Below are positions 1 to 64,000 of a stretch of 64,000 nt of DNA, piece after piece (positions within the stretch are counted from its first letter, which is position 1; the number at the start of each line of letters is the position of its first letter). Both the position numbers and the translations under genes were made by a program. The notes beneath the pieces were generated by a model. That model did no database searches. It worked only from the letters and a program-made list of their open reading frames with translations, and was not told the origin of the DNA. The DNA is from Phycisphaerae bacterium. Lineage in GTDB: Bacteria > Planctomycetota > Phycisphaerae > JAJVII01. The DNA is taken from assembly GCA_022072085.1 (NCBI GenBank), contig JAJVII010000014.1, positions 67,182-131,181 on the forward strand. The letters run 5' to 3'.

Positions 1-1
1 C

Positions 2-643
2 CTGGCTGAGCGGCTCTACCTGCCGCAGATCCTCGGCGGGCTGTGGGTGACGCTGCGCCACGTCTTCAAGCGGAAGATCACCGTCCAGTATCCCGAGCAG
101 CGCCGGTCGATGTATCGCGACAATTATCGCGGCGTGCACCGGCTGAACAAAGACGCCCAGGGCCGCGTCAAGTGCGTCGCCTGCTTCATGTGCGAGACGG
201 CCTGCCCGGCCCACTGCATCCACATCGTCGGGGCCGAGTCCCCCTGGCCCGACCGCGAAAAGTACCCCGTCCGGTTTGACATCGACGAGCTGCGCTGCAT
301 CTACTGCGGCATGTGCGAGGAGGCCTGCCCCGTCGACGCGATCGAGCTGACCCCGCTGCACGACATGGTCGGCCAGTCGCGCGCCGAGATGGTCTTCGAC
401 AAGGAGAAACTGCTCGGCGTCTTCGACCAGACCCGCGACCTCAAGCCGCCCAAGAACCCGCGGATCGTCGGCTACGCCATCGACAACCCCGACTACCAGC
501 TCGGCGAAGGCCCCGGGCGCGTGCCGCTCACCCCTCCGCTATCGCCCAAGAGCAGGGGTCAGGGGTCAGGGGGCAGGGGCCAGTCGGAATCCGTCCCGGC
601 CCCCGACCCCCGAGCCCTGCCCCCCGGGAAGGAGAGCCGATGA
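2..643 (+). CDS. nuoI: NADH-quinone oxidoreductase subunit I (5' end outside window)
   Basis: Frame is open from the window edge (LAERLYLPQILGGLWVTLRHVFK...). Two CxxCxxCxxxCP 4Fe-4S ferredoxin motifs (CVACFMCETACP, CIYCGMCEEACP). Followed by nuoJ-K-L-M-N. Stop TGA at 641-643. Confidence 0.9.
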   Translation: MAERLYLPQILGGLWVTLRHVFKRKITVQYPEQRRSMYRDNYRGVHRLNKDAQGRVKCVACFMCETACPAHCIHIVGAESPWPDREKYPVRFDIDELRCIYCGMCEEACPVDAIELTPLHDMVGQSRAEMVFDKEKLLGVFDQTRDLKPPKNPRIVGYAIDNPDYQLGEGPGRVPLTPPLSPKSRGQGSGGRGQSESVPAPDPRALPPGKESR

Positions 644-1551
644 TCGCCTCCTCCCTGATCTTCTATGTCCTGGCAGCGCTGGGGGCCCTGAGCGTCTACT
701 GCCTCATGCCGTCAGCCGGCTATCGCCTCACGCGCGGGCGGCGGGCGCTGGGCACGATCCTGGGCGCCGCCGCCCTGGCCGGCCTGATCGTCTGGCTCAT
801 CGGCCTGCGGCAGGTGAAGGCCCTCATGCCGGCCGACGAGCCGCTTGTCGGGCCCTTCTTCTACCTCTTTGCCGCGGTCGCCATCGCGTCGGCGGTCCGC
901 GTCGTTGTCCACCCCAGGCCGGTCTACTCAGCGCTCTACTTTGTGCTGACGGTGCTGGCGGTCGCGGGCGTGCTGCTGCTGGCCGGCGGGGAGTTCCTGG
1001 CCATCGTGCTGATCATCATCTACGCCGGGGCGATCATGGTGACCTACGTCTTCGTCATCATGTTGGCCCAGCAGGCCCACAGCGGCGACCTGGCCGGGTC
1101 GGCCAGCTATGACGTGCGGACCCGCCCGGCGTTTGTGCCCCTGCTGCTGGGTTTCCTGCTGCTGGCGGCCCTGGGCGGTCCCCTGAGCAGCCGAGCCAAC
1201 TGGCCCAAGCCGGAGTCGCCCGCCAGTGTGAACGCCGCCCCCGCCTTGGCCAAGCCCCTGATCGAAGATCAGGGGGCCGCCTCCGACGCTGCGGGCCCCG
1301 TGATGACCGCCGCTCCGCAGGGCAACGGCCCTGATACTGACGCGCCTGCCCCCGGCAGCATCGAGAGCATTGGCGAGGAACTGATGCACCGCCACGTGCT
1401 GGCGATCGAGCTGGCCGGCGTGCTGCTGCTGGTGGCGATCGTCGGTGCGGTGGCGCTGGCCAGGCGGCGCGTCGAGCCTGCGGACCTGCTCGTCGGCCCG
1501 ATCCCCGATCCCCGATCTCCGGCCCCCGGCAAGGAGGCCGCCCATGGCTAG
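640..1551 (+). CDS. nuoJ: NADH-quinone oxidoreductase subunit J
   Basis: ATG at 640 overlaps the nuoI stop (ATGA) and is preceded by GGAGAG. Hydrophobic multi-TM product (MIASSLIFYVLAALGALSVY...). Position between nuoI and nuoK. The ORF-track start at 313 is an upstream in-frame extension overlapping nuoI. Confidence 0.85.
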   Translation: MIASSLIFYVLAALGALSVYCLMPSAGYRLTRGRRALGTILGAAALAGLIVWLIGLRQVKALMPADEPLVGPFFYLFAAVAIASAVRVVVHPRPVYSALYFVLTVLAVAGVLLLAGGEFLAIVLIIIYAGAIMVTYVFVIMLAQQAHSGDLAGSASYDVRTRPAFVPLLLGFLLLAALGGPLSSRANWPKPESPASVNAAPALAKPLIEDQGAASDAAGPVMTAAPQGNGPDTDAPAPGSIESIGEELMHRHVLAIELAGVLLLVAIVGAVALARRRVEPADLLVGPIPDPRSPAPGKEAAHG

Positions 1552-1858
1552 CACGATCGGATTCGTTCACCTGCTGGTGCTGGGCTCGGCGCTGTTCGTG
1601 ACCGGGCTGGCGGGTTTCCTGGCCCGGCGGAACCTGATCCTCATGTTCCTGGCCACCGAGGTGATGTTCCAGGGCATCGTGGTGACGGCCGTCGCGTTCG
1701 GGCGGTATCACGGCCAGCTGTCTGGGCAGGCGTTCGCCCTGTTCCTGCTGATCGTCGCGGCGGTGGAGGCGGCGCTTGGCCTGGGCCTGGTGGTGCTGAT
1801 GTTCCGCCGCAGCGGCAGCCTGGACGCCGAGGCCTGGCGGACGATGCGGGAAGAATGA
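1544..1858 (+). CDS. nuoK: NADH-quinone oxidoreductase subunit K
   Basis: ATG at 1544 preceded by AAGGAGG (1531-1537). About 104-aa three-helix membrane protein (MASTIGFVHLLVLGSALFVTGLAGF...LATEVMFQG). Overlaps the nuoJ 3' end by 8 bp. Confidence 0.9.
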   Translation: MASTIGFVHLLVLGSALFVTGLAGFLARRNLILMFLATEVMFQGIVVTAVAFGRYHGQLSGQAFALFLLIVAAVEAALGLGLVVLMFRRSGSLDAEAWRTMREE

Positions 1859-1865
1859 TTCAACC

Positions 1866-1965
1866 GCAGAGACGCGAAAGACGCAAAGAGATGGAGAAGA
1901 AATTGGGTTTCAGGCGGAGATCAACAGAATCCTTTCTTCTTTGCGATCTTTGCGCCTTTGCGGTG
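1866..1965 (+). repeat. Imperfect inverted repeat (hairpin) in the nuoK-nuoL intergenic region
   Basis: Left arm about 1874-1902 (gcgaaagacgcaaagagatggagaagaaa) is approximately complementary to the right arm about 1933-1962 (tttcttctttgcgatctttgcgcctttgcg), roughly 70% with bulges. GC lower than flanks. Ends about 14 nt before the nuoL RBS. Confidence 0.5.
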
Positions 1966-1986
1966 AAGTCTTCTTAGAGGAGCGAC

Positions 1987-3864
1987 GTGAGCGATAGCCT
2001 GATCATCCTGGCGATTCCCGGCTGTGCCCTGGCAGCAGCGATGCTGATCGCCCTGCTGGGGCCCAGGCTGCTGCGCGGGCAGAGCCACTGGGTGGCGATC
2101 GCCGGGGTGGCCGGCGCGGTCGCGGCGGCGGCCCACCTGCTATATGACGCCGTTCCCGGCCTGGGCGAGGGCGGCCGGATCGCCGGCACGCTCTACCGCT
2201 GGTTCAGCGGCGACGGATTCACTGCCCGCATCGGCTACCTCTACGACCACCTGGCCGCGATCATGCTGGTCACGGTGACGGGGGTTTCGCTCTGCGTGGT
2301 CCTCTACAGCCGCGGCTACATGAAGGGCCATCGAGGCTACCCGCGCTTCTTCACCTACATCTGCCTGTTCGTCTTCTCGATGTGCACGCTGGTGCTGGCG
2401 GACAACTTCCTGCTGCTCTACCTCGGCTGGGAGGCGGTCGGCCTGTGCAGCTACCTGCTGATCGGCTTCTACTACGAGCGCCCGACCGCGTCGGCGGCCG
2501 CCCGCAAGGCGTTCGTGGTCAACCGCGTGGGCGACTTCGGCTTCGGCCTGGGCGTGCTGATGATCTGGCTGACCTTCGGCACGCTGGACTACGGGCAGGT
2601 CTTCGCCCAGGTTCCCGGCGCGTCGGCGGGGGCGCTGACGGCGATCGCCCTGCTGCTGCTGTGCGGCGCGGTGGGCAAGAGCGCCCAGCTCCCGCTGCAC
2701 GTCTGGCTGCCCGACGCGATGGAAGGCCCGTCCCCCGTGTCGGCGCTGATCCACGCCGCGACGATGGTGACCGCGGGCGTCTACATGGTCGCCCGGTCGA
2801 TGCCCATCTTCGCCCACGCCCCCGGCGTGCTGGCGGTCGTCGCGATCATCGGGGCGGCCACCGCCCTGTTCGCCGCGACCATCGCCCTGGTCAACAACGA
2901 CCTGAAGCGCGTGCTGGCCTACTCGACGATCTCGCAGCTCGGCTACATGTTCCTGGGCCTGGGCGCCGGGGCCGCGGGGGCAGCCGTCTTCCACCTGTTC
3001 ACCCACGCCTTCTTCAAGGCCCTGCTGTTCCTGGGCGCCGGCGTCGTGATGCACGCGATGGCCGACGTGCTGGACATCCGCCGCATGAGCGGACTGGCCC
3101 GCCGCCTGCCGATCACCGCGGTCGCGTTCTTCGCCGCCTGCCTGGCGCTGTCGGGCATCCCGGGGACCGCGGGGTTCTTCAGCAAGGACCAGATTCTCGC
3201 CGCGGCGTTCACCTCCCCGGGCCTGGGCCGCCTGGGCCCGGCGCTCGGCTGGGTCGGCCTGGTTACCGCGGGCCTGACGGCGTTCTACACGTTCCGGCTG
3301 TTCATGCGGGTCTTCGCCGGCCCGGACGTGCTGCCCGAGGAGACGCACGGCCACGTGCACAAGCCCAGCCCGTGGATGTGGCTGGTGCTGGTCGCGCTGG
3401 CGATACCGAGCATCGGCGCCGGCTACGTCGGCGGGTGGCTGCTGCACACGCTCGGCCTGGCCGGTCTGGCCGAGGCCCATGCCGAGCCGCACTGGCTGCT
3501 GTGGACCAGCGGCGTGGTCGCGGTCGGCTCGGCGTTCCTGGCGGTGCTGCTCTACGGCCCGGCCCGCGACTGGACGCTGGCGACCCGCGTCGACCAGACG
3601 GCCTTCTACGACTTCGTGAGCAACAAGTATTTCATAGACGAGCTGTACGACGCGGTCTTCGTCCGCCCGGCCCGGGCGCTGGGGCGGCTGTGCACGATGA
3701 TCGACGACCGCGTCATTGACAACCTCCTGCTGGGCGTCACGTGGGCCCCGCGGGGGATCGGCCGGGGGCTGCGCGCCGTGCAGCGCGGCAGCCTGGGGGC
3801 GTACGCGATGATCTTCGCCTTCGGCGCGGTCCTGCTGATGGCGGTGCTGTGGCTGCTGACGTAA
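1987..3864 (+). CDS. nuoL: NADH-quinone oxidoreductase subunit L
   Basis: GTG start at 1987 preceded by GAGGAG (1976-1981). 625-aa antiporter-like subunit with LYLGWEAVGLCSYLLIGFYYERP...FVVNRVGDFGFGLG signature region. Confidence 0.9.
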   Translation: MSDSLIILAIPGCALAAAMLIALLGPRLLRGQSHWVAIAGVAGAVAAAAHLLYDAVPGLGEGGRIAGTLYRWFSGDGFTARIGYLYDHLAAIMLVTVTGVSLCVVLYSRGYMKGHRGYPRFFTYICLFVFSMCTLVLADNFLLLYLGWEAVGLCSYLLIGFYYERPTASAAARKAFVVNRVGDFGFGLGVLMIWLTFGTLDYGQVFAQVPGASAGALTAIALLLLCGAVGKSAQLPLHVWLPDAMEGPSPVSALIHAATMVTAGVYMVARSMPIFAHAPGVLAVVAIIGAATALFAATIALVNNDLKRVLAYSTISQLGYMFLGLGAGAAGAAVFHLFTHAFFKALLFLGAGVVMHAMADVLDIRRMSGLARRLPITAVAFFAACLALSGIPGTAGFFSKDQILAAAFTSPGLGRLGPALGWVGLVTAGLTAFYTFRLFMRVFAGPDVLPEETHGHVHKPSPWMWLVLVALAIPSIGAGYVGGWLLHTLGLAGLAEAHAEPHWLLWTSGVVAVGSAFLAVLLYGPARDWTLATRVDQTAFYDFVSNKYFIDELYDAVFVRPARALGRLCTMIDDRVIDNLLLGVTWAPRGIGRGLRAVQRGSLGAYAMIFAFGAVLLMAVLWLLT

Positions 3865-3866
3865 GA

Positions 3867-3977
3867 GAACGCAGAGTGACAGAGGCGCAGAGGAAAGGCA
3901 GAGTCGGACTTGATTTGTTCTAAGAACAGGACTCCCCTCTGTGAGCCTCTGTCCCGCTCTGTCCCTCTGCGTTGTTC
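3867..3977 (+). repeat. Imperfect inverted repeat (hairpin) in the nuoL-nuoM intergenic region
   Basis: Left arm gaacgcagagtgacagaggcgcagagg... (3867-3903) against the reverse complement of 3932-3977 (gaacaacgcagagggacagagcgggacagagg...). Shares the cgcagag core with the nuoK-L element. Confidence 0.5.
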
Positions 3978-3992
3978 CGGGATTCTGAACGA

Positions 3993-5837
3993 ATGGATGC
4001 GACGCTCGCGACAACCTGGATGACCTCGGCGACGGCCGGCTGGGCGATGCTTGCCCTGATCGGCCTGCCGCTGCTGGGCGTAGCCCTGATCGCGCTGGCG
4101 TCGATTGGGCGCGAACGGAGCGACCTGCCGGGCGGCGAGGACGCCGCGTCCGGGCGGCGCGTGCCGTTCGCGATTGCGCTGGCGACCAGCCTGGTCGTGC
4201 TGCTGCTGACGGCGGCGCTGGTGGCGGCCCACCTGTGCGACCCGAAGACGCTGTCGGGCAGCCACGAGTTTGCCGTCTGCTGGTTCGTCGGCGGCGGGCT
4301 CTACAGTTCGCTCAGCCTGTCGGTCGACGGCATCAGCGTCTGGCTGATCGCCCTGACCGCGGTGCTGATGCCGCTGGCCCTGATGGGGAGTTGGCACTCG
4401 ATCCGCCGACAGTGCGGGGTCTACTACGGTCTGATGATGCTGCTGCACGCCGCGATGCTGGGCGTGTTCCTCGTGCGCGATCTGCTGTGGTTCTACATCT
4501 TCTTCGAGTTCACGCTGATCCCGCTGTTTTTCCTCATCAGCCTGTGGGGCGGCTCGCAGCGCCGCCGGGCGGCCTACAAGTTCTTCGTCTACACGCTCGC
4601 CGGTTCGATGCTGACGCTGGCCGGCGTGCTCTACCTGGGCGTCAAGGCCGGTTCGTTCGACTTCAGGCTGGTCCGCCTCACGGCGTCGAGCCTGCCGCTG
4701 CGAGAGCAGGTGATCCTGTTCCTGGCGTTCTTCGCGGGGTTCGCGATCAAGGTTCCGCTGTTCCCGTTCCATACCTGGCTGCCGTTGGCCCACACCGAGG
4801 CCCCGACCGCCGGCTCGGTTATCCTCGCCGGCGTGCTGCTGAAGCTGGGGACCTACGGCTTCCTGCGGATCGGCATCGACTTCATGCCGGCGGCGGCGCT
4901 GGCGGTCGCACCGTGGATGGGCGGGCTCGCCGTCGCGGGCATCCTCTACGGCGCTCTGGGCGCGTGGGTGCAGAGCGACGTGAAGAAACTCGTCGCCTAC
5001 AGCTCGATCTCGCACCTGGGCTTCTGCATGTTGGGCCTGTTCGCCCTGCGGCCCGAGGCCCTCACCGGCGGCATTCTGGTGATGGTCAATCACGGCCTGA
5101 GCACCGGGGCCCTGTTCCTGGTCATCGGCATGATCTATGAACGCTACCACACGCGGCAGATGAGCGAACTGGGCGGGTTGGCCCGCCGCATGCCGGTCAT
5201 CAGCTTCTTCCTCGTGCTGTTCGCGCTCTCGTCGCTGGGCATGCCGGGCCTGAATGGCTTCGTCAGCGAGTTCCTGGTCCTGCTGGGCACGTTCGTCAGC
5301 GGCCGACCGGCCGGCGGCCTGCCGGCGACGCTGGGCATTGGCTTTGCCGCGGTGGCCGCCCTGGGCGTGATTCTGTCAGCCGTCTACCTGCTGCACATGG
5401 TCCGCCAGGTGGTCTTCGGCCAGTTGAAGGAGCCCGAGGTCCACGACGAGCCCTCGGCCCGCCTGCCGGCTGACGCGACGGGCCGCGAGTGGGCGATCAT
5501 GCTCCCGCTGGGCGTGCTGGTCGTGCTTCTGGGCGTCTGGCCGATGCCGATCACGCAGTCGATCCGCGGGCCGGTGGACGAAATCCTCAGCAACGTGGCG
5601 GCGACGCAGAAGACGCAGCCCGCCGAAAGAGCAGCGGCTGGCGCGCAGAAAGCAGGCGACGAGGAGATTTCAAATTGCGAATTGAAGATTGAAAATTGCA
5701 GATTGGGGGAAGACGGCCCGGTCGCCTCTGCCAATTTGCGGTTTGAAATTTTCAATTGTCAATTTTCAATTCCCCCTCGTCCCGCCGTTGCCGCAACCCC
5801 GCGGGCGTCCCGCATTCGAGAGGATTGCGCCCCGTGA
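3993..5837 (+). CDS. nuoM: NADH-quinone oxidoreductase subunit M, with an unusual ~80-aa C-terminal extension
   Basis: Antiporter-like subunit (FYIFFEFTLIPLFFLISLWGG...WLPLAHTEAPTAGSVILAGVLLKLG). ATG at 3993 chosen; an in-frame TTG at 3972 lies inside the upstream hairpin. Frame stays open through an AT-rich repeat region to TGA at 5835-5837, which overlaps the nuoN GTG. Confidence 0.8.
   Translation: MDATLATTWMTSATAGWAMLALIGLPLLGVALIALASIGRERSDLPGGEDAASGRRVPFAIALATSLVVLLLTAALVAAHLCDPKTLSGSHEFAVCWFVGGGLYSSLSLSVDGISVWLIALTAVLMPLALMGSWHSIRRQCGVYYGLMMLLHAAMLGVFLVRDLLWFYIFFEFTLIPLFFLISLWGGSQRRRAAYKFFVYTLAGSMLTLAGVLYLGVKAGSFDFRLVRLTASSLPLREQVILFLAFFAGFAIKVPLFPFHTWLPLAHTEAPTAGSVILAGVLLKLGTYGFLRIGIDFMPAAALAVAPWMGGLAVAGILYGALGAWVQSDVKKLVAYSSISHLGFCMLGLFALRPEALTGGILVMVNHGLSTGALFLVIGMIYERYHTRQMSELGGLARRMPVISFFLVLFALSSLGMPGLNGFVSEFLVLLGTFVSGRPAGGLPATLGIGFAAVAALGVILSAVYLLHMVRQVVFGQLKEPEVHDEPSARLPADATGREWAIMLPLGVLVVLLGVWPMPITQSIRGPVDEILSNVAATQKTQPAERAAAGAQKAGDEEISNCELKIENCRLGEDGPVASANLRFEIFNCQFSIPPRPAVAATPRASRIREDCAP
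5679..5771 (+). repeat. AT-rich inverted repeat inside the 3' end of the nuoM reading frame
   Basis: Arm 5680-5700 (aattgaagattgaaaattgca) matches the reverse complement of 5750-5771 (aattgaaaattgacaattgaaa) at 18 of 21 positions. G5 at 5705-5709 and C5 at 5772-5776. Several CAATTG-like cores. Strong local GC drop. Confidence 0.6.
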
Positions 5838-7495
5838 ACAGTGATCTGGCCAACCTGACGCTCGCGCTCCTGCCGGAGATCATCCTGCTGGTCGGGGCCT
5901 GCGTGCTGGTGCTGATCTTCAGCGGCGGACGGGCAGCCGAATCGCGGATGGGGCCGGGCTGGTTCGCGCTGGTCACGGTCGTCGCGGCGGCGGGGGCCCT
6001 GATGGCCCTGCCCACGCCGGTCTACACCGACGGGGCGATCCGGCTGACCCCCATCGCGCTGTCGGCCCGTTGGGCGTCGCTGCTGGTGGGCCTGCTGCTG
6101 ATTGCCGCCAACGGGCTGCTGCCCGAGTCGCGCCCCGGGCGCGACCTGGCCGACCGGGCCGCCCCCGAATTCTTCATGATGCTCCTGGCATCGCTGGCCG
6201 GCCTGATGGTCACCGCCGTCGCCAACGACCTGATCGTCCTGCTGCTGGCGCTGGAGCTGACCAGCGTGCCGACCTACATCGCGGTCGCGCTCAGTCGCCC
6301 GCAGGCCAAGGCCACCGAGGCCGGCGGCAAGTACTTCTTCCTCGGCGCCCTCTCGGCAGCGCTGCTGCTGATGGGGCTGGCCTGGCTCTACGGCGCGACC
6401 GGGACCACGCGGCTGGACGAGATGGTGTCGCTGCCGGTGTCGCTGTCGCCGACGGCGCTGATCGCGATGGGTCTGGCGGTGGCTGGGCTGGCGTTCAAGA
6501 TCGCCGCGTTCCCCTATCACGTCTACATCGCCGACGTCTACGAAGGGTCGGCTGCGCCCCTGGCCGGCTGGCTCGCCTTCGTGCCCAAGGCTGCGGGCCT
6601 GCTCGCGCTGGGCAAGCTGCTGGTCGCGGTCGGCGGGCCGATCCTGTTGGCCGGCGGGCAGCCGGGCGGCTGGACGACCCTGCCCGCGCTCAAGTGGACC
6701 GTCTGGGGCCTGGCGGCGGCGACCATGACCGTCGGCAACGCGATGGCCCTGTGGCAGAAGAGCATCAAGCGGATGTTGGCCTACAGTTCGGTCGCCCACA
6801 GCGGCTATCTGCTGGTCGCGCTGATGATCGTGCCGGTCGACGGCCAGGCCGTCGCGCCGGCGCTGCTGTTCTACCTGCTGGCCTACGGCGTGGCCAACCT
6901 CGGCGCGTTCATGGTGCTCAGTTCCATCCGCGCGCCGGAATCTTCTCCCTCTCCCTCTCAGGGAGAGGGCCGGGGTGAGGGTTCCCGCGGCGACCGCGAA
7001 GCCGAGACCTTCGCCGACCTCGCGGGCCTGGCCCGGCGGCGCCCGGCGCTGGCGATCGCGCTGGCCGTCTTCGGCTTCTCGCTGATGGGCCTGCCGCTGA
7101 CGATGGGTTTCGTCGGCAAGCTCTACGTCTTCAGTGCGGCGCTGCGGTCGGGCGAGTTGCTGGGGGCCGCGGGTTCGGGTTACACGCTGCTGGTGATCGT
7201 CGCCCTGGTCAACGCCGCCGTCGGCGCGGGCTACTACCTGCGGATGATCGCCGCCTGCTGGCTGGGCGAGCGCGAGGGCGACGCCGCCCCGACTGTCGAA
7301 CGCACCTCGCCGCGCGGCACGGTTTCGCACGGCGCGGTCATCGCGGTGCTGGCGGCCCTGACATTGGCGTTCGGCCTGGCCCCATTCCCCCTCCAGCGCA
7401 ACCTGGAAGAGGCCCCCCGCCGCCTGGCCCCCCCGACGACTTCGGCGTCGCAGTGTCCGGCGCCCGTAGCGGCATCCGTCGCCGACGGGCGCTGA
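5834..7495 (+). CDS. nuoN: NADH-quinone oxidoreductase subunit N
   Basis: GTG at 5834 overlaps the nuoM stop (GTGA). N-terminus VNSDLANLTLALLPEIILLVGACVLVL resembles NuoN N-termini. Multi-TM antiporter-like fold with a low-complexity insertion (SPSPSQGEGRGEGSRGD). The track start at 5756 is an upstream extension across the AT-rich region. Confidence 0.85.
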   Translation: MNSDLANLTLALLPEIILLVGACVLVLIFSGGRAAESRMGPGWFALVTVVAAAGALMALPTPVYTDGAIRLTPIALSARWASLLVGLLLIAANGLLPESRPGRDLADRAAPEFFMMLLASLAGLMVTAVANDLIVLLLALELTSVPTYIAVALSRPQAKATEAGGKYFFLGALSAALLLMGLAWLYGATGTTRLDEMVSLPVSLSPTALIAMGLAVAGLAFKIAAFPYHVYIADVYEGSAAPLAGWLAFVPKAAGLLALGKLLVAVGGPILLAGGQPGGWTTLPALKWTVWGLAAATMTVGNAMALWQKSIKRMLAYSSVAHSGYLLVALMIVPVDGQAVAPALLFYLLAYGVANLGAFMVLSSIRAPESSPSPSQGEGRGEGSRGDREAETFADLAGLARRRPALAIALAVFGFSLMGLPLTMGFVGKLYVFSAALRSGELLGAAGSGYTLLVIVALVNAAVGAGYYLRMIAACWLGEREGDAAPTVERTSPRGTVSHGAVIAVLAALTLAFGLAPFPLQRNLEEAPRRLAPPTTSASQCPAPVAASVADGR

Positions 7496-7652
7496 CGGCG
7501 GATTGCACCTTCCGCAGATTTCAGATCACAGGTAGAGTGGAACCGTTGCGTGAAACTTTTCGTCGCCGGCTGCGTCTGATCTTGCATGGACCGGCGGCGG
7601 TGCAAACGTCACTCATACCCAGGCTGGCCCGTGTTGGGGGCGCCGGGGGTAA

Positions 7653-7930
7653 GAATCTATCTCAATTGCCACGCGGGTCGCGACGACGGGTATTGCGGTC
7701 GCGGCCAAGGAGTCGAGGAGGAGTCGATACGGGACGGAGTATCGTCGACGACGAGCGACGCAGGCCGCGACCGCAAGACCCGCCGTCCCGGCGGGTTGGG
7801 CCGCAAAGGGCCCGTCTGCGGCGGCGCCGCTCCTGGACGATACTCAGTCTCGTATCGACTGCGTCGCGGCTTCTTGCATCCGGGCCCTTTGCGACCCAAC
7901 GCGATCCCGTGTGGCAATTGAGATAGATTC
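7653..7930. mobile_element. MITE-like non-autonomous element: 278 bp, 25-bp terminal inverted repeats, flanking TAA direct repeats, internally palindromic
   Basis: TIR-L 7653-7677 gaatctatctcaattgccacgcggg; reverse complement of 7906-7930 is gaatctatctcaattgccacacggg (24/25). TAA at 7650-7652 and 7931-7933. Interior shows further inverted symmetry and a central hairpin cccgccg-tcc-cggcggg (7779-7795). No transposase ORF. Confidence 0.6.
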
Positions 7931-7947
7931 TAAGGCAGGGGGCCTGA

Positions 7948-10900
7948 TTGACGATCCGGGGCGCCCTCATCGCGGGACTGCTGGCCGGCATGGCCGCGAC
8001 GGCCGTGCTGTCGGCTGGCGATGCGCCCATCCCGCCGCCGGCGTCGCCGCTCGCCGAACCCGCCCGCCGAGATGTCGTCGACGCCCTCCTGGCCCGCAGC
8101 CGCCTGCTCGGCGACGCCCGCTTCCAGATTCCCGTCGGCATCTATCGCCAGTATCTCATCGAGACGCAGCAGGCAGCCCCGCCGCCGGCTGACTTGATCC
8201 TCCCAGCGGCCCGATACGACCTGTCGGTGGACAAGGACCGCGCCGTCCGGCTGGCGGTCCGCATCGACCTGCTCGTGCTGGACGCGGACAAGGCCGCCTG
8301 GCTCGGCCTGCTCGACGCCGCGGTCGCGTGGGACGAGGTGAAGATCGACGGGCAGCCGGCGGTCATGCCCGCCCACCTGGGCCTGCTGCGGCTCGCGCCG
8401 CAGAAGGCCGGCGCCCACGTGCTGACGGCGTCGGCCCGGCTGCCGCGGTCGGCGGCCGCCGGCGGTCGGCTGGCGCTGGCGATTCCGTCCAGCGTGCAGA
8501 CGGCCGTTGCGTTCGACTCGCCCGGCGCGTGGGCGGTGTCCGCGGACGACGGTTTCGGCCGCCTGATCGGCGACGCAGCCGGCACGCGCGGGCGGCTGGC
8601 CCTGACGCCGCGGCAGAAGCTCGCGGTCGCCTGGTCGCCGCCGACCTCGGCGATGCAGCGCACGCCGCACTACATGCTCCGCGGCGACGTGGCCTGGAAC
8701 CTCGACGCCGGCGTGCAGCAGGTGACGGCCGACCTGGCGGTGACCATCGCGGCTGCGGCGTCCGACCGCGTCGTGCTGAACCTGCCGGCGGCTGCCGACC
8801 GCGTGAGCGTCACCGGCCCGGACGTGCGGCAGGCCGACGCCCGCGGCGGGCGGGCGACGGTGGACCTCCGCGGGCCGGTGCTGGGGACCACGCGGCTGAG
8901 GGTGGCCTTCGAGATGCCGGCGGCCGGCGACACCCGGACGCTGTCGGGCCTCGGGCTCGCGGACGGGCGGTGGTTCGACGGCACGCTGCTGGTGGGCAAC
9001 TCGGCCGGCGACTGCGAGGTCGTCGCCGACAAGACGGCCGGCCTGGAGGAGATCGCCCTGTCGCAGGCGCCGTCGTCCGCGGCGGCAATCCTCGCGGGCC
9101 CGGCGGTGCTGGCCTACCACATCAACGCCGGGGCCTTCTCGGCGACGGTCGAGAGCCTGACGCTCGGCGAGTTCGCCCTGCGGCAGTCCATCGCCGACCT
9201 GGCCCACTTCGAGGCGTTCGTCTCGCCCGACGGGGCGGCGCTCTGCCGGGCCCGCTACGAAATCCGCAACCGCAGCCAGCAGTTCCTCACGCTCCGCCTG
9301 CCCGCCGGGGCGACGGTGCTGGCGGTGCGGGTGAACGAGAACAGCGTGCCGCTTTCGCCGATCGCCGGCGAGGCCGGCGCCTACCGCGTCCAGCTCGAGC
9401 GTTCGACCGCGTCGGTGATCGGGCTGGTCAGTTTCCCGGTGGACGTCGCCTTCACGCAGCATGTGGAGCTGCCGCGGCCGGCCCGCCACCGGAAGGCGAC
9501 GTTGCGCGTGCCGATGCCGCGGATCGACCTGCCGATCGCCTACGCCTGGTGCGAGCTGTTCCTGCCCGGCGACCTGCGGGTGCGGACCCTCGCCGGGCCG
9601 ATGCGGCGGGTGGAGGAATACTCCAGCCAGACGGCCGGCGCGAGCCTGGACTACGGCCTGGGCACGATGGCGGCGGGCTACACGGCCGCCAACCGCCCGA
9701 CCGCCCCGGAGGTGGTCAGGCGCCCTACTGCCAACATGCCGGCCTTCGACATGGCGATCCACCGCGACCGCGGCGTCGAACTCGTGGCGCCGCCCAATGG
9801 CCCGGTGATGGAAGAGCCCAACGCCCCCCAGGTCGCTCTCCCGTCGCCGCCGGCTGTCACGCAGCCGGACCAGCCGCCGGCTACCGTGCGGGGCCAGCCG
9901 GACGGATACGCCAATCAGCAGGACCATGGCGTCCGGCTGCCCGGCGAATCGGACGTGACGCGCAACCTGGACGCCCCGCCGCCGCCGGTCCAGCCCGGCC
10001 AGCCGACGGGGGGGCCAACGACCCCCGTGCCGTCGGACACGCAGACGTTCACGAACAACAACACGCTGGACGGGCCCGGCGGCATGCAGGGGTCCCAGGC
10101 GCTGCTGGCCCGCAACTACTGGCGGGCGGGCAAGGAGGCCTACGACCGCGGCGATCTGTCCAACGCCACCGAGGCCCTGGGCAACGTGGTTCGGCTGGCC
10201 CCGCAGTCGGCGGAGGCCGACAACGCCCGTCGCCTGCTGGCCAACGCCAAGGTGCTCGAAGGCGGCTTCGAGTATGAGAGCAAGTCGCAGAAGGCGGCCG
10301 GCCTGGCGGTGCAGAAGGAGGCCGCCGTCAGCAACGCCGAGGCGTTCCAGGGCCAGGGGGAACTGCTGGAGCAGGCCAAGCAGGAGCTGCGCGAGGGCAA
10401 GGTCGCGTCAGCCAAGAGCAAGCTCCAGGCGGCCCGGTCGATGGGCCAGAAGCTCCAGACGCAGATGGGCGGCAATGCGGAACTGGATCTGCGCAACAAG
10501 TCGCTGGCGAAGTATTCCGAGGAGATCGAGAAGTCCGAGTCGGACGAAGCCAAGAAGTTGCGGATGAAGTTCGACGACCTTCGACGGTCCGGCCGATCGG
10601 AGGAGGCCTTCAGGACCGGCAAGCATCTGCTGACCCTGAACACCGCCGACGCCGACGAGGTCCGCAAGGAGATGGAAGTCCTGGCGGTGGAGTCGGCGGG
10701 CAAGAAACCGGCCACCCTTCAACAGCAGCCCTTGCCTGTGTTGATGCAGCGACATGCGGAGCCGGTCTACGAGCGGGATCTGTACTCGCCCTCCCGGCCT
10801 GAGGACCGGCGCGTGCTGGCGCCTCCGCCGATGGAGACGAATCTGACGGCCATTCGCCCGTCGCCCGACCAATCCAGCTCCCCGTTGCGAAGCGATGGCC

Positions 10901-13146
10901 GGGACGCTTGGGGCAACCTGCCGCAGCGCGACCGCGAGGATGTCGTGCAGAACCGGCTCGAGGCAGGCACGCCGACCACCCTCCGGTGGGCGCGGGTACA
11001 GGGGGCCGTCGGCGACCTCCTCCGCCAGGCCCGCGAGCAAATCAACCGGCCGGGCGGTGAATTGTCCGTGGACAACTTCACGCAGGCCCGCCAGTGGATC
11101 TCCCAGGCCCAGAACACCCTCAAGGCCAACGAAGATGTCTCGCCCGCGGCCGAGTTCCAGACGCGGATGCGGGAACTGGCTGACATGGAGCGGTTCATCG
11201 ACCAGCGACAGGAGCAATGGATCGCCACGCAGGTCCGCCGGGCGCAGCAGGCTGCCCGTCAGTCACAGCAACTCGACATAGCGGCTCGGACCCGAAGCGG
11301 CCCGGCTGAGGTGCGGACCTACAAGCTCTCCCATGCCGACGCGAGTGAGTTGGCCGACGCTTTGCACAACCTGTACAAGGCCTCTGGCGCGGGGCGGGGA
11401 GGGGCGGCTGCCCCCGAGGTTGTATTCTCGGCTGACCCGCAGACAAACGCTCTGATCGTGCGGGGCGATCCGCAGCAACTGAGGGACGCGGAGATGCTCG
11501 TCAGGCAACTCGACACAACGTCGCGCGCAAGCGCACTGGTCATGAAGGTCTTCCCTCTCAAGAACGCCAAGGCTCAGGATGTGGCGGAGGCGCTGAAGAA
11601 CTCCCTGGCCAAAATGCCGTCGGACGACGCCCGGCGGGTTTCCATCGTTGCCGATTCGAGGACCAATGCCATCGTTCTGAGCGGGCCGACGGAGGAATCC
11701 GCCAGGATTTCGCAACTGATCGACCAACTGGACCGAGCCGATGCCGGCGGGGGCGGGGGCGGCGGGGGTGGCGGGCTGACCTACGCCTACGACGTGCGGG
11801 ATCTGGTCCAGCCGCTGACCGACTTCCGCGTCCCGCTGACCGACCGCGATATCGCGCCCAACGCCCCGGCTGTCCATCCGGGCGGCACGCCGGCTGGCGG
11901 CGAGGGCGACAAGATCCTTGCCGACCAGGTCCGCCGGCTCGTCGGTGACAACGTGGAATTCACTGACGGGAACCTGGTCGTCCGCGGCACGCGGCAGCAG
12001 CAGGAGCAGGTCCGCGAGCTGATCGGCAAGCTCCGCGAGGTCCGCGGCCCGCAGGTGGACGTGAACGCCGGCCGATTCGCCCGCCAGAAGGTCGAGGGCC
12101 TGGTCAGCACCGATTACGACAAGGACGGCGTGACCTCTGACGACGTGAAGTTGGACGCCACTGATGGGTCCCGGTCACAGACTTTCTCGCTGCCCAGGTC
12201 GGGCCTCGTGCCCGCTCAGCCGGGCGAGGCCCGCAACCCCTTCCGCGCCACCTACGGCGTCGGCTTTATCTATGACCGAGATTTCAGCGGCGCGATCGAG
12301 AGCAGTTCGTCCAAGCCCGTGGACCCGCGGCTGAAGGAGTTCATCGACCGCAACTACGAGGCCGAGAGAGTTGGGGTCGTTTCGGGCGTGCGCATCAAAT
12401 GGCGCCGGGGTGAGACGAGTCATATCAGGGGCGGCCCGATAGATTACTGGCCCGTTGAATCTTCCACTGCCGGCGGTTCAACCGGCACGGCCGGCATGAT
12501 GAACATGAACACGGGTCCTCGCGATGAGGCGGCGCGCCTGGGATGGGACGCATACTCGCGGCCAGACCTCTCGAACGTCAGCGGGCTGGTCGAGCGGCTG
12601 CGGGACAACCTCGGCCAGAAGGTCGTGGTCAACAGCTTGAACCTGAACGTCGATCCGCGGGCGGCCCGGTCGCTGGGGGCGGATTTCGACACGCCGGTCA
12701 ACGGCGCCGCCGTCGCGGTCATCGACGAGGCCCAGTTCCGCGCCCTCCGCGAGCTCGACGTCAACGGCAAGGCCCGCGGGTCGGCCGTCGTCGGGCCCAA
12801 CGGGCGGATGCAGGAGACGATCGTCGGCACCGACGCGTCGCTCGCGAACGGCATGGCCGCCAACGAGGCCTACGCCGGCGAGGGCTACAACGATTTCCTC
12901 CTGGGCGACGCTCGCGTGCGGCTGGACCACGCGAAGTATCTGCTCATCGACAACGGCGGCTACCTGACGGTCATGCGGGCCGGGCCGATGCAGCACTGGA
13001 CCGAGCCGCCGGCTGACGTGCGATTTCCCGACGCCCCGCTGGTGATCGAAGTCCCGCGGCAGGGCGAGACCTACCGGCTGGAAAAGACGCTGATGACGCC
13101 GCAGGACGACCCCGCGGTGATCGTGGAATTCGAAATGGAAAACTGA
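7948..13146 (+). CDS. Giant secreted protein (1732 aa): N-terminal domain shared with the downstream paralog, Pro-rich and coiled-coil linkers, two secretin-N-like (GspD/PilQ N-domain-like) repeats, Gly10 tract, novel C-terminal domain
   Basis: TTG start giving a signal-peptide-like N-terminus (MTIRGALIAGLLAGMAATAVLSAGDA). Two consecutive ~65-aa repeats at about 11311-11740 (YKLSHADASELADALHNLY...VVFSADPQTNALIVRGDPQQLRDAEMLVRQLD and MKVFPLKNAKAQDVAEALKNSL...VSIVADSRTNAIVLSGPTEESARISQLIDQLD) match the Secretin_N pattern. No recognisable C-terminal secretin domain. Function unknown. Confidence 0.8.
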   Translation: MTIRGALIAGLLAGMAATAVLSAGDAPIPPPASPLAEPARRDVVDALLARSRLLGDARFQIPVGIYRQYLIETQQAAPPPADLILPAARYDLSVDKDRAVRLAVRIDLLVLDADKAAWLGLLDAAVAWDEVKIDGQPAVMPAHLGLLRLAPQKAGAHVLTASARLPRSAAAGGRLALAIPSSVQTAVAFDSPGAWAVSADDGFGRLIGDAAGTRGRLALTPRQKLAVAWSPPTSAMQRTPHYMLRGDVAWNLDAGVQQVTADLAVTIAAAASDRVVLNLPAAADRVSVTGPDVRQADARGGRATVDLRGPVLGTTRLRVAFEMPAAGDTRTLSGLGLADGRWFDGTLLVGNSAGDCEVVADKTAGLEEIALSQAPSSAAAILAGPAVLAYHINAGAFSATVESLTLGEFALRQSIADLAHFEAFVSPDGAALCRARYEIRNRSQQFLTLRLPAGATVLAVRVNENSVPLSPIAGEAGAYRVQLERSTASVIGLVSFPVDVAFTQHVELPRPARHRKATLRVPMPRIDLPIAYAWCELFLPGDLRVRTLAGPMRRVEEYSSQTAGASLDYGLGTMAAGYTAANRPTAPEVVRRPTANMPAFDMAIHRDRGVELVAPPNGPVMEEPNAPQVALPSPPAVTQPDQPPATVRGQPDGYANQQDHGVRLPGESDVTRNLDAPPPPVQPGQPTGGPTTPVPSDTQTFTNNNTLDGPGGMQGSQALLARNYWRAGKEAYDRGDLSNATEALGNVVRLAPQSAEADNARRLLANAKVLEGGFEYESKSQKAAGLAVQKEAAVSNAEAFQGQGELLEQAKQELREGKVASAKSKLQAARSMGQKLQTQMGGNAELDLRNKSLAKYSEEIEKSESDEAKKLRMKFDDLRRSGRSEEAFRTGKHLLTLNTADADEVRKEMEVLAVESAGKKPATLQQQPLPVLMQRHAEPVYERDLYSPSRPEDRRVLAPPPMETNLTAIRPSPDQSSSPLRSDGRDAWGNLPQRDREDVVQNRLEAGTPTTLRWARVQGAVGDLLRQAREQINRPGGELSVDNFTQARQWISQAQNTLKANEDVSPAAEFQTRMRELADMERFIDQRQEQWIATQVRRAQQAARQSQQLDIAARTRSGPAEVRTYKLSHADASELADALHNLYKASGAGRGGAAAPEVVFSADPQTNALIVRGDPQQLRDAEMLVRQLDTTSRASALVMKVFPLKNAKAQDVAEALKNSLAKMPSDDARRVSIVADSRTNAIVLSGPTEESARISQLIDQLDRADAGGGGGGGGGGLTYAYDVRDLVQPLTDFRVPLTDRDIAPNAPAVHPGGTPAGGEGDKILADQVRRLVGDNVEFTDGNLVVRGTRQQQEQVRELIGKLREVRGPQVDVNAGRFARQKVEGLVSTDYDKDGVTSDDVKLDATDGSRSQTFSLPRSGLVPAQPGEARNPFRATYGVGFIYDRDFSGAIESSSSKPVDPRLKEFIDRNYEAERVGVVSGVRIKWRRGETSHIRGGPIDYWPVESSTAGGSTGTAGMMNMNTGPRDEAARLGWDAYSRPDLSNVSGLVERLRDNLGQKVVVNSLNLNVDPRAARSLGADFDTPVNGAAVAVIDEAQFRALRELDVNGKARGSAVVGPNGRMQETIVGTDASLANGMAANEAYAGEGYNDFLLGDARVRLDHAKYLLIDNGGYLTVMRAGPMQHWTEPPADVRFPDAPLVIEVPRQGETYRLEKTLMTPQDDPAVIVEFEMEN

Positions 13147-13191
13147 AATCGGCTCCAACCCAACTTTAACTCTTCAACGAAAGGGAACGAG

Positions 13192-15225
13192 ATGAACAGG
13201 ACGCGCGTATGGGTGGTGGTGCTGGCGGCTGCGCTGCTGGCCGGTCCGATGCTGGCGGCGGCCCAGCCGGCGGCCCCGGCGGCGGACAAGTCCGTCAACG
13301 GCCAGGTGATTCTGAGCTGGGACGAGTTCGTCAAGATCACCGGCTACGACCCGGTGAAGGGGTCGCAGTCGCTGACGATCCCCTGGCCGGAGGTCGAGCG
13401 GCTGCTGGGCGTGGAACTCAAGGGCAAGGTCGGCATGGACAAGACGACGGTCGACCTGCCGTGGCAGGACTTCAAGGCCCTGCTGGAGTGGTCGATCAAG
13501 CGGCAGCAGGGCGACGCCGCCCCGCCGCCGACCGACTACGTCATCACCGCCAGCGAATACGCCGGCACGCTGGGCGACCAGAGTGCCAAGCTGACCCGCA
13601 AGCTGACGGTGAACGTGCTGCGGCAGGCGGGCTGGAAGCGGATTCCCATCCTGCCGCTGGGCGTCGCGGTGACAGCAAGCAAGCTGCCCGACGGCGTGTT
13701 CCTCAACAGCACCGGCAGCGGCTACGAGCTGCTGACGACCAAGAGCGGCGAACTGGCGGTGACGGTCGATTTCACCGCCCGCGTCGTGACCGACGCCGGG
13801 GTCAGCCGCATGAGCGTGCCGGCTGTCCAGGCGGCCAGCAGCGTGCTGGACCTGACGATCGACAGCGACAAGGTCGACGCCAAGGTCCCCGAGGGGCAGG
13901 CCGTCGTGACCAAGGCGGCTGACGGCAAGACGCACGTGGCCGCGGCGCTGCCCGCGGGCGCGTCGCTGGACGTCTGGTGGGAGCGCGCGGTGGCCAAGGT
14001 GGCGGCCGCGCCGACGCGGCTCTACGCCGAGACGCGGACGCTGGTCGCGGTCTCCGAGGGCATCCTGCTCTGCCAGGAAACGGTGAACTACTCGATCCTG
14101 CACACTGCGGTGCGCGACCTCAAGCTCACCGTGCCCCAGGGCGTCGCGGTGCTCGAAGTGCTCGGCCGAAACATCATGGACTGGCGCGTCGAGAAGGACG
14201 GCACGATGACCGTCGCCCTGCGCGGCGAGGTGATCGGCGGCTATGACCTGCGGATCAGCTACGAGCTGGCTGCCGACAAGGAGGTGACCGTGCCGGTCAT
14301 CCGGTCGGTCGGCGCCGAACGGGAGAAGGGCTACGTCGGCGTGGTCGCGTTGACCAACGTCGAGATCGACGCCCCCAAGGTCGAGGGCGCCGCGGCCATC
14401 GACGTCAAGCAGCTCCCGGCTGAGATCGTTGCGATGACCAAGCAGCCGCTGCTGCTGGCGTTCCGCTACGTCGGCGAGAAGTTCGCGATCCCGCTGGAGA
14501 TCAAGAGGCACGGCGAGGTGACCGTGCTGGTGACGATCGCCGACAGCGGGCTGTTCACGATCATGCAACTGGCGGACGGCCGGCGGATGACCCGCGCGAT
14601 CTACACCGTCCGCAACAACCGCAACCAGTTCCTGCGGGTGGCCATGCCCGCCGGCGCCGACATCTGGTCGGTCGCGGTCAGCGGCAACCCGGTCACGCCG
14701 GCCAAGGACAGCGACGGCAAGGTGCTGATCCCGATGATCCGCTCAGCCGTCGGGGCCGAACTGAGCAGTTTCCCGGTCGAGGTGGTCTACGTCGAGACGC
14801 CGGCCAAGCCCGCGCCGGCCAAGGGGACCATGCACGTCGATCTGCCCACGCTGGACTGCCCGACGATGCACGTGATGGCGACCTACTACGCGCCGGCTGA
14901 GGGCAAGTACGGGCGGCCGGCCGTCTTCGGGTCCGGCACCTCGGGCTTCACGGGCACGCTGCACCTGGTCGAGGACTTCGCGACGATGATGACCGACGCG
15001 AACACGCCGCGGGTCGTCCAGGAGCAAGCCGCCCAGCAGGCCCAGCAGATGCAGGAAACCTTCAGCCGGCGGACCGAGGACGACGCCCGGGCCGCCGGCG
15101 TGACGCCGATCCGGGTCAGCCTGCCGATCGGCGGGCGGCAGTTCAGGCTCGAGAAGATCCTCGCCCTCGTCGGCGACAAGCTCGAGTTCGACGTCGAGTA
15201 TCGCGACTGGGACGCAGCCAAGTAG
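13192..15225 (+). CDS. Secreted protein (677 aa), paralog of the N-terminal ~600 aa of the upstream giant protein
   Basis: Signal peptide MNRTRVWVVVLAAALLAGPMLAAAQPAAPAA. Collinear similarity to the upstream protein (e.g. RAIYTVRNNRNQFLRVAMPAGADIWSVAVSGNPVTP vs RARYEIRNRSQQFLTLRLPAGATVLAVRVNENSVPLSP). 45-bp gap to the upstream gene. Intrinsic terminator downstream. Confidence 0.85.
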   Translation: MNRTRVWVVVLAAALLAGPMLAAAQPAAPAADKSVNGQVILSWDEFVKITGYDPVKGSQSLTIPWPEVERLLGVELKGKVGMDKTTVDLPWQDFKALLEWSIKRQQGDAAPPPTDYVITASEYAGTLGDQSAKLTRKLTVNVLRQAGWKRIPILPLGVAVTASKLPDGVFLNSTGSGYELLTTKSGELAVTVDFTARVVTDAGVSRMSVPAVQAASSVLDLTIDSDKVDAKVPEGQAVVTKAADGKTHVAAALPAGASLDVWWERAVAKVAAAPTRLYAETRTLVAVSEGILLCQETVNYSILHTAVRDLKLTVPQGVAVLEVLGRNIMDWRVEKDGTMTVALRGEVIGGYDLRISYELAADKEVTVPVIRSVGAEREKGYVGVVALTNVEIDAPKVEGAAAIDVKQLPAEIVAMTKQPLLLAFRYVGEKFAIPLEIKRHGEVTVLVTIADSGLFTIMQLADGRRMTRAIYTVRNNRNQFLRVAMPAGADIWSVAVSGNPVTPAKDSDGKVLIPMIRSAVGAELSSFPVEVVYVETPAKPAPAKGTMHVDLPTLDCPTMHVMATYYAPAEGKYGRPAVFGSGTSGFTGTLHLVEDFATMMTDANTPRVVQEQAAQQAQQMQETFSRRTEDDARAAGVTPIRVSLPIGGRQFRLEKILALVGDKLEFDVEYRDWDAAK

Positions 15226-15250
15226 GCCCGTCCGTCCGCGAAGAGTTGGC

Positions 15251-15275
15251 GTTGAAGTTGAAGTTGAAGTTGAAG
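15251..15275 (+). repeat. Short tandem repeat (GTTGAA)x4
   Basis: gttgaagttgaagttgaagttgaag read directly from the sequence, in the 3' intergenic region shared by the convergent genes ending at 15225 and 15344. Confidence 0.8.
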
Positions 15276-15291
15276 ACAAAGTTGGAGCGAC

Positions 15292-15337
15292 GCGACCCGC
15301 CCGTCCGCGGCCATCCGCCGGCGGGCGGTCGCTTTTT
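15292..15337 (+). terminator. Intrinsic (Rho-independent) terminator candidate for the plus-strand gene ending at 15225
   Basis: Stem gcgacc(c)gcccg (15292-15303) pairs with cgggcggtcgc (15322-15332) with a 1-nt bulge, followed by TTTTT (15333-15337). Confidence 0.5.
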
Positions 15338-15343
15338 CTGCGC

Positions 15344-17965
15344 TCACTTCACCGCGCAGGTGGCCTCGGCGGCGTAGACCAGCCGGGCCCGGATCAGGCG
15401 GCGGCTCATGCTGTCGCCCATGTAGGCGTAGCGGTCGGTCGCGGCGACGCCCACCAGCCAGGCCAGCGGAATGTCCGGCTGGCTCAGCGACTTGTCGCCG
15501 CTGTCGGGCCCGCGGTTGTCGGCGTTGCCGTAGCCGCCGAAGTGCGTCAGGTCGTTGCCGTTGGTGTCCAGGACGCCGACGCGGAATCGGCCGAGGTCCG
15601 GATACCACACCCGCCCGAAGTCGTCCACGTCAAACCGCGTGTTCTCGCAACTGCAATAGATCAGTCCGACGTGGCTGATGCCCATGCGGATCCATTGGGC
15701 GCCGGTCACCTGAACCGGTTGCAGGCGGCCGCCGGCGTAGTAGGCCGCGTCCACAGTCTTGAGCGACGGGTCCAGTTTGGGCTCGCCCTTGTAGGGGTCG
15801 GTCGCCGGGTGATAGAGCCGCGCGCCGAAGTGAACCATCCCGCCCCTGGGGCTGAACTTGACGATGCTGCCGTACATCGTGCAGACCTGGTCCTTCACCG
15901 CGTCGTCCTTCAGATAGGTCTTGCCCAACTCCACCTTGCCGACGGTGGCGGCGAATTCGGGTGGATAGACCTGGTCGGCCGGCTTGACCTGTTCGGCGAT
16001 GTAGATGTTGCCCTGCGGGTCGAACCTCGGGCCGATGGCCGCGTCCGACACCTTCCAGATGATCGGCGTGTCGCTGACGCGGTCGCCGTCGGGCGTGTAC
16101 TCGCGCAGCATCTTGCAGGGCCTGCCGCCCATCGCTCCGGGCTCGAGCACGAACAGGTGGCCGTCGTGCCGCACGCCCAGGAAGTGCGTCATGAAGACCA
16201 TGCTCACCGGAACGAAGCTCGCGTTGGCCGACCAACTGTTGCCGGGAGCGCCGTCGCTCTTGGCCGTGCGATGGTCGGGCTTGGCCCAGGCGACGGGCTT
16301 GCCGTTGCGATCCCACTTGTAGAAGTAGCAGGGCCAGCCCAGCCCGTAGAGGCAGCCGTCGGGCGCCGGCACGATGCAGACGCCCGCGTTCACCTTCGTC
16401 CCCGTGCTCACGTCCTCGATCTTTCCGTCGCCTTCGCTAAATCGCATCCACCGGCCGGGGCCGATGCGGGCGTAAATCTCCGGCGACGCCCTGAAGCGGT
16501 CCACGCTCATGTCGACGAACCCGCACGCCCCGAACCGCTCCTTGTTCACCTTCGTCGCCGTCAGCCTGTCGCCGCCGTCCTCGATCCGCAGCAGTGTTCC
16601 CCCGTCGGAGCCCATCCAGACGACGGCCGGCTTGGCAGACGCGTCCAACGCCATCAGCCACGGCTGCGCGGGGTCGCCGTCGCGCTCGACGCGCAGCTTG
16701 GCCAACTCCTTGTGATCCTTCCAGCCATCCAGCTTGACCAGTTCGATCGCCCCGGCCGCCAGCAGCCGCGTGACGTAGACCACCCCGCTGCCGGGTTCGA
16801 CGGCCACGTGGTCCGGGCGCTCGATCGGAAACTGGCCGACCAGCTTGCCGTCGGATTCGTTGATCGCCACGACGCGGTTGTTGCCGCAGTCGGCCACCAG
16901 CAGATGTCCATGTCCATCAGTCGCCAGCCCGCGCGGATCGTCGGAGAGGTGCGTGTCGTCGTTGCCGGCCTGCTCCGGCTCGCCGAACAGCGGCGTCGCC
17001 GGCCCGCGATCGGGCAGCGGGACGCGGTAGACGCTTGCGAAGCTCAGCCGCTGCGGCTTCTTGTCCGGACGGACCTGGCCCATGCCGGTGACGTAGGCGC
17101 TCCTGCCGTCGGCCGAGATGCAGACGAACGGGCGGCGGAAGAACGGCCGCGTCATCTTCACCAGCGGTGGTCCGACGTCCGAGCCCCAGGGCGGCGTGCC
17201 CTGGCTGTCCAGGGCCGACAGGCATAGCGGGCCGCGGCCGTCGTACCCGCCGACCGGGCGGACCAGCACGCCGTCGCGTGTGACGGCCATGCCGCTCTTG
17301 CGAGCCGACTCGGAGCCATAGAAACTCCGCCTGGACAGGTCCTTGATCAGCGGTACGCTCTCGCCGCCGACATCGACGACCCCCAGCCCCTCCAGCCGCT
17401 GCTTGCCAAGGCCGGCCGGGAACGGCGCGACCGTGCTGCGGTAGCGTCCGTCGCGGTCCAGCGCGACGATGCGCTCGCCGGTCCAGTTGGCCACCGCCGC
17501 GCCAACGCCTGCGCAGACGTAGAGCGTGCCGTCCGGGCCGACGGCCAGCGAGTGGATGTTGCCGAAGTTCTGCGGGTCCTCGGCGATGATGCTGTCATAC
17601 TTCGCGCCCAGGCCCAGCGCGACGCGCACGGTGAAGGGCCCTGCGCCGGCCGGCTTGCCGTAGTCGGCCAGGCCGTCCCATCGGATCGATTGCGCCAGGC
17701 TGTCTGGCTTCAGCGGCGGCGGGGGGTTCTTGCCCAGCACGCCGGCGACGAGGTGGCGGACGACGCGGCCGTCGGCCGACTCGATGGAGACGGCCACGTC
17801 CGTTGCGCGATCGACCGCGAAGTCGATGCGGATGGCATCGCCCTCGCGCGTCGCGGCGGGGGGACGAGTGAAGGAGGGCGCCTTTGCCGCCGCTGCTGCC
17901 GCGGGCAGCACGGCTGCGGCCGCCAGGAGACGCCACGCGGCGCCGAATGCAGTCCTTTGAATCAT
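15344..17965 (-). CDS. Secreted NHL-repeat beta-propeller protein
   Basis: Signal peptide MIQRTAFGAAWRLLAAAAVLPAAAAAA from ATG at 17965; the track ORF extends in-frame to 18040 across a palindrome. NHL-like repeat HLLVADCGNNRVVAINESDGKLVGQF. Paralogous to the gene at 50415-52976, sharing the C-terminal tail ...RARLVYAAEATCAVK. Confidence 0.8.
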   Translation of the reverse strand: MIQRTAFGAAWRLLAAAAVLPAAAAAAKAPSFTRPPAATREGDAIRIDFAVDRATDVAVSIESADGRVVRHLVAGVLGKNPPPPLKPDSLAQSIRWDGLADYGKPAGAGPFTVRVALGLGAKYDSIIAEDPQNFGNIHSLAVGPDGTLYVCAGVGAAVANWTGERIVALDRDGRYRSTVAPFPAGLGKQRLEGLGVVDVGGESVPLIKDLSRRSFYGSESARKSGMAVTRDGVLVRPVGGYDGRGPLCLSALDSQGTPPWGSDVGPPLVKMTRPFFRRPFVCISADGRSAYVTGMGQVRPDKKPQRLSFASVYRVPLPDRGPATPLFGEPEQAGNDDTHLSDDPRGLATDGHGHLLVADCGNNRVVAINESDGKLVGQFPIERPDHVAVEPGSGVVYVTRLLAAGAIELVKLDGWKDHKELAKLRVERDGDPAQPWLMALDASAKPAVVWMGSDGGTLLRIEDGGDRLTATKVNKERFGACGFVDMSVDRFRASPEIYARIGPGRWMRFSEGDGKIEDVSTGTKVNAGVCIVPAPDGCLYGLGWPCYFYKWDRNGKPVAWAKPDHRTAKSDGAPGNSWSANASFVPVSMVFMTHFLGVRHDGHLFVLEPGAMGGRPCKMLREYTPDGDRVSDTPIIWKVSDAAIGPRFDPQGNIYIAEQVKPADQVYPPEFAATVGKVELGKTYLKDDAVKDQVCTMYGSIVKFSPRGGMVHFGARLYHPATDPYKGEPKLDPSLKTVDAAYYAGGRLQPVQVTGAQWIRMGISHVGLIYCSCENTRFDVDDFGRVWYPDLGRFRVGVLDTNGNDLTHFGGYGNADNRGPDSGDKSLSQPDIPLAWLVGVAATDRYAYMGDSMSRRLIRARLVYAAEATCAVK

Positions 17966-18022
17966 TGCGCTGGCCCTCGGCTTTGGAGTGTGTGATTCGC
18001 CGACATCGCCGGTCCGTTGCGG

Positions 18023-18038
18023 GCGGAATCGATTCCGC
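18023..18038. promoter_or_regulatory. Perfect 16-bp palindrome, candidate operator upstream of the NHL-propeller gene
   Basis: gcggaatcgattccgc equals its own reverse complement. Located 58-73 bp upstream of the ATG at 17965 on the minus strand. Confidence 0.3.
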
Positions 18039-18161
18039 ACCAGCCGTCCATCATACCGGACAGGGCGGACGAGACCTAACAGTCGCTGTCACAATAGCTC
18101 GCAAGCCCGAACCGAAGTCCGGGCTTGCGGCAGATGAAGTCCTATCTTGTTCGTCGATGGG

Positions 18162-18992
18162 TCAGGACCTGCCGCGGCGGATGCCCGCACCGGCCATGGC
18201 CAGCCCGCCCATGATCAGCATGCCGAGGGTCGCCGGCTCGGGGATCGTCGTCGTTACGTTGGACACGACCAGGAAGTTGTCGAAATTGGCCGTGGCGGCC
18301 GATCCGTTGCCGACCACCAGGCCGACGTAGGCGCTGGTGTAGTTGCCGTTGGCGACGGGGTAGTAGTTGGCCGAGTCGTCAAAGTCGATGTAGAGCGTGT
18401 CGTCCAAATAGACCTTGATGTGCCCCAGCCCGTCGTCGGAGACCTTGAGGGCGTGGTTGTGCCCGCTCGCCAGGGAATTGTTGGCAAAGGTGCTGACTGT
18501 GGCCAGCGCGTCGTCGGTCGTGTTGCCATCGCCGCGGTATGCGCTGCTGAAGTCGTCGGCGTACAGCACGAGCTGGCAGGGGTCGCTGGAGATGCCGCCG
18601 GTCTTGAAGACCACCATGTAGCCATGGGCCGGGTTTGTCATGCTGGCGGAAGTCGTGTTGTCCTTCTGGCCGAATATGATACCCATCCCGTAACCGCCGG
18701 AGCCCAAGGTCAGGGGAATCAGGTCGACCGAAATGGTGACGTTCAGCGAAATCGTCGTGTTGTTGTAGAGCGTCTTGTTAAACTTGCCGGCGCCAGCCGA
18801 AGTGACCACCTTCAGCACGCCGTCGGCCTCGTAGATGTTCGTGTCGCCAGACTGAATTGTCCATCCGGGCGGCGGGCCGCCCGTCTGGGTTGCGTCGAAC
18901 GTGTCACTGAGGATGACATCTGCTCGCGATGAAGTCGCTCCCGCAAGAACCGTCAATCCTACGACCGCCAGCAACAAGCCTAGTCTAGTCAT
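18162..18992 (-). CDS. PEP-CTERM sorting-domain protein with N-terminal lectin-like/beta-sandwich region
   Basis: C-terminus IPEPATLGMLIMGGLAMAGAGIRRGRS (PEP motif, TM helix, basic tail). Signal peptide MTRLGLLLAVVGLTVLAGATSSRA from ATG at 18992 with GGAGGAG upstream. GC noticeably lower than neighbours. Confidence 0.85.
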   Translation of the reverse strand: MTRLGLLLAVVGLTVLAGATSSRADVILSDTFDATQTGGPPPGWTIQSGDTNIYEADGVLKVVTSAGAGKFNKTLYNNTTISLNVTISVDLIPLTLGSGGYGMGIIFGQKDNTTSASMTNPAHGYMVVFKTGGISSDPCQLVLYADDFSSAYRGDGNTTDDALATVSTFANNSLASGHNHALKVSDDGLGHIKVYLDDTLYIDFDDSANYYPVANGNYTSAYVGLVVGNGSAATANFDNFLVVSNVTTTIPEPATLGMLIMGGLAMAGAGIRRGRS

Positions 18993-19095
18993 GCCATCTC
19001 CTCCGGTAACGCCAACAAGACGTATGTCACATCCCACACGCCGAGGATGTATAGCAAACGGTGTACCACAGCTAATTAGAAATAGGAAACACGCG

Positions 19096-19134
19096 TGTAA
19101 GCGCATTTATATGAATGAGTTACAATCTTGTCGA
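19096..19134 (-). promoter_or_regulatory. Sigma-70-like promoter candidate for the PEP-CTERM gene
   Basis: On the minus strand: TCGACA (-35) - 17 nt - TATAAA (-10), within an AT-rich intergenic island about 100 nt upstream of the ATG at 18992. Confidence 0.3.
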
Positions 19135-19239
19135 CCGGGGCGGCCGGTCTTGGCGGATGGTGTGCGAGAACATCGAATTCGCCCCAACGGTTGGGACGGA
19201 ATCCGTAACCAATTTGCCTGGCAGCGTTTGCGATAGGGG

Positions 19240-20361
19240 CTATTTCGACATGGCGGGGGCGGCGATCGACCCGCGGTCCACGAAGTTGTGGCCCGTGAGG
19301 ATGACGGCCGGTTCGGGGCGCCGGAACGAATGCACCAGGACATCCACCGCCAGTTCGCCCAGTCGTTCGGGAGTCCCCTCGCTGTAACAGGTCAGACGAT
19401 GGGACACTTCGGGCAGGTCCGGCCGGTCGGCGCCGATGCTGATGACGCTGACCTGCTCCGGCACGTTCACGCCCAGCGCGTCGCAGGCGAGCAGCACCTC
19501 GCAGCCGAGTCCCTGGTCCATGGTCACGAACGCCGTTGGCCGATCACCCTCCGCGGCGCGCAACACCCGTGTGATGGCCGCCCGGGTCTTCGTCCGGTCA
19601 AAGGCTGTCTGCATGAACGTGGAGTCGGTCATCGGAACGGCGTGCCGCTCCATCGCCATCCGGAATCCGCGCAGCCGCTCGGTCACCACGGTCGTCGCCC
19701 CTTCGGGCGGCTCGATGCCGAGATAGCAGATGCGCCGGTGGCCGAGAAGGATCAACGCCTCGGTCGCCTTGTAGGCGGCGTTCTGCGTATCCCGCGCCAC
19801 GAGGTTGATCTTGATGCCCTGCGGGTACATGTCCACCGCCACGAACGGCACGCGCTGGGCCTGCCAGGCCTGAAGGATGGCCGGCGGCGGCAGCTCTTCG
19901 AGGAAGAACAGCCCCGCCTCGCCGGGCTGAAGGGGTGCGCACACCTCCGCAAGGGTGGACGGTTCAGCGAAGTCAGGCCAGTCGCGACGCACATCCATCC
20001 GGATGCCCAGCCGCTCGCAGCGGTAGCTCGCCCCCAGCAACAGCGACTGGCGGAATAGCGCGATCTTCCGCGGCTGATCGAACACCACGATCCGGCGGAG
20101 CCTGGAGGCCGGTCGCGGCATCACAACCAGTCCGCTCCGTCCCCGGTTGTTCAGCACGCCTTCCTTCGTCAGCATTTCAAGAGCCCGGCGGACCACCCGC
20201 TCGGAGACGTGGAAATACCTCCCCAGTTCGTCGCGCCCGGGAATGCGCGATCCGGGTATGTAGTCCCCAAACCGTCGGCGCAGGAGAATGGCGAACTGCT
20301 CAGCCGCGTCGTTCAGCCGCTCGCTCCGGTTTGTCTTCACCGCTGTTCCCCTTTCACGCAT
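19240..20361 (-). CDS. Transcriptional regulator, GntR-type N-terminal HTH fused to a periplasmic-binding-protein/LacI-type sugar-binding domain
   Basis: N-terminal winged-HTH-like segment (IPGRDELGRYFHVSERVVRRALEMLTKEGVL) followed by a ~300-aa domain typical of LacI/PBP-type effector domains. Sits within a carbohydrate-active gene cluster. Confidence 0.65.
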   Translation of the reverse strand: MRERGTAVKTNRSERLNDAAEQFAILLRRRFGDYIPGSRIPGRDELGRYFHVSERVVRRALEMLTKEGVLNNRGRSGLVVMPRPASRLRRIVVFDQPRKIALFRQSLLLGASYRCERLGIRMDVRRDWPDFAEPSTLAEVCAPLQPGEAGLFFLEELPPPAILQAWQAQRVPFVAVDMYPQGIKINLVARDTQNAAYKATEALILLGHRRICYLGIEPPEGATTVVTERLRGFRMAMERHAVPMTDSTFMQTAFDRTKTRAAITRVLRAAEGDRPTAFVTMDQGLGCEVLLACDALGVNVPEQVSVISIGADRPDLPEVSHRLTCYSEGTPERLGELAVDVLVHSFRRPEPAVILTGHNFVDRGSIAAPAMSK

Positions 20362-20425
20362 TATCCGGAGGAGAGTTCGCGAGCGGCTTTGGCCCGGGGG
20401 ACGCCACGGCCGGGCGCCGACCTTC

Positions 20426-22804
20426 TCACGGGAACGTCGTCAGCCCGCCCGCCAGCCGGATCGATCTCCCGTTGACCTCCAGCGTCCCGGACAGGGCCGC
20501 CGGCAGTTCCACGCTGCCGGTGAGTCGGCCGTCGCGCGACCGCACGTCCACCCCGATGCGGCCGGCCGGGTGCGGCATGCTCCCGCGGGCCCACGCGAGC
20601 GGGCCGAGCTGCGGCTGCACCCGGACCGACGCGAACCCCGGCGACGCCGGGCGGATGCCCAGGATCGTCGCCAGGTAGTGGAACGCCGGGTGCGCCGCCC
20701 ACGCGTGGCAGTCGCTGCGGCTGGGCTCGGGCGCCTCCAGCGTCGTGCGGCAGCCCAGGCGTCGCAGGTCGAACCAGAGGCCCATCCGCTCCATGAATCG
20801 GTCCATTCGGCCGAGCAGGCGGCAGGTCTCGAAGTAGTAGTGCGTGAAGTAAATCGTCGTCCGCGCCAGGTCGTCAGCCGCGAACAGTCCTTCCGCCAGC
20901 CGCCCGCGCATCGCCGCGTCGCCCACACCGCCCAGCAGGGCCAGGCATTGGGCGTGCTCGCTGAAATGCTCGTGCGCGACGTCGTCGGCCAGCAGGCCTC
21001 GGCCGGCGTCGTAGAACTGCGCCACCGTCGCCGCTGCGGTGCGGTCGGCCAGTCGCCGGCAGCGGGCCGCCAGTTCCGGCTCGCCGGCGATCTCCTCCAA
21101 CTCCGCCGCCAGCCGAAGCGCCAGCAAGTAATGGAGGTTGATCGGCCCGCTGATGCCGTCCTCGCCGCCGGGCGGGACGCCGGCCTTCCACGCCGGCACC
21201 CAGTCCATGTAGGCCCAGTTCGCCAGCCGCTCGATCAGGCCGTTGCCGTTGACCCAGCCTTCGAAGGCGTTGACGACCGCGCGGACGCCGGGCATCATCT
21301 CGGCCCGCGTCGCCGCGTCGTCCCGCCACAGGGCCCGGTCGTGGACCATCGCGATCCACCACAGCGAGAAGGGCGGGATCACCTGCCGCACGCGGCTGGG
21401 ATAGCGCGACTGCGTCAGCCCGCCCGTCACGCGCGAGCGGTCGAACATCACGGCGGCCTTTCGCGGGAGCCGGTCGTCGCCGGTCAGCGCCCAGGTCGCC
21501 AGCACCTCCAGCCGCGTGTCGCCGACGTACATCAACTGCTCGTAGTAGGGGCAGTCCATGTAGGTCTCGTGCGAGCACATCTGGAGCGCCCGGACCATGA
21601 TCGGCACGATCTCGGTCAGGCGGCCGTCGCTGCACTCGAACGTCGCGGCCGGCGTCAGCGGATGGTGCGTCTGGCGGATGCACAATTCGTCGATCGTCAG
21701 CGGCTCGCCGCCGGCCGACGCGACGATTTCGACGTAGCGCCCCGCTTCCCACCAGAGCGTCTCGAACCGCCGCCCGGGCCCGCCGTCGGGCTCGAACAGG
21801 TCGCCCGCGCCGCGGAAGAACTTGCCCTCGATCCGGTCGCGATGGCCCTTGTCCGGCCCCTCGGGGGCCTCGAACAGCGACTCGGCCCAGTGCAGGCGGA
21901 CGCTCGCCCCCGCGCCGCCGCTGGTGGTCAGCTCCGGGTAGGCGCAGTAGTAGTCGCCAAGATCGACGATCACCTGCCGCCGCTGGCCCGCAGCCAGCGT
22001 CACCGTCCCGCGGGCGGCCAGCATCGCGTTCCACGCCGCGGCTTCGTCGGCCAGGTGGTCGGCGGCCCGCACGGGCAGTTCGCCCGTCGCGTCGTCGGCG
22101 ACCGCCTGCACATGCCGCGCGACGCCGACGTGCAGCCGCTCGCTGAACATCTCGCCGAGCATCGCCGGCCGCAGCAGCCACGTCGCTGGCTGCTCGTTGG
22201 CGATCGAGGCGTTGACCGCGTCGGCCACCGCGGCCGCCGGCGCCCAGCCGTTGCCCTCGCCGCGCTCGAACCCCGAGGCGAATTCGCTGGCCCGGATGTG
22301 AACCTTCGCCCCGACGCCCCACGCCATCTTCGGAATCAGCCAGCGATAGCCGCCCAGCCGCCTGCACTCCCACGCCGCCAGGCCCGTGGACAAGCGGCCT
22401 TCCCACTCGCCCTCGGCCGACAGCAGGAACCCGTGCCGCACGGTCATCTGCGCGTAGGGCGCCGGGCCGGCCGGTCCCAGCCACCACGCCTGCGCCACCA
22501 GCACATGCCGCCCCGCCGAAAGCGCCAGGTCGTAGCTTTCGTAGAACCAGTTCTCCTGGTCGCCGCGTTCGGGCCCGGCGCCGATCGGCTGGCCGTCGAG
22601 GAACAGGCGATACCGCTCGTCAGCCGACACGTGCAGCCGCACGGTCGCCGCCTGCTCGGCCTCGAACGCCAGGCGATAGGCCCACACGCCCGGGTCGTCG
22701 GGCCGCCAGCCGGGGACGGCGATCCACCGCGCGGGCCACCGCCCGCGGGCCGACCATCGCTGGGTTGCGTCGTTGTAGTGCTCGGCTGACGCCTGGACGC
22801 GCAT
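20426..22804 (-). CDS. Glycoside hydrolase, GH78 (alpha-L-rhamnosidase)-like six-hairpin enzyme
   Basis: 792 aa. Motif MDCPYYEQLMYVGDTRLEVLA resembles the DCPxRE...GD signature of bacterial alpha-L-rhamnosidases. Later CHAWAAHPAFHYLATILGIRP segment. No signal peptide detected. Confidence 0.6.
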   Translation of the reverse strand: MRVQASAEHYNDATQRWSARGRWPARWIAVPGWRPDDPGVWAYRLAFEAEQAATVRLHVSADERYRLFLDGQPIGAGPERGDQENWFYESYDLALSAGRHVLVAQAWWLGPAGPAPYAQMTVRHGFLLSAEGEWEGRLSTGLAAWECRRLGGYRWLIPKMAWGVGAKVHIRASEFASGFERGEGNGWAPAAAVADAVNASIANEQPATWLLRPAMLGEMFSERLHVGVARHVQAVADDATGELPVRAADHLADEAAAWNAMLAARGTVTLAAGQRRQVIVDLGDYYCAYPELTTSGGAGASVRLHWAESLFEAPEGPDKGHRDRIEGKFFRGAGDLFEPDGGPGRRFETLWWEAGRYVEIVASAGGEPLTIDELCIRQTHHPLTPAATFECSDGRLTEIVPIMVRALQMCSHETYMDCPYYEQLMYVGDTRLEVLATWALTGDDRLPRKAAVMFDRSRVTGGLTQSRYPSRVRQVIPPFSLWWIAMVHDRALWRDDAATRAEMMPGVRAVVNAFEGWVNGNGLIERLANWAYMDWVPAWKAGVPPGGEDGISGPINLHYLLALRLAAELEEIAGEPELAARCRRLADRTAAATVAQFYDAGRGLLADDVAHEHFSEHAQCLALLGGVGDAAMRGRLAEGLFAADDLARTTIYFTHYYFETCRLLGRMDRFMERMGLWFDLRRLGCRTTLEAPEPSRSDCHAWAAHPAFHYLATILGIRPASPGFASVRVQPQLGPLAWARGSMPHPAGRIGVDVRSRDGRLTGSVELPAALSGTLEVNGRSIRLAGGLTTFP

Positions 22805-22866
22805 GGCGTTGCTCCCGACGGGTTGATGCAGAGGTTATCGGCCGCCGCGCCGCGGGCGTCAAGGGC

Positions 22867-25065
22867 TCAGCCGCCCGGGCCGCCGGTCGGCCGGTTCCAC
22901 AGTCCGAACAGCCGCACCGACGGCGGCAGGACGAGCATGTCGGCCAGCAGGGCGCAGACGATCGTCAGGCCGCTGAGCGTGCCGAACAGCGCGACCGGCC
23001 GAAACTCCGACATGGCCAGCACGCCGAACCCGGCCGCCGCGACCAGCGAGGTGAACACCGCCGCCCGGCCGAACGTGCCGAAGCTCAGCGCTGCCGCCTC
23101 GACCGGAGGCTGGCCGCCCAGCCGATAGGTCCGGTAGCGCGCCAGGAAGTGGATCGTGTTGTCGACGGCCAGGCCGATCGCAATGCTGGCGATCATCACG
23201 GTCGCCGGGTCCAGCGGCACGCCGATCAGCGCCATCATCGAGAAGGTTCCGACGATCGGCAGCAGGTTGGGCAACACCGAGGCCGCGAACGCCCGCACCG
23301 AGCGATAGAGCACGCCGATCAGCAGGAGCACCACCGCGGTCGCCAGCGGGAAACTCCGCAACTGCGTCGCGATCAGGGCGATCTCGGCGTCCTTCATCAA
23401 CGGGCCGATGCCCGTCACCTTCCATCGCATCGACGCCCCCAGCCGCCGCCCAGCCGACTCGCTGATCCGGTCGACGACCGGGTAGAAATCCGACGCCGCC
23501 ATCGCGTTGGTCAGCACCGAGAGGCGATAGTGCTGCCCGTCGGTGTCGCGCCTCGCCAGCCGGGCCTCCATGCCGTCCAGCAGTTTGGCCAACTCGGGCG
23601 TCATGCCCGCCCCGCCCAGCCAGCCGGAGAGCTTCACCTTCGCACGCATCTTCTCCAGCCGCCCGGCGTGGTCGATGCGCACGACGTGCGGGCAGTCGGC
23701 CAGGTCGGACTCGACGCGGTCCAGCGCCGCGAGCGTTGCCGCTGCGTCCTCCGGCGGGCAGCCGACGTCCAGTTCGACGGTGTAGAACCCGGTCAGCCGC
23801 TCGCCGATGAAGCGGTAGTCCTTGACGACGCGAGAATTCTTCGGGAAGTACGCCAGCACATTGGACTCGCCGCGCAGCCGCAGGGCCATGACCGTGCTGA
23901 ACGCCAGCACCGCCAAGGCCGCGATGGTCACCGGCCAGGGCCGCCGGGCGACGAACGCCGCCACCGGCGCGCTCCAATGCTGCCGCACGCGGCGGCGCTT
24001 CGACTTCGACGGGCGCACCTGCCCTAGCAGCCCGGGCACGATCAGCAGGTCGCACACACAGCCGATGCAGATCCCGATCGCCGCGAACAGTCCCGTCTCC
24101 TGCACCGGGCTCATGTGCGAGATCAGCAGCGAGCCGAACCCGACGGCCGTCGTGACGCTGGTCAGCGTCGCCGGCGCCAGCAGCGTGCGATAGGTGTGCC
24201 GCAGTGAACGCTCGCGGCCCATGCCCCGGCGCATCGACGCCTGGTATTCCAGTGCCAGGTGGATGCCGTTGGACAGGGCCATCACGAAAAGCAGCGTCGG
24301 CAGCGCCGCAGTGATCATGTTGATCGTCCGCCCGCTGAGCACCAGGATGCCCATCGTCCAGAGCACCGTCACCCCGACCGCCGCCATGACGACGGCCATC
24401 CCGCGGAAGCTGCGCAGGCAGAGCAGCAGCGTCCCGGCCGCCAGGGCGCCGGCGATCAACAGGAACTCCGTAAGTGCTGAGATGGCTGCCCGGTTCAGTC
24501 TGGCCGTCATGACCGGCAGGCCGGCCAGGTGATACTCCTGCTGTTTGCCGCAGACCTCGGCCAGCGCCGATTCGATCTGGCCGACCACGCGCTGCCGCCG
24601 CCCCGGGTCGGCGAACTTCGGCAGCCGCACCACCAGCCCGACCGCGTGCCCGCCGGGCCCCAGCAGGTAGCCGCGCAGGAACTCGTCGGTCCGCAGGGCC
24701 TCTCGCCCGGCGGGTCCCAGCTTGGCCGTCGCGATGATCCGCGGCACGGAGAGCACGTCGTCCACGCCGTCGATCGCCGCCAGCCGGTCGGCCAGCTTCT
24801 GCTGAAACACCAGCGCGTCAGCCGACAGCGGGTCTTCCATCGGCAGGCCGATGACGACGAACTCCTCGCTCCCGTAGCGGGCCAGGAACTGCCGGTATTG
24901 CGCGTAATCCTCGCCGGTTCGGTCGAGCCAGACTTCGATGGAGTTGTCGATGTGCGTGGACGGCAGCAGCAGGGCGGGGATGACGGCGCTGCACAGGCAG
25001 AGGATCGCCAGCAGCCGGCAGTGTCGCGACAGGAACTCAACCACGCGATTCATCGGCGCTGACAC
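22867..25065 (-). CDS. MMPL/RND-superfamily (SSD-containing) membrane exporter
   Basis: 732 aa with two 5-6 TM bundles separated by soluble domains (...AALPTLLFVMALSNGIHLALEY... and ...IASIAIGLAVDNTIHFLARY...), typical of MMPL/HpnN-type lipid exporters. Starts 22 bp after the PKS stop on the same strand. Confidence 0.75.
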   Translation of the reverse strand: MSAPMNRVVEFLSRHCRLLAILCLCSAVIPALLLPSTHIDNSIEVWLDRTGEDYAQYRQFLARYGSEEFVVIGLPMEDPLSADALVFQQKLADRLAAIDGVDDVLSVPRIIATAKLGPAGREALRTDEFLRGYLLGPGGHAVGLVVRLPKFADPGRRQRVVGQIESALAEVCGKQQEYHLAGLPVMTARLNRAAISALTEFLLIAGALAAGTLLLCLRSFRGMAVVMAAVGVTVLWTMGILVLSGRTINMITAALPTLLFVMALSNGIHLALEYQASMRRGMGRERSLRHTYRTLLAPATLTSVTTAVGFGSLLISHMSPVQETGLFAAIGICIGCVCDLLIVPGLLGQVRPSKSKRRRVRQHWSAPVAAFVARRPWPVTIAALAVLAFSTVMALRLRGESNVLAYFPKNSRVVKDYRFIGERLTGFYTVELDVGCPPEDAAATLAALDRVESDLADCPHVVRIDHAGRLEKMRAKVKLSGWLGGAGMTPELAKLLDGMEARLARRDTDGQHYRLSVLTNAMAASDFYPVVDRISESAGRRLGASMRWKVTGIGPLMKDAEIALIATQLRSFPLATAVVLLLIGVLYRSVRAFAASVLPNLLPIVGTFSMMALIGVPLDPATVMIASIAIGLAVDNTIHFLARYRTYRLGGQPPVEAAALSFGTFGRAAVFTSLVAAAGFGVLAMSEFRPVALFGTLSGLTIVCALLADMLVLPPSVRLFGLWNRPTGGPGG

Positions 25066-25087
25066 CTCATAGTGCGCGTTCTCGATT

Positions 25088-28000
25088 CTACCTCAGGCCG
25101 ACCGTTTCGAAAGCCGCCGTGATCCCCGCTGCCAGGGCCGTCACGTGCGGCGGGCGCAGCAGGGTGAAGTGCCCGCCCGGCAGCGTCGCGACGCGGACCG
25201 CAGCCGACGACGCGTCCGACCATTCGCCGTCGCGGTCGCCGCCGCCGCCGGCCAACGGGTCGGCCGCCCGCCACTGAAACACCGGGGCTGCCAGCCGGAT
25301 CACGCCGGGCGAGGCCGCCAGGTCGCCGTGATGCTCCAGCAGTTCCAGCCGCCGGCTCATCAGGTCGGCCGGCATGCCCGCCGGCAGCATCCTGCGGTCG
25401 GTGTACCACTGCACGAGCCTCGCGGCCCGCTCGGCCCGCGGGTGCGAACGCAACGACTCATCCAACTCAACGACCTCGCGCACCGCCTGCGCGGTCATGC
25501 TGTTGTCCGCACTTCCGGCGTTAAGCAGGTCGGCGATCGCGTCGGCCGAGTTGCGGGCGATACCCTCGCGCAGCGCCGCGCTGGGGCGGCTGGTGTCGAT
25601 CAGGCCGACGAAGCCTACCGCCCGCCCGCTCCGCTCCAGCGCCTGGGCCACCTTGATCGCGAAGACCCCGCCGATCGACCAGCCGGTCAGGCAGCAGGGG
25701 CTCGCCGGCTGCATCGCGCGGATGCGGGCGGCGTAGTCGTCGGCCAGCGCGTCCAGCGTCGCGTGCTCGATGTCCGTGCGGCCGCCGTCGGGCGCCCGGC
25801 AGTCGATGCCGTAGACCGTCCGCCCGGGCGTCAGGGCGTCGGCCAGGGCGCGGTAGACCGCCACCCCGCCGCCGCCGGCGTGGATGCAGAACAGCGGCGT
25901 CCGCTCGCCGTGGGACCGCAACGTCACGACGGCGGGCGAATCGGCTGCGGCCGGGGCGGCGGCGGACCGCTCGGTGGCTGCCGACTCCGGCGACAGTCGG
26001 CCCAGGATCAGCCGCGAGAGCTGTGACACGCTCGGCCCGCTCATCACCTCCATCGTCTGAAGGTGCACGCCCAGGCTGCTCTCGATCCAGTTGCCCAGCT
26101 CCACGGCCATCAGCGAGTCCAGCCCCAGGTCGGTCAGCGAGCGGTCGATGTCGAGCTGCTCGGCGGACTGGCCGAGCACGCCGGCGATCTGCGTCCGCAT
26201 CGCCGCCAGCAGCAGCGCGGGGCGATCGGCCTGGTCGGCCGCAAGTACCGCACGGCGGAGTTCTTCCGACTCGCCCGAGGTAGCCGGTCCGCTGTCGGAG
26301 TCGGCTGGGCAGACGAACTCGAACTTGGTCGCCCCGAGGCCCTTCTCGCGCATCCGGGCGCCGTATCTAGCCCAGTCCATGTTGCAGACGGTCAAGTGGG
26401 TCGCGTCGGCGGACATGCAGCGGCCCAGCGTGTCCAATGCCTGCGTCGGGGTGAAACCGGCCAGACCGAATGACTTGAACCGCTCGGCCACTTCCGGCGC
26501 CGCGGCGACTGTGCCGACCTCGGCGAGATAGCCCCAGTTGATCGACAGGCCGGGCAGTCCGCGGGCCCGGCGACGGGCGGCCAGCGAATCGAGCACCGCG
26601 TTGGCTGTGGTGTAGTTGGCCTGGCCGGCTGTCCCGACCACAGTCGAGATCGACGAGAAGAGCACGAAGTGGTCGAGCCGCCGGTCGGCCGTCATGCGGT
26701 GCAGCAGCATCGCACCGACGACCTTGGGGCGATAGACCTTGAGGAACGTCGCCTCGTCCAGGTCTGCCATCAGAGTGTCGTCGAGCACCATAGCCGCGTG
26801 GAACACGCCGCGCAGCGTCGCGCCCGGCGCCTCGGCCGCCGCCAGGGCGCGGGCCACGTCGTCGGGCTTTGTCACGTCGCCGAGGACCTCGACGACGGTT
26901 GCGCCGCGGGCGCGCATGGCCTCGATCTGATCGCGCGACCGCCGGTCCGGCGGGCCCTTGCGCCCCATCAGCACGACGTGCCGCGTGCCGCGCTCGACCA
27001 GCCAGCCGGCCAGCAGCAGCCCGAACCCGCCGAACCCGCCGGTGACCACGCAGGCGTCGCCCGGGGCCAACTGCGGGTGCGACTGCGATCCGACGACGGC
27101 GTTCAGCCGGTGGTCGCGCAGCGTCAGCACGAGCTTGCCGATGTGGCTGCCCCGGCTCAGGGTGGCCAGCGCTGCCGAGGCGGAGGCCATCGTCATCGGG
27201 CGATAGGGCAGCGGGCGGTAATCGCCGGCGGCGATGCGGTCGGCGACGGCGGCGTTGAGCCGGCGCACCAGGTCGGCCCGCGTCCGCATCGCCAAGTCCA
27301 GGTCGATCGAGAATACCGCGATGTTCTTGCGGAACGGGGCCAGGCCGATCGGCCGGTCGGCGTAGATGTCACGCTTGCCGATCTCGACGAATCGGCCGAA
27401 CGGGGCGAGCACCGCCAGCCCCTTGGCGATGGCTTCGCCCGCGAGGCTGTTGAGCACGACGTCGACGCCCGTGCCGCAGGTGGCGTCCATCACGTCGGCC
27501 GCCCAGCCGAGCGTGCGCGAGTCCAGCACGTGCCGCACGCCCAGGCGGCGGAGGAACTCACGCTTCTCCGGCGTGCCGGCGGTCGCGAGGACCTCCGCGC
27601 CTACGGAGCGGGCGATCTGCACCGCCGCCAGGCCGACGCCGCCGGCGGCCGAGTGAATCAGCACCTTCTCGCCGCGGCCGAGGCCGGCCTTGTCGATCAG
27701 CGCGTGATGGGCGGTCATGAAGGTGACCGGCATCGTTGCGGCGGCGACCATGGCGATGTCGTCGGGCGCGGGCATCAGGGCGTGCGCGGGCAGCAGGACG
27801 TGCGTTGCGAAGCAGCCCGGCCCAGCCGCCATGACGCGGTCGCCGACGCGCACGCCCGCGACCTGCGGGCCGACGCGGCGGACGACGCCCGCGCATTCGA
27901 TGCCCAGGCCCAGCTCGCCCGGCGCCAGGCCCGGGTAGATGCCCAGCACCTTCATCACGTCGGAGAAGTTGATGCCGGCGGCGTGGACCTCGACCTCGAC

Positions 28001-31000
28001 CTGGCCGACGCCCGGCGCCGGTCGCAGCCGCTCGTGGATACGGACGTTGGCGAACTCGCCGGTGCGCGACATGCCGACAGCAGCGGCCCGCGGCGGGTCG
28101 GGGTCGGCGGACGGGAACGGCCGAGTCAGCGCAGCCCGCACCAGCCGGTGGGCGAACCGTTGGCCGCCACGGACGGCGACCTCTTCGTTGTCGTCGCCGT
28201 CAGCCAGTTCGCGGGCCAGAACGTCCGCGTCGTCGTCGGCTGCGGGATCCAGGTCGATGATCGCAGGTCGGTAGTTGGGGAACTCGTTGGCCAGCGTGCG
28301 GGCCAGGCCCCACAGCCCGGCCTGGAGGGGTGCGGTCGGCTCCGCCGGTCCGGTCACCGGCTGGGCGCCGCGGGTCGCCAGCCACAGCCGCGGAGCCTGC
28401 TGGCGGGCGGAAAGTTCGCGGGCCAGATCGCAGAGGGCGACGCCGGTAGCCCGAGCCGCGTCATCGACGTCGGCCGGCGCGGCGTCATCGGGATCGGGCA
28501 GGTCGAGGGCCCAGAGATGCACGACGCCGCGCAGCGGCGCCTGCGGATCGGCGGCGGCAGCCTCGATCGCGCGGGCGATGCCGTCGCAGTTGGCGCCGTC
28601 GGCACGCCGGAGCAGCGTGCAGGTGTCGCTCTGCGCCGTCAGCCGCGACGCCAGCGCCTCGGCTGTGCCGCCGGCGTCGGCGAGGATCAGCCAACTGCCG
28701 GACGTGGCTGCGTCGGTCTCGGCGGGCGCAGCTGCGGGCTCATCCGGCGCAGCCGCCTGCGGCGGTGCGCTCGGCCCGCGGGCCAGCAGCACCACGCCGT
28801 CCAGCATCGCGTCGCTGCTGTGCGGCGGGACGTACTCGTGGATGTCGGTGAAGCCCTGTTCCCCCAGCAGCGTCCGCCAGCGGTCCAGCGGCAGGGTCAC
28901 GTGGGCAGGCCGCAGGTCTCGGTCGCGGAACCGCCACCAGCCGTCGAGCATGCCGAAGACAAGATCCGTCCAGCGGAGCGGGGCGGTGAGTTCCGTGAAA
29001 ACGATCACGCCGCCGGGGGCCAGCACCCGCCGGACGTTGGCCAGCGTCGCGCGGAGGTCCGCGGTGGCGTGCAGCACCAGCGGCGCCATCACCACGTCGA
29101 AGCCGCCGGGCGCGAACCCCTGGCTGATCGGGTCGGATTCGATGTCCAGCGTCTGGTAGCGGACGAAGGGGTAGCCGCGGAACCGCTGCTCGGCGTGCGG
29201 GAGGAAATGCCGCGACACGTCGGTGAAGACATAGTCGACCGGGCAGTGCCGGGCGGCCTCGGCGACCGCGGGCAGCACGTAGGCCGTCGTTCCGCCGGTG
29301 CCCGCGCCGATCTCCAGCATCCGCACCGTCCGCCGCGGCGGGGCCGCCCAGAGGATGCGCGCTACCAGGTCCTGGATCAGCAGGTTGCACTGCCGCATGC
29401 CCGGCGAATCCTGGTAGAGCCCCTCGGCGGCTGCGGTGTCGCCGCCGGGGAAGAGCAACTCCAGCGGATCGACTCGGCCGACCAGCACGCCGGCCAGGTT
29501 CCGCCCGCAGCGGTCGATCAGACGCAGGCGGGCCGCGGCGGCCGGGTGGTCGGCGACCAGGGCGCGCCAAACGGCGTCCACGTTGCAGGGCGGTTTCATG
29601 TCCGCCGGCGCGACGCGGCCGTCCGCGCCGAGCGCGACGATGCCCTCGGCTGCCGCGATCTCCAGCAGCCGTCGCCAGAGCTTCGCGTGCCCGTCGGTCA
29701 CCCCCAGCCGCTGCCGCAGCGACTCGATCTCCGCCGGTCCGTCGGCCAAGGCGTCGGCAAACCGCAGGTCGGCCAGCGCGTTTGCGATGTAGCCGGCGCA
29801 CAGCCCGTCAACCTCCGGCATCTCCGGGTCGAAGGGCGTCGCGTTCCACGTCGCCCGCCCGCCCGCGGCGATGTCGGTCAGTCCGCCCAGGCCCGCCAGC
29901 GCCGGCGGCGTCGGATCGCCCGGCAGCGGCGCGGGGAACCAGCGGAACTCGAACAGCAGGTCCTCGACCGTCGTCCCGCGGCTCTCGCCCGCGGGCGCGA
30001 CGGACCGGCAGCGCAGGCCGCGGATTTCCACCAGCCGTCGACCGCCGTCGTCGAGCACCGCCAGCGACGCGGTCAGTTCCTCCGCGCGACGGGCGACGTC
30101 GTACACGTGGCACCAGAGCGGCCGACCATCCAGCGGACCGGTGACGCTCATGCGATCGACGGCCACGGGCAGGTAGCAGGCGCCGGCTTCAGCGGCCGAT
30201 TGGCTGGGCGTCGCGCCAAGGACGGCCTGAAGGCAGGCGTCCAGGATCGCGGGGTGAACGTGGAACGCGCCGGCTGCTGCCGCTGCGGCGATGGGCGGCG
30301 ACGGGACGATGCGGGCCAGCGCCTCGCCGGGCCCGCTGAACAGCCGCTCGATGCCGCGGAACGCCGGGCCGTATTCCAGCCCCTGCTCAGCCAGCCGGGC
30401 GTAGCACTCGTCCGGGCCGATCTCGACAGTGCAGCGGGCGCGAATCGCCGCCAGCTCCGCCTGGCCGGACGCGTCGGCCTCAGCGCTCGCGGCGGGCAGT
30501 CCGGGCAGCGCCTTTCCGTCGGCGTGCAGTTGCCAGGGGTCGCCGCCGCTCTCGGCGCTCGATCGGCCGAACACGCGGAACGTCAGGCCCACCGGATCGA
30601 AGGTGGTGCATACGCTGCGGCCGGTTGCGCCGGGGAACATCGCGCGGTGGAACTGAACGTTCTCGACGACCACGCCCGTGCCGGCGTTGGGCTGCTGGGC
30701 CCGCACCGCGGCCGCCAACTCGAGGTAGGCCGCCGCGGGGAAGACCACCTGGCCCTGCACGCGGTGGTCAGTGAGGAAACCCGTCGCTTCACCGGCGGCT
30801 TCGATCGTCTGCTCCCACGCGGGCAGGGGCAGGCCCATCGGACAGCCGAGCAGGGGGTGGGCTTCGCCGTCGCGGGTCAGCACGCGCAGGCTGCCGGGGC
30901 TCTGGAACCAGTGCCGCGCCCGGTCCCACGGGTGCAGCGGCAGCGGTACCCGGTCGGGCCCGCGGCCGAGCAGGCCCGTCCAATCCAGCGCGACGCCGGC

Positions 31001-33622
31001 GGTGAACAGCCGGCCGGCCGACTCGCGGATGGTCGCGGCCTCCGGCTGGCCCCGCCGCAGCGACGGGACGATCACCGGGCCCGAGCCGTTGCCGTCGCCG
31101 CCGGGGACGCTGCCGGCGATGGCGCCGGCCAGCACCGGATGCGGGCCGATCTCGACGAAGACGCCGCAGCCGTCGTCGGCCATCCGTCGGATTGCCCCGG
31201 CGAACAGCACCGCCTGGCGGACGTTGCGCCACCAGTAGTCGGCGTCGAGGCAGCCGTCCTGCGTGCGGCCCTCATCGACGGTCGAGTAGAAAGGCGTGTG
31301 GCCGTCGGCCTGCCGGATGTCGCCCAGCGACGCCAGCAGCTCGTCGCGCATGCCGTCCATGTGGTCGCTGTGGAACGCGTACTGCACCCGCAGCGGGCGG
31401 CAGAATACTCCGTCGCCGTCCAGCTTCGCCCGCACGGCGTCGACCGCGTCGGCGTCGCCGGTGAGGGTGAGCATCTGCGGCGCGTTGAACGCGCCGATGA
31501 CCACGCGGCCGCGGTGCGGGGCGAGGTATCGCCGGGCCGACGGCTCGTCCAGTCCGACAGCCAGCATCCGCCCGCCGGCGGTGCGGGCGAAGTCCATGCA
31601 GCGTCCGCGGTGGAAGATCACGCGCAGCCCGTCGTCCAGGCTCAGGCGGCCGGCGACGCAGGCGGCCGCTACCTCGCCGGCGCTGTGGCCGACGCAGGCG
31701 TCGGGCGTCACGCCCCACGAATTCCATAGCGCCGCCAGCGCGACCTGGAGCGCGAACAGCACCGGCTGGGCGATCGAGGTCGAGGCCATCCGCGAGTCGG
31801 CTTCGTCGCGAGCGGCCAGTTCCTCAAGCAGCGACCAGGAGGAATGGGCGCTCATCCGCCGGTCGCAGTCGTGGATCACGTCGCGGAAGACGGGCTCAGC
31901 CGCAAGCAGCTCGCGGCCCATCGCCCACCACTGCGGGCCCTGGCCGCTGAAGACGAAGGCGATCCGCCGCCCGTCGCCCTCAATGCCCCTGCCGACGTGC
32001 AGGCCTGGCGCTTTGCCGGCGGTCCCGTAGTCGGCCAGCCGGCGGGCCAGGTCGCTCATCGAGTCGGCGACGACGGCCAGGCGATGGGGCAGGGCGGATC
32101 GCGACCGGGCCGCCGACCGGCAGAGGTCGGCCAGCGGCAGGTCGGCCCACGCGTCGGACGCGGCGCGGCGGGCGTAGCGATCGGCCAGCATCTCCAGCGA
32201 CTTTGGACTGCCGGCGGAAAGGCAGAGCAACTGAGGGGTTGCGTCCCGGCCGCTAGCGGCCGGGCCTGGATGAACAGCGTCGTCCGCGGAACTCAATAGC
32301 AGGTGGGCGTTGGTGCCGCCGAAGCCGAAGGAGTTCACGGCGGCCAGCACGCGGCCGTCCGGCGGCAGCGGCGTCGGGCGGGTCGGCACGCGGATACGCA
32401 GCTCGTCAAAGGGGATATCCGGGTGTGGGCTGTTGAAGTGCAGGCTGGGCGGGATCGTCCGATGGTGAACCGTCAGCGCCGCCTTGATCAGTCCGGCGAT
32501 GCCGGACGCGCTCTCGAGGTGGCCGATGTTCGTCTTGACCGAGCCGAGGTAGAGCGGCCGATCGGGCGAGCGCCCCTCGCGCAGCGCCGCGCCCAGCGCC
32601 TTGACCTCGATGGGATCGCCCAGCGACGTGCCCGTGCCGTGGGCCTCGAAGTAGGCGACGTCGGCCGGGGCGATCCCGGCGTCGGCGAGGACGCGGCGGA
32701 TCAGTTCCTCCTGGGCGGCGCCGCTGGGGGCGGTGATGCCGGGCGTGCGGCCGTCCTGGTTGACTCCGCCGGCCAGAATGACCGCGTAGATGCGGTCGCC
32801 GTCGCGGCGGGCGTCGGCCAGCCGCTTGAGCAGCACCATGCCCGCGCCTTCGCCGCGGCCGAAGCCGTCAGCCGACGCGTCGAACGACTTGCACCGCCCG
32901 TCAGGGCTGAGCATGCCCAGCCGGCAGAAGCCGATGTAGGGCTCAGGGCTGAGGATGAGGTTCACGCCGCCGGCCAGGGCCGCGTCGCACCGGCCGTCGC
33001 GGAGGCTGCGGCAGGCGAGGTCGGCCGCCACCAGCGCCGACGAGCAGGCGGTGTCGACTGCGACGCTGGGCCCGCCGAGGTTCAGGGCATGCGAGACGCG
33101 GTTGGCGACGATGCTGGTTGCGGTGCCGGTTCCCGAGTGGGCGTCGATGAGGTCGGACTCGGCCATGGTTGCCTGGGTCTTGGCGTAGTCGACGTTGGAG
33201 ACGCCGGCGAAGACGCCGACGGCGCTGCGGCGGCGGCGGTCGACGGGCAGGCCCGCGTCCTCCATCGCCTCCCAGCAGACCTCCAGCAGCAGCCGCTGTT
33301 GGGGGTCCATGCGTTCGGCTTCGCGGGCGGAGATGCCGAAGAAGGCCGCATCGAACCGGTCGACGTTCTCGACGAAGCCGCCGTTGCGGGTGTAGATCCG
33401 CCCGGGCTGCCTGGGGTCTGGATGGAAGAAGCGGTCGAGATCCCACCGCCCGGGGGGGATCGGCCCGATCGCGTCCACGCCGTCGTGCAGCAGACGCCAG
33501 AAGGCGTCGGCGTCGTCGGCGCGCCCGGGGAACCGGCAGCCGATCCCGACGATGGCGATCGGCTCGGGGGTCCGGAGCGCGGGCGCGTCGTGTGGGGCCG
33601 GCGACGAAGCGAATGTGGGCAT
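25088..33622 (-). CDS. Type I polyketide synthase, single highly reducing module: KS-AT-DH-cMT-ER-KR-ACP-TE
   Basis: 2844 aa. KS (DTACSSALVAADLACRSL, HGTGT), AT (GQGPQWWAMG, GHSAGEVAAACVAG), DH (HRVQGQVVFPAA), SAM methyltransferase (LEIGAGTGGTT), ER (IHSAAGGVGLAAVQIARSVGAEV), KR (VVTGGFGGFGLLLAGWLVERG), ACP (LGLDSLMAVELGNWI), thioesterase (GWSIGGVFAIKVAQAL). Confidence 0.9.
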   Translation of the reverse strand: MPTFASSPAPHDAPALRTPEPIAIVGIGCRFPGRADDADAFWRLLHDGVDAIGPIPPGRWDLDRFFHPDPRQPGRIYTRNGGFVENVDRFDAAFFGISAREAERMDPQQRLLLEVCWEAMEDAGLPVDRRRRSAVGVFAGVSNVDYAKTQATMAESDLIDAHSGTGTATSIVANRVSHALNLGGPSVAVDTACSSALVAADLACRSLRDGRCDAALAGGVNLILSPEPYIGFCRLGMLSPDGRCKSFDASADGFGRGEGAGMVLLKRLADARRDGDRIYAVILAGGVNQDGRTPGITAPSGAAQEELIRRVLADAGIAPADVAYFEAHGTGTSLGDPIEVKALGAALREGRSPDRPLYLGSVKTNIGHLESASGIAGLIKAALTVHHRTIPPSLHFNSPHPDIPFDELRIRVPTRPTPLPPDGRVLAAVNSFGFGGTNAHLLLSSADDAVHPGPAASGRDATPQLLCLSAGSPKSLEMLADRYARRAASDAWADLPLADLCRSAARSRSALPHRLAVVADSMSDLARRLADYGTAGKAPGLHVGRGIEGDGRRIAFVFSGQGPQWWAMGRELLAAEPVFRDVIHDCDRRMSAHSSWSLLEELAARDEADSRMASTSIAQPVLFALQVALAALWNSWGVTPDACVGHSAGEVAAACVAGRLSLDDGLRVIFHRGRCMDFARTAGGRMLAVGLDEPSARRYLAPHRGRVVIGAFNAPQMLTLTGDADAVDAVRAKLDGDGVFCRPLRVQYAFHSDHMDGMRDELLASLGDIRQADGHTPFYSTVDEGRTQDGCLDADYWWRNVRQAVLFAGAIRRMADDGCGVFVEIGPHPVLAGAIAGSVPGGDGNGSGPVIVPSLRRGQPEAATIRESAGRLFTAGVALDWTGLLGRGPDRVPLPLHPWDRARHWFQSPGSLRVLTRDGEAHPLLGCPMGLPLPAWEQTIEAAGEATGFLTDHRVQGQVVFPAAAYLELAAAVRAQQPNAGTGVVVENVQFHRAMFPGATGRSVCTTFDPVGLTFRVFGRSSAESGGDPWQLHADGKALPGLPAASAEADASGQAELAAIRARCTVEIGPDECYARLAEQGLEYGPAFRGIERLFSGPGEALARIVPSPPIAAAAAAGAFHVHPAILDACLQAVLGATPSQSAAEAGACYLPVAVDRMSVTGPLDGRPLWCHVYDVARRAEELTASLAVLDDGGRRLVEIRGLRCRSVAPAGESRGTTVEDLLFEFRWFPAPLPGDPTPPALAGLGGLTDIAAGGRATWNATPFDPEMPEVDGLCAGYIANALADLRFADALADGPAEIESLRQRLGVTDGHAKLWRRLLEIAAAEGIVALGADGRVAPADMKPPCNVDAVWRALVADHPAAAARLRLIDRCGRNLAGVLVGRVDPLELLFPGGDTAAAEGLYQDSPGMRQCNLLIQDLVARILWAAPPRRTVRMLEIGAGTGGTTAYVLPAVAEAARHCPVDYVFTDVSRHFLPHAEQRFRGYPFVRYQTLDIESDPISQGFAPGGFDVVMAPLVLHATADLRATLANVRRVLAPGGVIVFTELTAPLRWTDLVFGMLDGWWRFRDRDLRPAHVTLPLDRWRTLLGEQGFTDIHEYVPPHSSDAMLDGVVLLARGPSAPPQAAAPDEPAAAPAETDAATSGSWLILADAGGTAEALASRLTAQSDTCTLLRRADGANCDGIARAIEAAAADPQAPLRGVVHLWALDLPDPDDAAPADVDDAARATGVALCDLARELSARQQAPRLWLATRGAQPVTGPAEPTAPLQAGLWGLARTLANEFPNYRPAIIDLDPAADDDADVLARELADGDDNEEVAVRGGQRFAHRLVRAALTRPFPSADPDPPRAAAVGMSRTGEFANVRIHERLRPAPGVGQVEVEVHAAGINFSDVMKVLGIYPGLAPGELGLGIECAGVVRRVGPQVAGVRVGDRVMAAGPGCFATHVLLPAHALMPAPDDIAMVAAATMPVTFMTAHHALIDKAGLGRGEKVLIHSAAGGVGLAAVQIARSVGAEVLATAGTPEKREFLRRLGVRHVLDSRTLGWAADVMDATCGTGVDVVLNSLAGEAIAKGLAVLAPFGRFVEIGKRDIYADRPIGLAPFRKNIAVFSIDLDLAMRTRADLVRRLNAAVADRIAAGDYRPLPYRPMTMASASAALATLSRGSHIGKLVLTLRDHRLNAVVGSQSHPQLAPGDACVVTGGFGGFGLLLAGWLVERGTRHVVLMGRKGPPDRRSRDQIEAMRARGATVVEVLGDVTKPDDVARALAAAEAPGATLRGVFHAAMVLDDTLMADLDEATFLKVYRPKVVGAMLLHRMTADRRLDHFVLFSSISTVVGTAGQANYTTANAVLDSLAARRRARGLPGLSINWGYLAEVGTVAAAPEVAERFKSFGLAGFTPTQALDTLGRCMSADATHLTVCNMDWARYGARMREKGLGATKFEFVCPADSDSGPATSGESEELRRAVLAADQADRPALLLAAMRTQIAGVLGQSAEQLDIDRSLTDLGLDSLMAVELGNWIESSLGVHLQTMEVMSGPSVSQLSRLILGRLSPESAATERSAAAPAAADSPAVVTLRSHGERTPLFCIHAGGGGVAVYRALADALTPGRTVYGIDCRAPDGGRTDIEHATLDALADDYAARIRAMQPASPCCLTGWSIGGVFAIKVAQALERSGRAVGFVGLIDTSRPSAALREGIARNSADAIADLLNAGSADNSMTAQAVREVVELDESLRSHPRAERAARLVQWYTDRRMLPAGMPADLMSRRLELLEHHGDLAASPGVIRLAAPVFQWRAADPLAGGGGDRDGEWSDASSAAVRVATLPGGHFTLLRPPHVTALAAGITAAFETVGLR

Positions 33623-33852
33623 GGGCGATTCCGTGGCTGGGCGGCTCCCCGCGCACCGGACGATGCGAACGGCTCAGTCGCGGTCGGATCCGCGGCTGAG
33701 GCTGGCACATAAGCGCAGCTCACCGTCGCTGTCGGGGCGCTGACGACCGGGACGTCAGGGAACGGGTTCTTCAGGCCACGTTATAACCGCCCGCGGCGGG
33801 TCGAATCAACACTTGCGATGAAGGGGTTGCGACGGACGGCCGAGCGCGTCGA

Positions 33853-34902
33853 TCAGAAGCGGATCGCCAGGGCGGCCTGGATGATGTGGGATCGCCCGAA
33901 CTCGGGGCGCAACTCCGGCAGCATGTCATACTGGTAGCCGACGTCCAGCGAGACGTTCTTGGAGAAGAAGAGCGAGGCCCCGGCACTGAAGCCCGCGTTG
34001 CCGCGCACATCCAGCGAGCCGGATGCCCGCAGGAACAGGAAGTCCAGCACGCGGTGCTCAATGCCGGTGCTGAAGCGGTGATCGTGCAGTGCGTTGCCGC
34101 TGTCGTTGCGGTAGTAGCCGTAGGCGTAGTCCAGGAAGACGGTCGAGAGCTTTGCGTATTCGTATGAGACGCCCGGCCGAATGAGGATCTGCTGCTGCGT
34201 GTCCTCCAGTTTCACGCGGACCGGCCCGTGCATGGTGAAGGCCAGCGCCTTGGTCCGCACGGGCTGGAAGGCATACTCGCCGATGAGGCCCAGCAGCCAC
34301 TTGTCGCAGGGTTGGTAGAGTCCGCCGAAGCGGAAGCGATAGCTCTCGGCATGGGATTCGGAGACCCGCAGGGCGCCCATCTTCTGCACGACCTGGGCCT
34401 CGGCGAAATTGAGGGTCGCGCCGACGGCCCAGTTGTCAACGCGCTTGCCCCACTGCAACTGGGCGGTGTCGACCTTGTAGTTGAACTCCAGGCCGGTCGT
34501 GCGGAGTTTGGCGCCGTTGCTGCGAATCTGGCTGAGCGTCGGTTGGAACGTGCCGAAGTCGCGCGTGTCCCAGGTAACCGACTCGCCGACCAGGTTCAGG
34601 TTCGTCCCATTGTCGAAGCGGACGTTGGCGTAATACGGAGCGGCGACCAGACCGAGCTTGGCCGGCAGCTCGAACCAGTCGGCGGCGGCCGGGTTGATCG
34701 CCGACGAGTAGCGATTGGCGACCGTAGGCCCGCCAAACGCGGAAACCTCCGTGAACCGGACGAAGGCAGGGGGCATGCGCACGGAGAACGCTTCATCGCT
34801 GTAGTCGTCGCCGGCGTCAGCGACGGCGGGAAAGGCGAACAGCAGAGCGACAATCCATGCCACCCGTGTCGGTCGAATTGTGCGTTTTCGAGGTGAGGAC
34901 AT
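33853..34902 (-). CDS. Outer-membrane beta-barrel protein (putative)
   Basis: Signal peptide MSSPRKRTIRPTRVAWIVALLFAFPAVADA from ATG at 34902. Alternating amphipathic beta-strand pattern. C-terminal ...QAALAIRF ending in aromatic Phe as in OMP beta-barrels. Immediately upstream of the PKS on the same strand. Confidence 0.6.
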   Translation of the reverse strand: MSSPRKRTIRPTRVAWIVALLFAFPAVADAGDDYSDEAFSVRMPPAFVRFTEVSAFGGPTVANRYSSAINPAAADWFELPAKLGLVAAPYYANVRFDNGTNLNLVGESVTWDTRDFGTFQPTLSQIRSNGAKLRTTGLEFNYKVDTAQLQWGKRVDNWAVGATLNFAEAQVVQKMGALRVSESHAESYRFRFGGLYQPCDKWLLGLIGEYAFQPVRTKALAFTMHGPVRVKLEDTQQQILIRPGVSYEYAKLSTVFLDYAYGYYRNDSGNALHDHRFSTGIEHRVLDFLFLRASGSLDVRGNAGFSAGASLFFSKNVSLDVGYQYDMLPELRPEFGRSHIIQAALAIRF

Positions 34903-35130
34903 GATCGTTGTTCGGCTCACATTGTAGGGACAAGGACGCGACAGGCAATACAAATCCATCGCCTTCTCTAGGCCGTCGCAACTGATTCTCGTTTCGCGTT
35001 CGAGGTCGGCGTGCAAGGACGGCGTTCACTCCGGTCCCGCTTGCCGCGCACGCCGGCGGCGCGGTAGAGTCGGTTTGCGGTGCTCTGAGAATCCGCCATC
35101 TGAGCAGCGGGCACGCGCTCGCTGACGCTC

Positions 35131-35150
35131 GCGGCTAAACGTTTAGCCGC
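35131..35150. promoter_or_regulatory. Perfect 20-bp palindrome in the divergent promoter region between the OMP-PKS-MMPL operon and rsmJ
   Basis: gcggctaaacgtttagccgc equals its own reverse complement. 50 bp upstream of the rsmJ ATG and about 230 bp upstream of the minus-strand OMP gene start. Confidence 0.35.
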
Positions 35151-35199
35151 AACCGTGAGGGACGCGGGGTGGGCAGGTTGGGGAACGAACCGAGACCAC

Positions 35200-35988
35200 A
35201 TGATGCAACCGGTCGCCGTCATTGCCGACTTCGCATCGCTCCGGCAGACGCCGGATGCGGACGACCAGCGCACTCGCGCAGCCGATTTGGCTGAGCGGCT
35301 CGGGCTGCCGCTGATCGGCCAGGCCGACGCGGGCGGGTTCGAGTTGCTGCTGGCGGTAACGCCGGATCGGCTGGAGCTGCGCGAGGCGGCGGGCAAGGCC
35401 GCAATCTGGGTGGACTTCGCCTCCGGGCCGATGGGCCATCGGCAGCGCTCGCCGCGGTTCGGGGCGTCGATGCTGCTGCGCGCGGCCGGGCACAAGGCCG
35501 GCGCGGAGTTGACGGTCTGCGATGCGACGGCCGGGCTGGGGCGCGACGCGTTCCTGCTGGCGCGGGCGGGCTGCCGCGTGACGGCGGTGGAGCGCTCGGG
35601 CGTGATTGCGGCCCTGCTGGCCGACGGGCTGGCGCGGGCGGCGGCGGACGCGGAACTGGCCGAGTCGGCTGGGCGCGTGACGCTCGTCGTCGCCGACGCG
35701 CGGGAAGCGCTGGCCGGGCTGTCGGCCGACGTGGTGTGCCTCGATCCGATGTTCCCGCAGCGGGGCAAGTCGGCGGCGGTGAAGAAGGAGATGGCGCTCT
35801 GCCGGCGCGTCGCGGGCGAGGACGCCGACGCAGCCGGGCTGCTGGCGGCGGCGCTGCGGACCGCGCGGTCGCGCGTAGTGGTCAAACGGGCGCTGCGGTC
35901 GCCGCCGCTGGGCGAGGGGGTGGCCTATTCATATCGGGGGACGACGATCCGCTACGACGTCTATCGTTCGGTTGACAGCGTCGGGTAG
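35200..35988 (+). CDS. rsmJ: 16S rRNA (guanine1516-N2)-methyltransferase RsmJ (YhiQ family)
   Basis: VCDATAGLGRDAFLLARAGCRVTAVER, LDPMFPQRGKSAAVKKEM and RVVVKRALRSPPL closely match recalled E. coli RsmJ motifs (VVDATAGLGRDAFVLA, LDPMFP..KSALVKKEM, RVVVKRP). ATG at 35200. Confidence 0.85.
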   Translation: MMQPVAVIADFASLRQTPDADDQRTRAADLAERLGLPLIGQADAGGFELLLAVTPDRLELREAAGKAAIWVDFASGPMGHRQRSPRFGASMLLRAAGHKAGAELTVCDATAGLGRDAFLLARAGCRVTAVERSGVIAALLADGLARAAADAELAESAGRVTLVVADAREALAGLSADVVCLDPMFPQRGKSAAVKKEMALCRRVAGEDADAAGLLAAALRTARSRVVVKRALRSPPLGEGVAYSYRGTTIRYDVYRSVDSVG

Positions 35989-37439
35989 GGGGCTGGCCCA
36001 GCCGACGTGACCGAGGGCGCCGGGAGACGGGCCGGCGAGTCGCCGCTGCCGGCGGCGGCCAGCCGCTGAAGGGCGGCCGGTCCGTTGGTCGGGTCGAAGA
36101 AATCCATCACCATGCTGTAGTACCAGCGTCGGGCGTAGGGCGCGAAACCGTCGTGCCCGCCGCCGGGGATGATGACAGCCGACACGTTGGGATTGGAGGT
36201 CCAGGCGACGGCGTTAGCGACGGCCTGAGCGCTGGCCAGCGGATCGTTGGCACACTGGAGGATCATCACGGGCATGCGCATGTCTTCCAGCTTGTTGCTG
36301 GCCGGGCGGTCCAGGTAGGGCAGGAAGCGGAGGAACCGCAGCCCGGCGGCCAGGTCGTCCGGATTGCCGTGGCACGACAGCTTGACCAGGTTCAGCAGGC
36401 TGCCGCTGCGGTCGGGGCTGCCGAGTTCCTCCATGCGGCGCCGGACGGTCTTCTGAAGCCCGTTGATGACCGGGCGGCTGAGCATCGCCCGCGGCGTCTG
36501 GGCCTGGTCGATGATCTGCTCGAACGCCAGCGGCGGGGAGAGGGCGATGATGCCGGCCTGGAATCGCCGCCGCGCGGGCAGATCGCGCATCAGCGGACGG
36601 ACCCGGTCAGTGATCGACGGATCGCCGGGCAGGCGCCCGTCGGCCCATCCGGCCAGCAGGGCCTGGTTGCCGCCCCAGCAGTAGCCGATCAGCCCGGTGT
36701 GGCGGATGTGCGGCTGGCTGACCAGCCAGTCCGAGACGACCAGCAGGTCGTCGGTTTCCTGGATGCCCCAGGTGTCGGGGAACTGGGGGTAGGACTTCTC
36801 GGTGCGGCCGTGGCCGCGCATTTCCAACGCCAGCGCGTGAATGCCGTTGGCCCGCAGGGCCTCGGCCAGGTCGCGCGTCCGCAGGATGTTGTTGTTGCCG
36901 CGCAGGCCCGGCAGGATCACCACGCAGTCGGCGTCGAGTATGCGTCCGAACCGGTCGCGGGCCAGGCCCAGCCGTCCGGAGAGTCGGAGCTGGTCGTTGA
37001 TGGGTATCCAGACGTCCTGGAAGCCGGGCCACAGCGGCAGCTCCCGGTCCGGCTCGTCCGAACCGACGACCTGGGCGGTGCAGGTCAAGCCGCGGAAGTT
37101 GTAAAACGGCGAACCCAGCCGCAGGGGGTCCAGGTCGAAGTGGGCCATCACGTCGACGGCTCCGCCGCCGGGCAGGGCCATGTCCTCGGTCAGCAGCGCC
37201 GGGTGAGACGAGACGGGCAGCAGGGGCGTCAGCTCGCGCTGGGCGTAGTCGAGCCACTGGCGCGTGGTCAGGCGCTCGGGGCCAGGGCTGCCCACCGGGA
37301 CCATCGGGCGAAGGGGAACCACGTCGCCGCGCTGCACGGGGAAGGCGTGCTCGCTGAACATGCAGCCGCCGCTCGCCAGCAGCAGCGCCAGCGCGGCGCA
37401 TAGCAGCAGCGTCGATCGGCATGGGCGGCGGGTCTGCAC
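35961..37439 (-). CDS. Alpha/beta-hydrolase-fold lipoprotein with Cys in the nucleophile elbow (G-Y-C-W-G)
   Basis: GTG start at 37439 with AGGAG 7 nt upstream. Lipoprotein signal ...LLLCAALALLLASGGC. Elbow HTGLIGYCWGGNQALLAGW. C-terminal GGGHDGF. Overlaps the rsmJ 3' end convergently by 28 bp. Confidence 0.6.
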   Translation of the reverse strand: MQTRRPCRSTLLLCAALALLLASGGCMFSEHAFPVQRGDVVPLRPMVPVGSPGPERLTTRQWLDYAQRELTPLLPVSSHPALLTEDMALPGGGAVDVMAHFDLDPLRLGSPFYNFRGLTCTAQVVGSDEPDRELPLWPGFQDVWIPINDQLRLSGRLGLARDRFGRILDADCVVILPGLRGNNNILRTRDLAEALRANGIHALALEMRGHGRTEKSYPQFPDTWGIQETDDLLVVSDWLVSQPHIRHTGLIGYCWGGNQALLAGWADGRLPGDPSITDRVRPLMRDLPARRRFQAGIIALSPPLAFEQIIDQAQTPRAMLSRPVINGLQKTVRRRMEELGSPDRSGSLLNLVKLSCHGNPDDLAAGLRFLRFLPYLDRPASNKLEDMRMPVMILQCANDPLASAQAVANAVAWTSNPNVSAVIIPGGGHDGFAPYARRWYYSMVMDFFDPTNGPAALQRLAAAGSGDSPARLPAPSVTSAGPAPYPTLSTER

Positions 37440-37479
37440 CCGAAAGGACTCCTGCGCAGCGGAAAGAACCGGCGGGCGG

Positions 37480-38184
37480 CTACTCCTGGAGCACGACCTG
37501 GATTTCGACGCGGCGGTCGTGGGCCTTGCCGCGGCCGAGAGGCTGGGTGTCTGCCAGGCTGTCCATCTCGATGCTGCTCGCGGGCACACCCAGCTCGATC
37601 AGCTTGAGCGCGACGGCGCGGGCGCGGTTGAAGCCGAGATCCCAGTTGTCCTTCCAGCCGCTGCGGCGGATGGGGTCGCTGTCGGTGTGGCCGCGGACGC
37701 GGATGCGCTTGCCGGCGTATTGTGCGCGGATGACCTCGGCGATTCGGCCCAGCGAACCGGCGGCCTTGAGCGTCGCCTTGCCCGAGTCGAACAGCAGGTC
37801 GCTGGGGATTGCCACGGTGACGGCGCCCGCCTGTCGGCTGACCTCGCCGGTGCCCTCAAACCCGGTGGGCCCGGTGAGGACCTCGCCGGCCGGTTCCGGG
37901 GCCGGAGCGGGCGCGACAACGACTGCCGGGCGCGAGCCCAGTTGCGTCGTCAACTGCACGATCTTGTCATTCTGCTCGTTGATCGTGGACTGCAACCCGG
38001 CGATGCGGGCATCGCGGGCCTGCACCTGGTCGGAGAGGATCTTGTTCTGCGTCTCCAGCGACTGGTTGCTCTCGCGCAGGCCTGCGCAGGGATCCTTGCT
38101 GGCGAACGCGCAGCAGCCGGCCGACATCGCCAGCGCACAGACCGTCGCCGCGGACAGAATGAGAGTCACACCGTTCCTGATCAT
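37480..38184 (-). CDS. OmpA/MotB-domain lipoprotein (peptidoglycan-associated) with coiled-coil linker
   Basis: Lipobox ...VCALAMSAGCC. Coiled-coil segment (LETQNKILSDQVQARDARIAGLQSTINEQNDKIVQL). C-terminal OmpA-like domain (RVRGHTDSDPI...NWDLGFNRARAVALKLIELGV...RRVEIQVV). Confidence 0.8.
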   Translation of the reverse strand: MIRNGVTLILSAATVCALAMSAGCCAFASKDPCAGLRESNQSLETQNKILSDQVQARDARIAGLQSTINEQNDKIVQLTTQLGSRPAVVVAPAPAPEPAGEVLTGPTGFEGTGEVSRQAGAVTVAIPSDLLFDSGKATLKAAGSLGRIAEVIRAQYAGKRIRVRGHTDSDPIRRSGWKDNWDLGFNRARAVALKLIELGVPASSIEMDSLADTQPLGRGKAHDRRVEIQVVLQE

Positions 38185-38294
38185 GTTTGGCTTGCCCCGT
38201 TGAAAGGTTCCAAGTACCAGGTAAGCAGCACTTCGCCTGCTGTTAGCGCCGACCCGGGCAGAAAGGCACACGGTCCCGGATTGTCACCCCCATG

Positions 38295-39443
38295 TTAGCC
38301 GCCGCTGGCCGGGGTGTCAATGCACGCGGACCGCTCCGGCCGCGGGCCCAGCACCCCGAGGTTCATGATCAGCGGCACACACAGCGGTGCGAGGATCAGC
38401 AGCCGCATCGCCGCCGGCAGACCCCACGCCTCGCCCGCGAACCCCATCGCCACCGGGGCGGCCACGCCCGAGAGGTTGCCGGCGGCCGACAGCACCGAGT
38501 AGAGCGACGCCCCGGCCCGTGGAAAGCGGTCGCCCGCGCAGCCGAGTATCGTCGGCCAGAACCCCGCGACCCCGAAGCCCAGCACCGCCAGCCAGAACAC
38601 GGTGAAGCCCGTGCCCACCGGCAGCGACGCCAGCAGCAGGCTGACGGCGCAGATTGCCCCGCCGCCCAGGAACATCCGCCGCGGGCCCAGCCGGTCGACC
38701 AGGAACGAGCAGGAGAGCCGGCCGGCGGCCATCGTGACGCCGAAAAGGATCAGCACCAGCCCGCCGAGCAGGCGGCTGCCGCCGATCGACCGCTCCAGCA
38801 GCGTCGGCGTCCAACTGGCCGGGCCCAGCTCCGTCGCCCCGCCCAGGAAGATCGCCAGCACCAGCAGAAGCAGGGGCCCCCGGCGCAGGAGGCGGCGCGT
38901 CGGCTCGCGGACGCTGCCGGCCTCATGCGACTGGCGCGGCAGCGGGAGCAGGCAGAACGCCAGCCCGACCGGCAGCACGAGCAGCGAGAGGACGACGTAG
39001 ATGCCGCGCCAACTCACCTGGGCACGCATCAGCAGCAGGATCAGCGAGACGGTGACGATCACGCCGACGGCGTAGAAGGCGTGCAGCAGGTTGCTCGCCG
39101 GCGTGCGGCGCTCGGGGTAGACTGCGCAGACGATCGGCGTGGTTAGGGCGTCGACGAAGCCCCCGCCGACGCCCATCACCGCGCCGCCGGCGACGGCCTG
39201 CCAGGGCGCTCCCGCCCGCGAAAGGATCAGCATGCCGCTGCAGGAGAGGACCGCGCCTGCAACCATCAGCGGGCGGAAGCCCCAGCGGTCGGCCAGCGGA
39301 CCGGCGACGAAGATCGCGACGATCACGCCCCAGAAAGGCCCGCTCAGGAAGACGCCGCCCTGGCCGAGGTCCATTCCCAGGTCAGCCGCCACCGACGTCT
39401 GGCAGACGGCCAGCCCGGCCGTCCCGAAGCTGAGGGTCATCAT
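38295..39443 (-). CDS. MFS transporter
   Basis: 382 aa with about 12 predicted TM helices in two 6-helix halves. MFS-like loop GAVLSCSGMLILSRAG...ADRWGFRP. Confidence 0.7.
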   Translation of the reverse strand: MMTLSFGTAGLAVCQTSVAADLGMDLGQGGVFLSGPFWGVIVAIFVAGPLADRWGFRPLMVAGAVLSCSGMLILSRAGAPWQAVAGGAVMGVGGGFVDALTTPIVCAVYPERRTPASNLLHAFYAVGVIVTVSLILLLMRAQVSWRGIYVVLSLLVLPVGLAFCLLPLPRQSHEAGSVREPTRRLLRRGPLLLLVLAIFLGGATELGPASWTPTLLERSIGGSRLLGGLVLILFGVTMAAGRLSCSFLVDRLGPRRMFLGGGAICAVSLLLASLPVGTGFTVFWLAVLGFGVAGFWPTILGCAGDRFPRAGASLYSVLSAAGNLSGVAAPVAMGFAGEAWGLPAAMRLLILAPLCVPLIMNLGVLGPRPERSACIDTPASGG

Positions 39444-39664
39444 GAACGCGCAGCAGGCCGACAGGATCAGCCGCCGGGGCAGTGCGTCAACAGCCGGGTC
39501 GAGCGATGAAATGGGGGCGCTCCGTGCAAGGTCGGATGATGATACGACCCCGTGCGCCCGGACGCCACGTTATTCCGCGCCGCCGGCCACGACCTGGCTG
39601 CCGGCGGGTGGACATTGAGGACCTACGGCGACTTGCTCGCACGCGTGTCCCGTCCTCTCCGCCT

Positions 39665-42474
39665 TCAGTATTCCAGCAGGTTGATCATCAACCGCTCGAC
39701 CACCGGGTCGAAGTCCGGGTCGGCTGAATCGAAGCGGCCGTCCACCTGGAGCATGAAGTAGAGCACTTCGCCGCTGACGTGGCCGACGGCCGCCACCGGC
39801 ACGAACTTCAGGTCGTCGCGCTCGGCCTCGGCGTATTTCACCAGCACCCGCGCCCGTCCGGGCAGCGTCGACATCGACACGCGTGCCACGCGGCCGTGCA
39901 TTCCGTTCCAGTCGAACAGGTAGTGGTCGGGGATGCCCTTCCAGATCGCCCGCTGGGGCTGCTCCCAGCGGAACACCCGGCTGGACCCGCCGGACGCCTG
40001 GGCTTGCGACACGTGGGCCATCACCGAGTCGGTCCGCTCGTCGGCAGGCGCGTTGTTGTCGTCGTAATCATAGTCCGTCCGCTCGACGGCGACCCCCAGC
40101 AGGTCCTTTAATTTCGGCCAGTCGGTCTGCTCCAGCACCAGCACGTGCCCGCCGCGCTGGACGTAACCGGGCAATTGCCCCGCGACCGCCCTGAACGCCT
40201 CGCCCGACGCCGCACCCGGCGCGATGACCACCAGCGGCACGGGCGGCGCGGCGAGCAGGTCCGCCCCCGCGACCGGCTGGCAGCCGACCTTCGCGATCCA
40301 GTCCGACAACTTTCGCTTGCCCGCGGCGTCGGGCTCCTCGACGACCAGAATCTTCCTGCCCTTGATCGCCGCCGGCGGGTCGGTGCGGGGGATCGCGTAG
40401 ATCGTCCGGCGGCTGATGACCGGGGCCGCGCCGTCACGCTGGAGGCGGGCCAGCAGGACGTATCGCCCCTCGGCCGCCGGCGCCTGCCACTTGAAACTGC
40501 GCGTCGCCGTCGCGTGTGCGTCCACCTCGACGTCGAACGCCGCCTGGCGGATGACATGGCCCGGCACGGCCGCCGGGTCCCAGCCCGGGTCGGCGCCCAG
40601 CAGGAACAGGCCCACGCGGGCGGTCGCCTTCGCGTCGGTGTCGTTCATCACCCAGACGTCGGTCGAGCAGGACTGGCCGGCGACGAAGTGCCGGTTGTCC
40701 AGGTCGATGCTCACGCCGACCGGCGCCAGGGCGCAGCTCACTGCAAAGTCCTGTGGGCGGGCGGGGCGGTTGGGACCCGGTGCGTAGAATCCGGGCCCGA
40801 ATGGCAGGATGCAGGCGTAGCCCAGCCGCCGCGCGGCCTCGGTCTGCTCCATGCCGCGGGCCGCGCGGAACTCCTCCACGTCGTCGGCCAGTTTCTCGCG
40901 GGCGTCCGGGTCGCCGTCGGCCCTTGGCCCGAACCACTTGCGCGTCACGCGGGCGTCGGCGCCGTCGAGGTACTCGCTGATCATCGCCGGAACCTTGTCG
41001 CGGGCCGCCTGCTCGGCCTCCTTGCGGCAGCGGAACGCGAAGTCGCCGTCCGACCCTTTCCAGACCGCTGCGTAGGAGTGGATGTCGCGCGCGTCCGGCG
41101 TGTCATAAGAGGCGCGGATCGCCGGCCGTGACGGGTCGAGCGATTTGAAATGCTTCCACAGCGTGGTCCGCTCCCAGTCGGCCCAGTTGTTCGACTCGTT
41201 GGTCATCACCCACATGGCGATGGAGGGATGGTTGGCCAGGTAGGGCACGATCGCCGACGCTTCATCGGACAGGTTCCTGAAGAAGGCAGCCTTCTCCGTG
41301 TCGTCGAAGTCGATTCGCGAGCAGTTGACCGTCACTGGGAACTCCAGCAGGACCAGCAGCCCCTCCTCGTCGCAGACGTCCAGCCACCACGCCGGGATCG
41401 GGGCGGTGTGCGTGCGGATGCAGACGGCGTTCATCGCCCGGGCCGGGTCGATGATCGCCGCCTTGATCTTCTCGCGTCCTACCAGGTTGGGCGCCCCGCG
41501 CCAGTACCCCATGTCGCCGATGATGTTGGTTCCCAGCAGCCGGACCTTGCGGCCGTTGAGGTAGAAGCCGTCGGAGCGCGTCGCCACCTCGCGCATGCCG
41601 AAACGCTGCACGACCCGATCGCCCGGGCTTCCGGCCTCCGTCACATTGGCCATCAGGTCGTAGAGATACGGGTCGGCCGGCGTCCACGGCCTGACGTCCC
41701 TGATGGCCACGGCGATCGTCGCTTCGCCGACACCGCTGACCAGTTTGACTACCGCCGACGCCGTTCCCAATGACGAATCGGGGCCTCCGACGCGGCGTGC
41801 CGTGTTCTCATACACGGCAAGCTCAACCGTTGCTTCCGGGGCGTCGCCCTCCACTCGCACAATCGCCCTGGCCGCCGAGGCCGCTAGGTCCGGGATCACC
41901 TGCACGCGGGTCAGGCGGACCTTGTTGAAGTATCGCACGAAGACGCGGCCCATGATTCCGCCGCCGCCTCCGCGCCCGCTCATCGCGAAGCCGGCCGGGT
42001 AGAGCGGGCGGCCGCACCGGGCCTTGGGCACCTCCTCGTAGCCGCCCACCCGGACGACCAGCACGTTGCTGTCGCCGGCCTTGATCGCGCCGGTCGCCGG
42101 CAGGCGGAACGGGGCGTAGCCGTCGGCGCAGCCGCCGAGCTTTCGGCCGTTCAGCCACACCTGGGCGTTCCAGTGCACGCGCTCAAAGAGCAGCTCGCAG
42201 TCCATGCCCCTGGCCGACTCCGGCGCTTCGAATCGGACCATCTGCCAGGCGCAGGGCTGGCGCCCGTCCGGCCAGATGCCCGGCACGTCTATCTCCTGCC
42301 AGCCGGCGAACTTCTCGGGGGAGGCCGCCACGTCGATCTCCGCGTGGCCGGGCAGCCACTGCCACCTCCCGCTCAGATCCTGCTCGGCCGGTCGGGCGTC
42401 GGTGGCGTGCAGGCTCGACGGGAGCAGGAACAGCAGCAACCAGCCCAGGCGTGTGCCAACCGCGATGCGAGTCA
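39665..42474 (-). CDS. Glycoside hydrolase family 2-like enzyme (secreted)
   Basis: ATG at 42474 (GGAG upstream) gives signal peptide MTRIAVGTRLGWLLLFLLPSSLHA. Sugar-binding-domain motif NAQVWLNGRKLG. TIM-barrel region with AMWVMTNESNNW (W-x-x-x-NES acid/base context as in GH2). The track ORF extends in-frame upstream to 43300 without support. Confidence 0.65.
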
Positions 42475-42595
42475 TTGGATGGCTCCGGTGATGGTGTTGG
42501 AACCCCGCGGCCGGACTCACTTCCGCCCCGATCCACGGGCCTGTCAAGGCAGAGCCGGACGGGAGGGCCAGCCGCTTCGCCGCGCCGGCGACCTG

Positions 42596-42625
42596 TTGCC
42601 GCGGCCGGCATGATGTCGTTAGAAT
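42596..42625 (+). promoter_or_regulatory. Sigma-70-like promoter candidate (TTGCCG-N18-TAGAAT)
   Basis: -35-like TTGCCG (42596-42601), 18-nt spacer, -10-like TAGAAT (42620-42625), about 75 nt upstream of the ATG at 42702. Confidence 0.35.
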
Positions 42626-42701
42626 GGCCCGAATCGTCGCCGGTGTCCAGCGAGGACGGCCCGTTTCCAACCTCCCGACCACTTTGCAAAGGAGTGACAT
42701 C

Positions 42702-45062
42702 ATGGGTCTGCGTTCGCTGCTCGTCGGATTGGCCGGCGCGATTCTCGCGGCTGCGCCTGCACTGGCACAGGAAATCACCACGCTAACGGTGACCGAGTCG
42801 GCCGGCGTCGCCCGCGCCGACGAGCCGGTGACCAGCGGCGTCCCGCTGCCCAAGGGCCTGGTCAAGGACGTCAGCGAGTTGGCGCTCAAGACCGCCGACG
42901 GCAAGGACGTGCCGGCCAGCTTCAGCCTGCTGAACAAGTGGCCCGAGGACGGCAGCGTCCGCTGGGCGCTGCTGGACACGAACCTCAGCGTGCCGGTCGA
43001 CGGGTCGGTCAAGCTCAGCCTGGTCAAGGGGACGCCCGCCGTCGCCCGCCCGGTGGCCGTCACCGAGACCGACGACGCGATCACGGTCGATACCGGCATG
43101 GCCAAGTTCGCCGTCAGCCGACACGGCTTCAAGATGTTCGACTCGCTCTCGCTGGGCGGCACGCCGGTGCTCTCAACCCCGGCCGGCGGGCTGACGGCCG
43201 TGATCGACGGCAAGAAGTACACGACCGCCGCTGACCGCAAGGGGACGGTGACGGTGGAGGAGAGGACGCCGATGCGCGTCGCCCTGCTCGCGAAGGGCAA
43301 GCTGGCCGACGCGGGCGGCCGCGCAGGGTTCGACTACGAGGTGCGGATCCACGCCTATGCCGGGTCGCCGGTGATCAAGGTCGTCGCGACGGTGATCAAC
43401 AAGATGGGCCCGCGGCGCGACAGCCATCCGAAGCTGTCCGACCTGTCGATCGAGCTGCCGCTGGCCGCCAAGGGCGCGACGACCTACGCGCTTGGAACCG
43501 ACAAGAACGCCCCGGCGGTCGGGGCCGTGAGCAAGTCGGCCTACGTGAACGTGACCAGCTCCGACAGCTTCGTGCTGGGCGGCGACGCGAGCGGGTCGGG
43601 CAAGTGCAAGAGCAGCAAGCCGCTGACGCTGGGCTGGGGCGATGCGTCGTCCGGCGGCGTCGGCGTGGCGGCGGGCGTGCGGCGGTTCTGGCAGAACTTC
43701 CCCAAGGCCATCGAGGTCAAGCCCGGCGAGCTGGTCGTGCATCTCTACCCGTCGACGGAGCCCGAACCGGTCGAGGTCTACTGCGGCATGGCCCGCACGC
43801 ACGAGGTGCTCATCGTCCCGCACGCGGCTGGGACGCCGACGGACCTCCAGGCGAAGTTCGTCGCGTTCCAGGAGCCGCTGTTCGCGTTCGCCTCGCCCAA
43901 GTGGTATTGCCGCGACAGCGGCGGGCTGGGCCTGCTGGCCGAGTCGGCTGAGGTCAACCCGGGCATCTACGGCGCCTACTCCGGCCAGATCCTGGCGTTC
44001 GACCAGAAGATGGACGGCATCTTCAAGGCGCTGGCCGGCCCGCATCAGGACCACTGGCAGAAGCGCGGCGTGACGATGGACACCTACGGCTGGCTGAACT
44101 ACGGCGACACGCTGCACTGGGTCTGGCTGAAGGGTCAGGACCGCGGCGTGACGCAGGCGCCCGGCACGCCCTGGACCATCGCCTGGGACGGCAACTACTA
44201 CGACATGCCGCAGATGGCCCTGGTGCACTTCGCGCGGACGGGCAACCGGGCGGTCTTCGACTTCTTCGTCGATCACTCGTGGCACCTGATGGACGTGGAC
44301 GTGATCCACTACCTGCCCGGCGCGCAGTTCGAGGGCGGCGGCGGCAGCCGGCGATGCCCGGCGACCAACCACGTCGGCTTCGACCCGCCGCAGCACGCGG
44401 AGCTGGCGCCCAACTACGCCTTCGACCATCACAAGAGCGAGTCGCTGTTCAACCGCTACTACCTGCTGGGCGACCGCTGGTCGCTGGAGGTCGCGACCGA
44501 GCTGCTCAACCACGCCTTTGACCCCAAGGGCAACGGCGGGCGCAACGGCGACTACAGCGGCACCCGCAAGCCGGCCCACCAGATTCTCACGCTGGTCGCG
44601 GGCTACTGGGAGACCGGCGACAAGAAGTACCTGGCCAAGGCCCGCGAGGTGATCGACACCGGCCTGGAGCTTCAGAAGAAGTACGACGGCGGGCTGAACG
44701 CGGGCAAGGACGGCAAGCCGGCCGCCAACTTCACCGACGGTATCCTGGCCGAGTCCTGGAGCAAATACTACCGGGTCACCGGCGAGAAGGACGTGCTCGA
44801 CGGCGTGATCGCCCTGGAGAACTTCCTGACCACGCACGAGGTCATCGTCGGACGCAAGTTCAAGGCCTCGGAGTGGGGCAACGGCGCGATGGGCGCCGGG
44901 CTGGCGTATCTCAGGACCGGCGACGACAAGTATCTCAAGTTCGGCTTGGCCTGCCTGGCCGATCCGAAGGTGGGCCACCTGTCGAAGGACTCTGCGGACT
45001 TCCACCGCAACGCCGGTTTCTTCTGCGGCCTGCTGGTCGAGAAGCTCCAGGGCGGCAAGTAG
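42702..45062 (+). CDS. Secreted hypothetical protein, possible polysaccharide-degrading enzyme (family not assigned)
   Basis: ATG at 42702 preceded by AAAGGAGTG. Signal peptide MGLRSLLVGLAGAILAAAPALAQE. 786 aa with beta-rich N-terminal half and alpha-rich C-terminal half (YWETGDKKYLAKAREV). Intrinsic terminator downstream. Confidence 0.75.
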   Translation: MGLRSLLVGLAGAILAAAPALAQEITTLTVTESAGVARADEPVTSGVPLPKGLVKDVSELALKTADGKDVPASFSLLNKWPEDGSVRWALLDTNLSVPVDGSVKLSLVKGTPAVARPVAVTETDDAITVDTGMAKFAVSRHGFKMFDSLSLGGTPVLSTPAGGLTAVIDGKKYTTAADRKGTVTVEERTPMRVALLAKGKLADAGGRAGFDYEVRIHAYAGSPVIKVVATVINKMGPRRDSHPKLSDLSIELPLAAKGATTYALGTDKNAPAVGAVSKSAYVNVTSSDSFVLGGDASGSGKCKSSKPLTLGWGDASSGGVGVAAGVRRFWQNFPKAIEVKPGELVVHLYPSTEPEPVEVYCGMARTHEVLIVPHAAGTPTDLQAKFVAFQEPLFAFASPKWYCRDSGGLGLLAESAEVNPGIYGAYSGQILAFDQKMDGIFKALAGPHQDHWQKRGVTMDTYGWLNYGDTLHWVWLKGQDRGVTQAPGTPWTIAWDGNYYDMPQMALVHFARTGNRAVFDFFVDHSWHLMDVDVIHYLPGAQFEGGGGSRRCPATNHVGFDPPQHAELAPNYAFDHHKSESLFNRYYLLGDRWSLEVATELLNHAFDPKGNGGRNGDYSGTRKPAHQILTLVAGYWETGDKKYLAKAREVIDTGLELQKKYDGGLNAGKDGKPAANFTDGILAESWSKYYRVTGEKDVLDGVIALENFLTTHEVIVGRKFKASEWGNGAMGAGLAYLRTGDDKYLKFGLACLADPKVGHLSKDSADFHRNAGFFCGLLVEKLQGGK

Positions 45063-45093
45063 AACTTGACGACGAACGCCCTCAATTGCAGTT

Positions 45094-45130
45094 GAGCCCC
45101 GGGCGTGAAGGCGCCCGGGGCTCCTCTTTT
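45094..45130 (+). terminator. Intrinsic (Rho-independent) terminator
   Basis: Perfect 12-bp GC-rich stem gagccccgggcg (45094-45105) / cgcccggggctc (45112-45123), 6-nt loop, followed by ctcTTTT (to 45130). 32 nt after the stop of the gene ending at 45062. Confidence 0.7.
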
Positions 45131-45176
45131 CAGAGGATGTGACCGGCACCTTCCATGAATCGCCGCGCGACCCGCT

Positions 45177-46268
45177 TTACGCTCCGGCGGCGACGGCGTA
45201 GCGGCGGCCTTCGTCGAGCATCGTCAGGTAGTTGTCCAGCGGGATGTAGTTGGCCACCGAGTTGCCTGTGCCCAGGACGTAGCCGCCGCCCGGGAGGCAG
45301 GCGTCCAGCGTCTGACGCACGCGGGCTCGGATGGCCGCCTCGTCCGCGCGGCAGAGGAAGTCCACGTCGATCCCGCCGATCAGCCCGACGCGCCGGCCCC
45401 ACAGCCGCTTGGTCTCGGGCATCGGGCGGATGACGTCCTCGAAGCTGTGCTTGGCGTCGACCTTCACGTCGTCGATCAGGTCGTCCATGATCTGGTCCAG
45501 CCGACCGCAGGAGTGCAGCAGGTAGGTCCGCCCGGCGTCATGGGCGATGCGGGCGCAGGCCCGGTGGCAGGGCAGCACCTTCTCGCGCAGGAATTGGGCC
45601 TGCACCATCGTGCCGGTCTTGTAGCCCATGTCGTCGCTGCCCCAGACCAGCCGCACGCGCTCCCACTGCACCAGCCGCCGCGTGAAGGCCGTCTCCAGCT
45701 CCTCGATCCGCGTCGCCATCGCGTCGACCAGCGCCGGGTCGTCATACATGGCCATGCAGAGCCCCTCGTAGCCCATCAGCCAGACGAGCTGTTCGAGCTG
45801 GTGGGCCGTCAGCGCGTAGATGGCCATGTCCTCGGGCAGGTGATCGTGCAGCCACTCCATCGCCGTGAAGTCGATCTTGTCGGGGTCCGGCCAGGGGTAG
45901 CGCTCGAAGTCGGCCATCGTGCGGATGACGCCGAAGCCTTCGTCGACCCAGGAGCGATCGCCCTTGCTCTGCTCGCCGCCGGTCGTGTCGGCCGTCACGA
46001 GGTTCTTCCGCGGGTACTCCCACCGGCCCGGCTGGCAGCGGACGACGTCGTAGCCCAGCCGCCGGACCAGGGCGATCTCCGCGCCCAGCCGATCGGCCAT
46101 CGCCAGGCCGGGCGCCTCGGGGTCGGCCAGTCCCAGCCGACGGGCGACGGCCGACCTGACTTCGCCGTCCAGGAACAGCTCCAGGTGATGAACGCGGGCG
46201 GGCGACCGTCCCGGCGTCAGGGCGTCCAGCAGGCCTCGCCAGTCAGGCGTCACGGGGGAGTCAAGCAT
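45177..46268 (-). CDS. Uroporphyrinogen decarboxylase (URO-D)-family protein
   Basis: ATG at 46268 (GAGGA upstream). 364 aa, TIM-barrel-like, resembling URO-D/MtaA-type family proteins (recall only, low specificity). The track ORF extends upstream to 46799 with a low-complexity Arg/Pro-rich N-terminus. Confidence 0.55.
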   Translation of the reverse strand: MLDSPVTPDWRGLLDALTPGRSPARVHHLELFLDGEVRSAVARRLGLADPEAPGLAMADRLGAEIALVRRLGYDVVRCQPGRWEYPRKNLVTADTTGGEQSKGDRSWVDEGFGVIRTMADFERYPWPDPDKIDFTAMEWLHDHLPEDMAIYALTAHQLEQLVWLMGYEGLCMAMYDDPALVDAMATRIEELETAFTRRLVQWERVRLVWGSDDMGYKTGTMVQAQFLREKVLPCHRACARIAHDAGRTYLLHSCGRLDQIMDDLIDDVKVDAKHSFEDVIRPMPETKRLWGRRVGLIGGIDVDFLCRADEAAIRARVRQTLDACLPGGGYVLGTGNSVANYIPLDNYLTMLDEGRRYAVAAGA

Positions 46269-46327
46269 CGGCAGGTCCTCGACGGGTGCATGGAATCGAA
46301 CGAACCGGCCCTCAGCCGATCGCGCTC

Positions 46328-48880
46328 TTACTTCAGTCGCGCTGCCACGTCGGCGGCGCAATCGTAAAGGTTGCGAGTGATCTGCTGCCAGCCCAGATGA
46401 TTGGGATGCGGCACGGCCCAGCCGTAGCTGCGGTTCTCCAGTTCGCAGAACGCCAGGTCGGCGTAGTGGCGGCGGTCGGCCAGCACGCGGCGGCAGCGGT
46501 CGGCCAGCGGCGCGTCCAGCCGCTCGGCCTGCTTCTCCAACGCCGTGGCAACGTAAATGACCGCCTCGCACTCCTGGAGCCCTTCGATCAGCGCCTCCAG
46601 CCGCTGTGTGGGCAGCGCCCCGTCCGGACCGGGCCAGGCCAGGCGCATGATTGTCGGCGCCCGCTGCATGCAGTCGGAGTAGGGGTAGCGGTTGTACAGG
46701 TTGCCGCGCCGCGTGACGGGCCAGTAGTCCAGGCAGATGCGCCCGATGCCCTTGTGCCCGTCCTGGAGGTAGAGGCAGAAGTCGCCGAAGGTCATCCATG
46801 CCGTCAGCGGGATGCGTTCCTCGCCGATGGAGTTGCGGAAGTAATAGGCCCCGGGATAGCCGCGTGCCTCGCTCAGCTTGTAGTTGACCACGCCCCCGCC
46901 GTAGCAGTGCTCGTGCAGCACGACCACGCCGGCGGCGCCGCGGGCGGCCGGGTAGGGCGTCGGCGAGGACGTCGAGACGTGGCAGCCGCGCATCCAGCGC
47001 GACTTGTCCCCGTCAGGCCAGATATCGTCGAACATCTTGACCAGCTCAGCCGACGGGCCGGTGTCCATCAGGATGCCCAGGCAGAGCGCGTGCTCCATGC
47101 CCAGCTTATTGAGGTGCGCCTGCACGGCCGCGAGGTACGGCTTCCAGAACGCCTTGCTCTCGGCCGTCGCGAACAGCGGCGCCTTGAGCGATTCAAGCTC
47201 GCCCGTGGCCGGGTCCTTCAGGCTCACCGTCACCACCTGGTCCATCGGGTTGGACGCCCAGCCGTTGCGAGAGTTGAAGATGTTTCCGACGTGGACGATC
47301 TGGAGCCCGACGTGGTCCAGCGGGCCGCACAGCCTGACCGCCATCTGGAGGTAGCGGTCGAAGACGCTGAAGTCCCAGTCGTACGTCCCGTCGGGCTTGC
47401 GGATCCAGAAGATCGTGCTGCGGTCGTTGCCGAACTGCGTCTGCTCGACCGCGTTGACGATGGCCACCTTGTTGCCCGCGCGGCCGAGCAACTCCCAGCT
47501 CTTCTCCAGCAGCTTGAAATGCTCATCGCTCCAGGGCTGGACCTTATACTGCATCGCGATAGTCTCGGGCGACTGGTAAATGCTTGCGAACGTCCGGTGG
47601 TCCTTCGGGTCCGGCACGCTCCAGGCCGACACGTGCGCTCGCAGCGGCGTCTCGACCGGCGGCTGCCCTTCGGCTGACACCGTGATCGCGCCGCTGTAAT
47701 CCCCCGCCGCCGCGTCGGCCGGGATGTGAACGCGGACGACGACGGCCACGACGGCCGCCCGCGCCTGCGCGTTCACCGGAACCTCGGCCGGCGGCGACGG
47801 GCTCAGCCGGTCGTCGTAGATGGCCTGGCCCTGGATGCCCACTCCGTAGAGTAGCGTCACCTGCGAAGCCGCGATCGTCCCTTCGGCGCCTTCCCGCTTC
47901 AGGTCGCTGACACTCACGCGCAGCCCCTTGATCGGTTTGTCGCTGCCGACGCCGAGCTGCCCGCACCACGATCCGTTGCGGGCCCCGACGACGGTCACGG
48001 GGTAGCGGGCCTCGGCCAGGTCGCCGCGGTCGGCGACGGTCACCTGGTTGTTGCGGTCCTCGGTCCAGACCTGAAGGCCCGGCCGGCGGTCGGTGTTGGG
48101 CTGGATGCCGGCCCCGCCGGCAGTCAGCTTCACGCTCAGCAGTGCGACGGGAACCCAGCGTTCCTCGCTCGGCGGATGGCCCGAGTCGTTCCAGCCCAGC
48201 GCGACCGGGTGGAACGGGCTGCGGCGCAGCTCGATCGCCAGCACGTTTACGCCCTTGCGCAGCGCCGACGCGGGCAGCTTGAGCGGACCCAGCGTGCGAT
48301 TGCGGGCCGCCGGCCAGGGGTCTCGGTAGCCGAAGGCCTTGCCGGCTGCGTCGACCCAGGCCCCGTTGGGATAGGGGTCCGCCGGCGCGTCGTCGGCCAG
48401 TTCGCCGGCTGCCAGGTGCTCGCGCCCCACTTCGACGCCGTTGAGGAACACGCGGATGCCCCCGCGGTAGCCGACCGAAAGCGTCAGGTCGGCGACCGCC
48501 GACGGGTCGGACACCAGGAACTTGCCGCGCAGCGACGCGCGGAAGCTATGGGCTTTTCCGGTCAGGGCGGTGTTCACCTCCGAGTCCAGAGCCCGCGGCC
48601 AGGCGGCGTCGGAGAAGTCGGGCTTAACCCAGTCGGCCGGCGGCGGGTCGCTGCTGCGGTTCATCGCCAGGCGCGGGCAGACCTTGTCCGCAGTCGCCGT
48701 CTGGCCGGCGGCCTTGAAACTCGCGACGGTAACCGTCGGCGGGCAGAGCATCAGGTGGTATCGCCAACTGCTGGCGTCGTTGAGTATCGCGACCTCCGCG
48801 GGGGGAGCGGCCCAGGCAGCCGGCGACAACAGGGCGACGCAGGCGGCGATCATCCGACAGCGCGGCAGTCCTCGAACCAT
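46328..48880 (-). CDS. Secreted hypothetical protein, possible carbohydrate-active enzyme
   Basis: ATG at 48880 with AAGGAG 5 nt upstream. Signal peptide MVRGLPRCRMIAACVALLSPAAWAAP. 850 aa. No confidently assignable catalytic motif. Confidence 0.7.
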   Translation of the reverse strand: MVRGLPRCRMIAACVALLSPAAWAAPPAEVAILNDASSWRYHLMLCPPTVTVASFKAAGQTATADKVCPRLAMNRSSDPPPADWVKPDFSDAAWPRALDSEVNTALTGKAHSFRASLRGKFLVSDPSAVADLTLSVGYRGGIRVFLNGVEVGREHLAAGELADDAPADPYPNGAWVDAAGKAFGYRDPWPAARNRTLGPLKLPASALRKGVNVLAIELRRSPFHPVALGWNDSGHPPSEERWVPVALLSVKLTAGGAGIQPNTDRRPGLQVWTEDRNNQVTVADRGDLAEARYPVTVVGARNGSWCGQLGVGSDKPIKGLRVSVSDLKREGAEGTIAASQVTLLYGVGIQGQAIYDDRLSPSPPAEVPVNAQARAAVVAVVVRVHIPADAAAGDYSGAITVSAEGQPPVETPLRAHVSAWSVPDPKDHRTFASIYQSPETIAMQYKVQPWSDEHFKLLEKSWELLGRAGNKVAIVNAVEQTQFGNDRSTIFWIRKPDGTYDWDFSVFDRYLQMAVRLCGPLDHVGLQIVHVGNIFNSRNGWASNPMDQVVTVSLKDPATGELESLKAPLFATAESKAFWKPYLAAVQAHLNKLGMEHALCLGILMDTGPSAELVKMFDDIWPDGDKSRWMRGCHVSTSSPTPYPAARGAAGVVVLHEHCYGGGVVNYKLSEARGYPGAYYFRNSIGEERIPLTAWMTFGDFCLYLQDGHKGIGRICLDYWPVTRRGNLYNRYPYSDCMQRAPTIMRLAWPGPDGALPTQRLEALIEGLQECEAVIYVATALEKQAERLDAPLADRCRRVLADRRHYADLAFCELENRSYGWAVPHPNHLGWQQITRNLYDCAADVAARLK

Positions 48881-49080
48881 GTCGGCTCCTTCGCGACAGT
48901 GTTGACGCAACACGGCCTGGTCAGGCTGCCAGGCGGTCGATCCATCATGTCCTTTTCCTCGGCCATTTCAACCGTTCATTCACCCGCGCAAACCGGATCG
49001 TTGCCCGCTGCGGCGGGTTAGAATGTGAGTCGAGGCCCGCGCACGGGCCGCCGCGCCAGCCACACTCGATAGGAGCACCG

Positions 49081-50403
49081 ATGAAACGCCTCTGCCTTTC
49101 CGCCGTCTGCCTGGGCCTGACGCTGCTGTCGTGCGGCTGCGCCCAGACGTATCGCGTCGGGCCGGACCGGGCCCTCAAGTCGGTCAGCGCCCTGGTCGAC
49201 CGGCTCAAGCCCGGCGATGTGGTCGAGGTGGACCCCGGTATCTACCGCGAGGCGATGAAACTGCGGGCCAACGGGACGGCGAACGCACCGATCACGATCC
49301 GCGGCGTCGCAGGCCGGCCGCGTCCGGTCTTCGACGCAGAAGGCATCCCGGTCACCGGCAAGGGTCGCGTCTCGCGGGCGATCTTCCAGATCGAGGGGGC
49401 CTACTGGGTGCTGGAGCACCTGGAGATGACCAACGCCCGCAACGGCGACACGGCTGCGGCCGTGCGGCTGAATGGCTCGACCGACGCGGTCATTCGCGAT
49501 TGCTACCTGCACCACTGCGACCTGGGCGTCTTCGGCGACGACAAGCAGACCGCGACGATCGATTCCTGCGAGGTGGCCTTCAACAGCACGCCCAAGTGGA
49601 ACGGCTACGCCCACAACTTCTACATGCATGGCAACCGCGTGGTCGTCCGCAACTGCTACATTCACGACTGCCCCTACGGGCAGAACTTCAAGAGCCGCGC
49701 TCACTACAACGAACTGTGGTACAACTGGATCGTCGACAGCAATGAAGGCGAGGTCGGCCCGGTCGACGAGCACGCCCGGGCCAAGATGAACACCGGCTTG
49801 GCCGACAGCAACACGCTGCTGGTGGGCAACGTCATCGTCAGCCGTCCGCGCGTCGGCGGCGGCAACCCCTCCAAGTTCGTCCTGTTCGGCGCCGAACTGA
49901 AGTCCGGGGACTCATCCGGGCACAACGGCACACTCTACCTGTTCAACAACACGCTGATCGCCGGGAATGACAAGATCATCTTCATCCAGACCCAGTCGCC
50001 GCAGGCCCGCCTGGTCGCCTGCAACAACATCTTCGTCGGCAGCGACCGCATCTTCGGCACGATCAAGTCCGAGCCGGCGTCGGTTGCCGGCTGCAACAAC
50101 CTGATCCCGGCCAAGGCGGCCGCCCCGGCCGGTTGGACCGGCACGACCCAGGGCGATCCGATGTTTGTGGATGCAGCCAAACGCGACTTCCGCCTGCGGG
50201 CCGGCTCCCCGGCGATCGACGCGGGGGCGACCGGCCTGAGCTACGTCGACGGCGCGGGGGTGACGCACAAACTGGCGGCGGATCGCTCCCCCTGGCCGGC
50301 GATGAACTGGATCCCACGGCTGGTCGTGGGCGCACCGGACCTGGGGGCGTACGAATCGAACGCCCCGCCCGCGCCGCCGCGGTCGCAGCCGTCGGCCGAG
50401 TAG
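49081..50403 (+). CDS. Right-handed parallel beta-helix repeat lipoprotein (pectate-lyase-fold-like)
   Basis: AGGAG upstream of ATG. Lipobox MKRLCLSAVCLGLTLLSCGC. Repeated ...NxxIxxC/N... beta-helix rungs (VIRDCYLHHCDLGVFGDD, VVVRNCYIHDCPYGQNF, LVACNNIFVGSDRIFG). Confidence 0.7.
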   Translation: MKRLCLSAVCLGLTLLSCGCAQTYRVGPDRALKSVSALVDRLKPGDVVEVDPGIYREAMKLRANGTANAPITIRGVAGRPRPVFDAEGIPVTGKGRVSRAIFQIEGAYWVLEHLEMTNARNGDTAAAVRLNGSTDAVIRDCYLHHCDLGVFGDDKQTATIDSCEVAFNSTPKWNGYAHNFYMHGNRVVVRNCYIHDCPYGQNFKSRAHYNELWYNWIVDSNEGEVGPVDEHARAKMNTGLADSNTLLVGNVIVSRPRVGGGNPSKFVLFGAELKSGDSSGHNGTLYLFNNTLIAGNDKIIFIQTQSPQARLVACNNIFVGSDRIFGTIKSEPASVAGCNNLIPAKAAAPAGWTGTTQGDPMFVDAAKRDFRLRAGSPAIDAGATGLSYVDGAGVTHKLAADRSPWPAMNWIPRLVVGAPDLGAYESNAPPAPPRSQPSAE

Positions 50404-50414
50404 GATGGGCTACT

Positions 50415-52976
50415 TTACTTCAGGTCTGCTGTCGCCTCGGCGGCCCAGGTCAGGTCGGCCCGCACCACGCGGCGGTTGTAGATGTCCAGCACGTAGACCG
50501 AGCGGTCGCTCATGCCCGCGCAGTTGGGCCAGCCCAGCGGGATGTCCGGCGTGGCGACGGTCGGCTTGCCGGCTTGGCCCGCGGGGGCGTTGGGGTTGAC
50601 GTATTGCGAATCGAAGTTGCCGTACTTGCCGAAGTTGAGCAGCTCGTTGCCCGCGTTGTCGACCAGCGTGACGTAATTGCCCGTGGCGTTGGGGATGGCC
50701 AGCCGGCCGTAGCGGTCCACGTCGAACCGCGGCACGCGGCAGACGCAACAGGTGGTTCCCAGTGACGGGTGGCTGAAGGGGGACAGGCCCGGATAGACAG
50801 CCACTGCGCCTTCGACCTTGTCGCCGGTCATGATGGCATCGCCGCCCGGCACGGTCCCGCCGTCGGGCGTGAACTTGACGATCGAGCCGGTGCAGTGCTG
50901 ATAGGCACGGTCCTTGGCGAAGGCGTCGGGCGTCGGCGTCTTGCCGACGATCATGCCGACGTAGATGTTGCCCTGAAGATCCACGCGGACGCCGCCGTTG
51001 CACTGCGGGATCGGCCCGATGATGGCGTTTGTCAGCTCTGCCGGCGTGCCGCCCTTGTGGTTGGACTCGTCGATCTTCGAGTAGCTCCCGTTCATCGGCC
51101 TGCCGTTGCCGTCCCAGCCGGAGACGGCGTACTTCACCCATCCGCCGAACATCCAGGCGACGTAGACCTTGCCGTCCGGGCCGACGCCGATGCCCTTTTC
51201 GCAGTTGCCGATGCCGTAGCGCCCGTAGATGTACTTGCTCAGCACGTGCGTGCCGGTGGCGGCGTAGGGCGCCGGGGCCAGGTCGCGGGTCAGCCGCTCC
51301 AGCGGTCCGCTGAAGCCCTCGCCCGTCTGGCAGTAGAGCAGCCCGTCGTATCCGACTGCCAGGTCGGTCGCATGGAAGGGCTTGCCGCCCTGCTCGAGCC
51401 GGCCGCCTTCGCCGGTCTGCCCGTCGAAACGGGCGTAGAGGTTGCCGCCGTCGCTGATGTAGACCTCGTCGCGCCGCGGGTCGACCTCCATGCGGTTGTA
51501 GACGTCCAGCGCCCCGGGCGGTTGGGCGAAGGCCACCTTGGCCGGCTCGAACGTGCTGCCGGCGTCCGAGAGCACCGCGAAATCGCCGGTCACTCCGGAG
51601 AAGAAGAGCGAGGTCGCGTCGGCCGACGCCGCCAGCGCCATCGATGGCATGCCGGTCTTCTGCTGCGGGAAGTCGTAGCGGGCCAGCGGCTGGCCGTCGC
51701 CGCCGCCCAGCGCCGGGAACTTGCTCACCCACACCTTGTAGGTCCAGTAGCCCGAGCAATGCCGCGAGAGAACGTAGATCTCGCCGGTCCGGGGGTGCAC
51801 CGCGACGTTGTGCGGACACTCCACCTTCACCTGCCCGACGAGCTTGCCGGCCGCGTCGAATATCGCAATCCGCTGGTTCTCCCAGTCGCAGACATAGAGG
51901 TTGCCCTTGGCGTCGCAAGCCAGCCCGTGGATCGGCCCCTCCGGCACACCGTCGTTCTGGTACTTGTTGCCCTTGGTCCAGGCCCCGCCCACGCCTTCAT
52001 TGTGCGCGACGGCGATGTCGGCGAAGGGCTCACTGGTTCCACCGCCGCCGACGGCCAGCCGATAGATCCGCCCGGGCGGAAACTTGTCGATGTAGGGATG
52101 GCCGTACTTCGTCTTGCTTGAATACGGCCCGCCGAGATAGAGAAACTTGCCGTCGGGCGAGGCGGCCAGGAAGAGCGGCCCGCCGCCCGTATTGGGGTTG
52201 CGGTCCTTGCCCCAGAGCTGGCCGGTGACGAACTTGTCGCCGGGCACTCCGCCTCGGGCGTCCAGCCGGCTGACGCTCGCCCCGTCGCTGAGGATCAGCC
52301 CGTCGCGCGAGGACGCCGAAACGATCGTCAGGTTGCCGCCGTAGAACTCGGGGTTCAGGCTGGTCAGGTTGCGCGGGCGGAAGGCTTTGGCCTGCTCATC
52401 CCAGGCCGCCACGTCCTTCATGCCGTCCGGCGACAGGTCGGCCGGGAAGGGCATCAGCGTCCGCAGGTAGCGACCCTGCGTGTCGAACACGCGGATGGTC
52501 CGCATGTGCTGGTTGCGGTTGCCGGTATAGCCCATCATGTAGACGTTGCCGGCCTCGTCGGCGGCGATGCTGCACAGCCCGCCGAACACGTAGGGCGACT
52601 GCCCGATGAACCGCCCGAACTTCACACCCACCCCGGCGCGGACGCGGACCTTGAACGGGCCGGTGGCGGCGGCGATCGGCTTGCCGAGATCGTCCTTGCC
52701 GTCCCAGATCAGTTCCTGGGCCAGGCCGGCCTTCAGCGGCGGGGCGACCTTCTCGCCCCCGACCAGTCCCGCTGCCAGGCGGCGCACGATGTTGCCGCCT
52801 GCGTCAAGCACGGCCACCTCGACGTCGCTCGGCCCGACCAGCGTGAACGAGACCCTGGCCCCGCCGCCTGGGAGCGACTGCGCCTGCGGCGCGGCCGTGA
52901 AGCGAGCATCAGCGCCGAAGACCGGACAGCACGACAGACAAACAGCGGCGATGGCGGCAACAATCATGTGTCGCAT
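50415..52976 (-). CDS. Secreted NHL-repeat beta-propeller protein (paralog of 15344-17965)
   Basis: Signal peptide MRHMIVAAIAAVCLSCCPVFGADA. NHL-like repeat NLYVCDWENQRIAIFDAAGKLVGQV. C-terminal tail ...RRVVRADLTWAAEATADLK matches its paralog. Collinear similarity throughout. Confidence 0.8.
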   Translation of the reverse strand: MRHMIVAAIAAVCLSCCPVFGADARFTAAPQAQSLPGGGARVSFTLVGPSDVEVAVLDAGGNIVRRLAAGLVGGEKVAPPLKAGLAQELIWDGKDDLGKPIAAATGPFKVRVRAGVGVKFGRFIGQSPYVFGGLCSIAADEAGNVYMMGYTGNRNQHMRTIRVFDTQGRYLRTLMPFPADLSPDGMKDVAAWDEQAKAFRPRNLTSLNPEFYGGNLTIVSASSRDGLILSDGASVSRLDARGGVPGDKFVTGQLWGKDRNPNTGGGPLFLAASPDGKFLYLGGPYSSKTKYGHPYIDKFPPGRIYRLAVGGGGTSEPFADIAVAHNEGVGGAWTKGNKYQNDGVPEGPIHGLACDAKGNLYVCDWENQRIAIFDAAGKLVGQVKVECPHNVAVHPRTGEIYVLSRHCSGYWTYKVWVSKFPALGGGDGQPLARYDFPQQKTGMPSMALAASADATSLFFSGVTGDFAVLSDAGSTFEPAKVAFAQPPGALDVYNRMEVDPRRDEVYISDGGNLYARFDGQTGEGGRLEQGGKPFHATDLAVGYDGLLYCQTGEGFSGPLERLTRDLAPAPYAATGTHVLSKYIYGRYGIGNCEKGIGVGPDGKVYVAWMFGGWVKYAVSGWDGNGRPMNGSYSKIDESNHKGGTPAELTNAIIGPIPQCNGGVRVDLQGNIYVGMIVGKTPTPDAFAKDRAYQHCTGSIVKFTPDGGTVPGGDAIMTGDKVEGAVAVYPGLSPFSHPSLGTTCCVCRVPRFDVDRYGRLAIPNATGNYVTLVDNAGNELLNFGKYGNFDSQYVNPNAPAGQAGKPTVATPDIPLGWPNCAGMSDRSVYVLDIYNRRVVRADLTWAAEATADLK

Positions 52977-53078
52977 GAAATCACTCCTTGCAGGGCAGGA
53001 CTCGACCTGTTCACGTTCATTGATACCACGAATCGAGATCGGCGGCCACCGGTGGGGCCGGCCGATCTGTGGCGCAGC

Positions 53079-53783
53079 CTACGGCTTGGTCAGGCGCTCG
53101 GCCAGGGGGGCGTTGCGCAGCAACCTGGCCAGGTCGGCGGGGGTTCGGCCGGCGGCGTCCTTGGCGTCGCGCGTTGCGCCGCGGGCCAGCAGCCAGTCGA
53201 CCATCTCCGCGCTGCCCGCCCGGACCGCGGCGTGCAGCGGGGTCGCGCCGTAGCTGTCGGGCCTGGAGACCTCGGCGCCGGCCTCCAGCAGGGCGGCGGC
53301 TGACTCCGGGTCGCCGGCATCGACCGCCGCGTGCAGCGGCGCGCGCCCGCGTGCGTCTGTGGCGTCGGGCTTGGCGCCCTTGCTCAGCAGCAGTTTCACC
53401 ATCGCCACGTCGCGTCGGCTGGCGGCCCAGTGCAGCGGCGTCCAGCCGGTCTGCGCGTCGCCGCGGTTCAGGTCTGCCCCACGCTCGGCCAACAGCTCGA
53501 TCGCGTCGGCTGCGCCGTTCATGGCCGCGTCGTCGGCCGGCGCGAAGCCCAGGTCGTCGGGGGCGTTCAGGTCGGCGCCGCCGTCGATGGCCGCCCGCAC
53601 CTTGGTCCACTGGGGCGAGTGGCCCGCGGCGTCCACGGCGCCCGGCGCGCCTGCGGTCGGCGACGGCTGAGGCGGCGAGGCCGGCTGGTCGGCGGGCGAA
53701 TCAGGGGTGCGGGCCTTGTCCTTGCCGCAGCCGGCGGCTGCGGCGGCGATCGCGATCATCACGAGGATCAGCAGACGGTGCAT
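53079..53783 (-). CDS. Ankyrin-repeat lipoprotein
   Basis: Lipobox MHRLLILVMIAIAAAAAGCG. At least four ankyrin repeats (GWTPLHWAASRRDVAMVKLLLSKGAKPDATDARGRAPLHAAVDAGDPESAAALLEAGAEV..YGATPLHAAVRAGSAEMVDWLLARGA). Confidence 0.85.
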   Translation of the reverse strand: MHRLLILVMIAIAAAAAGCGKDKARTPDSPADQPASPPQPSPTAGAPGAVDAAGHSPQWTKVRAAIDGGADLNAPDDLGFAPADDAAMNGAADAIELLAERGADLNRGDAQTGWTPLHWAASRRDVAMVKLLLSKGAKPDATDARGRAPLHAAVDAGDPESAAALLEAGAEVSRPDSYGATPLHAAVRAGSAEMVDWLLARGATRDAKDAAGRTPADLARLLRNAPLAERLTKP

Positions 53784-53805
53784 GGCTTGCTCCGTGGCGA
53801 CCGGG

Positions 53806-56800
53806 TCACTTGCCCAGTTTCTTGCCGTAATTGGCGATCATGTCGCGCAGGTCCAGGGCCAACTCGGGAATTTCCTTGCCGCCGGTGAGCAGACGAATCT
53901 GCTCGTTGGCCAACGCGGGGTTGGCCGGGGCCCGCTCCAGGGCCATCGCGATCTGCTTCCACTGATAGGAGTAGGCCTTGAATCGCGCCCCGGCCTGCCC
54001 GGACTGCCGGGCCACCTCGTCGATCAGCGGCAGCAGCTTGGTGTTGATGTCCTTGGACATGCCGCGTGCGGCCTCGACGACGCGGCTGACCGGCAGCAGG
54101 TTCGCGTCGTGCATCATTTCGGCGGCCTTGTAGGCGGTGACGTCGCCGGCCTGGGCGGCCTTGCCCGCCTGGAGTTGGCCGATGTTCACGCCGCGCATCT
54201 CGGGCGTGCCCAGCCAGGCCAGGTCGGTGTAGATCTCCGGGTGGGCGCTGGTGGTCAGCGTCTCGAAGGATCGCTTGGCGCTTCGACCGGTGACGGCGTG
54301 ATAGGCGGCCTCCCAGGCGGCCTGGGCGTCGGCCTGAAGCTGCGCGGCGTTGACGCGAAGGCTGCCGCGCGTGAAGGGAATCTCGGTCAGCGCGCGGCTC
54401 TGCGGGCTGGTCGGGTCGAGGCAGCGCCGCATCAGGCCGATGTCGTAGTCCATGCCGACCGTGCCGGCGCTGGAGGCGTTGCGGAACTCCTGCATGACCC
54501 ACTGGTCGGCGCCGGCGTAGCCGCGATCGCTCATCACCCGGCGGAACTGCGCCTGCACCCGCTCGTGCACCTGGGCCATGCGCTGGTTGTAGTCGGCGAT
54601 CAGCTCGGCGAACTTCGGGTCGTGCGAGGCCGACTTGAGCACCAGCTTGCCCTCGTAGCTGGAGTGCAGCAGCGTCGCCTTGTCGCGCAGCGCCTGCTCC
54701 ATCGCCTGGATTTCCGGGCCGCTGGCGCCGAACTCCATCGCCCGCTGGTATTCCTTGTAGGCTCGCCGGTAGTCCTCCACGAGGACTTTGCTGTCCTCCA
54801 TCGCGATGCGGTAGCGGGCCTGCTCGAACGCCTTGGCGACGTCGGGCTTGGCGTCCGGCGGCGGGTGGCCCCCGAAGAGCCTGCCGATGCCGTACTCCAG
54901 GCCCTTGACCGCCAGGAAGGTCGTCACGCCGCGCTCCAGGGCCCCGGCCCAGCCCTTCTGCCCGCTCAGCCAGCCGCCCTTGGTGTAGCCCTCCATCGCC
55001 TCGGCCGCCGCCATGCCGGCCGCGTTCGTCCACATCAGCCCGTTCTTGGTTCCCTCGTAGAGCCGGTTGCCCACGCCGCCCTCGGCGCCGGCATAGCCCA
55101 GGCAGCCCTCGAACGCGGGCATCACCCAGCCGCTGGTCCCCAGACTGACGGCGAACATCTCCGCCTCGGCCCAGGTCTTGGCCACTTGTGCATAGCGCAG
55201 GTTCTGTTCGGCGATCAGCGCCTTCTCGGTCTCGCGGGCCGAGACGCCCTCCCAGTGACCGGCCACCTGCTCGAACACGGCGTGGGCGATCTTCTGCATC
55301 CGGTCCGCGTCGCCCCAGGTTTTCGCGTCGGCGGTCTGCCGCGCGACGAACGCCGCCAGTTGCTCGCGCTGTTCGGGCGGGGCCAGGCGGATCACCCGCT
55401 GCGTGCCCTCGGCGTAGCGTGCGATCCGCGTGTCCGGGTCCATCCGGTCGCGCACCTGCTGCACGAACCGCGCGGCGTACCACTCGTCCACCGGCGTGCG
55501 CGTGTGAACGACTTCGCCGGTCTGGAGTTCGCGGATGCGGTCCATCTCGGCCAGCCGCGTGTGCTCGGCGTGCATCAACGTGTGGACCAGTTGCTCGCGC
55601 GTGTCGGGGTCCTTGGCCGCCGCCAGTTCGGCGCGCCACTTGGCCGCGTTGGTCTCGGCGATCTTGATATTCGCCTCGTGGAACTCGATCATCTCGGCGC
55701 GAGCCTGGGCCAGCTCGGCCGCCTTGGCCGGGTCCGGCGGCGGACCGGACTGCGCCGCCTCCTGCCTGTAGCGGTCCGGCTCGTCCGACAGGTCCATCGG
55801 CGCGACCGTCCCGCCGTTCGGGTCGAAGGTGAACTCCCAACCAAGCTGGATTTCCATCGGGTTCTCGGCGGCGTCCACCTCGCCGGCCTTTCGGCCGGGC
55901 AGGGGGGCTTCGCCGTTCATCCTCTGCCGCACGGTCCAAGTCGCCTTCAGCTTCCAGCCCTCGCCGGGCGTCCGCTTGTTCCACTCGGGGGGGTACTTGC
56001 CGTGGGCCCGCTCGTAGGGAATCCTCCACCAGCCCGGGTCGTAGCGGAACTGGATCTGCATCGCCCCGGCCAGCCTGGCCGTGCGGTCGAGGTAGACGTT
56101 GCGCTCGATGGCCATGTTGCCGTAGCCGCCGTAGCCGCCCACCGGCTTGCCGTCGGGGGCGTATAGCACCGCGGCAAAGCTGTGTTCGAACACGCGCCCG
56201 CCGGTGAACGGATCGCGCTTCTTGTCGTCGCTGCCGGCGAACCCGCGCTTGTCGCGCTGATCGATGTCCTCGACGATGAACGGGATCAGCATGAACGTCG
56301 ACTTGGAGACCCGCGGGTCCTCGACGTAGGGGAACACCGTCGGCGGCTGGGCCCAGACGACGCGCAGGTTGCTCCGCACGAATCCGTTGCGGATGCCGCC
56401 GCTGACCACTTCCTGGTGCGTGTTGGGGTCGGTGTAGGAACTGCGGTAATCGTCGCGGAACTGGAGCAGCAGCTCGCTGACGAAGCTCGTCCCGTCCTTC
56501 TTGAAGTTCCACGACCAGGTGTCGGCCCAGCGGCCCTTTTCGTCGGCCAGGAACCGCCCGACCTCGGGCTTGCGGATCCACTTCAACTCGCGCCCGGTGA
56601 GCACCCAGGCCGGTCCCGTGTCGCCGCCGGGCGCGAACGGCCGAACCGACTCCTCGAACTCCCGCCGCCGCTTCGCCCGGCACTGGCCGGCGTCGGGCGG
56701 ATCGCCCATGGCCCGGATCTTCTCGGCTGCGTCTGCCATCCGGCCCTGGAGCCACGTCAGTTGCCGCTGCCGCGCCCAGGCGACGGCCATCGCCTCGTCC

Positions 56801-57195
56801 GCGCCGACGGCGTCGCCGACGGTCAGATACGCGTTCGCCTCGCGGTAGGCGGCGTCGAACTGAGCCGCGACGATCCCCGCCTGCCCGCGGGCGGCCAGAA
56901 ACCGCTCGACATGCGGCAACAGGGCGTTGAGATACATTGCGAGCATGGGGCAGGGGTAGCTGTAGGCCGGCGCCCAGGCTTTGTCGATCGCTGCCGCCTG
57001 CTCCGCCGTCAACGGGGCGTAGACCAGCTTGACGGCCTGGTGGGCGGTGCTGACGGCCTCGCGATACCGCGCCGGGTCGAGGGACGTGACGTCGGGCCAG
57101 GCCCGCCCGGTCGCCGGTTCGTCGGCGGCCCGGCCCTGCGCGCAGGCCGACAGAAGAATTGCCACAGCGATGCAGCCGAAGACGCCTCGCTTCAT
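53806..57195 (-). CDS. Large hypothetical lipoprotein (1129 aa), function unknown
   Basis: ATG at 57195 gives lipoprotein signal MKRGVFGCIAVAILLSACAQG. Largely alpha-helical/coiled-coil sequence with no recognised catalytic motif. 22 bp upstream of the ankyrin lipoprotein on the same strand (probable operon). Confidence 0.75.
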   Translation of the reverse strand: MKRGVFGCIAVAILLSACAQGRAADEPATGRAWPDVTSLDPARYREAVSTAHQAVKLVYAPLTAEQAAAIDKAWAPAYSYPCPMLAMYLNALLPHVERFLAARGQAGIVAAQFDAAYREANAYLTVGDAVGADEAMAVAWARQRQLTWLQGRMADAAEKIRAMGDPPDAGQCRAKRRREFEESVRPFAPGGDTGPAWVLTGRELKWIRKPEVGRFLADEKGRWADTWSWNFKKDGTSFVSELLLQFRDDYRSSYTDPNTHQEVVSGGIRNGFVRSNLRVVWAQPPTVFPYVEDPRVSKSTFMLIPFIVEDIDQRDKRGFAGSDDKKRDPFTGGRVFEHSFAAVLYAPDGKPVGGYGGYGNMAIERNVYLDRTARLAGAMQIQFRYDPGWWRIPYERAHGKYPPEWNKRTPGEGWKLKATWTVRQRMNGEAPLPGRKAGEVDAAENPMEIQLGWEFTFDPNGGTVAPMDLSDEPDRYRQEAAQSGPPPDPAKAAELAQARAEMIEFHEANIKIAETNAAKWRAELAAAKDPDTREQLVHTLMHAEHTRLAEMDRIRELQTGEVVHTRTPVDEWYAARFVQQVRDRMDPDTRIARYAEGTQRVIRLAPPEQREQLAAFVARQTADAKTWGDADRMQKIAHAVFEQVAGHWEGVSARETEKALIAEQNLRYAQVAKTWAEAEMFAVSLGTSGWVMPAFEGCLGYAGAEGGVGNRLYEGTKNGLMWTNAAGMAAAEAMEGYTKGGWLSGQKGWAGALERGVTTFLAVKGLEYGIGRLFGGHPPPDAKPDVAKAFEQARYRIAMEDSKVLVEDYRRAYKEYQRAMEFGASGPEIQAMEQALRDKATLLHSSYEGKLVLKSASHDPKFAELIADYNQRMAQVHERVQAQFRRVMSDRGYAGADQWVMQEFRNASSAGTVGMDYDIGLMRRCLDPTSPQSRALTEIPFTRGSLRVNAAQLQADAQAAWEAAYHAVTGRSAKRSFETLTTSAHPEIYTDLAWLGTPEMRGVNIGQLQAGKAAQAGDVTAYKAAEMMHDANLLPVSRVVEAARGMSKDINTKLLPLIDEVARQSGQAGARFKAYSYQWKQIAMALERAPANPALANEQIRLLTGGKEIPELALDLRDMIANYGKKLGK

Positions 57196-57321
57196 GGTGG
57201 CCCTCCCCGGATGTCTGTTGTGCGAGTCTTGGCAAAGAAAGGCGCCCGGCCGACCGGTCCGGCGGGGGACAACCTGATTATCCATCCGGGCTGGCCGCCG
57301 TCAAGCGCCGCTGCGCGGGCG

Positions 57322-57350
57322 TTGGCGGATGACGCGGGAAAGTGTAGAAT
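57322..57350 (+). promoter_or_regulatory. Sigma-70-like promoter candidate upstream of top6B (TTGGCG-N17-TAGAAT)
   Basis: -35-like TTGGCG (57322-57327), 17-nt spacer, -10-like TAGAAT (57345-57350) with TG two nt upstream. About 65 nt upstream of the top6B ATG. Confidence 0.4.
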
Positions 57351-57416
57351 AGCACGCAGCGGACGGGCAGGGACGCTCGCCGCAATCTCCGGGTTCCGTT
57401 TAGGCCGCCCATCCCC

Positions 57417-59525
57417 ATGAGCAAGAAAGCCAGTCCCGCCCGCAAGGGCAAGTCCAAGTCAAAGTCGCCGCGCAAGGCTCTGCAAGCCGAGTCGGCCCCG
57501 CCGCCCAAGCCGCCCGCGCCGCCGCGCGCCCGCAAGTCGGCTGCCCCCGAGACAGCCGAGTCGATGGCTGTCCAACAGAAGGAGATCGCGGTCAGCGAGT
57601 TCTTCGCCAAGAACCGCCACCTGCTCGGGTTCGACAACCCGCGCAAGGCCCTGCTGACCTGCGTGAAGGAGGCCGTCGACAACTCGCTGGACGCCTGCGA
57701 GGAGGGCGGCATCCTGCCGGAAATCTGGGTCATCATCGAGCCGGCCAACGGCAACGGGTCGGCCGCCGGCGGCGAGGCGAAGAAGACCGCCGACGCCCCG
57801 CTGACCGGCCTGGCGTCGGGCAAGGGCGGGGCGAAGGAGGAGACCCAGCCCTCGCTGCTGGAGACCGTGCATCCCGAGATCGCCCAGTCGGTCTCGACCT
57901 CGCTGGCGAACGTCACGCGCTTCCGCGTCACTGTCCGCGACAACGGGCCGGGCATCGTCAAGGCGCAGATCCCCAACATCTTCGGCCGACTGCTCTACGG
58001 TTCCAAGTTCCACCGGCTGCGGATGAGCCGCGGGCAGCAGGGCATCGGCATCTCGGCGGCCGGCATGTACGGCCTGCTCACAACCGGCCAGTCTGTCGAG
58101 ATCATCTCGCGCACGGGCCGCAAGAAGCCGGCCCACCGCTTCGAGCTTCAGATGGACACGCGGAAGAACCGCGCCGAGATCATCAAGGACCAGGAGTTGG
58201 CGAACTGGCCGAGGTTTACCGTCAGTGATGCCGACGCCGCGCCGGCTGAGCCCGAGGAAGTCGAACACGGCACCGAGGTGCGGATCGTGCTGGAGGCCCG
58301 GTTCCAGCGCGGCCGTGCGTCCGTGGACGAATACATGGAGCAGACCGCGATCGCCAACCCGCACGCGGAGATTCACTACATCGCCCCCGATGGCGCCCGG
58401 CGGGATTTCCCGCGCGAGGTGAACGAGGTCCCCGCCAGCCCGGCGGCGATCAAGCCGCACCCCTACGGCGTCGAACTGGGCGTTCTGATCCGCATGCTCA
58501 AGGAAACGAAGCACAAGCACCTGGGCGGGTTCCTCCAGAAGGAGTTCTCGCGCGTCTCGCTCAAGGTCGCCCAGGAAATCTGCGCCAAGGCCGGCCTGAC
58601 CACGCTGACCTGGTGCTCGCAGGTCGTCCGCGACCAGGCCGACCGGCTGCACGCGGCCATCCAAGGGACGAAGATCATGGCCCCGCCGACCAACTGCCTG
58701 GTGCCGATCGGACCGCAGCAGATCCTCAAGGGGCTGCTCAAAGAGATCAAGGCCGAGTTCTGCTGCGCCGCGACGCGCGACCCGGCCGTCTATCGCGGCA
58801 ACCCGTTCCAGATCGAGGTCGGCCTGGCCTACGGCGGGCAACTCCCCGCCGACGACAGCGCCCGCGTGATCCGCTTCGCCAACCGCGTGCCGCTCCTCTA
58901 TCAGCCATCGGCCTGCGCGATCACCAAGAGCGTCGTGGACGTAGGCTGGCGGAACTACGCCCTCAGCCAGCCGCGCAACAGCGGGCCCGAGGGGCCGCTG
59001 GTCATCTTCGTTCACATGGCCAGCGTCTGGGTTCCGTTCACCAGCGAGTCCAAGGAGGCCGTCGCCGGATACGACGAGATCGCCAGGGAGATCAAGCTGG
59101 CGCTCCAGGAGTGCGGCCGCAAGCTCAGCCTCTACATACGCCGACGCCAGCACGCCGCCCGCGAGGGCCAGCGGCGGCACGTTTTCGAGCGGTACATCGG
59201 CGAGGTCGTCAACGCCTGCGGCAAGATGATCCGTGTCAACCGCAAGCAGCTCTACGCCGAACTCCAGGCCGTCGCCAAACGCCGCACCGCCAAGGCCGAC
59301 GAGCGGTTCGACGAGAACGGCAACCCGATCCGCCCCGGCCGCGACGAGTTGGCTGCCGATGCGAACGTCGTGGTAATCGAGTCCAACGCTCCCGAGGCCG
59401 ACGCCGATGCCGTCGTGCCGGCAGCCGTCCCCGACGCCGACAAGCCCAAGGCCGGCCGAAAGGGCGCAGCCGCGAAGAAGTCCCGCGCCGCCCGGGGCCT
59501 GTTCGACGAGAACGAGGGCCAATGA
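57417..59525 (+). CDS. top6B: DNA topoisomerase VI subunit B (GHKL/Bergerat ATPase) with Lys-rich SPKK-like N- and C-terminal tails
   Basis: Bergerat-fold N-box FFAKNRHLLGFDNPRKALLTCVKEAVDNSLDACEE, G-rich lid VRDNGPGIV...GQQGIGISAAGMYG, transducer region. N-tail MSKKASPARKGKSKSKSPRKA...; C-tail ...DKPKAGRKGAAAKKSRAARG. Upstream TTGGCG-N17-TAGAAT. Confidence 0.85.
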   Translation: MSKKASPARKGKSKSKSPRKALQAESAPPPKPPAPPRARKSAAPETAESMAVQQKEIAVSEFFAKNRHLLGFDNPRKALLTCVKEAVDNSLDACEEGGILPEIWVIIEPANGNGSAAGGEAKKTADAPLTGLASGKGGAKEETQPSLLETVHPEIAQSVSTSLANVTRFRVTVRDNGPGIVKAQIPNIFGRLLYGSKFHRLRMSRGQQGIGISAAGMYGLLTTGQSVEIISRTGRKKPAHRFELQMDTRKNRAEIIKDQELANWPRFTVSDADAAPAEPEEVEHGTEVRIVLEARFQRGRASVDEYMEQTAIANPHAEIHYIAPDGARRDFPREVNEVPASPAAIKPHPYGVELGVLIRMLKETKHKHLGGFLQKEFSRVSLKVAQEICAKAGLTTLTWCSQVVRDQADRLHAAIQGTKIMAPPTNCLVPIGPQQILKGLLKEIKAEFCCAATRDPAVYRGNPFQIEVGLAYGGQLPADDSARVIRFANRVPLLYQPSACAITKSVVDVGWRNYALSQPRNSGPEGPLVIFVHMASVWVPFTSESKEAVAGYDEIAREIKLALQECGRKLSLYIRRRQHAAREGQRRHVFERYIGEVVNACGKMIRVNRKQLYAELQAVAKRRTAKADERFDENGNPIRPGRDELAADANVVVIESNAPEADADAVVPAAVPDADKPKAGRKGAAAKKSRAARGLFDENEGQ

Positions 59526-59662
59526 GCCCCCGTTTTTCGAGCCTATCCAGCGGCTTCCGCCGCCGGCTCGCGGAGACCGGGGGACGCCGCCCGGTGAAGC
59601 GGTCGGCAAACCGGCGCCCACGCAACGGGCGATCGAACGTTGTTTAGCGAAGGAATCGTTTC

Positions 59663-60772
59663 ATGGCCAAGCAGACTCGCAAGCGACACGCCGCGACGGG
59701 CAAGAAACTCCAGGGGCTGGCCCAATCCGTCGTCAAGGCCGCCCACGCCAAGCGCGACCCGGGCATCGTCATCCCCACGCGGGCCCTGTCCAACTCGGTC
59801 TACGACGCCAAGCGCAAGATCATCACGATGGGCAAGGGCAGCCAGACGCGGACCTTCTTCAACTTGGGCATGGCCCGCAAGTTCATGCAGACGATGCTCA
59901 TCGCCTCCGGCTGCAAGGAACTCAACGACCAGGGCAAGACAACCAGTATCCGCGACCTGTTCTACCACTGCAAGCACACCATCGAGGGCACGCGCGAGAA
60001 CACATTCGACGAGCAGTCCGAGAGCGACCCGATCATCGAGGACCTCGAAGTCGCCATCGGCAGCCTGCGCGAGGAACTGGGCCTGTTCGCCGAGAACAAG
60101 GGCTCGATGGTCGGGCCGATGACCATCGTCGACGCCGGCGACACGATCGACCTTCGGCGGATGGGCAGCGGCGGCTGGTCCGTGCCGTCGATCGTTGAAT
60201 CCGACGTCATCCAGTTCCGCAAGCACGAAGCCCGGTACGTCCTGCTGATCGAGAAGGCCGCCATCTGGAAACGGTTCAACGAGGACCGCTTCTGGGACAA
60301 GCACAAGTGCGTCATCCTGCACGGCGGAGGCCAGCCGCCGCGCGGCGTCCGCCGCCTGCTCTTCCGCCTGCACAACGAACTCAAGCTGCCGGTCTACGTC
60401 CTGACCGACAACGACCCCTGGGGCTACTACATCTACAGCGTCGTCAAGCAGGGCTCGATCAACCTGGCGTTCGAGAGCGAGCGGATGGCCGTCCCGCGGG
60501 CACGGTTCGTCGGCATGAGCAGCTTCGACGTCGGGCGATTCGACATCGACTCCAGCGTGACGATCGCCCTGAAGGACGAGGACCGCAACCGGGCCCGCGA
60601 GATATTGAAATACCCCTGGTTCGCCGACAAGCGGGAGTGGAAGCGCGAGATCGAACAGATGCTCAAGACCGGCGTGAAGCTGGAACTGGAAGCCCTCTCC
60701 AGCAAGGACTTCTCCTTCATCACCCAGACCTACCTGCCGCGCAAGCTCAAGGACAAGCAGTGGCTGGACTGA
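59663..60772 (+). CDS. top6A: DNA topoisomerase VI subunit A (Spo11/Top6A-like: winged-helix + Toprim)
   Basis: Candidate catalytic Tyr in IRDLFYHCKH. Toprim acidic residues (VLLIEKAAIW; YVLTDNDPWGYYIY, the DxD motif). 369 aa. 138 bp downstream of top6B on the same strand. Confidence 0.85.
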   Translation: MAKQTRKRHAATGKKLQGLAQSVVKAAHAKRDPGIVIPTRALSNSVYDAKRKIITMGKGSQTRTFFNLGMARKFMQTMLIASGCKELNDQGKTTSIRDLFYHCKHTIEGTRENTFDEQSESDPIIEDLEVAIGSLREELGLFAENKGSMVGPMTIVDAGDTIDLRRMGSGGWSVPSIVESDVIQFRKHEARYVLLIEKAAIWKRFNEDRFWDKHKCVILHGGGQPPRGVRRLLFRLHNELKLPVYVLTDNDPWGYYIYSVVKQGSINLAFESERMAVPRARFVGMSSFDVGRFDIDSSVTIALKDEDRNRAREILKYPWFADKREWKREIEQMLKTGVKLELEALSSKDFSFITQTYLPRKLKDKQWLD

Positions 60773-60878
60773 CCGGCCGCCGCCTCCGCCGGCCTCGCTG
60801 CTCATTGACGGCGGGGCGGACGCGGATTATCATTCATCCCCCAGACCGGTCGTTGTCGGACTCCTGGCGCTGCCCAAC

Positions 60879-61997
60879 ATGACCTTACTGCGTCGCAGTC
60901 TGATCGGCGCTATCGCACTGACCGGGCTGGTCGTTCTTGCCCCGCCAGCCCGGCCTGCGTCGGGTGATCCCGTTCCCGCAACCGCCCCCGACGTTGCCCC
61001 GCCGCTGCCGGCTCCGATGCCGTCGGCCACCACCCAGCCGGCCAGCACCGCGGACCTCGAAGCCGAGATTCAGTCGATCCTCGTCCGCGTCAGCCTGCTG
61101 GAAAACGACAAGTCGCTCCAGCCGCGCACCCGCAAGGTCCTCACCGACCGCTACCAGCAGGCCGTCGAGCAACTCCGCCACGCGGTGGACATGACCCTTC
61201 AGGCCGGCGGCTATCGCCGCGTCGCCATCTCCGCCCCGCGGCTGCTCAAGGCATTGCAGGCCGAGCTGGCCTGCCCGACGCCGCGGCCGGATGCGGTCGC
61301 AGCCGAAGGGCTGACCTCCACGCAGTTGTCGGCGCGGTGGGATCTGGCCAAGGCCGACCTGACCACCCGCCAGAAGCAGATCGAGGAACTGGACACGGAG
61401 ATGAAGGACCGCGAGACGCGGCGGGTTGCCATCCCTCCGCAGATCGCCGACCTCACCCAGCGGCTCCAGGACGTCCGCCGCGAGTTGACCAGTCTGCCCA
61501 GCGACAGCCAGTCAGTCTACATCCCGCCGCGACAGTCGCTGCTGTCGGCCCAGGTGCGGGCCCTGTCGGCCGAGATCAACGCGTTGCAGCGCGAGCTGGC
61601 CAGCTACGAGGCGACCGACGAACTGCTGGCCGCCCGGCGCGACCTTGCCGTCCGACAGGTCGCCAACGCCGAGCGCGAGGAGGCCCTCTGGGCCGCCCAG
61701 GTCCGCGCCCAGGACGCCCGCGAAGCCGAGGATTTCAGCCGCCGGATGCAGGCCCAGTTCAAGGAGTTGGCCGCCGCCTACCCGGCCGTCCGCGAACTGG
61801 CCGAGCACAACGCCGAACTCGCCGCCCGCCGCATCGGGCCCGATGGTCTGCTGGCCAGCCTGGCCGACGCCGGGCACGAGTTGGCCGGCCTCCAGAAGAA
61901 GCTCACTCGCCTCCAGGAGGACTTCGAGCGCGTGCGGGCCGACATCACCGCCGGCGGCCTGCACGACGCGATGGGCCAGATGCTGCTGGCGCAGTAG
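60879..61997 (+). CDS. MscK/KefA-like mechanosensitive channel, N-terminal periplasmic coiled-coil portion ending at an in-frame TAG
   Basis: Signal peptide MTLLRRSLIGAIALTGLVVLAPPA followed by long coiled-coil heptads. TAG at 61995-61997. The same frame continues open directly downstream into the TM and MscS domains. Confidence 0.7.
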   Translation: MTLLRRSLIGAIALTGLVVLAPPARPASGDPVPATAPDVAPPLPAPMPSATTQPASTADLEAEIQSILVRVSLLENDKSLQPRTRKVLTDRYQQAVEQLRHAVDMTLQAGGYRRVAISAPRLLKALQAELACPTPRPDAVAAEGLTSTQLSARWDLAKADLTTRQKQIEELDTEMKDRETRRVAIPPQIADLTQRLQDVRRELTSLPSDSQSVYIPPRQSLLSAQVRALSAEINALQRELASYEATDELLAARRDLAVRQVANAEREEALWAAQVRAQDAREAEDFSRRMQAQFKELAAAYPAVRELAEHNAELAARRIGPDGLLASLADAGHELAGLQKKLTRLQEDFERVRADITAGGLHDAMGQMLLAQ

Positions 61998-64000
61998 GCG
62001 GCCATCGACGAACTCCGCGACGGACTGGGCGACCCGGTCGCGCTTCAGTCCCGGGCCGCCGCCGCGCAGGGCCGGTTGCTGGACTACCGCCGCGACCTGG
62101 ACACCCTGGCCAACCCCTTCGACCGCGCCGGCGAGATGATCGAATCGCTTTCGCCCGCCCCCGATGACGCCGACCGCCCGCGCATCCGCTCGCAGATCGA
62201 GTCGCTGTTGATCGCCCGCCGCGAGGTCCTCCGCCACCTCGTCGACGAGACCCGGCGATACCTGGCCGCCACGACCGCGCTGATTGCGACCGGCCGCGAT
62301 CTGGCCGCCGCCATCGACCGCTTCAGCGTCTTCATCGACCAGCGCATCCTGTGGGTCCGCAACATGCCGCCGCTTCGCCGCGGCGAGCTGCTGTGGGCGG
62401 CGCGCGGCGCAGCCGAGCTGGTTCGAGCCGATGGCTGGCGGCGGTTGCCGGGCCAACTGGCCTACGACGCCGTCGAGAGCCCGCTGATCTGGCTGCCTCT
62501 GCTGCTGCTGGCCGCCGCCATGATCGCCACGCGCGGCCGCGCCCGGCGCGGCATCCGCAGTCTTGGCCGACCCGGCCCGCGCGACGCCGCCGGACTGACG
62601 ACGATGGCCGCGGCGCCTCGCGTGCTGGCCCTCACGCTCTGGCGAGATCTGCCCGGGCCGCTGTTGCTGGCGCTGGCCGGCTGGCGGCTGGGCGAGATCG
62701 CCGCCGGCCGCGGACCGGCCGCCTCGCTTGGCGCCGCCCTGTGGACCTGCGCTTGGGTCCTGCTCGGCCTGCTGTTCCTGCACGACCTCTGTGTGCCGGG
62801 CGGGCTGGGCCGGCGACATTTCCGGTGGAACCGCCGTCGCCTGGCCTCGATCCGCGCCGGCAGCGTCTGGTTGATGGCCGTCGGCCTGCCGCTGCTGGCG
62901 CTGGTGCTGGTCATGCGGTTCTCCGGTTTCGCAGGACGGCAGGTTGCCATGCCGCAGGCGTCGCTGGCCCGTCTGGCCTTCATCGTCGGCGCCCTGTTCC
63001 TGGCCGTCATGCTCCACCGCCTCTTCCGGGCCGACGAGCGCGGCGGACTGCTTTCCCGCTCGCGGGCCGGTCGGCTGCGGTTGCTCTGGCATGTGCTGGC
63101 CGTCGCCGCCCCTCCGGCCCTGGCGCTGCTGTCGGCCTGCGGATACCTCCACACCAGCCTGAAGTTGGCCGGCCTGCTGCTGGCCTCGCTCGGCCTGCTG
63201 CTGGGCGTCGCGGTGGCCCAGGGCATCCTGACGCACTGGTTGACGTTGATGCGGGCCCGGCTGTCGGCCGACCGTTCGCTCCAGCCGGTCACGCCGATCG
63301 CTCCCGCCACCGTCGTCGCCCTGGAGGAGGCGGACCGCGAAGCCCTCCGCGTCCTGGGCGACCAGGGCAGCCACCTCATCCGCGCGGTGCTGGTCGTCAT
63401 CTTCCTGGTGGGCCTGTGGCTGATCTGGCGCTCCGCCCTGCCGGCGCTGTCGATGCTCAACCGCTTCACGCTCTGGACCGTCAGCGGGCCCGACGGGGCG
63501 GTCCCGGTCACGCTGGCCAAGGGTCTGCTCTCGCTGCTGACGGTGGCGGCCATGGTCGTCGCCATCCGCAACGTCCCAGGCCTGCTGGAGATCGTCCTGC
63601 TCCGCCCGGTCGGCCTGGGTCCGGACATCCGCTTCGCCGTCCGCGCCCTCTGCCGCTACCTGCTGGCCATCGTCGCCCTGATCATCGCCTTTTCGCTGCT
63701 GGGCATCGGCTGGTCCAAGGTGCAGTGGCTGGTCGCGGCGATCACGGTCGGCCTGGGCTTCGGCCTCCAGGAGATATTCGCCAACTTTGTCTCGGGCATC
63801 ATCGTGCTGTTCGAGCGCCCGATGCGCGTCGGCGACGTGATCACCGTCGGCGACACGACCGGCCGCGTCACCCGCATCCAGATGCGCTCGACCACCATCA
63901 CCGACTGGGACTGCAAGGAGCTGATCGTCCCCAACAAGGAGTTCATCACCGGGCGGCTGGTGAACTGGACGCTCTCGGACCGTACGCTGCGGATTACGAT
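61998..64000 (+). CDS. MscS-family channel portion (TM region plus MscS beta-domain), same frame as the upstream fragment; 3' end outside window; start undefined
   Basis: Same reading frame as 60879-61997 with no stop to the window end. Multiple TM helices, then MscS signature ...ITVGLGFGLQEIFANFVSGIIVLFERPMRVGDVITVGDTTGRVTRIQMRSTTITDWD. First in-frame ATG after the TAG is at 62136. Confidence 0.7.

Follow-up and report, generated by a model that had tools for sequence, protein, structure and literature searches.

Heptamers are, according to Mrazek (2007, cited in PMC4679880), the commonest long simple-sequence repeats in prokaryotes. Those of Xanthomonas (GGGAATC) and Nostoc (GGGGA(C/T)T) form convergent, that is, inverted, pairs, which in Xanthomonas sit between aligned ORFs (Rehm et al. 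2015, PMC4692102); TAACTGA heptamers occur as direct repeats in Beggiatoaceae, Cyanobacteria, and Bacteroidetes (MacGregor 2015, PMC4679880), and TTTTGAA heptamers have been described for Nostoc (bioRxiv 10.1101/2022.06.06.494920). Short palindromic repeats may also lie inside coding sequence: REPs within ORFs are known (Di Nocera et al. 2013, PMC3733652), as are Rickettsia palindromic elements (RPEs), the latter through work on R. conorii cited in the same paper. Heptamer repeats were not linked to Planctomycetes in any of the literature that we searched. Translational coupling by means of overlapping stop and start codons (ATGA or GTGA) is established for bacterial operons; no description of such an overlap preceded by a long, stop-free, translated spacer was found in the papers searched. 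The subject of this study is an AT-rich island at the nuoM-nuoN junction of a Phycisphaerae MAG, which is probably a palindromic heptamer repeat tolerated in a spacer that is free in sequence but translated.

The window, by which we mean the whole 64-kb stretch of DNA that was analyzed, has a GC content of 69.7%; the features given below lie on its plus strand. The nuoM ORF extends from an ATG at 3993 (the NCBI start), or from an in-frame TTG at 3972, to a TGA at 5835-5837. Its conserved core occupies 3993-5594 (TIGR01972 over residues 30-541, 498 bits; Pfam PF00361; NCBI protein MCG3178704.1), the family model ending at residue 541 of the 621-residue ORF, or at about nt 5594. The C-terminal tail, or translated spacer, that follows (5595-5837; 80 codons and the TGA) has no family match, and across 5596-5834 every one of the six frames except that of nuoM contains a stop. 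nuoN (5834-7495) begins at a GTG (5834-5836) that shares bases with the nuoM stop as GTGA; NCBI protein MCG3178705.1 starts at the same codon, the TIGR01770 alignment begins at residue 10 of this ORF, and a putative Shine-Dalgarno sequence, GAGAGGA (5818-5824), is located 9 nt ahead of the GTG. A first-pass annotation was thus correct in stating that the nuoM frame stays open about 80 codons beyond the usual NuoM C terminus and that its TGA overlaps the nuoN start.

The island (5665-5775) measures 111 bp at 41.4% GC, in agreement with the AT-rich segment of about 110 bp that had been described. Its inverted-repeat arms (5667-5706 and 5731-5770; 40 nt each and 75% complementary) are built from heptamers: TRF reports period-7 arrays of 3.6 copies each at 5681-5705 and 5747-5771, and by eye five units can be counted in the left arm and six in the right. 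The left arm (5673-5707), as delimited by sequence, TRF period, and covariance-model alignment, reads AATTGCG AATTGAA GATTGAA AATTGCA GATTGGG; the right arm (5730-5771) reads GCCAATT TGCGGTT TGAAATT TTCAATT GTCAATT TTCAATT and is followed by C5. The inverted aattgaa/caattg units reported by the annotation are therefore real, as are the G5 (5705-5709) and C5 (5772-5776) runs said to bracket them, and these runs are not paired with each other in the predicted fold. With up to one mismatch, ATTGAAAATTG occurs five times in the window, always within the island, against an expectation of 0.03. Between the arms, sequence and fold place a GC-rich apical region (5708-5729) with a small inner hairpin (GGAAGACGGCCCGGTCGCCTCT). 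As an alternative, the annotation had raised an RNA structure governing nuoM-nuoN translational coupling, to be checked by structure prediction for 5660-5840; the segment 5650-5790 folds at -60.7 kcal/mol (z = -5.8), with none of 200 shuffled sequences equally stable; the whole predicted stem-loop (5651-5789) has 56 bp, including 8 G.U pairs, and an outer GC clamp in which GACGAGG (5658-5664) would pair with CCTCGTC (5775-5781).

Hairpins of this kind are not confined to the window. The pattern ATTGAAAATTG-N40-70-CAATTTTCAAT is present in at least 120 metagenome contigs, with contig GC contents from 0.32 to 0.69, and 34 copies from high-GC contigs, which align to G(G/A)AATTGAAAATTGAAAATTGAAAATTGAAA...TTTCAATTTTCAATTTTCAATTTTCAATTCC with four units per arm, were used to build a covariance model, R1. 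In the window, R1 matched 5671-5773 along its full length (positions 1-92 of 92), with 55.9 bits and an E value (about 2.5e-7) that is rough for a sequence of such low complexity; the next best match in the 64 kb has an E value of 7.7. Judged by its sequence, the island is a degenerate member of this (AATTGAA)4-loop-(TTCAATT)4 hairpin type. Stereotyped copies in unrelated contigs share the termini GGAATTG...CAATTCC, an inner ATCGGA...TCCGAT stem, and a variable GC-rich center, the counterpart of the apical region described above. One host contig is Acidobacteriota-like (Thermoanaerobaculia homologues), and the type therefore crosses phyla. Where ORFs are present on both sides (59 matches), their arrangement is tandem in 31 cases, convergent in 22, and divergent in 6; flanking ORFs often end inside the arms, and typical copies adjoin gene 3' ends. 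The window copy is atypical, as the nuoM frame passes through the entire element, 3' of the conserved NuoM core. The stereotyped four-unit arms of the metagenome copies are unlike the outcome of free slippage and are one hint of a function. Among 90 unselected period-7 arrays in the fetched loci, 14 inverted pairs were found. The idea that heptamer arrays in general are selected as a three-frame stop cassette found no support: a stop on some strand is carried by 50 of 90, compared with 43.9 expected from shuffled units.

Passage of the nuoM frame through the island is reflected in its codons. In the AATTGAA repeat type, 73 to 80% of units carry TGA, but neither in-phase left-arm unit does so here: from the sequence and the stops per frame, TGC takes the place of the canonical TGA in unit 1 (5676-5678) and unit 4 (5697-5699), as does TGT in the right arm (5757-5759), and the TGAs that are kept, at 5683, 5690, and 5744, are out of frame. 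The three Asn-Cys dipeptides to which the annotation drew attention (AAT TGC at 5673-5678 and 5694-5699 and AAT TGT at 5754-5759) are present in the NuoM tail because the units with an in-frame TGA position read TGC or TGT.

Long open nuoM tails are the rule in Phycisphaerae, and we have therefore rejected the element as the cause of the 80-codon extension. The median tail is about 58 codons (80 loci), and in the nuoM|nuoN spacers of 53 loci only 5 stops fall in the nuoM frame, compared with 84 and 98 in the other two; the I|J, J|K, K|L, and L|M junctions of the clade show no such avoidance. There is, then, clade-wide selection against stops that is specific to the nuoM|nuoN spacer. Of 82 tabulated loci, among them L002 (nearly identical to the window) and the window itself, 76 have a nuoN-frame start codon no more than 20 nt from the nuoM stop, and in 73 the distance is no more than 13 nt; a 4-nt stop/start overlap is the commonest arrangement (36 loci). 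The tails of the clade show no sequence conservation among themselves, and other palindromes or heptamer hairpins lie within the open tails of L003, L005, L016, and L045. Comparison with orthologs, which the annotation had proposed as a check, thus gives a divided answer: the extension does exist elsewhere, and its protein sequence is not conserved.

Nor is the element unique to nuoM|nuoN, since heptamer-arm hairpins with other units are found at nuoI|J, K|L, and L|M. The nuoI|nuoJ hairpin (553-626), with arms identified by TRF as (CAGGGGT)x4.4 and (CCCGACC)x4.6, lies within the NuoI tail and folds at -57 kcal/mol; the nuoI TGA overlaps the nuoJ ATG at 640-643. The nuoK|nuoL hairpin (1863-1964; TRF; z = -4.2) is untranslated and pairs GCAGAGAC/GCGAAAGAC units with TCTTTGCG units, and the nuoL|nuoM hairpin (3868-3973; -53.9 kcal/mol), also untranslated, pairs CAGAGNNG units with CCTCTG units. 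A single-arm array, (CCCGATC)x3.6 (1497-1528), or GGGGATC on the minus strand, lies in the tail of NuoJ, shortly before the nuoK ATG (1544). That all five nuo junctions, within 7.5 kb, carry either a full hairpin (four of them) or a single-arm array (the fifth) hints at function and speaks against pure tolerance; each junction has a different unit sequence, and no heptamer hairpins of this type occur in the other 56 kb of the window.

The tail in the nearest available relative, which has 72% NuoM identity, comprises about 25 codons, ends in GGTGAGTGA, contains no hairpin, and runs directly into nuoN; the two tails are too diverged for a DNA alignment to define insertion boundaries. Among GTDB representative genomes, the best NuoM identity is 57 to 62%. 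A search of 1.04 Mb of Phycisphaerae nuo loci with R1 produced no clear AATTGAA copy, the weak matches being other AT-rich heptamer hairpins (L011 and L035) and an AAACCGG-unit hairpin in the nuoM tail of L045. Strong hairpins, of several repeat types, are a recurrent feature of nuo junctions in some relatives, and L032 and L078 have GTAG-type REP-like hairpins there.

We suggest that, within the nuo operon of Phycisphaerae, only the nuoM-nuoN spacer is maintained as a long stretch whose sequence is free to vary although it has to be translated. Ribosomes would traverse the spacer and stop at the GTGA that holds the nuoN start, and this termination would probably couple nuoN translation to that of nuoM through reinitiation. 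The amino acids of the spacer would be unconstrained and its sole requirement would be a frame without stops; because nothing more is needed, an element that arose or landed between the conserved NuoM end and the nuoN start could be tolerated as 37 odd codons of the NuoM tail. It may have originated by slippage and palindrome homogenization or by REP/MITE-like mobilization. The hairpin itself would presumably be tolerated rather than required, and physically it would most likely act as a strong stem in the mRNA, to be melted by ribosomes during translation. The earlier proposal of a small inserted palindromic element absorbed in frame is supported by the repeat-type match, the absence of the element from the nearest relative, and the open frame; what does not survive is any role for it as the cause of the 80-codon extension.

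Several other explanations have to be weighed. It is very improbable that the tail is no part of NuoM and that noncoding DNA has been fused to the gene by a recent frameshift or by an error of sequencing or assembly. Codon-position GC is flat in the tail of this genome (0.61/0.55/0.59 at positions 1/2/3, versus 0.67/0.44/0.93 in the nuoM core), and segment-wise shuffled tails are stop free by chance in 5.6% of trials, but 49 of 53 related loci have the frame open as far as the nuoN start, a property of nuoM|nuoN only, and the exact stop-start overlap recurs in the 36 loci of the clade mentioned above. Moreover, the independent Logan assembly SRR29092744 differs by one SNP, at 4414, over 3,972 bp, and its tail is identical; a sequencing error, named by the annotation as something that could overturn its reading, is ruled out as the cause of the extension by this assembly together with the clade pattern. 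A function for the tail peptide itself, for example as a metal-binding or disulfide Cys motif (NC...NC...NC...C), is hardly credible: the four Cys in 80 residues do stand out against the 0.5% Cys of clade tails, but their codons are accounted for by the DNA repeat, through the replacement of TGA by TGC or TGT in in-phase units, and the flat codon-position GC, the unconserved tails of the clade, and the lack of this segment in the nearest relative all argue against such a role. The hairpin, like its siblings, could also be a functional intercistronic RNA that blocks decay, is processed by an RNase III-type enzyme, or makes ribosomes pause, and so tunes coupling or segmental mRNA stability, a view that we consider rather unlikely. 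The stem is very stable, but ribosomes would hold it open, since it lies in translated sequence, and its end is some 45 to 60 nt ahead of the nuoN GTG. The minus strand folds at only -51.3 kcal/mol, so that the sense strand is favored by 9.4 kcal/mol (8 versus 3 G.U pairs), and the sense strand is the more stable in eight of nine clear junction hairpins; against this, sense and antisense are equally stable at M|N in relatives (26 versus 31), and tandem-context AATTGAA copies show no sense bias (14 versus 17, with 71 versus 96 G.U pairs) in what is a weak test, gene orientation having been taken from a crude ORF heuristic. Likewise, the concentration at nuo junctions (hairpins at four of five and the array at the fifth, with none between genes elsewhere in the window) and the recurrence of strong hairpins at such junctions in some relatives would fit an RNA function, but the nearest relative has no such element at M|N, and folds with z < -3 are few in relatives, at 4 of 57 for the M|N regions and 5 of 28 for K|L. 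At 5699, where the change of A to C removes a stop, the predicted fold pairs the new base with a G of the right arm, a point in favor of this view; Rfam 15, however, has no match at E <= 1 in 5000-6500 and none above the gathering score window-wide, and an intrinsic terminator scan of 1-8200 found no terminator-like plus-strand site at any nuo junction.

The question of origin bears on the same element. It is possible, although on the whole doubtful, that it was not built in place and is a recently transposed, nonautonomous REP- or MITE-like element with a transposase encoded elsewhere. The stereotyped copies in unrelated contigs, with the same termini, four units per arm, and inner stem, speak for transposition, as do the two copies on each of several contigs (L101, L105, L115, and L155) and the presence across phyla of a type that the nearest relative lacks. 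However, contigs with AATTGAA hairpins also hold inverted heptamer pairs of many other units, which favors a generic generating mechanism; the unit differs at each nuo junction; and heptamer slippage is a known general bias. The arms of the island could act as terminal inverted repeats, but no direct repeat or target-site duplication flanks them, the flanks being the inverted GACGAGG and CCTCGTC; motif counts and the R1 search reveal no second AATTGAA copy in the 64 kb, no transposase gene was seen nearby, and no RAYT gene was seen in the window. A bolder reading is improbable. It holds that (AATTGAA)4-variable GC-rich center-(TTCAATT)4 is a discrete, undescribed, cross-phylum element with fixed termini and arm length that serves as a symmetric gene-end insulator and that heptamer-arm hairpins with interchangeable units are a class of deliberate intercistronic signals, acting as RNA or as DNA. 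Were it an insulator, three consecutive heptamers would place TGA in all frames and in both directions and the arms would form a long stem; were it a signal class, almost all nuo junctions of this Phycisphaerae lineage would have been furnished with one, and at nuoM|nuoN the change of TGA to TGC or TGT would have disarmed the copy so that coupling was preserved.

If the island is a repeat tolerated in a translated spacer, some practical consequences follow. The Cys-containing NuoM tail would be annotated as repeat-derived filler and not as a domain, and AT-rich islands such as this one in high-GC Planctomycetota would be taken for palindromic heptamer repeats and not for foreign genes. Heptamer-arm hairpins form a recognizable cross-phylum structural class, for which the AATTGAA type, with its many metagenome contigs, provides a convenient handle. 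The spacer pattern makes nuoM-to-nuoN translational coupling in Phycisphaerae directly testable, and tail peptides expected if the nuoM tail is translated include LGEDGPVASANLR and FEIFNCQFSIPPRPAVAATPR.

In comparison with described systems, the nuoM stop overlapping the nuoN start, the dominant arrangement in the clade, resembles coupling by overlapping stop and start codons, with the difference that here a long, variable, nonconserved, stop-free translated spacer comes first. Heptamers of the Xanthomonas type (PMC4692102) share with the island tandem 7-nt units, often about four per array, and closely spaced opposite-strand arrays able to form a stem-loop; as with an inverted pair of heptameric simple-sequence repeats, the island has at least three tandem units with a complementary array nearby. 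The Xanthomonas-type repeats are enriched between co-oriented ORFs and near stop codons, are transcribed, and vary in presence and length among relatives, and the nuoJ-tail array of the window, GGGGATC on the minus strand, belongs to their GGGNATC unit type. The island differs from them in its Planctomycetota host, in the use of a separate unit at each junction rather than one genome-wide, in its position in a translated region, and in its AT-rich AATTGAA unit, which consequently has no G-quadruplex potential. The TAACTGA and TTTTGAA heptamers (PMC4679880; bioRxiv 10.1101/2022.06.06.494920) likewise form intergenic arrays that are patchy across phyla; their units hold stop codons, three units stop all three frames, and ORFs therefore overlap the array edge only, much as AATTGAA copies end flanking ORFs. 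Those arrays are mainly direct and lie just upstream of starts, whereas AATTGAA copies are palindromic pairs mostly at gene 3' ends, and the window copy has lost its in-frame stops. REPs and RPEs (PMC3733652) are also short palindromic repeats, found mostly 3' of genes, where the neighboring ORFs are tandem or convergent; they sometimes supply a stop codon and sometimes lie in frame in genes that still function, and in the window, too, the nuoM frame is open and the NuoM core intact. The island lacks the GTAG tag of REPs, having GACG (5658-5661) and CGTC (5778-5781) at the base of the stem, apart from the heptamer arms, a pair that may be coincidental, and its arms are tandem heptamers and not a unique palindrome. 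Read as protein, the island illustrates a known phenomenon neatly and does not represent a new type of system.

The window has a GC content of 69.7% and opens inside a nuo operon comprising nuoI (to 643), nuoJ (640-1551), nuoK (1544-1858), nuoL (1987-3864), nuoM (3993-5837) and nuoN (5834-7495), the last two encoding NuoM MCG3178704.1 (614 aa) and NuoN MCG3178705.1 by exact look-up. The NuoM family model TIGR01972 stops at residue 541 of the 621-codon ORF, and the frame continues for 80 further codons to a TGA (5835-5837) that overlaps the nuoN GTG (5834-5836), in agreement with the first-pass annotation. The inverted-repeat segment of about 110 bp described there was also recovered, as an AT-rich island within the nuoM tail (5665-5775; 41% GC) with arms at 5667-5706 and 5731-5770, both of them tandem 7-mer arrays: AATTGCG, AATTGAA, GATTGAA, AATTGCA and GATTGGG on the left, and GCCAATT, TGCGGTT, TGAAATT, TTCAATT, GTCAATT and TTCAATT on the right. 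An RNA structure had been suspected, and 5650-5790 is predicted to form a single long stem-loop (-60.7 kcal/mol, z -5.8) of 56 pairs, including 8 G.U, that reaches into a GC clamp (GACGAGG / CCTCGTC); the predicted value for the opposite strand is -51.3 kcal/mol. All features of the first-pass annotation were thereby confirmed. GC is flat across the codon positions of the tail (0.61/0.55/0.59) because the repeat dominates it. An assembly error as the source of the tail, or the sequencing error fusing two frames that had been raised against the observation, is ruled out by the identical tail in an independent Logan assembly that differs by one SNP in 3972 bp.

The pattern ATTGAAAATTG-N40-70-CAATTTTCAAT matches at least 120 metagenome contigs, a lower bound on abundance; the matches listed span contig GC values of 0.32-0.69 and habitats from soil to human gut. 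Copies on high-GC contigs, one of them Acidobacteriota-like, are strikingly uniform, with four units per arm, termini G(G/A)AATTG...CAATTCC, a variable GC-rich center and, frequently, an inner ATCGGA...TCCGAT stem. Ten metagenome loci with GC of 0.60-0.68 (L084, L094, L097, L105, L137, L138, L166, L170, L197 and L202) form a subfamily with exactly four units per arm and this inner stem conserved around a 20-30 nt center that differs in each copy. A covariance model of 34 copies aligns over its full length with 5671-5773 of the window (55.9 bits; E 2.5e-7, a rough value given the low-complexity sequence), and by this measure the island can be placed in a widespread AATTGAA repeat type. Other copies of the unit, for which the first-pass annotation had proposed a search, did not emerge, the model having no other match anywhere in the 64-kb window. 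Among the matches listed, heuristic gene calls place 22 copies between convergent, 31 between tandem and 6 between divergent genes, the gene-context distribution reported for REPs (PMC3733652) and Xanthomonas heptamer repeats (PMC4692102); by the same calls, adjacent ORFs commonly end in or next to the arms, on the TGA of the unit. In three metagenome contigs (L086, L156 and L158), the hairpins adjoin or separate what look like tRNA genes on visual inspection, with end sequences typical of tRNAs.

Because the period is 7, a run of three AATTGAA units puts a TGA into all frames, an argument like that made by MacGregor for TAACTGA, and nuoM would be cut short by a canonical copy. A TGA is present in 73-80% of the units of the repeat type. 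In the window, the in-frame positions read TGC in the left arm (5676-5678 and 5697-5699) and TGT in the in-phase unit of the right arm (5757-5759), which accounts for the three Asn-Cys dipeptides noted earlier in the tail, and the TGAs that remain (5683, 5690 and 5744) lie out of the nuoM frame. In the predicted fold, C5699 is paired with a G of the opposite arm, so that the stem is also preserved there. Of the shuffled tails, 5.6% are open, and the nuoM frame is the sole open one of six across the tail; these figures are modest alone, and taken with clade-wide stop avoidance they indicate selection for read-through.

That avoidance emerged from 80 Phycisphaerae/Planctomycetota nuo loci, fetched and mapped by tblastn. 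The extension of the nuoM ORF beyond the conserved core ranges from 7 to 175 codons, with a median of about 58. In the 82 loci tabulated, the window and a near-identical locus (L002) among them, the distance from the nuoM stop to a start codon in the nuoN frame is at most 20 nt in 76 and at most 13 nt in 73, a 4-nt ATGA/GTGA/TTGA overlap being the commonest arrangement (36 loci). A count of stops from the NuoM core to the independently predicted start of nuoN gave 5 in the nuoM frame, which had none at all in 49 of 53 loci, versus 84 and 98 in the other two frames. Among the Phycisphaerae loci (L003-L082) this avoidance is specific to the nuoM-nuoN spacer, the same test showing none at the I-J, J-K, K-L and L-M junctions. 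The spacer varies in both length and sequence; GC over the codon positions of the tails is weakly coding-like (0.715/0.53/0.73), and Ala, Pro, Asp, Glu and Arg are abundant in them. Comparison with orthologs upholds a long open tail elsewhere in the clade but not conservation at the protein level, since the tails share no sequence. The open frame, the nearby nuoN start and the unshared sequence together suggest that the clade keeps a stop-free, sequence-free translated spacer that would deliver ribosomes to the nuoN start, and termination-reinitiation coupling of nuoM to nuoN is the natural inference. Palindromes or heptamer hairpins also lie within the open nuoM tails of L003, L005 (a 129-codon tail), L016 and L045, and in L078 the nuoM stop comes from a hairpin of CGGTGAT units, with nuoN starting about 110 nt later. 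The nuoN gene of the window itself holds a GC-rich palindrome (6944-6985; CTCCCTCTCCCTCTCAGGGAGAGGGCCGGGGTGAGGG) that reads in frame as SPSPSQGEGRGEG, in a loop where relatives are gapped by about 17-18 residues and where L021 has a different REP-like insert (SRDRKGAV); like the island, it is a palindromic repeat taken up into a nuo reading frame, and the second such case.

In the closest available relative, whose NuoM is 72% identical, the tail is about 25 codons long, ends GGTGAGTGA and contains no hairpin; the nuoK-nuoL junction of this relative holds a heptamer hairpin with another unit, TTCTGAT / AATCAGA. Three more junctions of the window hold hairpins of the island's architecture, each with its own unit: nuoI-nuoJ (553-626; CAGGGGT / GACCCCC-type), translated as the NuoI tail, the nuoI stop overlapping the nuoJ ATG; nuoK-nuoL (1863-1964; GCAGAGAC-type); and nuoL-nuoM (3868-3973; CAGAGGCG-type). 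Heptamer or octamer arms characterize these junctions, with the exception of nuoJ-nuoK, where a single-arm GGGGATC array of the Xanthomonas GGGNATC type precedes nuoK (1497-1528, minus strand). The window's other intergenic regions contain ordinary GC-rich terminator-like hairpins and no heptamer-arm hairpin. Over all fetched loci, inverted pairing is frequent among the period-7 arrays not selected by the search (14 pairs in 90 arrays) and absent among period-6 arrays (0 of 31). GTAG-type REP-like perfect hairpins in two other Phycisphaerae, L032 (4438-4505; GTAGGGTGGGCCGTGCCCACC...) and L078 (4487-4568; GGGTAGGGTCCGCATTGCGGACC...), occupy the nuoJ-nuoK and nuoK-nuoL junctions, so that several unrelated kinds of palindromic repeat gather at the same junctions. 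A giant palindrome, imperfect and containing nested stems, extends over about 300 nt downstream of nuoN in the window (7638-7945; predicted fold, -199 kcal/mol, z -10.2; outer arms AGAATCTATCTCAATTGCCACGCGGG / CCCGTGTGGCAATTGAGATAGATTCT); it has no Rfam match and looks like a MITE or long hairpin element. At 15251-15275, where an intergenic region is flanked by convergent genes, a perfect (GTTGAA)x4.2 hexamer array directly precedes a GC-rich terminator-like hairpin with a T-run (~15290-15335).

The best account, which we consider reasonably probable, is that of a tolerated palindromic heptamer repeat absorbed into the translated spacer. The spacer would bring ribosomes up to the nuoN start, and the repeat would be tolerated there with its in-phase TGAs read as TGC or TGT; the absorbed palindromic element first proposed from the sequence is favored by the covariance-model match and by the lack of the hairpin in the closest available relative. 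The main rival, in our judgment an unlikely one, holds that the hairpin is a functional intercistronic stem, as would be suggested by the clustering of such hairpins within the nuo operon and by an excess of G.U pairs on the sense strand, seen in the island and in 8 of the 9 clear junction hairpins. However, the hairpin is not conserved at the nuoM-nuoN junction, sense and antisense are unbiased over all nuoM-nuoN regions (26 versus 31) and, with crude gene calls, among tandem-context AATTGAA copies (14 versus 17), neither Rfam nor terminator searches gave a match, and ribosomes would keep a stem in a translated stretch melted. The repeat may have been built in place or mobilized: heptamer slippage is cited as a documented bias (Mrazek 2007, via PMC4679880), and the stereotyped four-unit copies favor a defined element.

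Among known kinds, the closest are the GGGAATC heptameric simple-sequence repeats of Xanthomonas, which occur in convergent pairs (Rehm 2015, PMC4692102), the TAACTGA and Nostoc heptamers (MacGregor 2015, PMC4679880; Pradhan et al., preprint) and the REP and RPE elements that insert into ORFs (Di Nocera 2013, PMC3733652). The window copy has neither a GTAG tag nor a target-site duplication. It has the features by which these kinds are structurally defined, namely tandem units of 7 nt, their convergent pairing and a palindrome lying in frame, and judged by structure it would be a further case of known repeat kinds.

Follow-up and report, generated by a model that had tools for sequence, protein, structure and literature searches.

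A probable MITE of a dispersed three-way-junction repeat family between nuoN and a secretin gene in a Phycisphaerae MAG

Insertion sequences (IS) of the IS427/IS1031-like group have ends that begin with G-purine and produce target-site duplications of 2–4 bp containing TA or TNA (described partly in ISfinder). The Correia elements of Neisseria and the RUP elements carry terminal inverted repeats (TIRs) of approximately 25–26 bp and a TA duplication. They are located in intergenic regions near genes, and they form hairpins in transcripts. REPINs are not known to have a target-site duplication or IS-type inverted ends; they depend on a RAYT gene and carry a conserved GTAG motif. Here, we relate to these systems a 278-bp element found in a 64-kb stretch of DNA, which is referred to as the window throughout. 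We conclude, with a probability of roughly 80%, that this element is a non-autonomous transposable element (MITE), which represents a diverged and probably old copy of a dispersed repeat family.

The window comes from a Phycisphaerae MAG, as identified through its NuoN protein, which is 100% identical to the database counterpart P0001 (553 aa). The same counterpart implies a GTG start at 5834 for nuoN (Proton_antipo_M), and the gene ends at 7495. The TTG at 7948 opens an ORF of 1732 aa with a plausible signal peptide and two Secretin_N domains, called the secretin gene below. The element occupies 7653–7930 between these two genes, and its right end at 7930 lies 17 nt 5′ of the TTG. The junctions of the window copy read gggggTAA/GAATCTATCTCAATTGCCACGCGGG ... 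CCCGTGTGGCAATTGAGATAGATTC/TAAggcagg, with slashes at the element boundaries. The left TIR (7653–7677) and the right TIR (7906–7930) are complementary at 24/25 positions, and their outer 20 nt are identical. These results reproduced the near-perfect 25-bp TIRs, the coordinates of the 278-bp element, and the 17-bp distance to the start of the 1732-aa gene, all of which had been given in an earlier sequence-only reading of this DNA. The TIR 20-mer occurs at two sites only within the window, and a shuffle control with up to three mismatches allowed yielded no TIR match (0/100). The element is small and non-coding. The indels that distinguish its relatives from the window copy are not multiples of three, and stems account for its full length. 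One TAA is present on each side of the element (7650–7652 and 7931–7933), as had been noted before. On the flanking letters, it can be read as a TAA duplication, or as TA plus one extra base. The features of the locus are as follows.

7650–7652, no strand: left flanking TAA, candidate target-site duplication (from the sequence)
7653–7677, + strand: left TIR and 5′ arm of stem P1, GAATCTATCTCAATTGCCACGCGGG; 24/25 complementary to 7906–7930, aligns to the P1 arm of the family
7675–7683, + strand: left junction motif GGGTCGCGA (alignment of 19 members)
7679–7790, + strand: hairpin P2 (unit 1), with the basal stem 7679–7706 / 7763–7790
7786–7797, + strand: linker between the hairpins, TCCC..GGGTT (invariant alignment columns)
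7792–7903, + strand: hairpin P3 (unit 2), with the basal stem 7792–7819 / 7876–7903
7812–7823, + strand: CCGTCTGCGGCG within P3
7897–7908, + strand: right junction motif CAACGCGATCCC (alignment)
7906–7930, − strand: right TIR and 3′ arm of P1 (sequence and complementarity)
7931–7933, no strand: right flanking TAA, candidate target-site duplication (from the sequence)
7934–7950, + strand: outside the element, purine-rich Shine-Dalgarno-like GGCAGGGGG and the TTG start (7948)
7948–13146, + strand: gene of the 1732-aa Secretin_N protein

The region folded far more stably than its shuffles, with z values of −10.5 for the + strand and −11.5 for the − strand. Two separate hairpins were found in the interior. 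Their basal stems are A/A′ (7679–7706 / 7763–7790), which is 89% complementary, and C/C′ (7792–7819 / 7876–7903), which is 86% complementary. The apical parts of the two hairpins, B and B′, are 75% complementary to each other, so both a rod and a Y-shape are possible. With DNA parameters, the Y-shape was the minimum-energy fold for both strands. With RNA parameters, the rod was slightly preferred on the + strand (−184.6 vs −178.5 kcal/mol), and the Y-shape was the minimum on the − strand. The middle of P2 is purine-rich, with an apical mini-hairpin at approximately 7725–7745. A consensus fold was computed from the alignment of 19 diverse members of the family described below, including the window copy. 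It is a three-way junction formed by the TIR stem P1, the hairpin P2, a short conserved linker, and the hairpin P3. In the consensus, P1 is lengthened by GGGG/CCCC and UCGCG/CGCGA, and the linker between the hairpins forms a mini-helix in columns 159–165. The proposal that the whole element folds as one long hairpin was thus not borne out, and its interior is not one symmetric unit, but consists of the hairpins A/A′ and C/C′ mounted on the TIR stem. The central GC hairpin of that proposal does exist as the linker mini-helix TCCC..GGGTT (7786..7797), but it is not the centre of a single hairpin.

The consensus pairing was supported by the alignment. Paired cells amounted to 95.4%, as compared with 35–46% when the partners were slid by 1–3 columns, and the covariation score was 0.47 versus 0.06–0.08 in the slid controls. 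The observed pairing and covariation values were reached by none of 500 shuffles. Changes on both sides of the pair were detected for 60 of the 94 pairs (slid controls: 17–25), and helix 3 of the family consensus, which corresponds to hairpin P2, displayed compensatory changes at 19/21 pairs. One-sided changes in the stems were almost absent. The mismatches in P1 and in the basal stems of P2 and P3 comprised 26 G:T and 25 A:C, which is not the strand-specific tolerance for G:U that characterizes a structured RNA. This equality without strand bias points to a constraint or a correction acting on the stems at the level of the DNA rather than the transcript.

The motif GGGTCGCGA, which is outside the search pattern used for collecting the members, was invariant in 19/19 aligned members, and TCCC and GGGTT were also invariant columns of this alignment. 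AACGCGATCCC is invariant because the search pattern required it, whereas the pattern placed no such demand on the C before it or on the pairing with the left junction. P3 is the most conserved part across phyla. The junction nucleotides are conserved across two phyla.

The family was reached through the interior of the element. A blastn search with the whole element against plasmids returned one meaningful match, on a Variovorax paradoxus megaplasmid (72% over 123 nt, E 4e-5), and this match covers P3. The Variovorax locus has a perfect 25-nt TIR of wholly different sequence, GGGCCTGTTAACGCTATGGAAGGGG. It is followed by GGGTCGCGA and by two hairpins split by TCCC..GGGTT, with CCGTCTGCGGCG located in the second hairpin and CAACGCGATCCC ahead of the right TIR. 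An HMM built without the window copy matched 7675–7908 with an E value of 2.2e-17, and a Comamonadaceae-only HMM matched 7748–7910 with an E value of 1.5e-11. Judged by these matches and by the alignment, the 278-bp element is homologous to the family, and its architecture is intact. The homology of the interior to a multi-copy, TA-flanked family supports the original assignment of the element as a MITE.

Further members were collected with the pattern CCGTCTGCGGCG N55-85 AACGCGATCCC, which biases the member set. This core pattern found at least 114 loci in the GTDB representative genomes and one IMG/VR contig. Good copies were defined by a TIR match of at least 22/25; among the matches listed, there were 92 of these, i.e., the window copy and 91 relatives. 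Among the same matches, a length of 264 or 266 bp was found for 75/92. The member genera are Variovorax, Acidovorax, Xenophilus, Delftia, Ottowia, Comamonas, Diaphorobacter, and Giesbergeria. Three good copies among the matches listed came from a Planctomycetota MAG and an unclassified MAG, and these have a third TIR type, GCAGCCCGTTGAAAAAGTGCCGGGG; the MAG bin.47 contains two copies. Eleven pattern matches fell into other groups (Opitutae, Gemmatimonadota, Alphaproteobacteria, Woeseiaceae, Micromonosporaceae, Acidobacteriota, Deltaproteobacteria, and Eremiobacterota). They have neither a TIR nor an HMM match, and a wider distribution was rejected in favor of chance occurrence in GC-rich DNA.

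One core is thus combined with three P1/TIR types (GGGCCTGTT.., GCAGCCCGTTGAA.., and GAATCTATCTCAA..). The outer 9 nt of the window element, GAATCTATC, differ from the Comamonadaceae end GGGCCTGTT by transitions only, as read off the alignment. If the chance of an identical or transition-related base is taken as one in two per position, we estimate a probability of approximately 0.002 for such a match. This suggests that the window end is plausibly a diverged IS5-type end, which would have changed in concert on both arms.

Evidence for mobility was obtained from the flanks of the copies. Among the matches listed, TA was found on both sides of 55/92 good copies, including that of the window; the left flank was CTA in 48/92, and the right flank was TAG in 51/92. 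At the targets other than CTAG, the third flanking bases were neither repeated nor complementary, so the duplication of the family is TA, with CTAG as the preferred target. A 4-bp CTAG duplication was rejected on the lack of repetition of these bases, and an involvement of the flanks in the stem was rejected on the lack of complementarity. The TAA footprint first proposed for the window element therefore stands as an observation on its flanks, but the duplication typical of the family is TA. The window copy departs from a clean family fit in two respects: its flank is TAA instead of TA, and its target is not CTAG-like.

The genome of Variovorax sp. MHTC-1 contains 17 full copies at different loci, which are 96.3–100% identical (median 98.5%); the family has amplified recently in some genomes. 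We also found internal-deletion derivatives of 164–249 bp, a 49-nt mini form at the orthologous site of another V. paradoxus strain, and one 17-nt fused-end palindrome. The gene context of the copies was convergent in 23 cases, co-directional in 22 + 10, and divergent in 7, and the copies were over-represented in convergent gene pairs. The two orientations within co-directional pairs (22 vs 10) amount to a mild bias among copies that are not independent. At five orthologous sites in species pairs, the elements were 96.6, 97.7, 96.6, 89.8, and 97.0% identical, with the flanks being ~95, 94, 94, 82, and 93% identical. Compensatory double changes were visible in these orthologous element pairs. 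The core appears to be more conserved than the interior of a passive MITE needs to be, which hints at some function.

A partner IS was found for the Comamonadaceae subfamily. A short-query blastn search with the Comamonadaceae end matched two P. aeruginosa plasmids. The IS of pWTJH2 (L122 3004–3828, ~825 bp) begins with GGGCCTGTTAACGCTAATT, ends with GTGTTAACAGGCCC, and has the flanks C-TA/.../TA-G. It interrupts another transposase ORF, and removal of the IS together with one TA restored the frame exactly, which proves the TA duplication by this IS. Its ORFs matched PF13340 (DUF4096), DDE_Tnp_1_2, and NCBIfam NF033580 (IS5 family), with the DUF4096 and the DDE domain being encoded across a frameshift. 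Relatives of this IS, with 80–85% amino-acid identity, are present on plasmids of Polaromonas, Variovorax, Ralstonia, Cupriavidus, and Burkholderia. The IS of Variovorax sp. SRS16 (L124) has the ends GGGCGTGTTAACACTAATTG / GGGTCTGTTAACAC and the same flanks as the pWTJH2 IS, and its end matches MITE stems such as GGGCCTGTTAACACTAATTTCG at 19/20 positions. The sequence common to the IS and the MITEs covers the first ~20 nt only; beyond them, the MITE core shows no relation to the interior of the IS. A cognate autonomous element is thus present for the Comamonadaceae subfamily (L122 and L124), and the shared ends suggest that these MITEs may be mobilised by an IS5-family DDE transposase. An assignment to IS630/Tc1, based on the TA in CTAG, was rejected, as the matching IS belongs to the IS5 family (NF033580/PF13340) and not to DDE_3/IS630. 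The agreement between the family termini and a TA-duplicating IS of the IS5 family provides a second line of support for the MITE assignment.

The IS5-type pattern of G-purine ends and a 2–4-bp TA/TNA duplication is also seen at the window copy, with its GAATC... ends and TAA flanks. Its relatives have GGGCC... or GCAGCC... ends and TA flanks. Within the IS5 family, a 3-nt duplication has been described for the IS1031 group (PMC2516522), which makes the TAA reading acceptable.

Searches with the TIR of the window element itself gave a different outcome from the searches with the core. No match to the exact TIR 20-mer was found in 185,579 representative genomes (one per species), and the two matches to the exact TIR in the JGI metagenomes were chance occurrences inside CDS. 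In these CDS, GTGGCAATTGAGATAGATTC encodes VAIEIDS. A 19-mer over the left flank and the TIR, TAAGAATCTATCTCAATTG, had no match in IMG/VR, a 37-mer had none in PLSDB, and the phage collection yielded no match. The junction-only pattern GGGTCGCGA..CAACGCGATCCC returned 0 matches in viral contigs. Further copies of the 25-bp TIR, which the sequence-only reading had suggested looking for, were thus not found, and the exact repeat was unique in every collection scanned. No cognate autonomous element was found for the window TIR, which had no relevant match in the genome, metagenome, viral, and plasmid collections. No transposase domain was detected in 23 window proteins compared with Pfam, a scan that left a few large or unannotated ORFs outside; this agrees with the earlier statement that the window encodes no transposase. 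Regex scans of 8-kb loci for solo ends or long elements were uninformative. No description of the family turned up in a limited search of the literature.

The window organism has one copy within the 64 kb, and the family profiles gave no other match there even at an E value of 10. The inner stems of this copy are 86–89% matched, as compared with the near-perfect stems of recent copies, which suggests that the window copy is old; it is probably solitary now. Apart from P0001, NuoN homologues reach at most 57% identity to the window NuoN. The loci of two relatives (57% and 47% NuoN identity) contain different, unrelated genes after nuoN, and there is therefore no empty orthologous site to compare. 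The empty-site junction of the window copy would read GGGGGTAAGGCAGG.

With the above results in hand, we propose a mechanism for the origin of the window copy. An IS5-family DDE transposase, supplied in trans, would bind the outer ~13–20 bp of each TIR, excise the element, and insert it at a TA/TNA site, which would be duplicated. The window copy would have landed at TA(A) immediately 5′ of the secretin ribosome-binding site, and we infer from its ends and flanks that it arrived by such trans-mobilisation. The interior of the family is best described as a conserved core that is not IS-derived, in which two hairpins are placed on the TIR stem at a three-way junction. The junction is formed by GGGTCGCGA / TCCC..GGGTT / CAACGCGATCCC, and the pairing is kept by strictly Watson–Crick compensatory changes. 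This implies that the fold matters, or is restored, in the DNA itself, where single-stranded or supercoiled molecules would adopt hairpins or a cruciform.

At the locus itself, the 450-bp gap between nuoN and the secretin gene would consist mostly of a transposon insertion rather than a native regulatory region, and a structure that is very stable both as DNA and as RNA lies at a distance of 3 nt from the secretin ribosome-binding site. The window copy most likely has no dedicated function. A transcript arriving from upstream would contain a very stable structure of ~280 nt directly before the secretin Shine-Dalgarno sequence. This structure could insulate the secretin gene from nuo read-through, or could modulate its expression. 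The idea that the element supplies the secretin promoter gained no support, as no sigma-70-like site facing the gene was found.

We also considered whether the three-way-junction core is a functional DNA-structure module, which a protein of the host or of a transposon would recognise when the DNA is single-stranded or extruded as a cruciform. We regard this as doubtful. If true, the core would have spread between phyla and acquired various IS5-type ends, the family would serve to carry a structured nucleic-acid element and would not be a plain deletion-type MITE, and the stems would be maintained by active hairpin-templated correction.

An RNA-based explanation would make the element either a cis-regulatory 5′ leader of the secretin gene or an independent small RNA, with the DNA repeat being secondary; we consider this improbable. 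The very strong predicted stability (z −10.5 and −11.5) and the extensive covariation would suit an RNA, but the substitution pattern is not RNA-typical, with G:T and A:C mismatches being equal (26 and 25) and one-sided changes from G-C to G-U nearly absent. Moreover, Rfam 15 gave no covariance-model match at E ≤ 1 for the window segment 7000–8600, and no match at the gathering score for 10 member loci. The location of the element directly before the Shine-Dalgarno sequence and the start codon, together with the mild orientation bias relative to neighbour genes, would fit a leader; however, no promoter-like site faces the secretin gene, and the copies occur in all gene contexts (convergent 23, co-directional 22 + 10, and divergent 7). 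The retention of the junction nucleotides across two phyla and the slower evolution of orthologous copies relative to their flanks can likewise be cited for an RNA. The TA flanks and IS-type termini of the copies, and the 17 near-identical copies at unrelated loci of one genome, speak against it and for the MITE reading.

Another explanation makes the core the selected unit, e.g., a replication or repair signal, a transcription insulator, or a transposition enhancer, which would have been re-equipped with IS5-type ends in each lineage. Its probability is low in our assessment. The occurrence of one core with three different P1/TIR sequences is one observation behind it, although all of these TIR types may simply have diverged from a single ancestral end. 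The excess of element identity over flank identity at the orthologous sites and the compensatory double changes would also agree with selection on the core. However, such conservation is explicable by selection among copies for transposition competence, or by gene conversion between copies or hairpin-templated repair. The lack of relation between the core and the interior of the partner IS, and an unrelated Burkholderia stagnalis MITE with the same ends, in which a TIR stem and two hairpins recur, are consistent with a re-equipped core; the recovered member set is, however, biased by the search pattern.

An invertible switch, in which the 25-bp repeats would be recombinase sites around a 228-bp segment phase-varying the secretin gene, is suggested by inverted repeats of suitable length around ~230 bp immediately upstream of a surface or secretion gene, but it is highly implausible, as neither a recombinase nor an invertase domain was detected in the 23 window proteins scanned, and nothing resembling a promoter was detected within the element on the + strand; its homologues are scattered in high copy number through every genomic context, flanked by TA and bounded by IS5-type ends. 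A REPIN/REP-like element mobilised by a RAYT (IS200-like) transposase, or a palindrome arising as an assembly artefact, hardly merits credence: the element is palindromic and hairpin-forming, its compensatory evolution resembles that of REPINs, and long hairpins can arise as assembly or amplification chimeras, but the family has TA duplications and DDE-type IS5 termini (the comparison with REPINs covering the duplication criterion), and the arms are imperfect (24/25, 89%, and 86%) and the copy is homologous to sequences in independent genomes, two points that rule the artefact out. An attC-like site was rejected by sequence reasoning, since GTTGGGC...ACCCAAC is in the wrong order.

The MITE reading has consequences beyond this locus. 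The family is abundant in Comamonadaceae, where some Variovorax genomes contain dozens of copies, and it is present in Planctomycetota. It offers a clean system for studying why some MITE interiors stay conserved and how palindromic arms stay matched, and it is a practical marker for masking and annotation of these high-GC genomes.

Among the known systems, REPIN/REP-BIME repeats share with the family their dispersed palindromic nature, compensatory stems, and enrichment between convergent genes. The family differs from them by its TA duplications, its DDE-type IS ends, and a three-way junction instead of a single hairpin. Correia and RUP elements have in common with it the TIRs, the TA duplication, the intergenic location, and the hairpins outlined above. 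In contrast to these elements, the termini of the family match the IS5 family and not an IS630/Tc1-type IS, and the family is larger, with two extra internal hairpins and a conserved junction. No evidence of a promoter or of an IHF site was found in the present analysis. A repeat on a Burkholderia stagnalis chromid (L123 1503–1789, ~287 bp) has the same terminal sequence, GGGCCTGTTCACGCTAAT.., and is likewise built from a TIR stem and two internal hairpins. Its interior is unrelated and is devoid of the GGGTCGCGA, CCGTCTGCGGCG, and CAACGCGATCCC motifs, which indicates a separate MITE family using the same IS ends.

The closest counterparts are the IS5-dependent MITEs (IS427/IS1031-type, DUF4096 + DDE). 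They share with the family a TIR start of G-purine, a small non-coding body of ~265–280 bp, and a 2–3-bp TA/TNA duplication, and in the Comamonadaceae subfamily ~19/20 of the first nucleotides are those of the IS from Variovorax and Pseudomonas plasmids. The differences are that no IS was found for the TIR sequence, which is peculiar to the window copy, that the interior of the family is an unrelated three-way-junction module instead of an IS deletion derivative, and that the core is common to Pseudomonadota and Planctomycetota. This cross-phylum core with its conserved Y-shaped fold is the only unusual aspect of the family.

Full and reduced forms of the family were found at one and the same site in Variovorax paradoxus. 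The megaplasmid of strain 2u118 carries a complete 264-bp element (L005 1376-1639), whereas that of strain SPNA7 holds a 49-nt mini form (L006 585-633), which has kept both TIRs and lost the interior. The flanks of the two insertions are 97.9% identical. At this site, the TAG stop codon of the upstream gene consists of the TA flank and the first G of the element. The Variovorax sp. MHTC-1 locus (L042 7918-7936) holds the 17-nt palindrome GGCCTGTTCACAGGCCC, with TA after it. The palindrome contains nothing but the outer TIR ends, fused to each other, and is probably the remnant of a family copy after an extreme internal deletion.

The flanks were not uniform across the family. Several Acidovorax copies (L009, L033, L075, and others) are bordered by CA...TC rather than TA...TA, and the sequences next to them are alike (..CCA| |TCGCCC..). 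This pattern suggests that these copies have spread within a larger repeated unit or stem from a common old insertion. A truncated copy lies at the extreme end of an IMG/VR contig classed as viral (IMGVR_UViG_3300039239_000039; L007 3-188). The contig could serve the family as a vehicle for spreading horizontally, or it could be a piece of host DNA that was mis-binned. On the Pseudomonas aeruginosa plasmid pWTJH2 (L122 2244-4455), the ~825-bp IS5-family IS is nested within a larger transposase gene. The efflux genes tmexC and tmexD3, annotated by AMRFinderPlus under the tetracycline class, are located ~1.6 kb from this IS.

The window contains a second, imperfect palindrome at 5655-5790, an AT-rich stretch of ~100 nt in surroundings of ~70% GC. 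It is made up of ATTG-containing repeat units (AAATTGCGAATTGAAGATTGAAAATTGCAGATTGGGGG ... with a mirror on the CCCCC side) and folded into a single long hairpin (z -5.65). At its 3' end, the nuoM ORF continues across the palindrome, which is thereby read as a C-terminal extension; the nuoN start (5834) follows just downstream. CAATTG is the only sequence that it has in common with the 278-bp element. It looks like a further small inserted palindromic element.

Elsewhere in the window, the two subunits of topoisomerase VI are encoded by neighboring genes at 57417-60772: subunit B matches Topo-VIb_trans and HATPase_c, and subunit A matches TP6A_N and Toprim. This enzyme pair is probably uncommon in bacteria. 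The very large ORFs include, besides the 1732-aa secretin-domain gene, a 2844-aa ORF on the minus strand (25088-33622), which has GC3 support.

The chromid of Burkholderia stagnalis carries a separate MITE of ~287 bp (L123 1503-1789). Its 29-nt TIR, GGGCCTGTTCACGCTAATAACGGGCTTGC, has the same IS5-type terminal sequence as the family. Both have two internal hairpins, although the interior of the Burkholderia element is unrelated to that of the family. The presence of two hairpins despite the unrelated interior indicates that the design of a TIR stem with two hairpins has recurred independently.

What the first reader, a model, noticed from the sequence alone, without database searches (positions are those of the whole stretch)
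7948..15225. Tandem paralogous giant secreted proteins; the first carries secretin-N-like repeats but no recognisable secretin pore domain
The 1732-aa protein and the 677-aa protein immediately downstream share a ~600-aa N-terminal domain. The larger one adds Pro-rich and coiled-coil linkers, then two tandem ~65-aa repeats matching the Secretin_N pattern, a Gly10 tract and a C-terminal domain I cannot assign. Secretin N-domains without the canonical C-terminal secretin barrel are unusual. This could be a highly divergent envelope-spanning secretin or a different periplasmic scaffold.
Basis: partly seen in the sequence, partly recalled or inferred. Interest (0 to 1): 0.6.

Follow-up and report, generated by a model that had tools for sequence, protein, structure and literature searches.

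The report
Barrel-less secretin-derived envelope protein pair
Two neighbouring genes of a Phycisphaerae bacterium encode paralogous secreted beta-sandwich proteins, and the larger one has picked up the ring-forming N-domains of a secretin but not its pore, so it is probably a periplasmic scaffold of an undescribed but widespread two-gene module, not a hidden secretion channel.

Summary
Gene A (7948-13146, 1732 aa) and gene B (13192-15225, 677 aa) are paralogs (26% identity over ~500 aa, E 4e-24). A carries two strong Secretin_N domains (E 8e-37), a Gly10 tract, Pro-rich linkers and an unassigned C-terminus.

New findings:
- A has a third, cryptic N-domain. It is homologous to the last N-domain of genuine planctomycetal TPR-secretins.
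- The C-terminal ~140 aa fold into a compact alpha/beta domain that matched nothing tested in PDB or Pfam. It also occurs in Lentisphaerae/Verrucomicrobiota relatives that lack secretin N-domains.
- A looks like a B-type beta-sandwich module split by a ~1100-aa insert before a terminal ~38-aa hairpin motif that both share.
- The long-plus-short pair is a conserved two-gene cassette in Planctomycetota, Lentisphaerae/Verrucomicrobiota and Myxococcota. It has no conserved neighbours and no T2SS or pilus genes nearby.
- Some relatives keep short fossils of the secretin C-terminal end.

Most likely this is a periplasmic A-B scaffold whose grafted N1-N3 array oligomerises or docks onto a real secretin. 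The function is inferred, not shown. Interest is moderate.

The parts
7948..13146 (+). Gene A: 1732-aa long paralog (BIFFINMI_01035-identical)
   Evidence: ORF and translation. GC3 0.895. 100% match to P0001.
7948..8019 (+). A aa 1-24: signal-peptide-like N-terminus (MTIRGALIAGLLAGMAATAVLSA|GD), no lipobox Cys
   Evidence: Only hydrophobic segment in the protein. By inspection; no predictor was run.
8035..9717 (+). A aa ~30-590: beta-sandwich module paralogous to protein B
   Evidence: BLASTP to B, E 4e-24. B-family HMM hits A 73-565, E 5e-35. 41-50% identity among family members.
9718..10092 (+). A aa 591-715: Pro-rich low-complexity linker 1
   Evidence: Composition scan. Not conserved in homologs.
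10093..10737 (+). A aa 716-930: conserved TPR-like helical region (starts LLARNYWRAGKEAY)
   Evidence: Conserved block q716-920. Homologs have Pfam TPR hits at the aligned position. A itself has no significant TPR hit.
10738..11307 (+). A aa 931-1120: Pro-rich linker 2 followed by a charged/Q-rich, probably helical stretch
   Evidence: Composition only. Not modelled.
11308..11526 (+). A aa 1121-1193: secretin N-domain 1
11539..11739 (+). A aa 1198-1264: secretin N-domain 2
   Evidence: Best Pfam Secretin_N stretch, 1200-1265. AF2 model.
11746..11775 (+). A aa 1267-1276: Gly10 tract
   Evidence: Regex on the translation.
11776..12045 (+). A aa 1277-1366: third, degenerate N-domain ('YDVRDL...NGNLVV...LREVRGPQV') with an inserted loop
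   Evidence: AF2 beta-alpha-beta-beta-alpha unit with insertion. Third Pfam Secretin_N stretch. hhalign probability 96.7%, E 4e-10 to the last N-domain of the true secretin P0174.
12046..12576 (+). A aa 1367-1543: poorly conserved linker predicted disordered, with a small conserved FIDRNY motif (aa ~1465-1471)
   Evidence: pLDDT 28-45. Variable in the alignment. No secretin fossil in this member (E 0.59).
12577..12999 (+). A aa 1544-1684: conserved C-domain (compact alpha/beta, no match found in PDB or Pfam)
   Evidence: pLDDT >90. 42-54% identity in the family. 185 clusters at E<=1e-30, and the domain is C-terminal in the 150 listed. No PDB, Pfam or secretin similarity.
13027..13143 (+). A aa 1694-1732: terminal beta-hairpin motif shared with B (P..I.VP..G....EK.L)
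   Evidence: hhalign A-family vs B-family E 3.7e-5. B HMM positions 632-663 hit A 1696-1727, but only at E 0.3, which is not significant on its own. The same motif ends the Myxococcota long paralogs. Low pLDDT when modelled without the N-module.
13192..15225 (+). Gene B: 677-aa short paralog (BIFFINMI_01036-identical)
   Evidence: ORF. GC3 0.944. 230 homologs of ~670 aa at 55-62% identity with no Pfam domain.
13537..14991 (+). B aa 116-600: consecutive beta-sandwich domains
15097..15213 (+). B aa 636-674: terminal hairpin motif, confidently packed in the model
   Evidence: Strands 649-658 and 665-671 with pLDDT ~90. hhalign to the A terminus.
15315..15333 (+). Terminator-like GC hairpin plus T-run after gene B. 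There is none between A and B (45-nt gap).
   Evidence: Consensus scan only. The number of sites is not above shuffles.

Best explanation
A and B are the long and short paralogs of a conserved, uncharacterised two-gene envelope module.

Both are Sec-exported, soluble, all-beta proteins built from consecutive beta-sandwich domains. The fold class is that of the M1-aminopeptidase N-domain and ribophorin I. Each is closed by a C-terminal beta-hairpin.

In the long paralog, the link between the last sandwich and that hairpin has expanded into a ~1100-aa arm. The arm holds a TPR-like region, helical and Pro-rich spacers, and a conserved C-domain.

In Planctomycetota this arm additionally acquired the periplasmic N-domain array of a planctomycetal TPR-secretin. 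In this protein there are three N-domains, collinear with GspD N1-N3. The pore-forming secretin barrel is absent. In some relatives only short fossils of its C-terminal end remain.

Inferred mechanism: A and B associate through their paralogous sandwich modules in the periplasm or at the inner face of the outer membrane. The N1-N3 array either oligomerises into stacked rings, as secretin N-domains do, or docks onto the N-domain rings of a genuine secretin encoded elsewhere. This would tether the A-B scaffold to an envelope machine. The protein itself does not form an outer-membrane channel.

Shown: paralogy, domain identities, absence of a detectable barrel, gene-pair conservation, and secretin ancestry of the N3-like module.

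Inferred: export, A-B interaction, ring formation or docking, and periplasmic location.
For: Domain identities and absence of a barrel:
- Paralogy.
- Secretin_N three times.
- Three beta-alpha-beta-beta-alpha units in the AF2 model.
- The N3-like module is homologous to the last N-domain of true secretins P0174 and P0175, which carry PF00263.
- No barrel by Pfam, PDB profile or hhalign.
- The C-domain is compact with pLDDT >90. It is present without a detectable N3-like or Pfam Secretin_N domain in loci L055-L058.

Secretin ancestry:
- Secretin C-terminal fossils in ~25 of 163 family members, with phmmer E down to 6e-17.

Gene-pair conservation:
- The gene pair is adjacent in the window and in L001-L006.
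- It is also adjacent in almost every species-representative locus with upstream DNA, across three phyla (two loci have a ~2-kb gap and one lacks a detectable partner).
- No conserved neighbours. No T2SS or T4P genes in the window.

Fold of B and export:
- Only N-terminal hydrophobic segments, no HExxH motif, no lipobox.

Precedent:
- N1-N3 arrays form stacked periplasmic rings, and separate Secretin_N-only polypeptides can interact with a pore subunit (PMC8134430).
Against: - There is no experimental or co-occurrence evidence for an A-B interaction, ring formation or a secretin partner.
- The rest of the genome could not be inspected for a genuine secretin.
- Many family members lack Pfam-detectable Secretin_N or STN domains apart from the N3-like module. 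Lentisphaerae and Myxococcota relatives lack them all. Whatever the core function is, it therefore does not need the secretin part.
- The C-domain has no assigned fold or function.
- The AF2 model is a monomer, so an oligomer-dependent membrane structure would not be seen.
- The idea that the hairpin of A packs back on its own N-module rests only on analogy with B and on low pLDDT in the fragment model.
Confidence: 0.5

Rival explanations
1. A is a highly divergent but functional secretin. The C-terminal ~450 aa (disordered linker, C-domain and hairpin) oligomerise into an outer-membrane channel that monomer-based tools cannot recognise.
For: - The C-domain sits where a secretin barrel would sit, directly after an N3-type domain.
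- Relatives carry true secretin C-terminal fragments immediately upstream of the C-domain.
- By eye, 'QKVxVxSxNxN...LGVxF' at the start of the C-domain and 'VPxxIxVPRVGxLVK' at the end resemble the first strand and the VPxLxxIPxxGxLF motif of secretins. BLASTP paired the first with the P0174 barrel start at E 0.59.
- One of 35 members hits PF00263 at E 0.071.
Against: - hhalign probability is 0.3%, and there are no PDB secretin hits at E<=10.
- The region between N3 and the C-domain is unconserved and predicted disordered.
- The C-domain occurs without N-domains in other phyla.
- The terminal motif is also found in B and in Myxococcota long paralogs that have nothing else secretin-like, so it belongs to the sandwich module.
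- There are no pilotin, T2SS or T4P neighbours.
Confidence: 0.1
2. A and B are cell-surface or extracellular proteins, such as an adhesin, an S-layer-like coat or a polysaccharide-binding scaffold. The N-domains and TPR would act as generic protein-interaction modules with no link to secretion machines.
For: - The window is rich in glycoside hydrolases.
Against: - No known surface-anchoring or sorting signal was seen: no PEP-CTERM, no lipobox and no C-terminal transmembrane segment.
- The neighbourhood is not conserved, so the CAZyme context is incidental.
- Secretin N-domains and the N3-like module are periplasmic modules in every characterised case (PMC8134430).
Confidence: 0.2
3. Gene A is a decaying secretin fusion, that is, a pseudogenised or functionless relic. 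Only B would matter.
For: - Barrel loss, fossil fragments in relatives, and highly variable middle regions.
- B is more conserved (55-62%) than A (40-50%).
Against: - A has an intact 1732-codon ORF with strong coding codon bias.
- Its N-module, TPR, N3-like module and C-domain are conserved across 185 clusters at 50% identity.
- The long paralog is retained next to B in three phyla.
Confidence: 0.05

Closest known systems
   Same: The N3-like module of A is homologous to their last N-domain (hhalign 96.7%, E 4e-10). This includes the first residues after it (LREVRGPQVDV vs LREQRAIQIAV). There is a TPR region upstream. Other family members retain their C-terminal 'TTVSVPDGGTLLIGGQ...GVPILSKIPIL' segment.
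   Different: A has no PF00263 domain or barrel. It has a ~560-aa N-terminal beta-sandwich module, an unrelated C-domain and a terminal hairpin that secretins lack. It is always paired with a short paralog.
T2SS secretin GspD/XcpQ/ExeD periplasmic N1-N3 array
   Different: No N0 or STN domain is detected in this member. There is no secretin domain or S-domain, and no gsp neighbours.
Mitochondrial T2SS GspDN1-3 (Secretin_N-only polypeptides; PMC8134430)
   Same: Secretin N-domains are encoded apart from any pore domain. GspDN1 interacts with the pore subunit in yeast two-hybrid, which is a precedent for N-domains acting in trans.
   Different: These are small single-domain eukaryotic proteins produced by gene splitting. 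A is a 1732-aa bacterial mosaic in which the N-domains are grafted into an unrelated protein.
N-terminal beta-sandwich domain of M1 aminopeptidases / LTA4 hydrolase, OST1 (ribophorin I), TAF2 and the ITIH VIT domain
   Different: Sequence identity is 8-13%. There is no catalytic domain, no HExxH motif and no Pfam Peptidase_M1 hit. The resemblance is of fold only.

Membership tests
Secretin superfamily (GspD/PilQ/InvG/pIV) | C-terminal secretin beta-barrel domain (Pfam PF00263) forming the gated outer-membrane pore | tested here: not met
Secretin superfamily (GspD/PilQ/InvG/pIV) | Periplasmic N-domains of the Secretin_N / ring-building type upstream of the pore domain | tested here: met
Secretin superfamily (GspD/PilQ/InvG/pIV) | Genomic association with T2SS, T4P, T3SS or filamentous-phage partner genes or a pilotin | tested here: not met
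   None in the 64-kb window or around homologs. No conserved neighbours. The rest of the genome was not available.
Secretin superfamily (GspD/PilQ/InvG/pIV) | Detergent-resistant 12-15-mer inserted in the outer membrane | not testable with these tools
   Needs biochemistry or cryo-EM.
Long/short beta-sandwich paralog pair (unnamed; B family = P0054-P0173, A family = P0001-P0045) | Short paralog of ~670 aa with the B-type module and terminal hairpin, encoded immediately downstream of a long paralog with the same module | tested here: met
   Window arrangement. Six fetched contexts. 80 species-representative loci.
Long/short beta-sandwich paralog pair (unnamed; B family = P0054-P0173, A family = P0001-P0045) | Long paralog ends with the same hairpin motif, separated from its sandwich module by a long insert | tested here: met
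   hhalign E 3.7e-5. The B HMM also places it at A 1696-1727, at a non-significant E 0.3. Motif seen in Myxococcota long paralogs by inspection and weak HMM hits.
M1 aminopeptidase family | Catalytic thermolysin-like domain with HExxH...E zinc site | tested here: not met
   No Pfam Peptidase_M1 hit. No HExxH motif in A or B. Only the N-domain fold matches.
BatD / DUF4139-type periplasmic beta-sandwich proteins (considered from memory) | Match to the Pfam or NCBIfam models of those families | tested here: not met
   No such hit for A, B or 60 B-family members at E<=1.

The most novel reading that the evidence does not exclude
The long/short paralog pair is the core of a previously unrecognised envelope machine shared by Planctomycetota, Lentisphaerae/Verrucomicrobiota and Myxococcota. 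In Planctomycetota it has captured the ring-forming half of a secretin. This would make a barrel-less periplasmic ring that plugs into, gates or replaces part of a secretin-based channel, so it would be a new way of re-using secretin parts.
Probability: 0.2. Interest if true: 0.75.

Novelty: new variant of a known kind. Interest (0 to 1): 0.5.

Why it matters
Secretins are defined by their pore. Here a sizeable, conserved family (about 185 clusters at 50% identity) keeps the secretin N-domain array, and in some members fragments of the barrel end, but has no pore. The array is embedded in an unrelated beta-sandwich protein that always travels with a short paralog.

If the N-array still forms rings or binds a real secretin, this would be a natural example of modular re-use of secretin parts. 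It would also give a handle on the poorly understood planctomycetal envelope.

Independently of the secretin part, the gene pair is an unannotated module conserved across three phyla, with confident structure models and no known function. That makes it a concrete target for knockout, localisation and pull-down experiments in cultivable Phycisphaerae, Lentisphaerae or Nannocystis.

Tried and rejected
- **Terminal hairpin as a copy of the secretin 'VPxLxxIPxxGxLF' end.** The spacing matches by eye. However, phmmer of secretin domains against the B family gives nothing (best E 0.02, at another position). Some members have both a true fossil and the hairpin. The motif also exists in Myxococcota proteins with no secretin parts. 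Treated as unproven.
- **Functional link to the upstream nuoJ-N genes.** Rejected, because the neighbours differ in every other locus.
- **A large DUF748 protein as partner.** Adjacent in only two of six contexts, so not conserved.
- **Third word-indexed homolog search with alignment A3.** It returned only three proteins and was largely wasted, although it did surface the true secretins P0174 and P0175.
- **First alignment, A1.** It misplaced the query fragment on the N-module and was discarded.
- **AFDB fold libraries.** Unavailable, so B and the C-domain were compared with PDB only.
- **Upstream long hairpin as a repeated element.** The arm 21-mer occurs only at the two arms in the window. 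It occurs twice in metagenomes without flanking similarity or an inverted partner, which is about the chance level.
- **Literature.** Searches for planctomycetal secretins, crateriform structures and PF03958 found no description of this family.


Full report
**What is there.**
The window is ~70% G+C. The + strand carries a 1732-codon ORF (7948-13146, TTG start) and, 45 nt later, a 677-codon ORF (13192-15225). Both show the third-position G+C typical of real genes here, 0.895 and 0.944. Both are 100% identical to hypothetical proteins BIFFINMI_01035 and _01036 of a Phycisphaerae MAG. Upstream lie nuoJ, L, M and N. Downstream lies a convergent NHL-repeat gene. Each protein has a single hydrophobic segment, at the N-terminus, that looks like a Sec signal peptide. 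Neither has a lipobox Cys or an HExxH motif (by inspection, no predictor run).

- A and B align at 26% identity over ~500 residues, E 4e-24.
- A has two Secretin_N domains, Pfam E 8.4e-37 against a 28-bit cut-off. PDB sequence hits to T2SS secretin N-domains reach E 6e-13.
- The Gly10 tract is at aa 1267-1276, and the Pro-rich stretches are confirmed.
- No PF00263 hit was found. NCBIfam secretin models match only over the N-domain part and far below their cut-offs.

**Anatomy of A.**
BLAST mapping of 44 full-length relatives and a trimmed alignment give these conserved blocks:
- an N-module, aa ~30-590, at 41-50% identity
- a TPR-like block, aa 716-920, where homologs have Pfam TPR hits at the aligned place
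- a module 'YDVRDL...NGxLVV..T..Q..V..LL..LR.ARGPQV', aa ~1277-1375
- a C-domain, aa 1544-1684, at 42-54% identity
- a terminal ~38-aa motif

The middle of the protein is variable. By the precomputed Pfam annotation, only about 8 of 44 relatives carry Secretin_N and 4 carry STN.

AlphaFold2 on aa 1115-1732 with a 35-sequence alignment gave mean pLDDT 71. It gives three beta-alpha-beta-beta-alpha units (aa 1121-1193, 1198-1264, and 1277-1366 with an inserted loop). These are followed by ~175 residues at pLDDT 28-45, then a compact alpha/beta domain at pLDDT >90 with strands of only 3-11 residues, and a low-confidence tail.

**Is there a hidden secretin barrel? No evidence for one.**
- A family profile finds no secretin among PDB sequences even at E<=10.
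- hhalign of the C-terminal region against the secretin domains of four secretins found here gives probability 0.3%.
- Scanning 35 family C-termini against Pfam gives Secretin_N in 11 and PF00263 in one, at E 0.071.
- Foldseek aligns 250-264 columns with ExeD, GspD, EpsD and PulD. That length fits the N1-N3 array and not the barrel.
- The C-domain also occurs in the long paralogs of Lentisphaerae/Verrucomicrobiota. There, neither my N3-like HMM nor Pfam finds a secretin N-domain. Its origin is therefore independent of the secretin graft.

**Secretin ancestry of the graft.**
The third N-domain is homologous to the last N-domain of P0174 and P0175 (hhalign probability 96.7%, E 4e-10). These are genuine planctomycetal secretins with TPR repeats and PF00263. 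The similarity runs up to the first residues of their barrel (LREVRGPQVDV vs LREQRAIQIAV).

About 25 of 163 family members carry unmistakable pieces of the secretin C-terminal end ('TTVSVPDGGTLLIGGQ...GVPILSKIPILNRAF'). phmmer E reaches 6e-17 and a fossil HMM reaches E 3e-34. The pieces sit either just before the C-domain or just after the N-module. The window's protein has none (E 0.59). The second position is unexplained.

**What B is.**
B belongs to a very uniform family of ~670 aa at 55-62% identity, with 230 hits and no Pfam or NCBIfam match. The AF2 model has pLDDT 84. It shows a signal peptide, a small alpha/beta part, consecutive beta-sandwiches (aa 116-600), a Q-rich helix (613-635) and a confidently placed terminal hairpin (649-671).

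**A as a split B-type module.**
- The terminal motif of the A family aligns with the terminal hairpin of the B family (hhalign E 3.7e-5).
- The B HMM hits A at 73-565 (profile positions 104-598). It also hits 1696-1727 (profile positions 632-663), though that second hit is weak, at E 0.3.
- The ~1100-aa arm therefore sits where B has only a helix and linker.
- The hairpin is confident in B but not in the A fragment modelled without its N-module. This fits the hairpin packing onto a sandwich module, but that is an inference.

**Conservation of the pair.**
- In six fetched contexts the A-type gene is followed directly by a B-type gene, while the neighbours differ.
- A scan of one genome per species with the B profile returned 145 relatives, of which 80 loci were kept.
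- My HMM scan of their ORFs gave the following. In Planctomycetota, the gene upstream of B has the N-module, the N3-like module and the C-domain wherever upstream DNA exists, apart from L049. In two loci, L044 and L047, a ~2-kb gap separates the two genes. In Lentisphaerae/Verrucomicrobiota it has the N-module and the C-domain only. In Myxococcota (Nannocystaceae, Polyangia) it is an 850-1170-aa long paralog with the N-module and a weak TPR, and neither of the other two.
- The Myxococcota long paralog still ends in the same hairpin motif, 'VTASSLSVVIPAAGxAxRYQHLLL'.
- No other gene is conserved nearby.
- An exhaustive search of 1.84 billion representatives found 185 clusters at E<=1e-30, and in the 150 best hits listed the C-domain lies at the extreme C-terminus.

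**Most likely mechanism.**
It is shown that A is not a secretin by the family's defining feature. It is also shown that A carries a bona fide, secretin-derived N1-N3-type array inside a conserved two-paralog module.

Secretin N1-N3 arrays oligomerise into stacked periplasmic rings. Separate Secretin_N-only polypeptides (mitochondrial GspDN1) can bind a pore subunit in trans (PMC8134430). From this I infer that A and B form a periplasmic scaffold through their sandwich modules. I also infer that in Planctomycetota the grafted N-array either self-assembles into rings or docks onto a genuine secretin.

The core function of the pair cannot depend on the secretin part, because two other phyla lack it. 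That core function remains unassigned. I put about 0.5 on this overall reading. The structural and evolutionary statements deserve much more than that, and the functional ones less.

**Rivals.**
- A cryptic oligomeric pore formed by the C-domain: 0.1.
- A surface adhesin or coat: 0.2.
- A decaying relic: 0.05. This is contradicted by the intact ORF, the codon bias and the conservation.

**Novelty.**
No paper in the held library describes this family. Source annotations read 'hypothetical', 'secretin N-terminal domain-containing' or 'tetratricopeptide repeat protein'. I file it as a new variant of a known kind, namely a secretin-derived but barrel-less protein. The underlying gene pair itself has no known counterpart.

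**Limits.**
- No AFDB libraries were available.
- There were no further structure jobs to test hairpin docking, the A-B complex or oligomers.
- The rest of the genome was not available to look for a partner secretin.
- Signal peptides and coiled coils were judged by eye or by composition.

Noticed in passing
window 7652-7937 (+), intergenic between nuoN (ends 7495) and the TTG start of gene A (7948): A ~286-nt near-perfect long hairpin, with arms AGAATCTATCTCAATTGCCACGCGGG / CCCGTGTGGCAATTGAGATAGATTCT and further nested complementary stretches. RNA MFE is -194 kcal/mol, z -10.5 against shuffles. There is no Rfam family. The arm occurs nowhere else in the window. It occurs twice in metagenomes without flanking similarity or a partner arm, about the chance level. 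It could be a transcript-stabilising or terminating structure, a regulatory element for gene A, or a relic palindromic insertion.
   Followed up: partly
family-A relatives, e.g. P0009 aa 628-667, P0003 579-604, P0230 726-756, P0195 406-474, P0250 27-82, P0002 1093-1112: Short but highly significant copies of the secretin C-terminal end (TTVSVPDGGTLLIGGQ...GVPILSKIPILNRAF) sit at two preferred positions. One is just after the N-terminal sandwich module and before the TPR. The other is just before the C-domain. Each is followed by an 'RNY(Y/W)' motif. The position after the N-module is not explained by a simple 'secretin lost its barrel' scenario.
   Followed up: partly
window 25088-33622 (-) and 22867-25065 (-): A 2844-aa single-module, fully reducing type I polyketide synthase (KS-AT-DH-MT-ER-KR-ACP-TE) lies next to an MMPL/RND-type transporter. 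This looks like a lipid or polyketide export pair.
   Followed up: no
window 57348-59525 (+) and 59648-60772 (+): Topoisomerase VI subunits B and A (Topo-VIb transducer; TP6A_N plus Toprim) are encoded in tandem in this bacterial genome.
   Followed up: no
window 15344-18040 (-) and 50415-53078 (-): Two ~890-aa proteins have the same weak domain signature (FlgD_ig-like plus NHL repeat) and are probably paralogs. One is convergent with gene B.
   Followed up: no
L001 864-4139 (-) and L006 4123-7698 (-): A ~1100-1190-aa DUF748 (AsmA-like) protein lies near or directly divergent from the A-type gene in two of six contexts. It is not seen in the window or in the other loci.
   Followed up: partly
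window 53806-57300 (-) and 53079-53837 (-): A 1164-aa ORF with coding-type codon bias but no Pfam hit lies directly upstream of an ankyrin-repeat protein.
   Followed up: no
L005 12635-14673: In one metagenomic relative the B-type gene is called as two ORFs (322 + 358 aa) that together cover the B profile. This is probably a frameshift or an assembly error.
   Followed up: no
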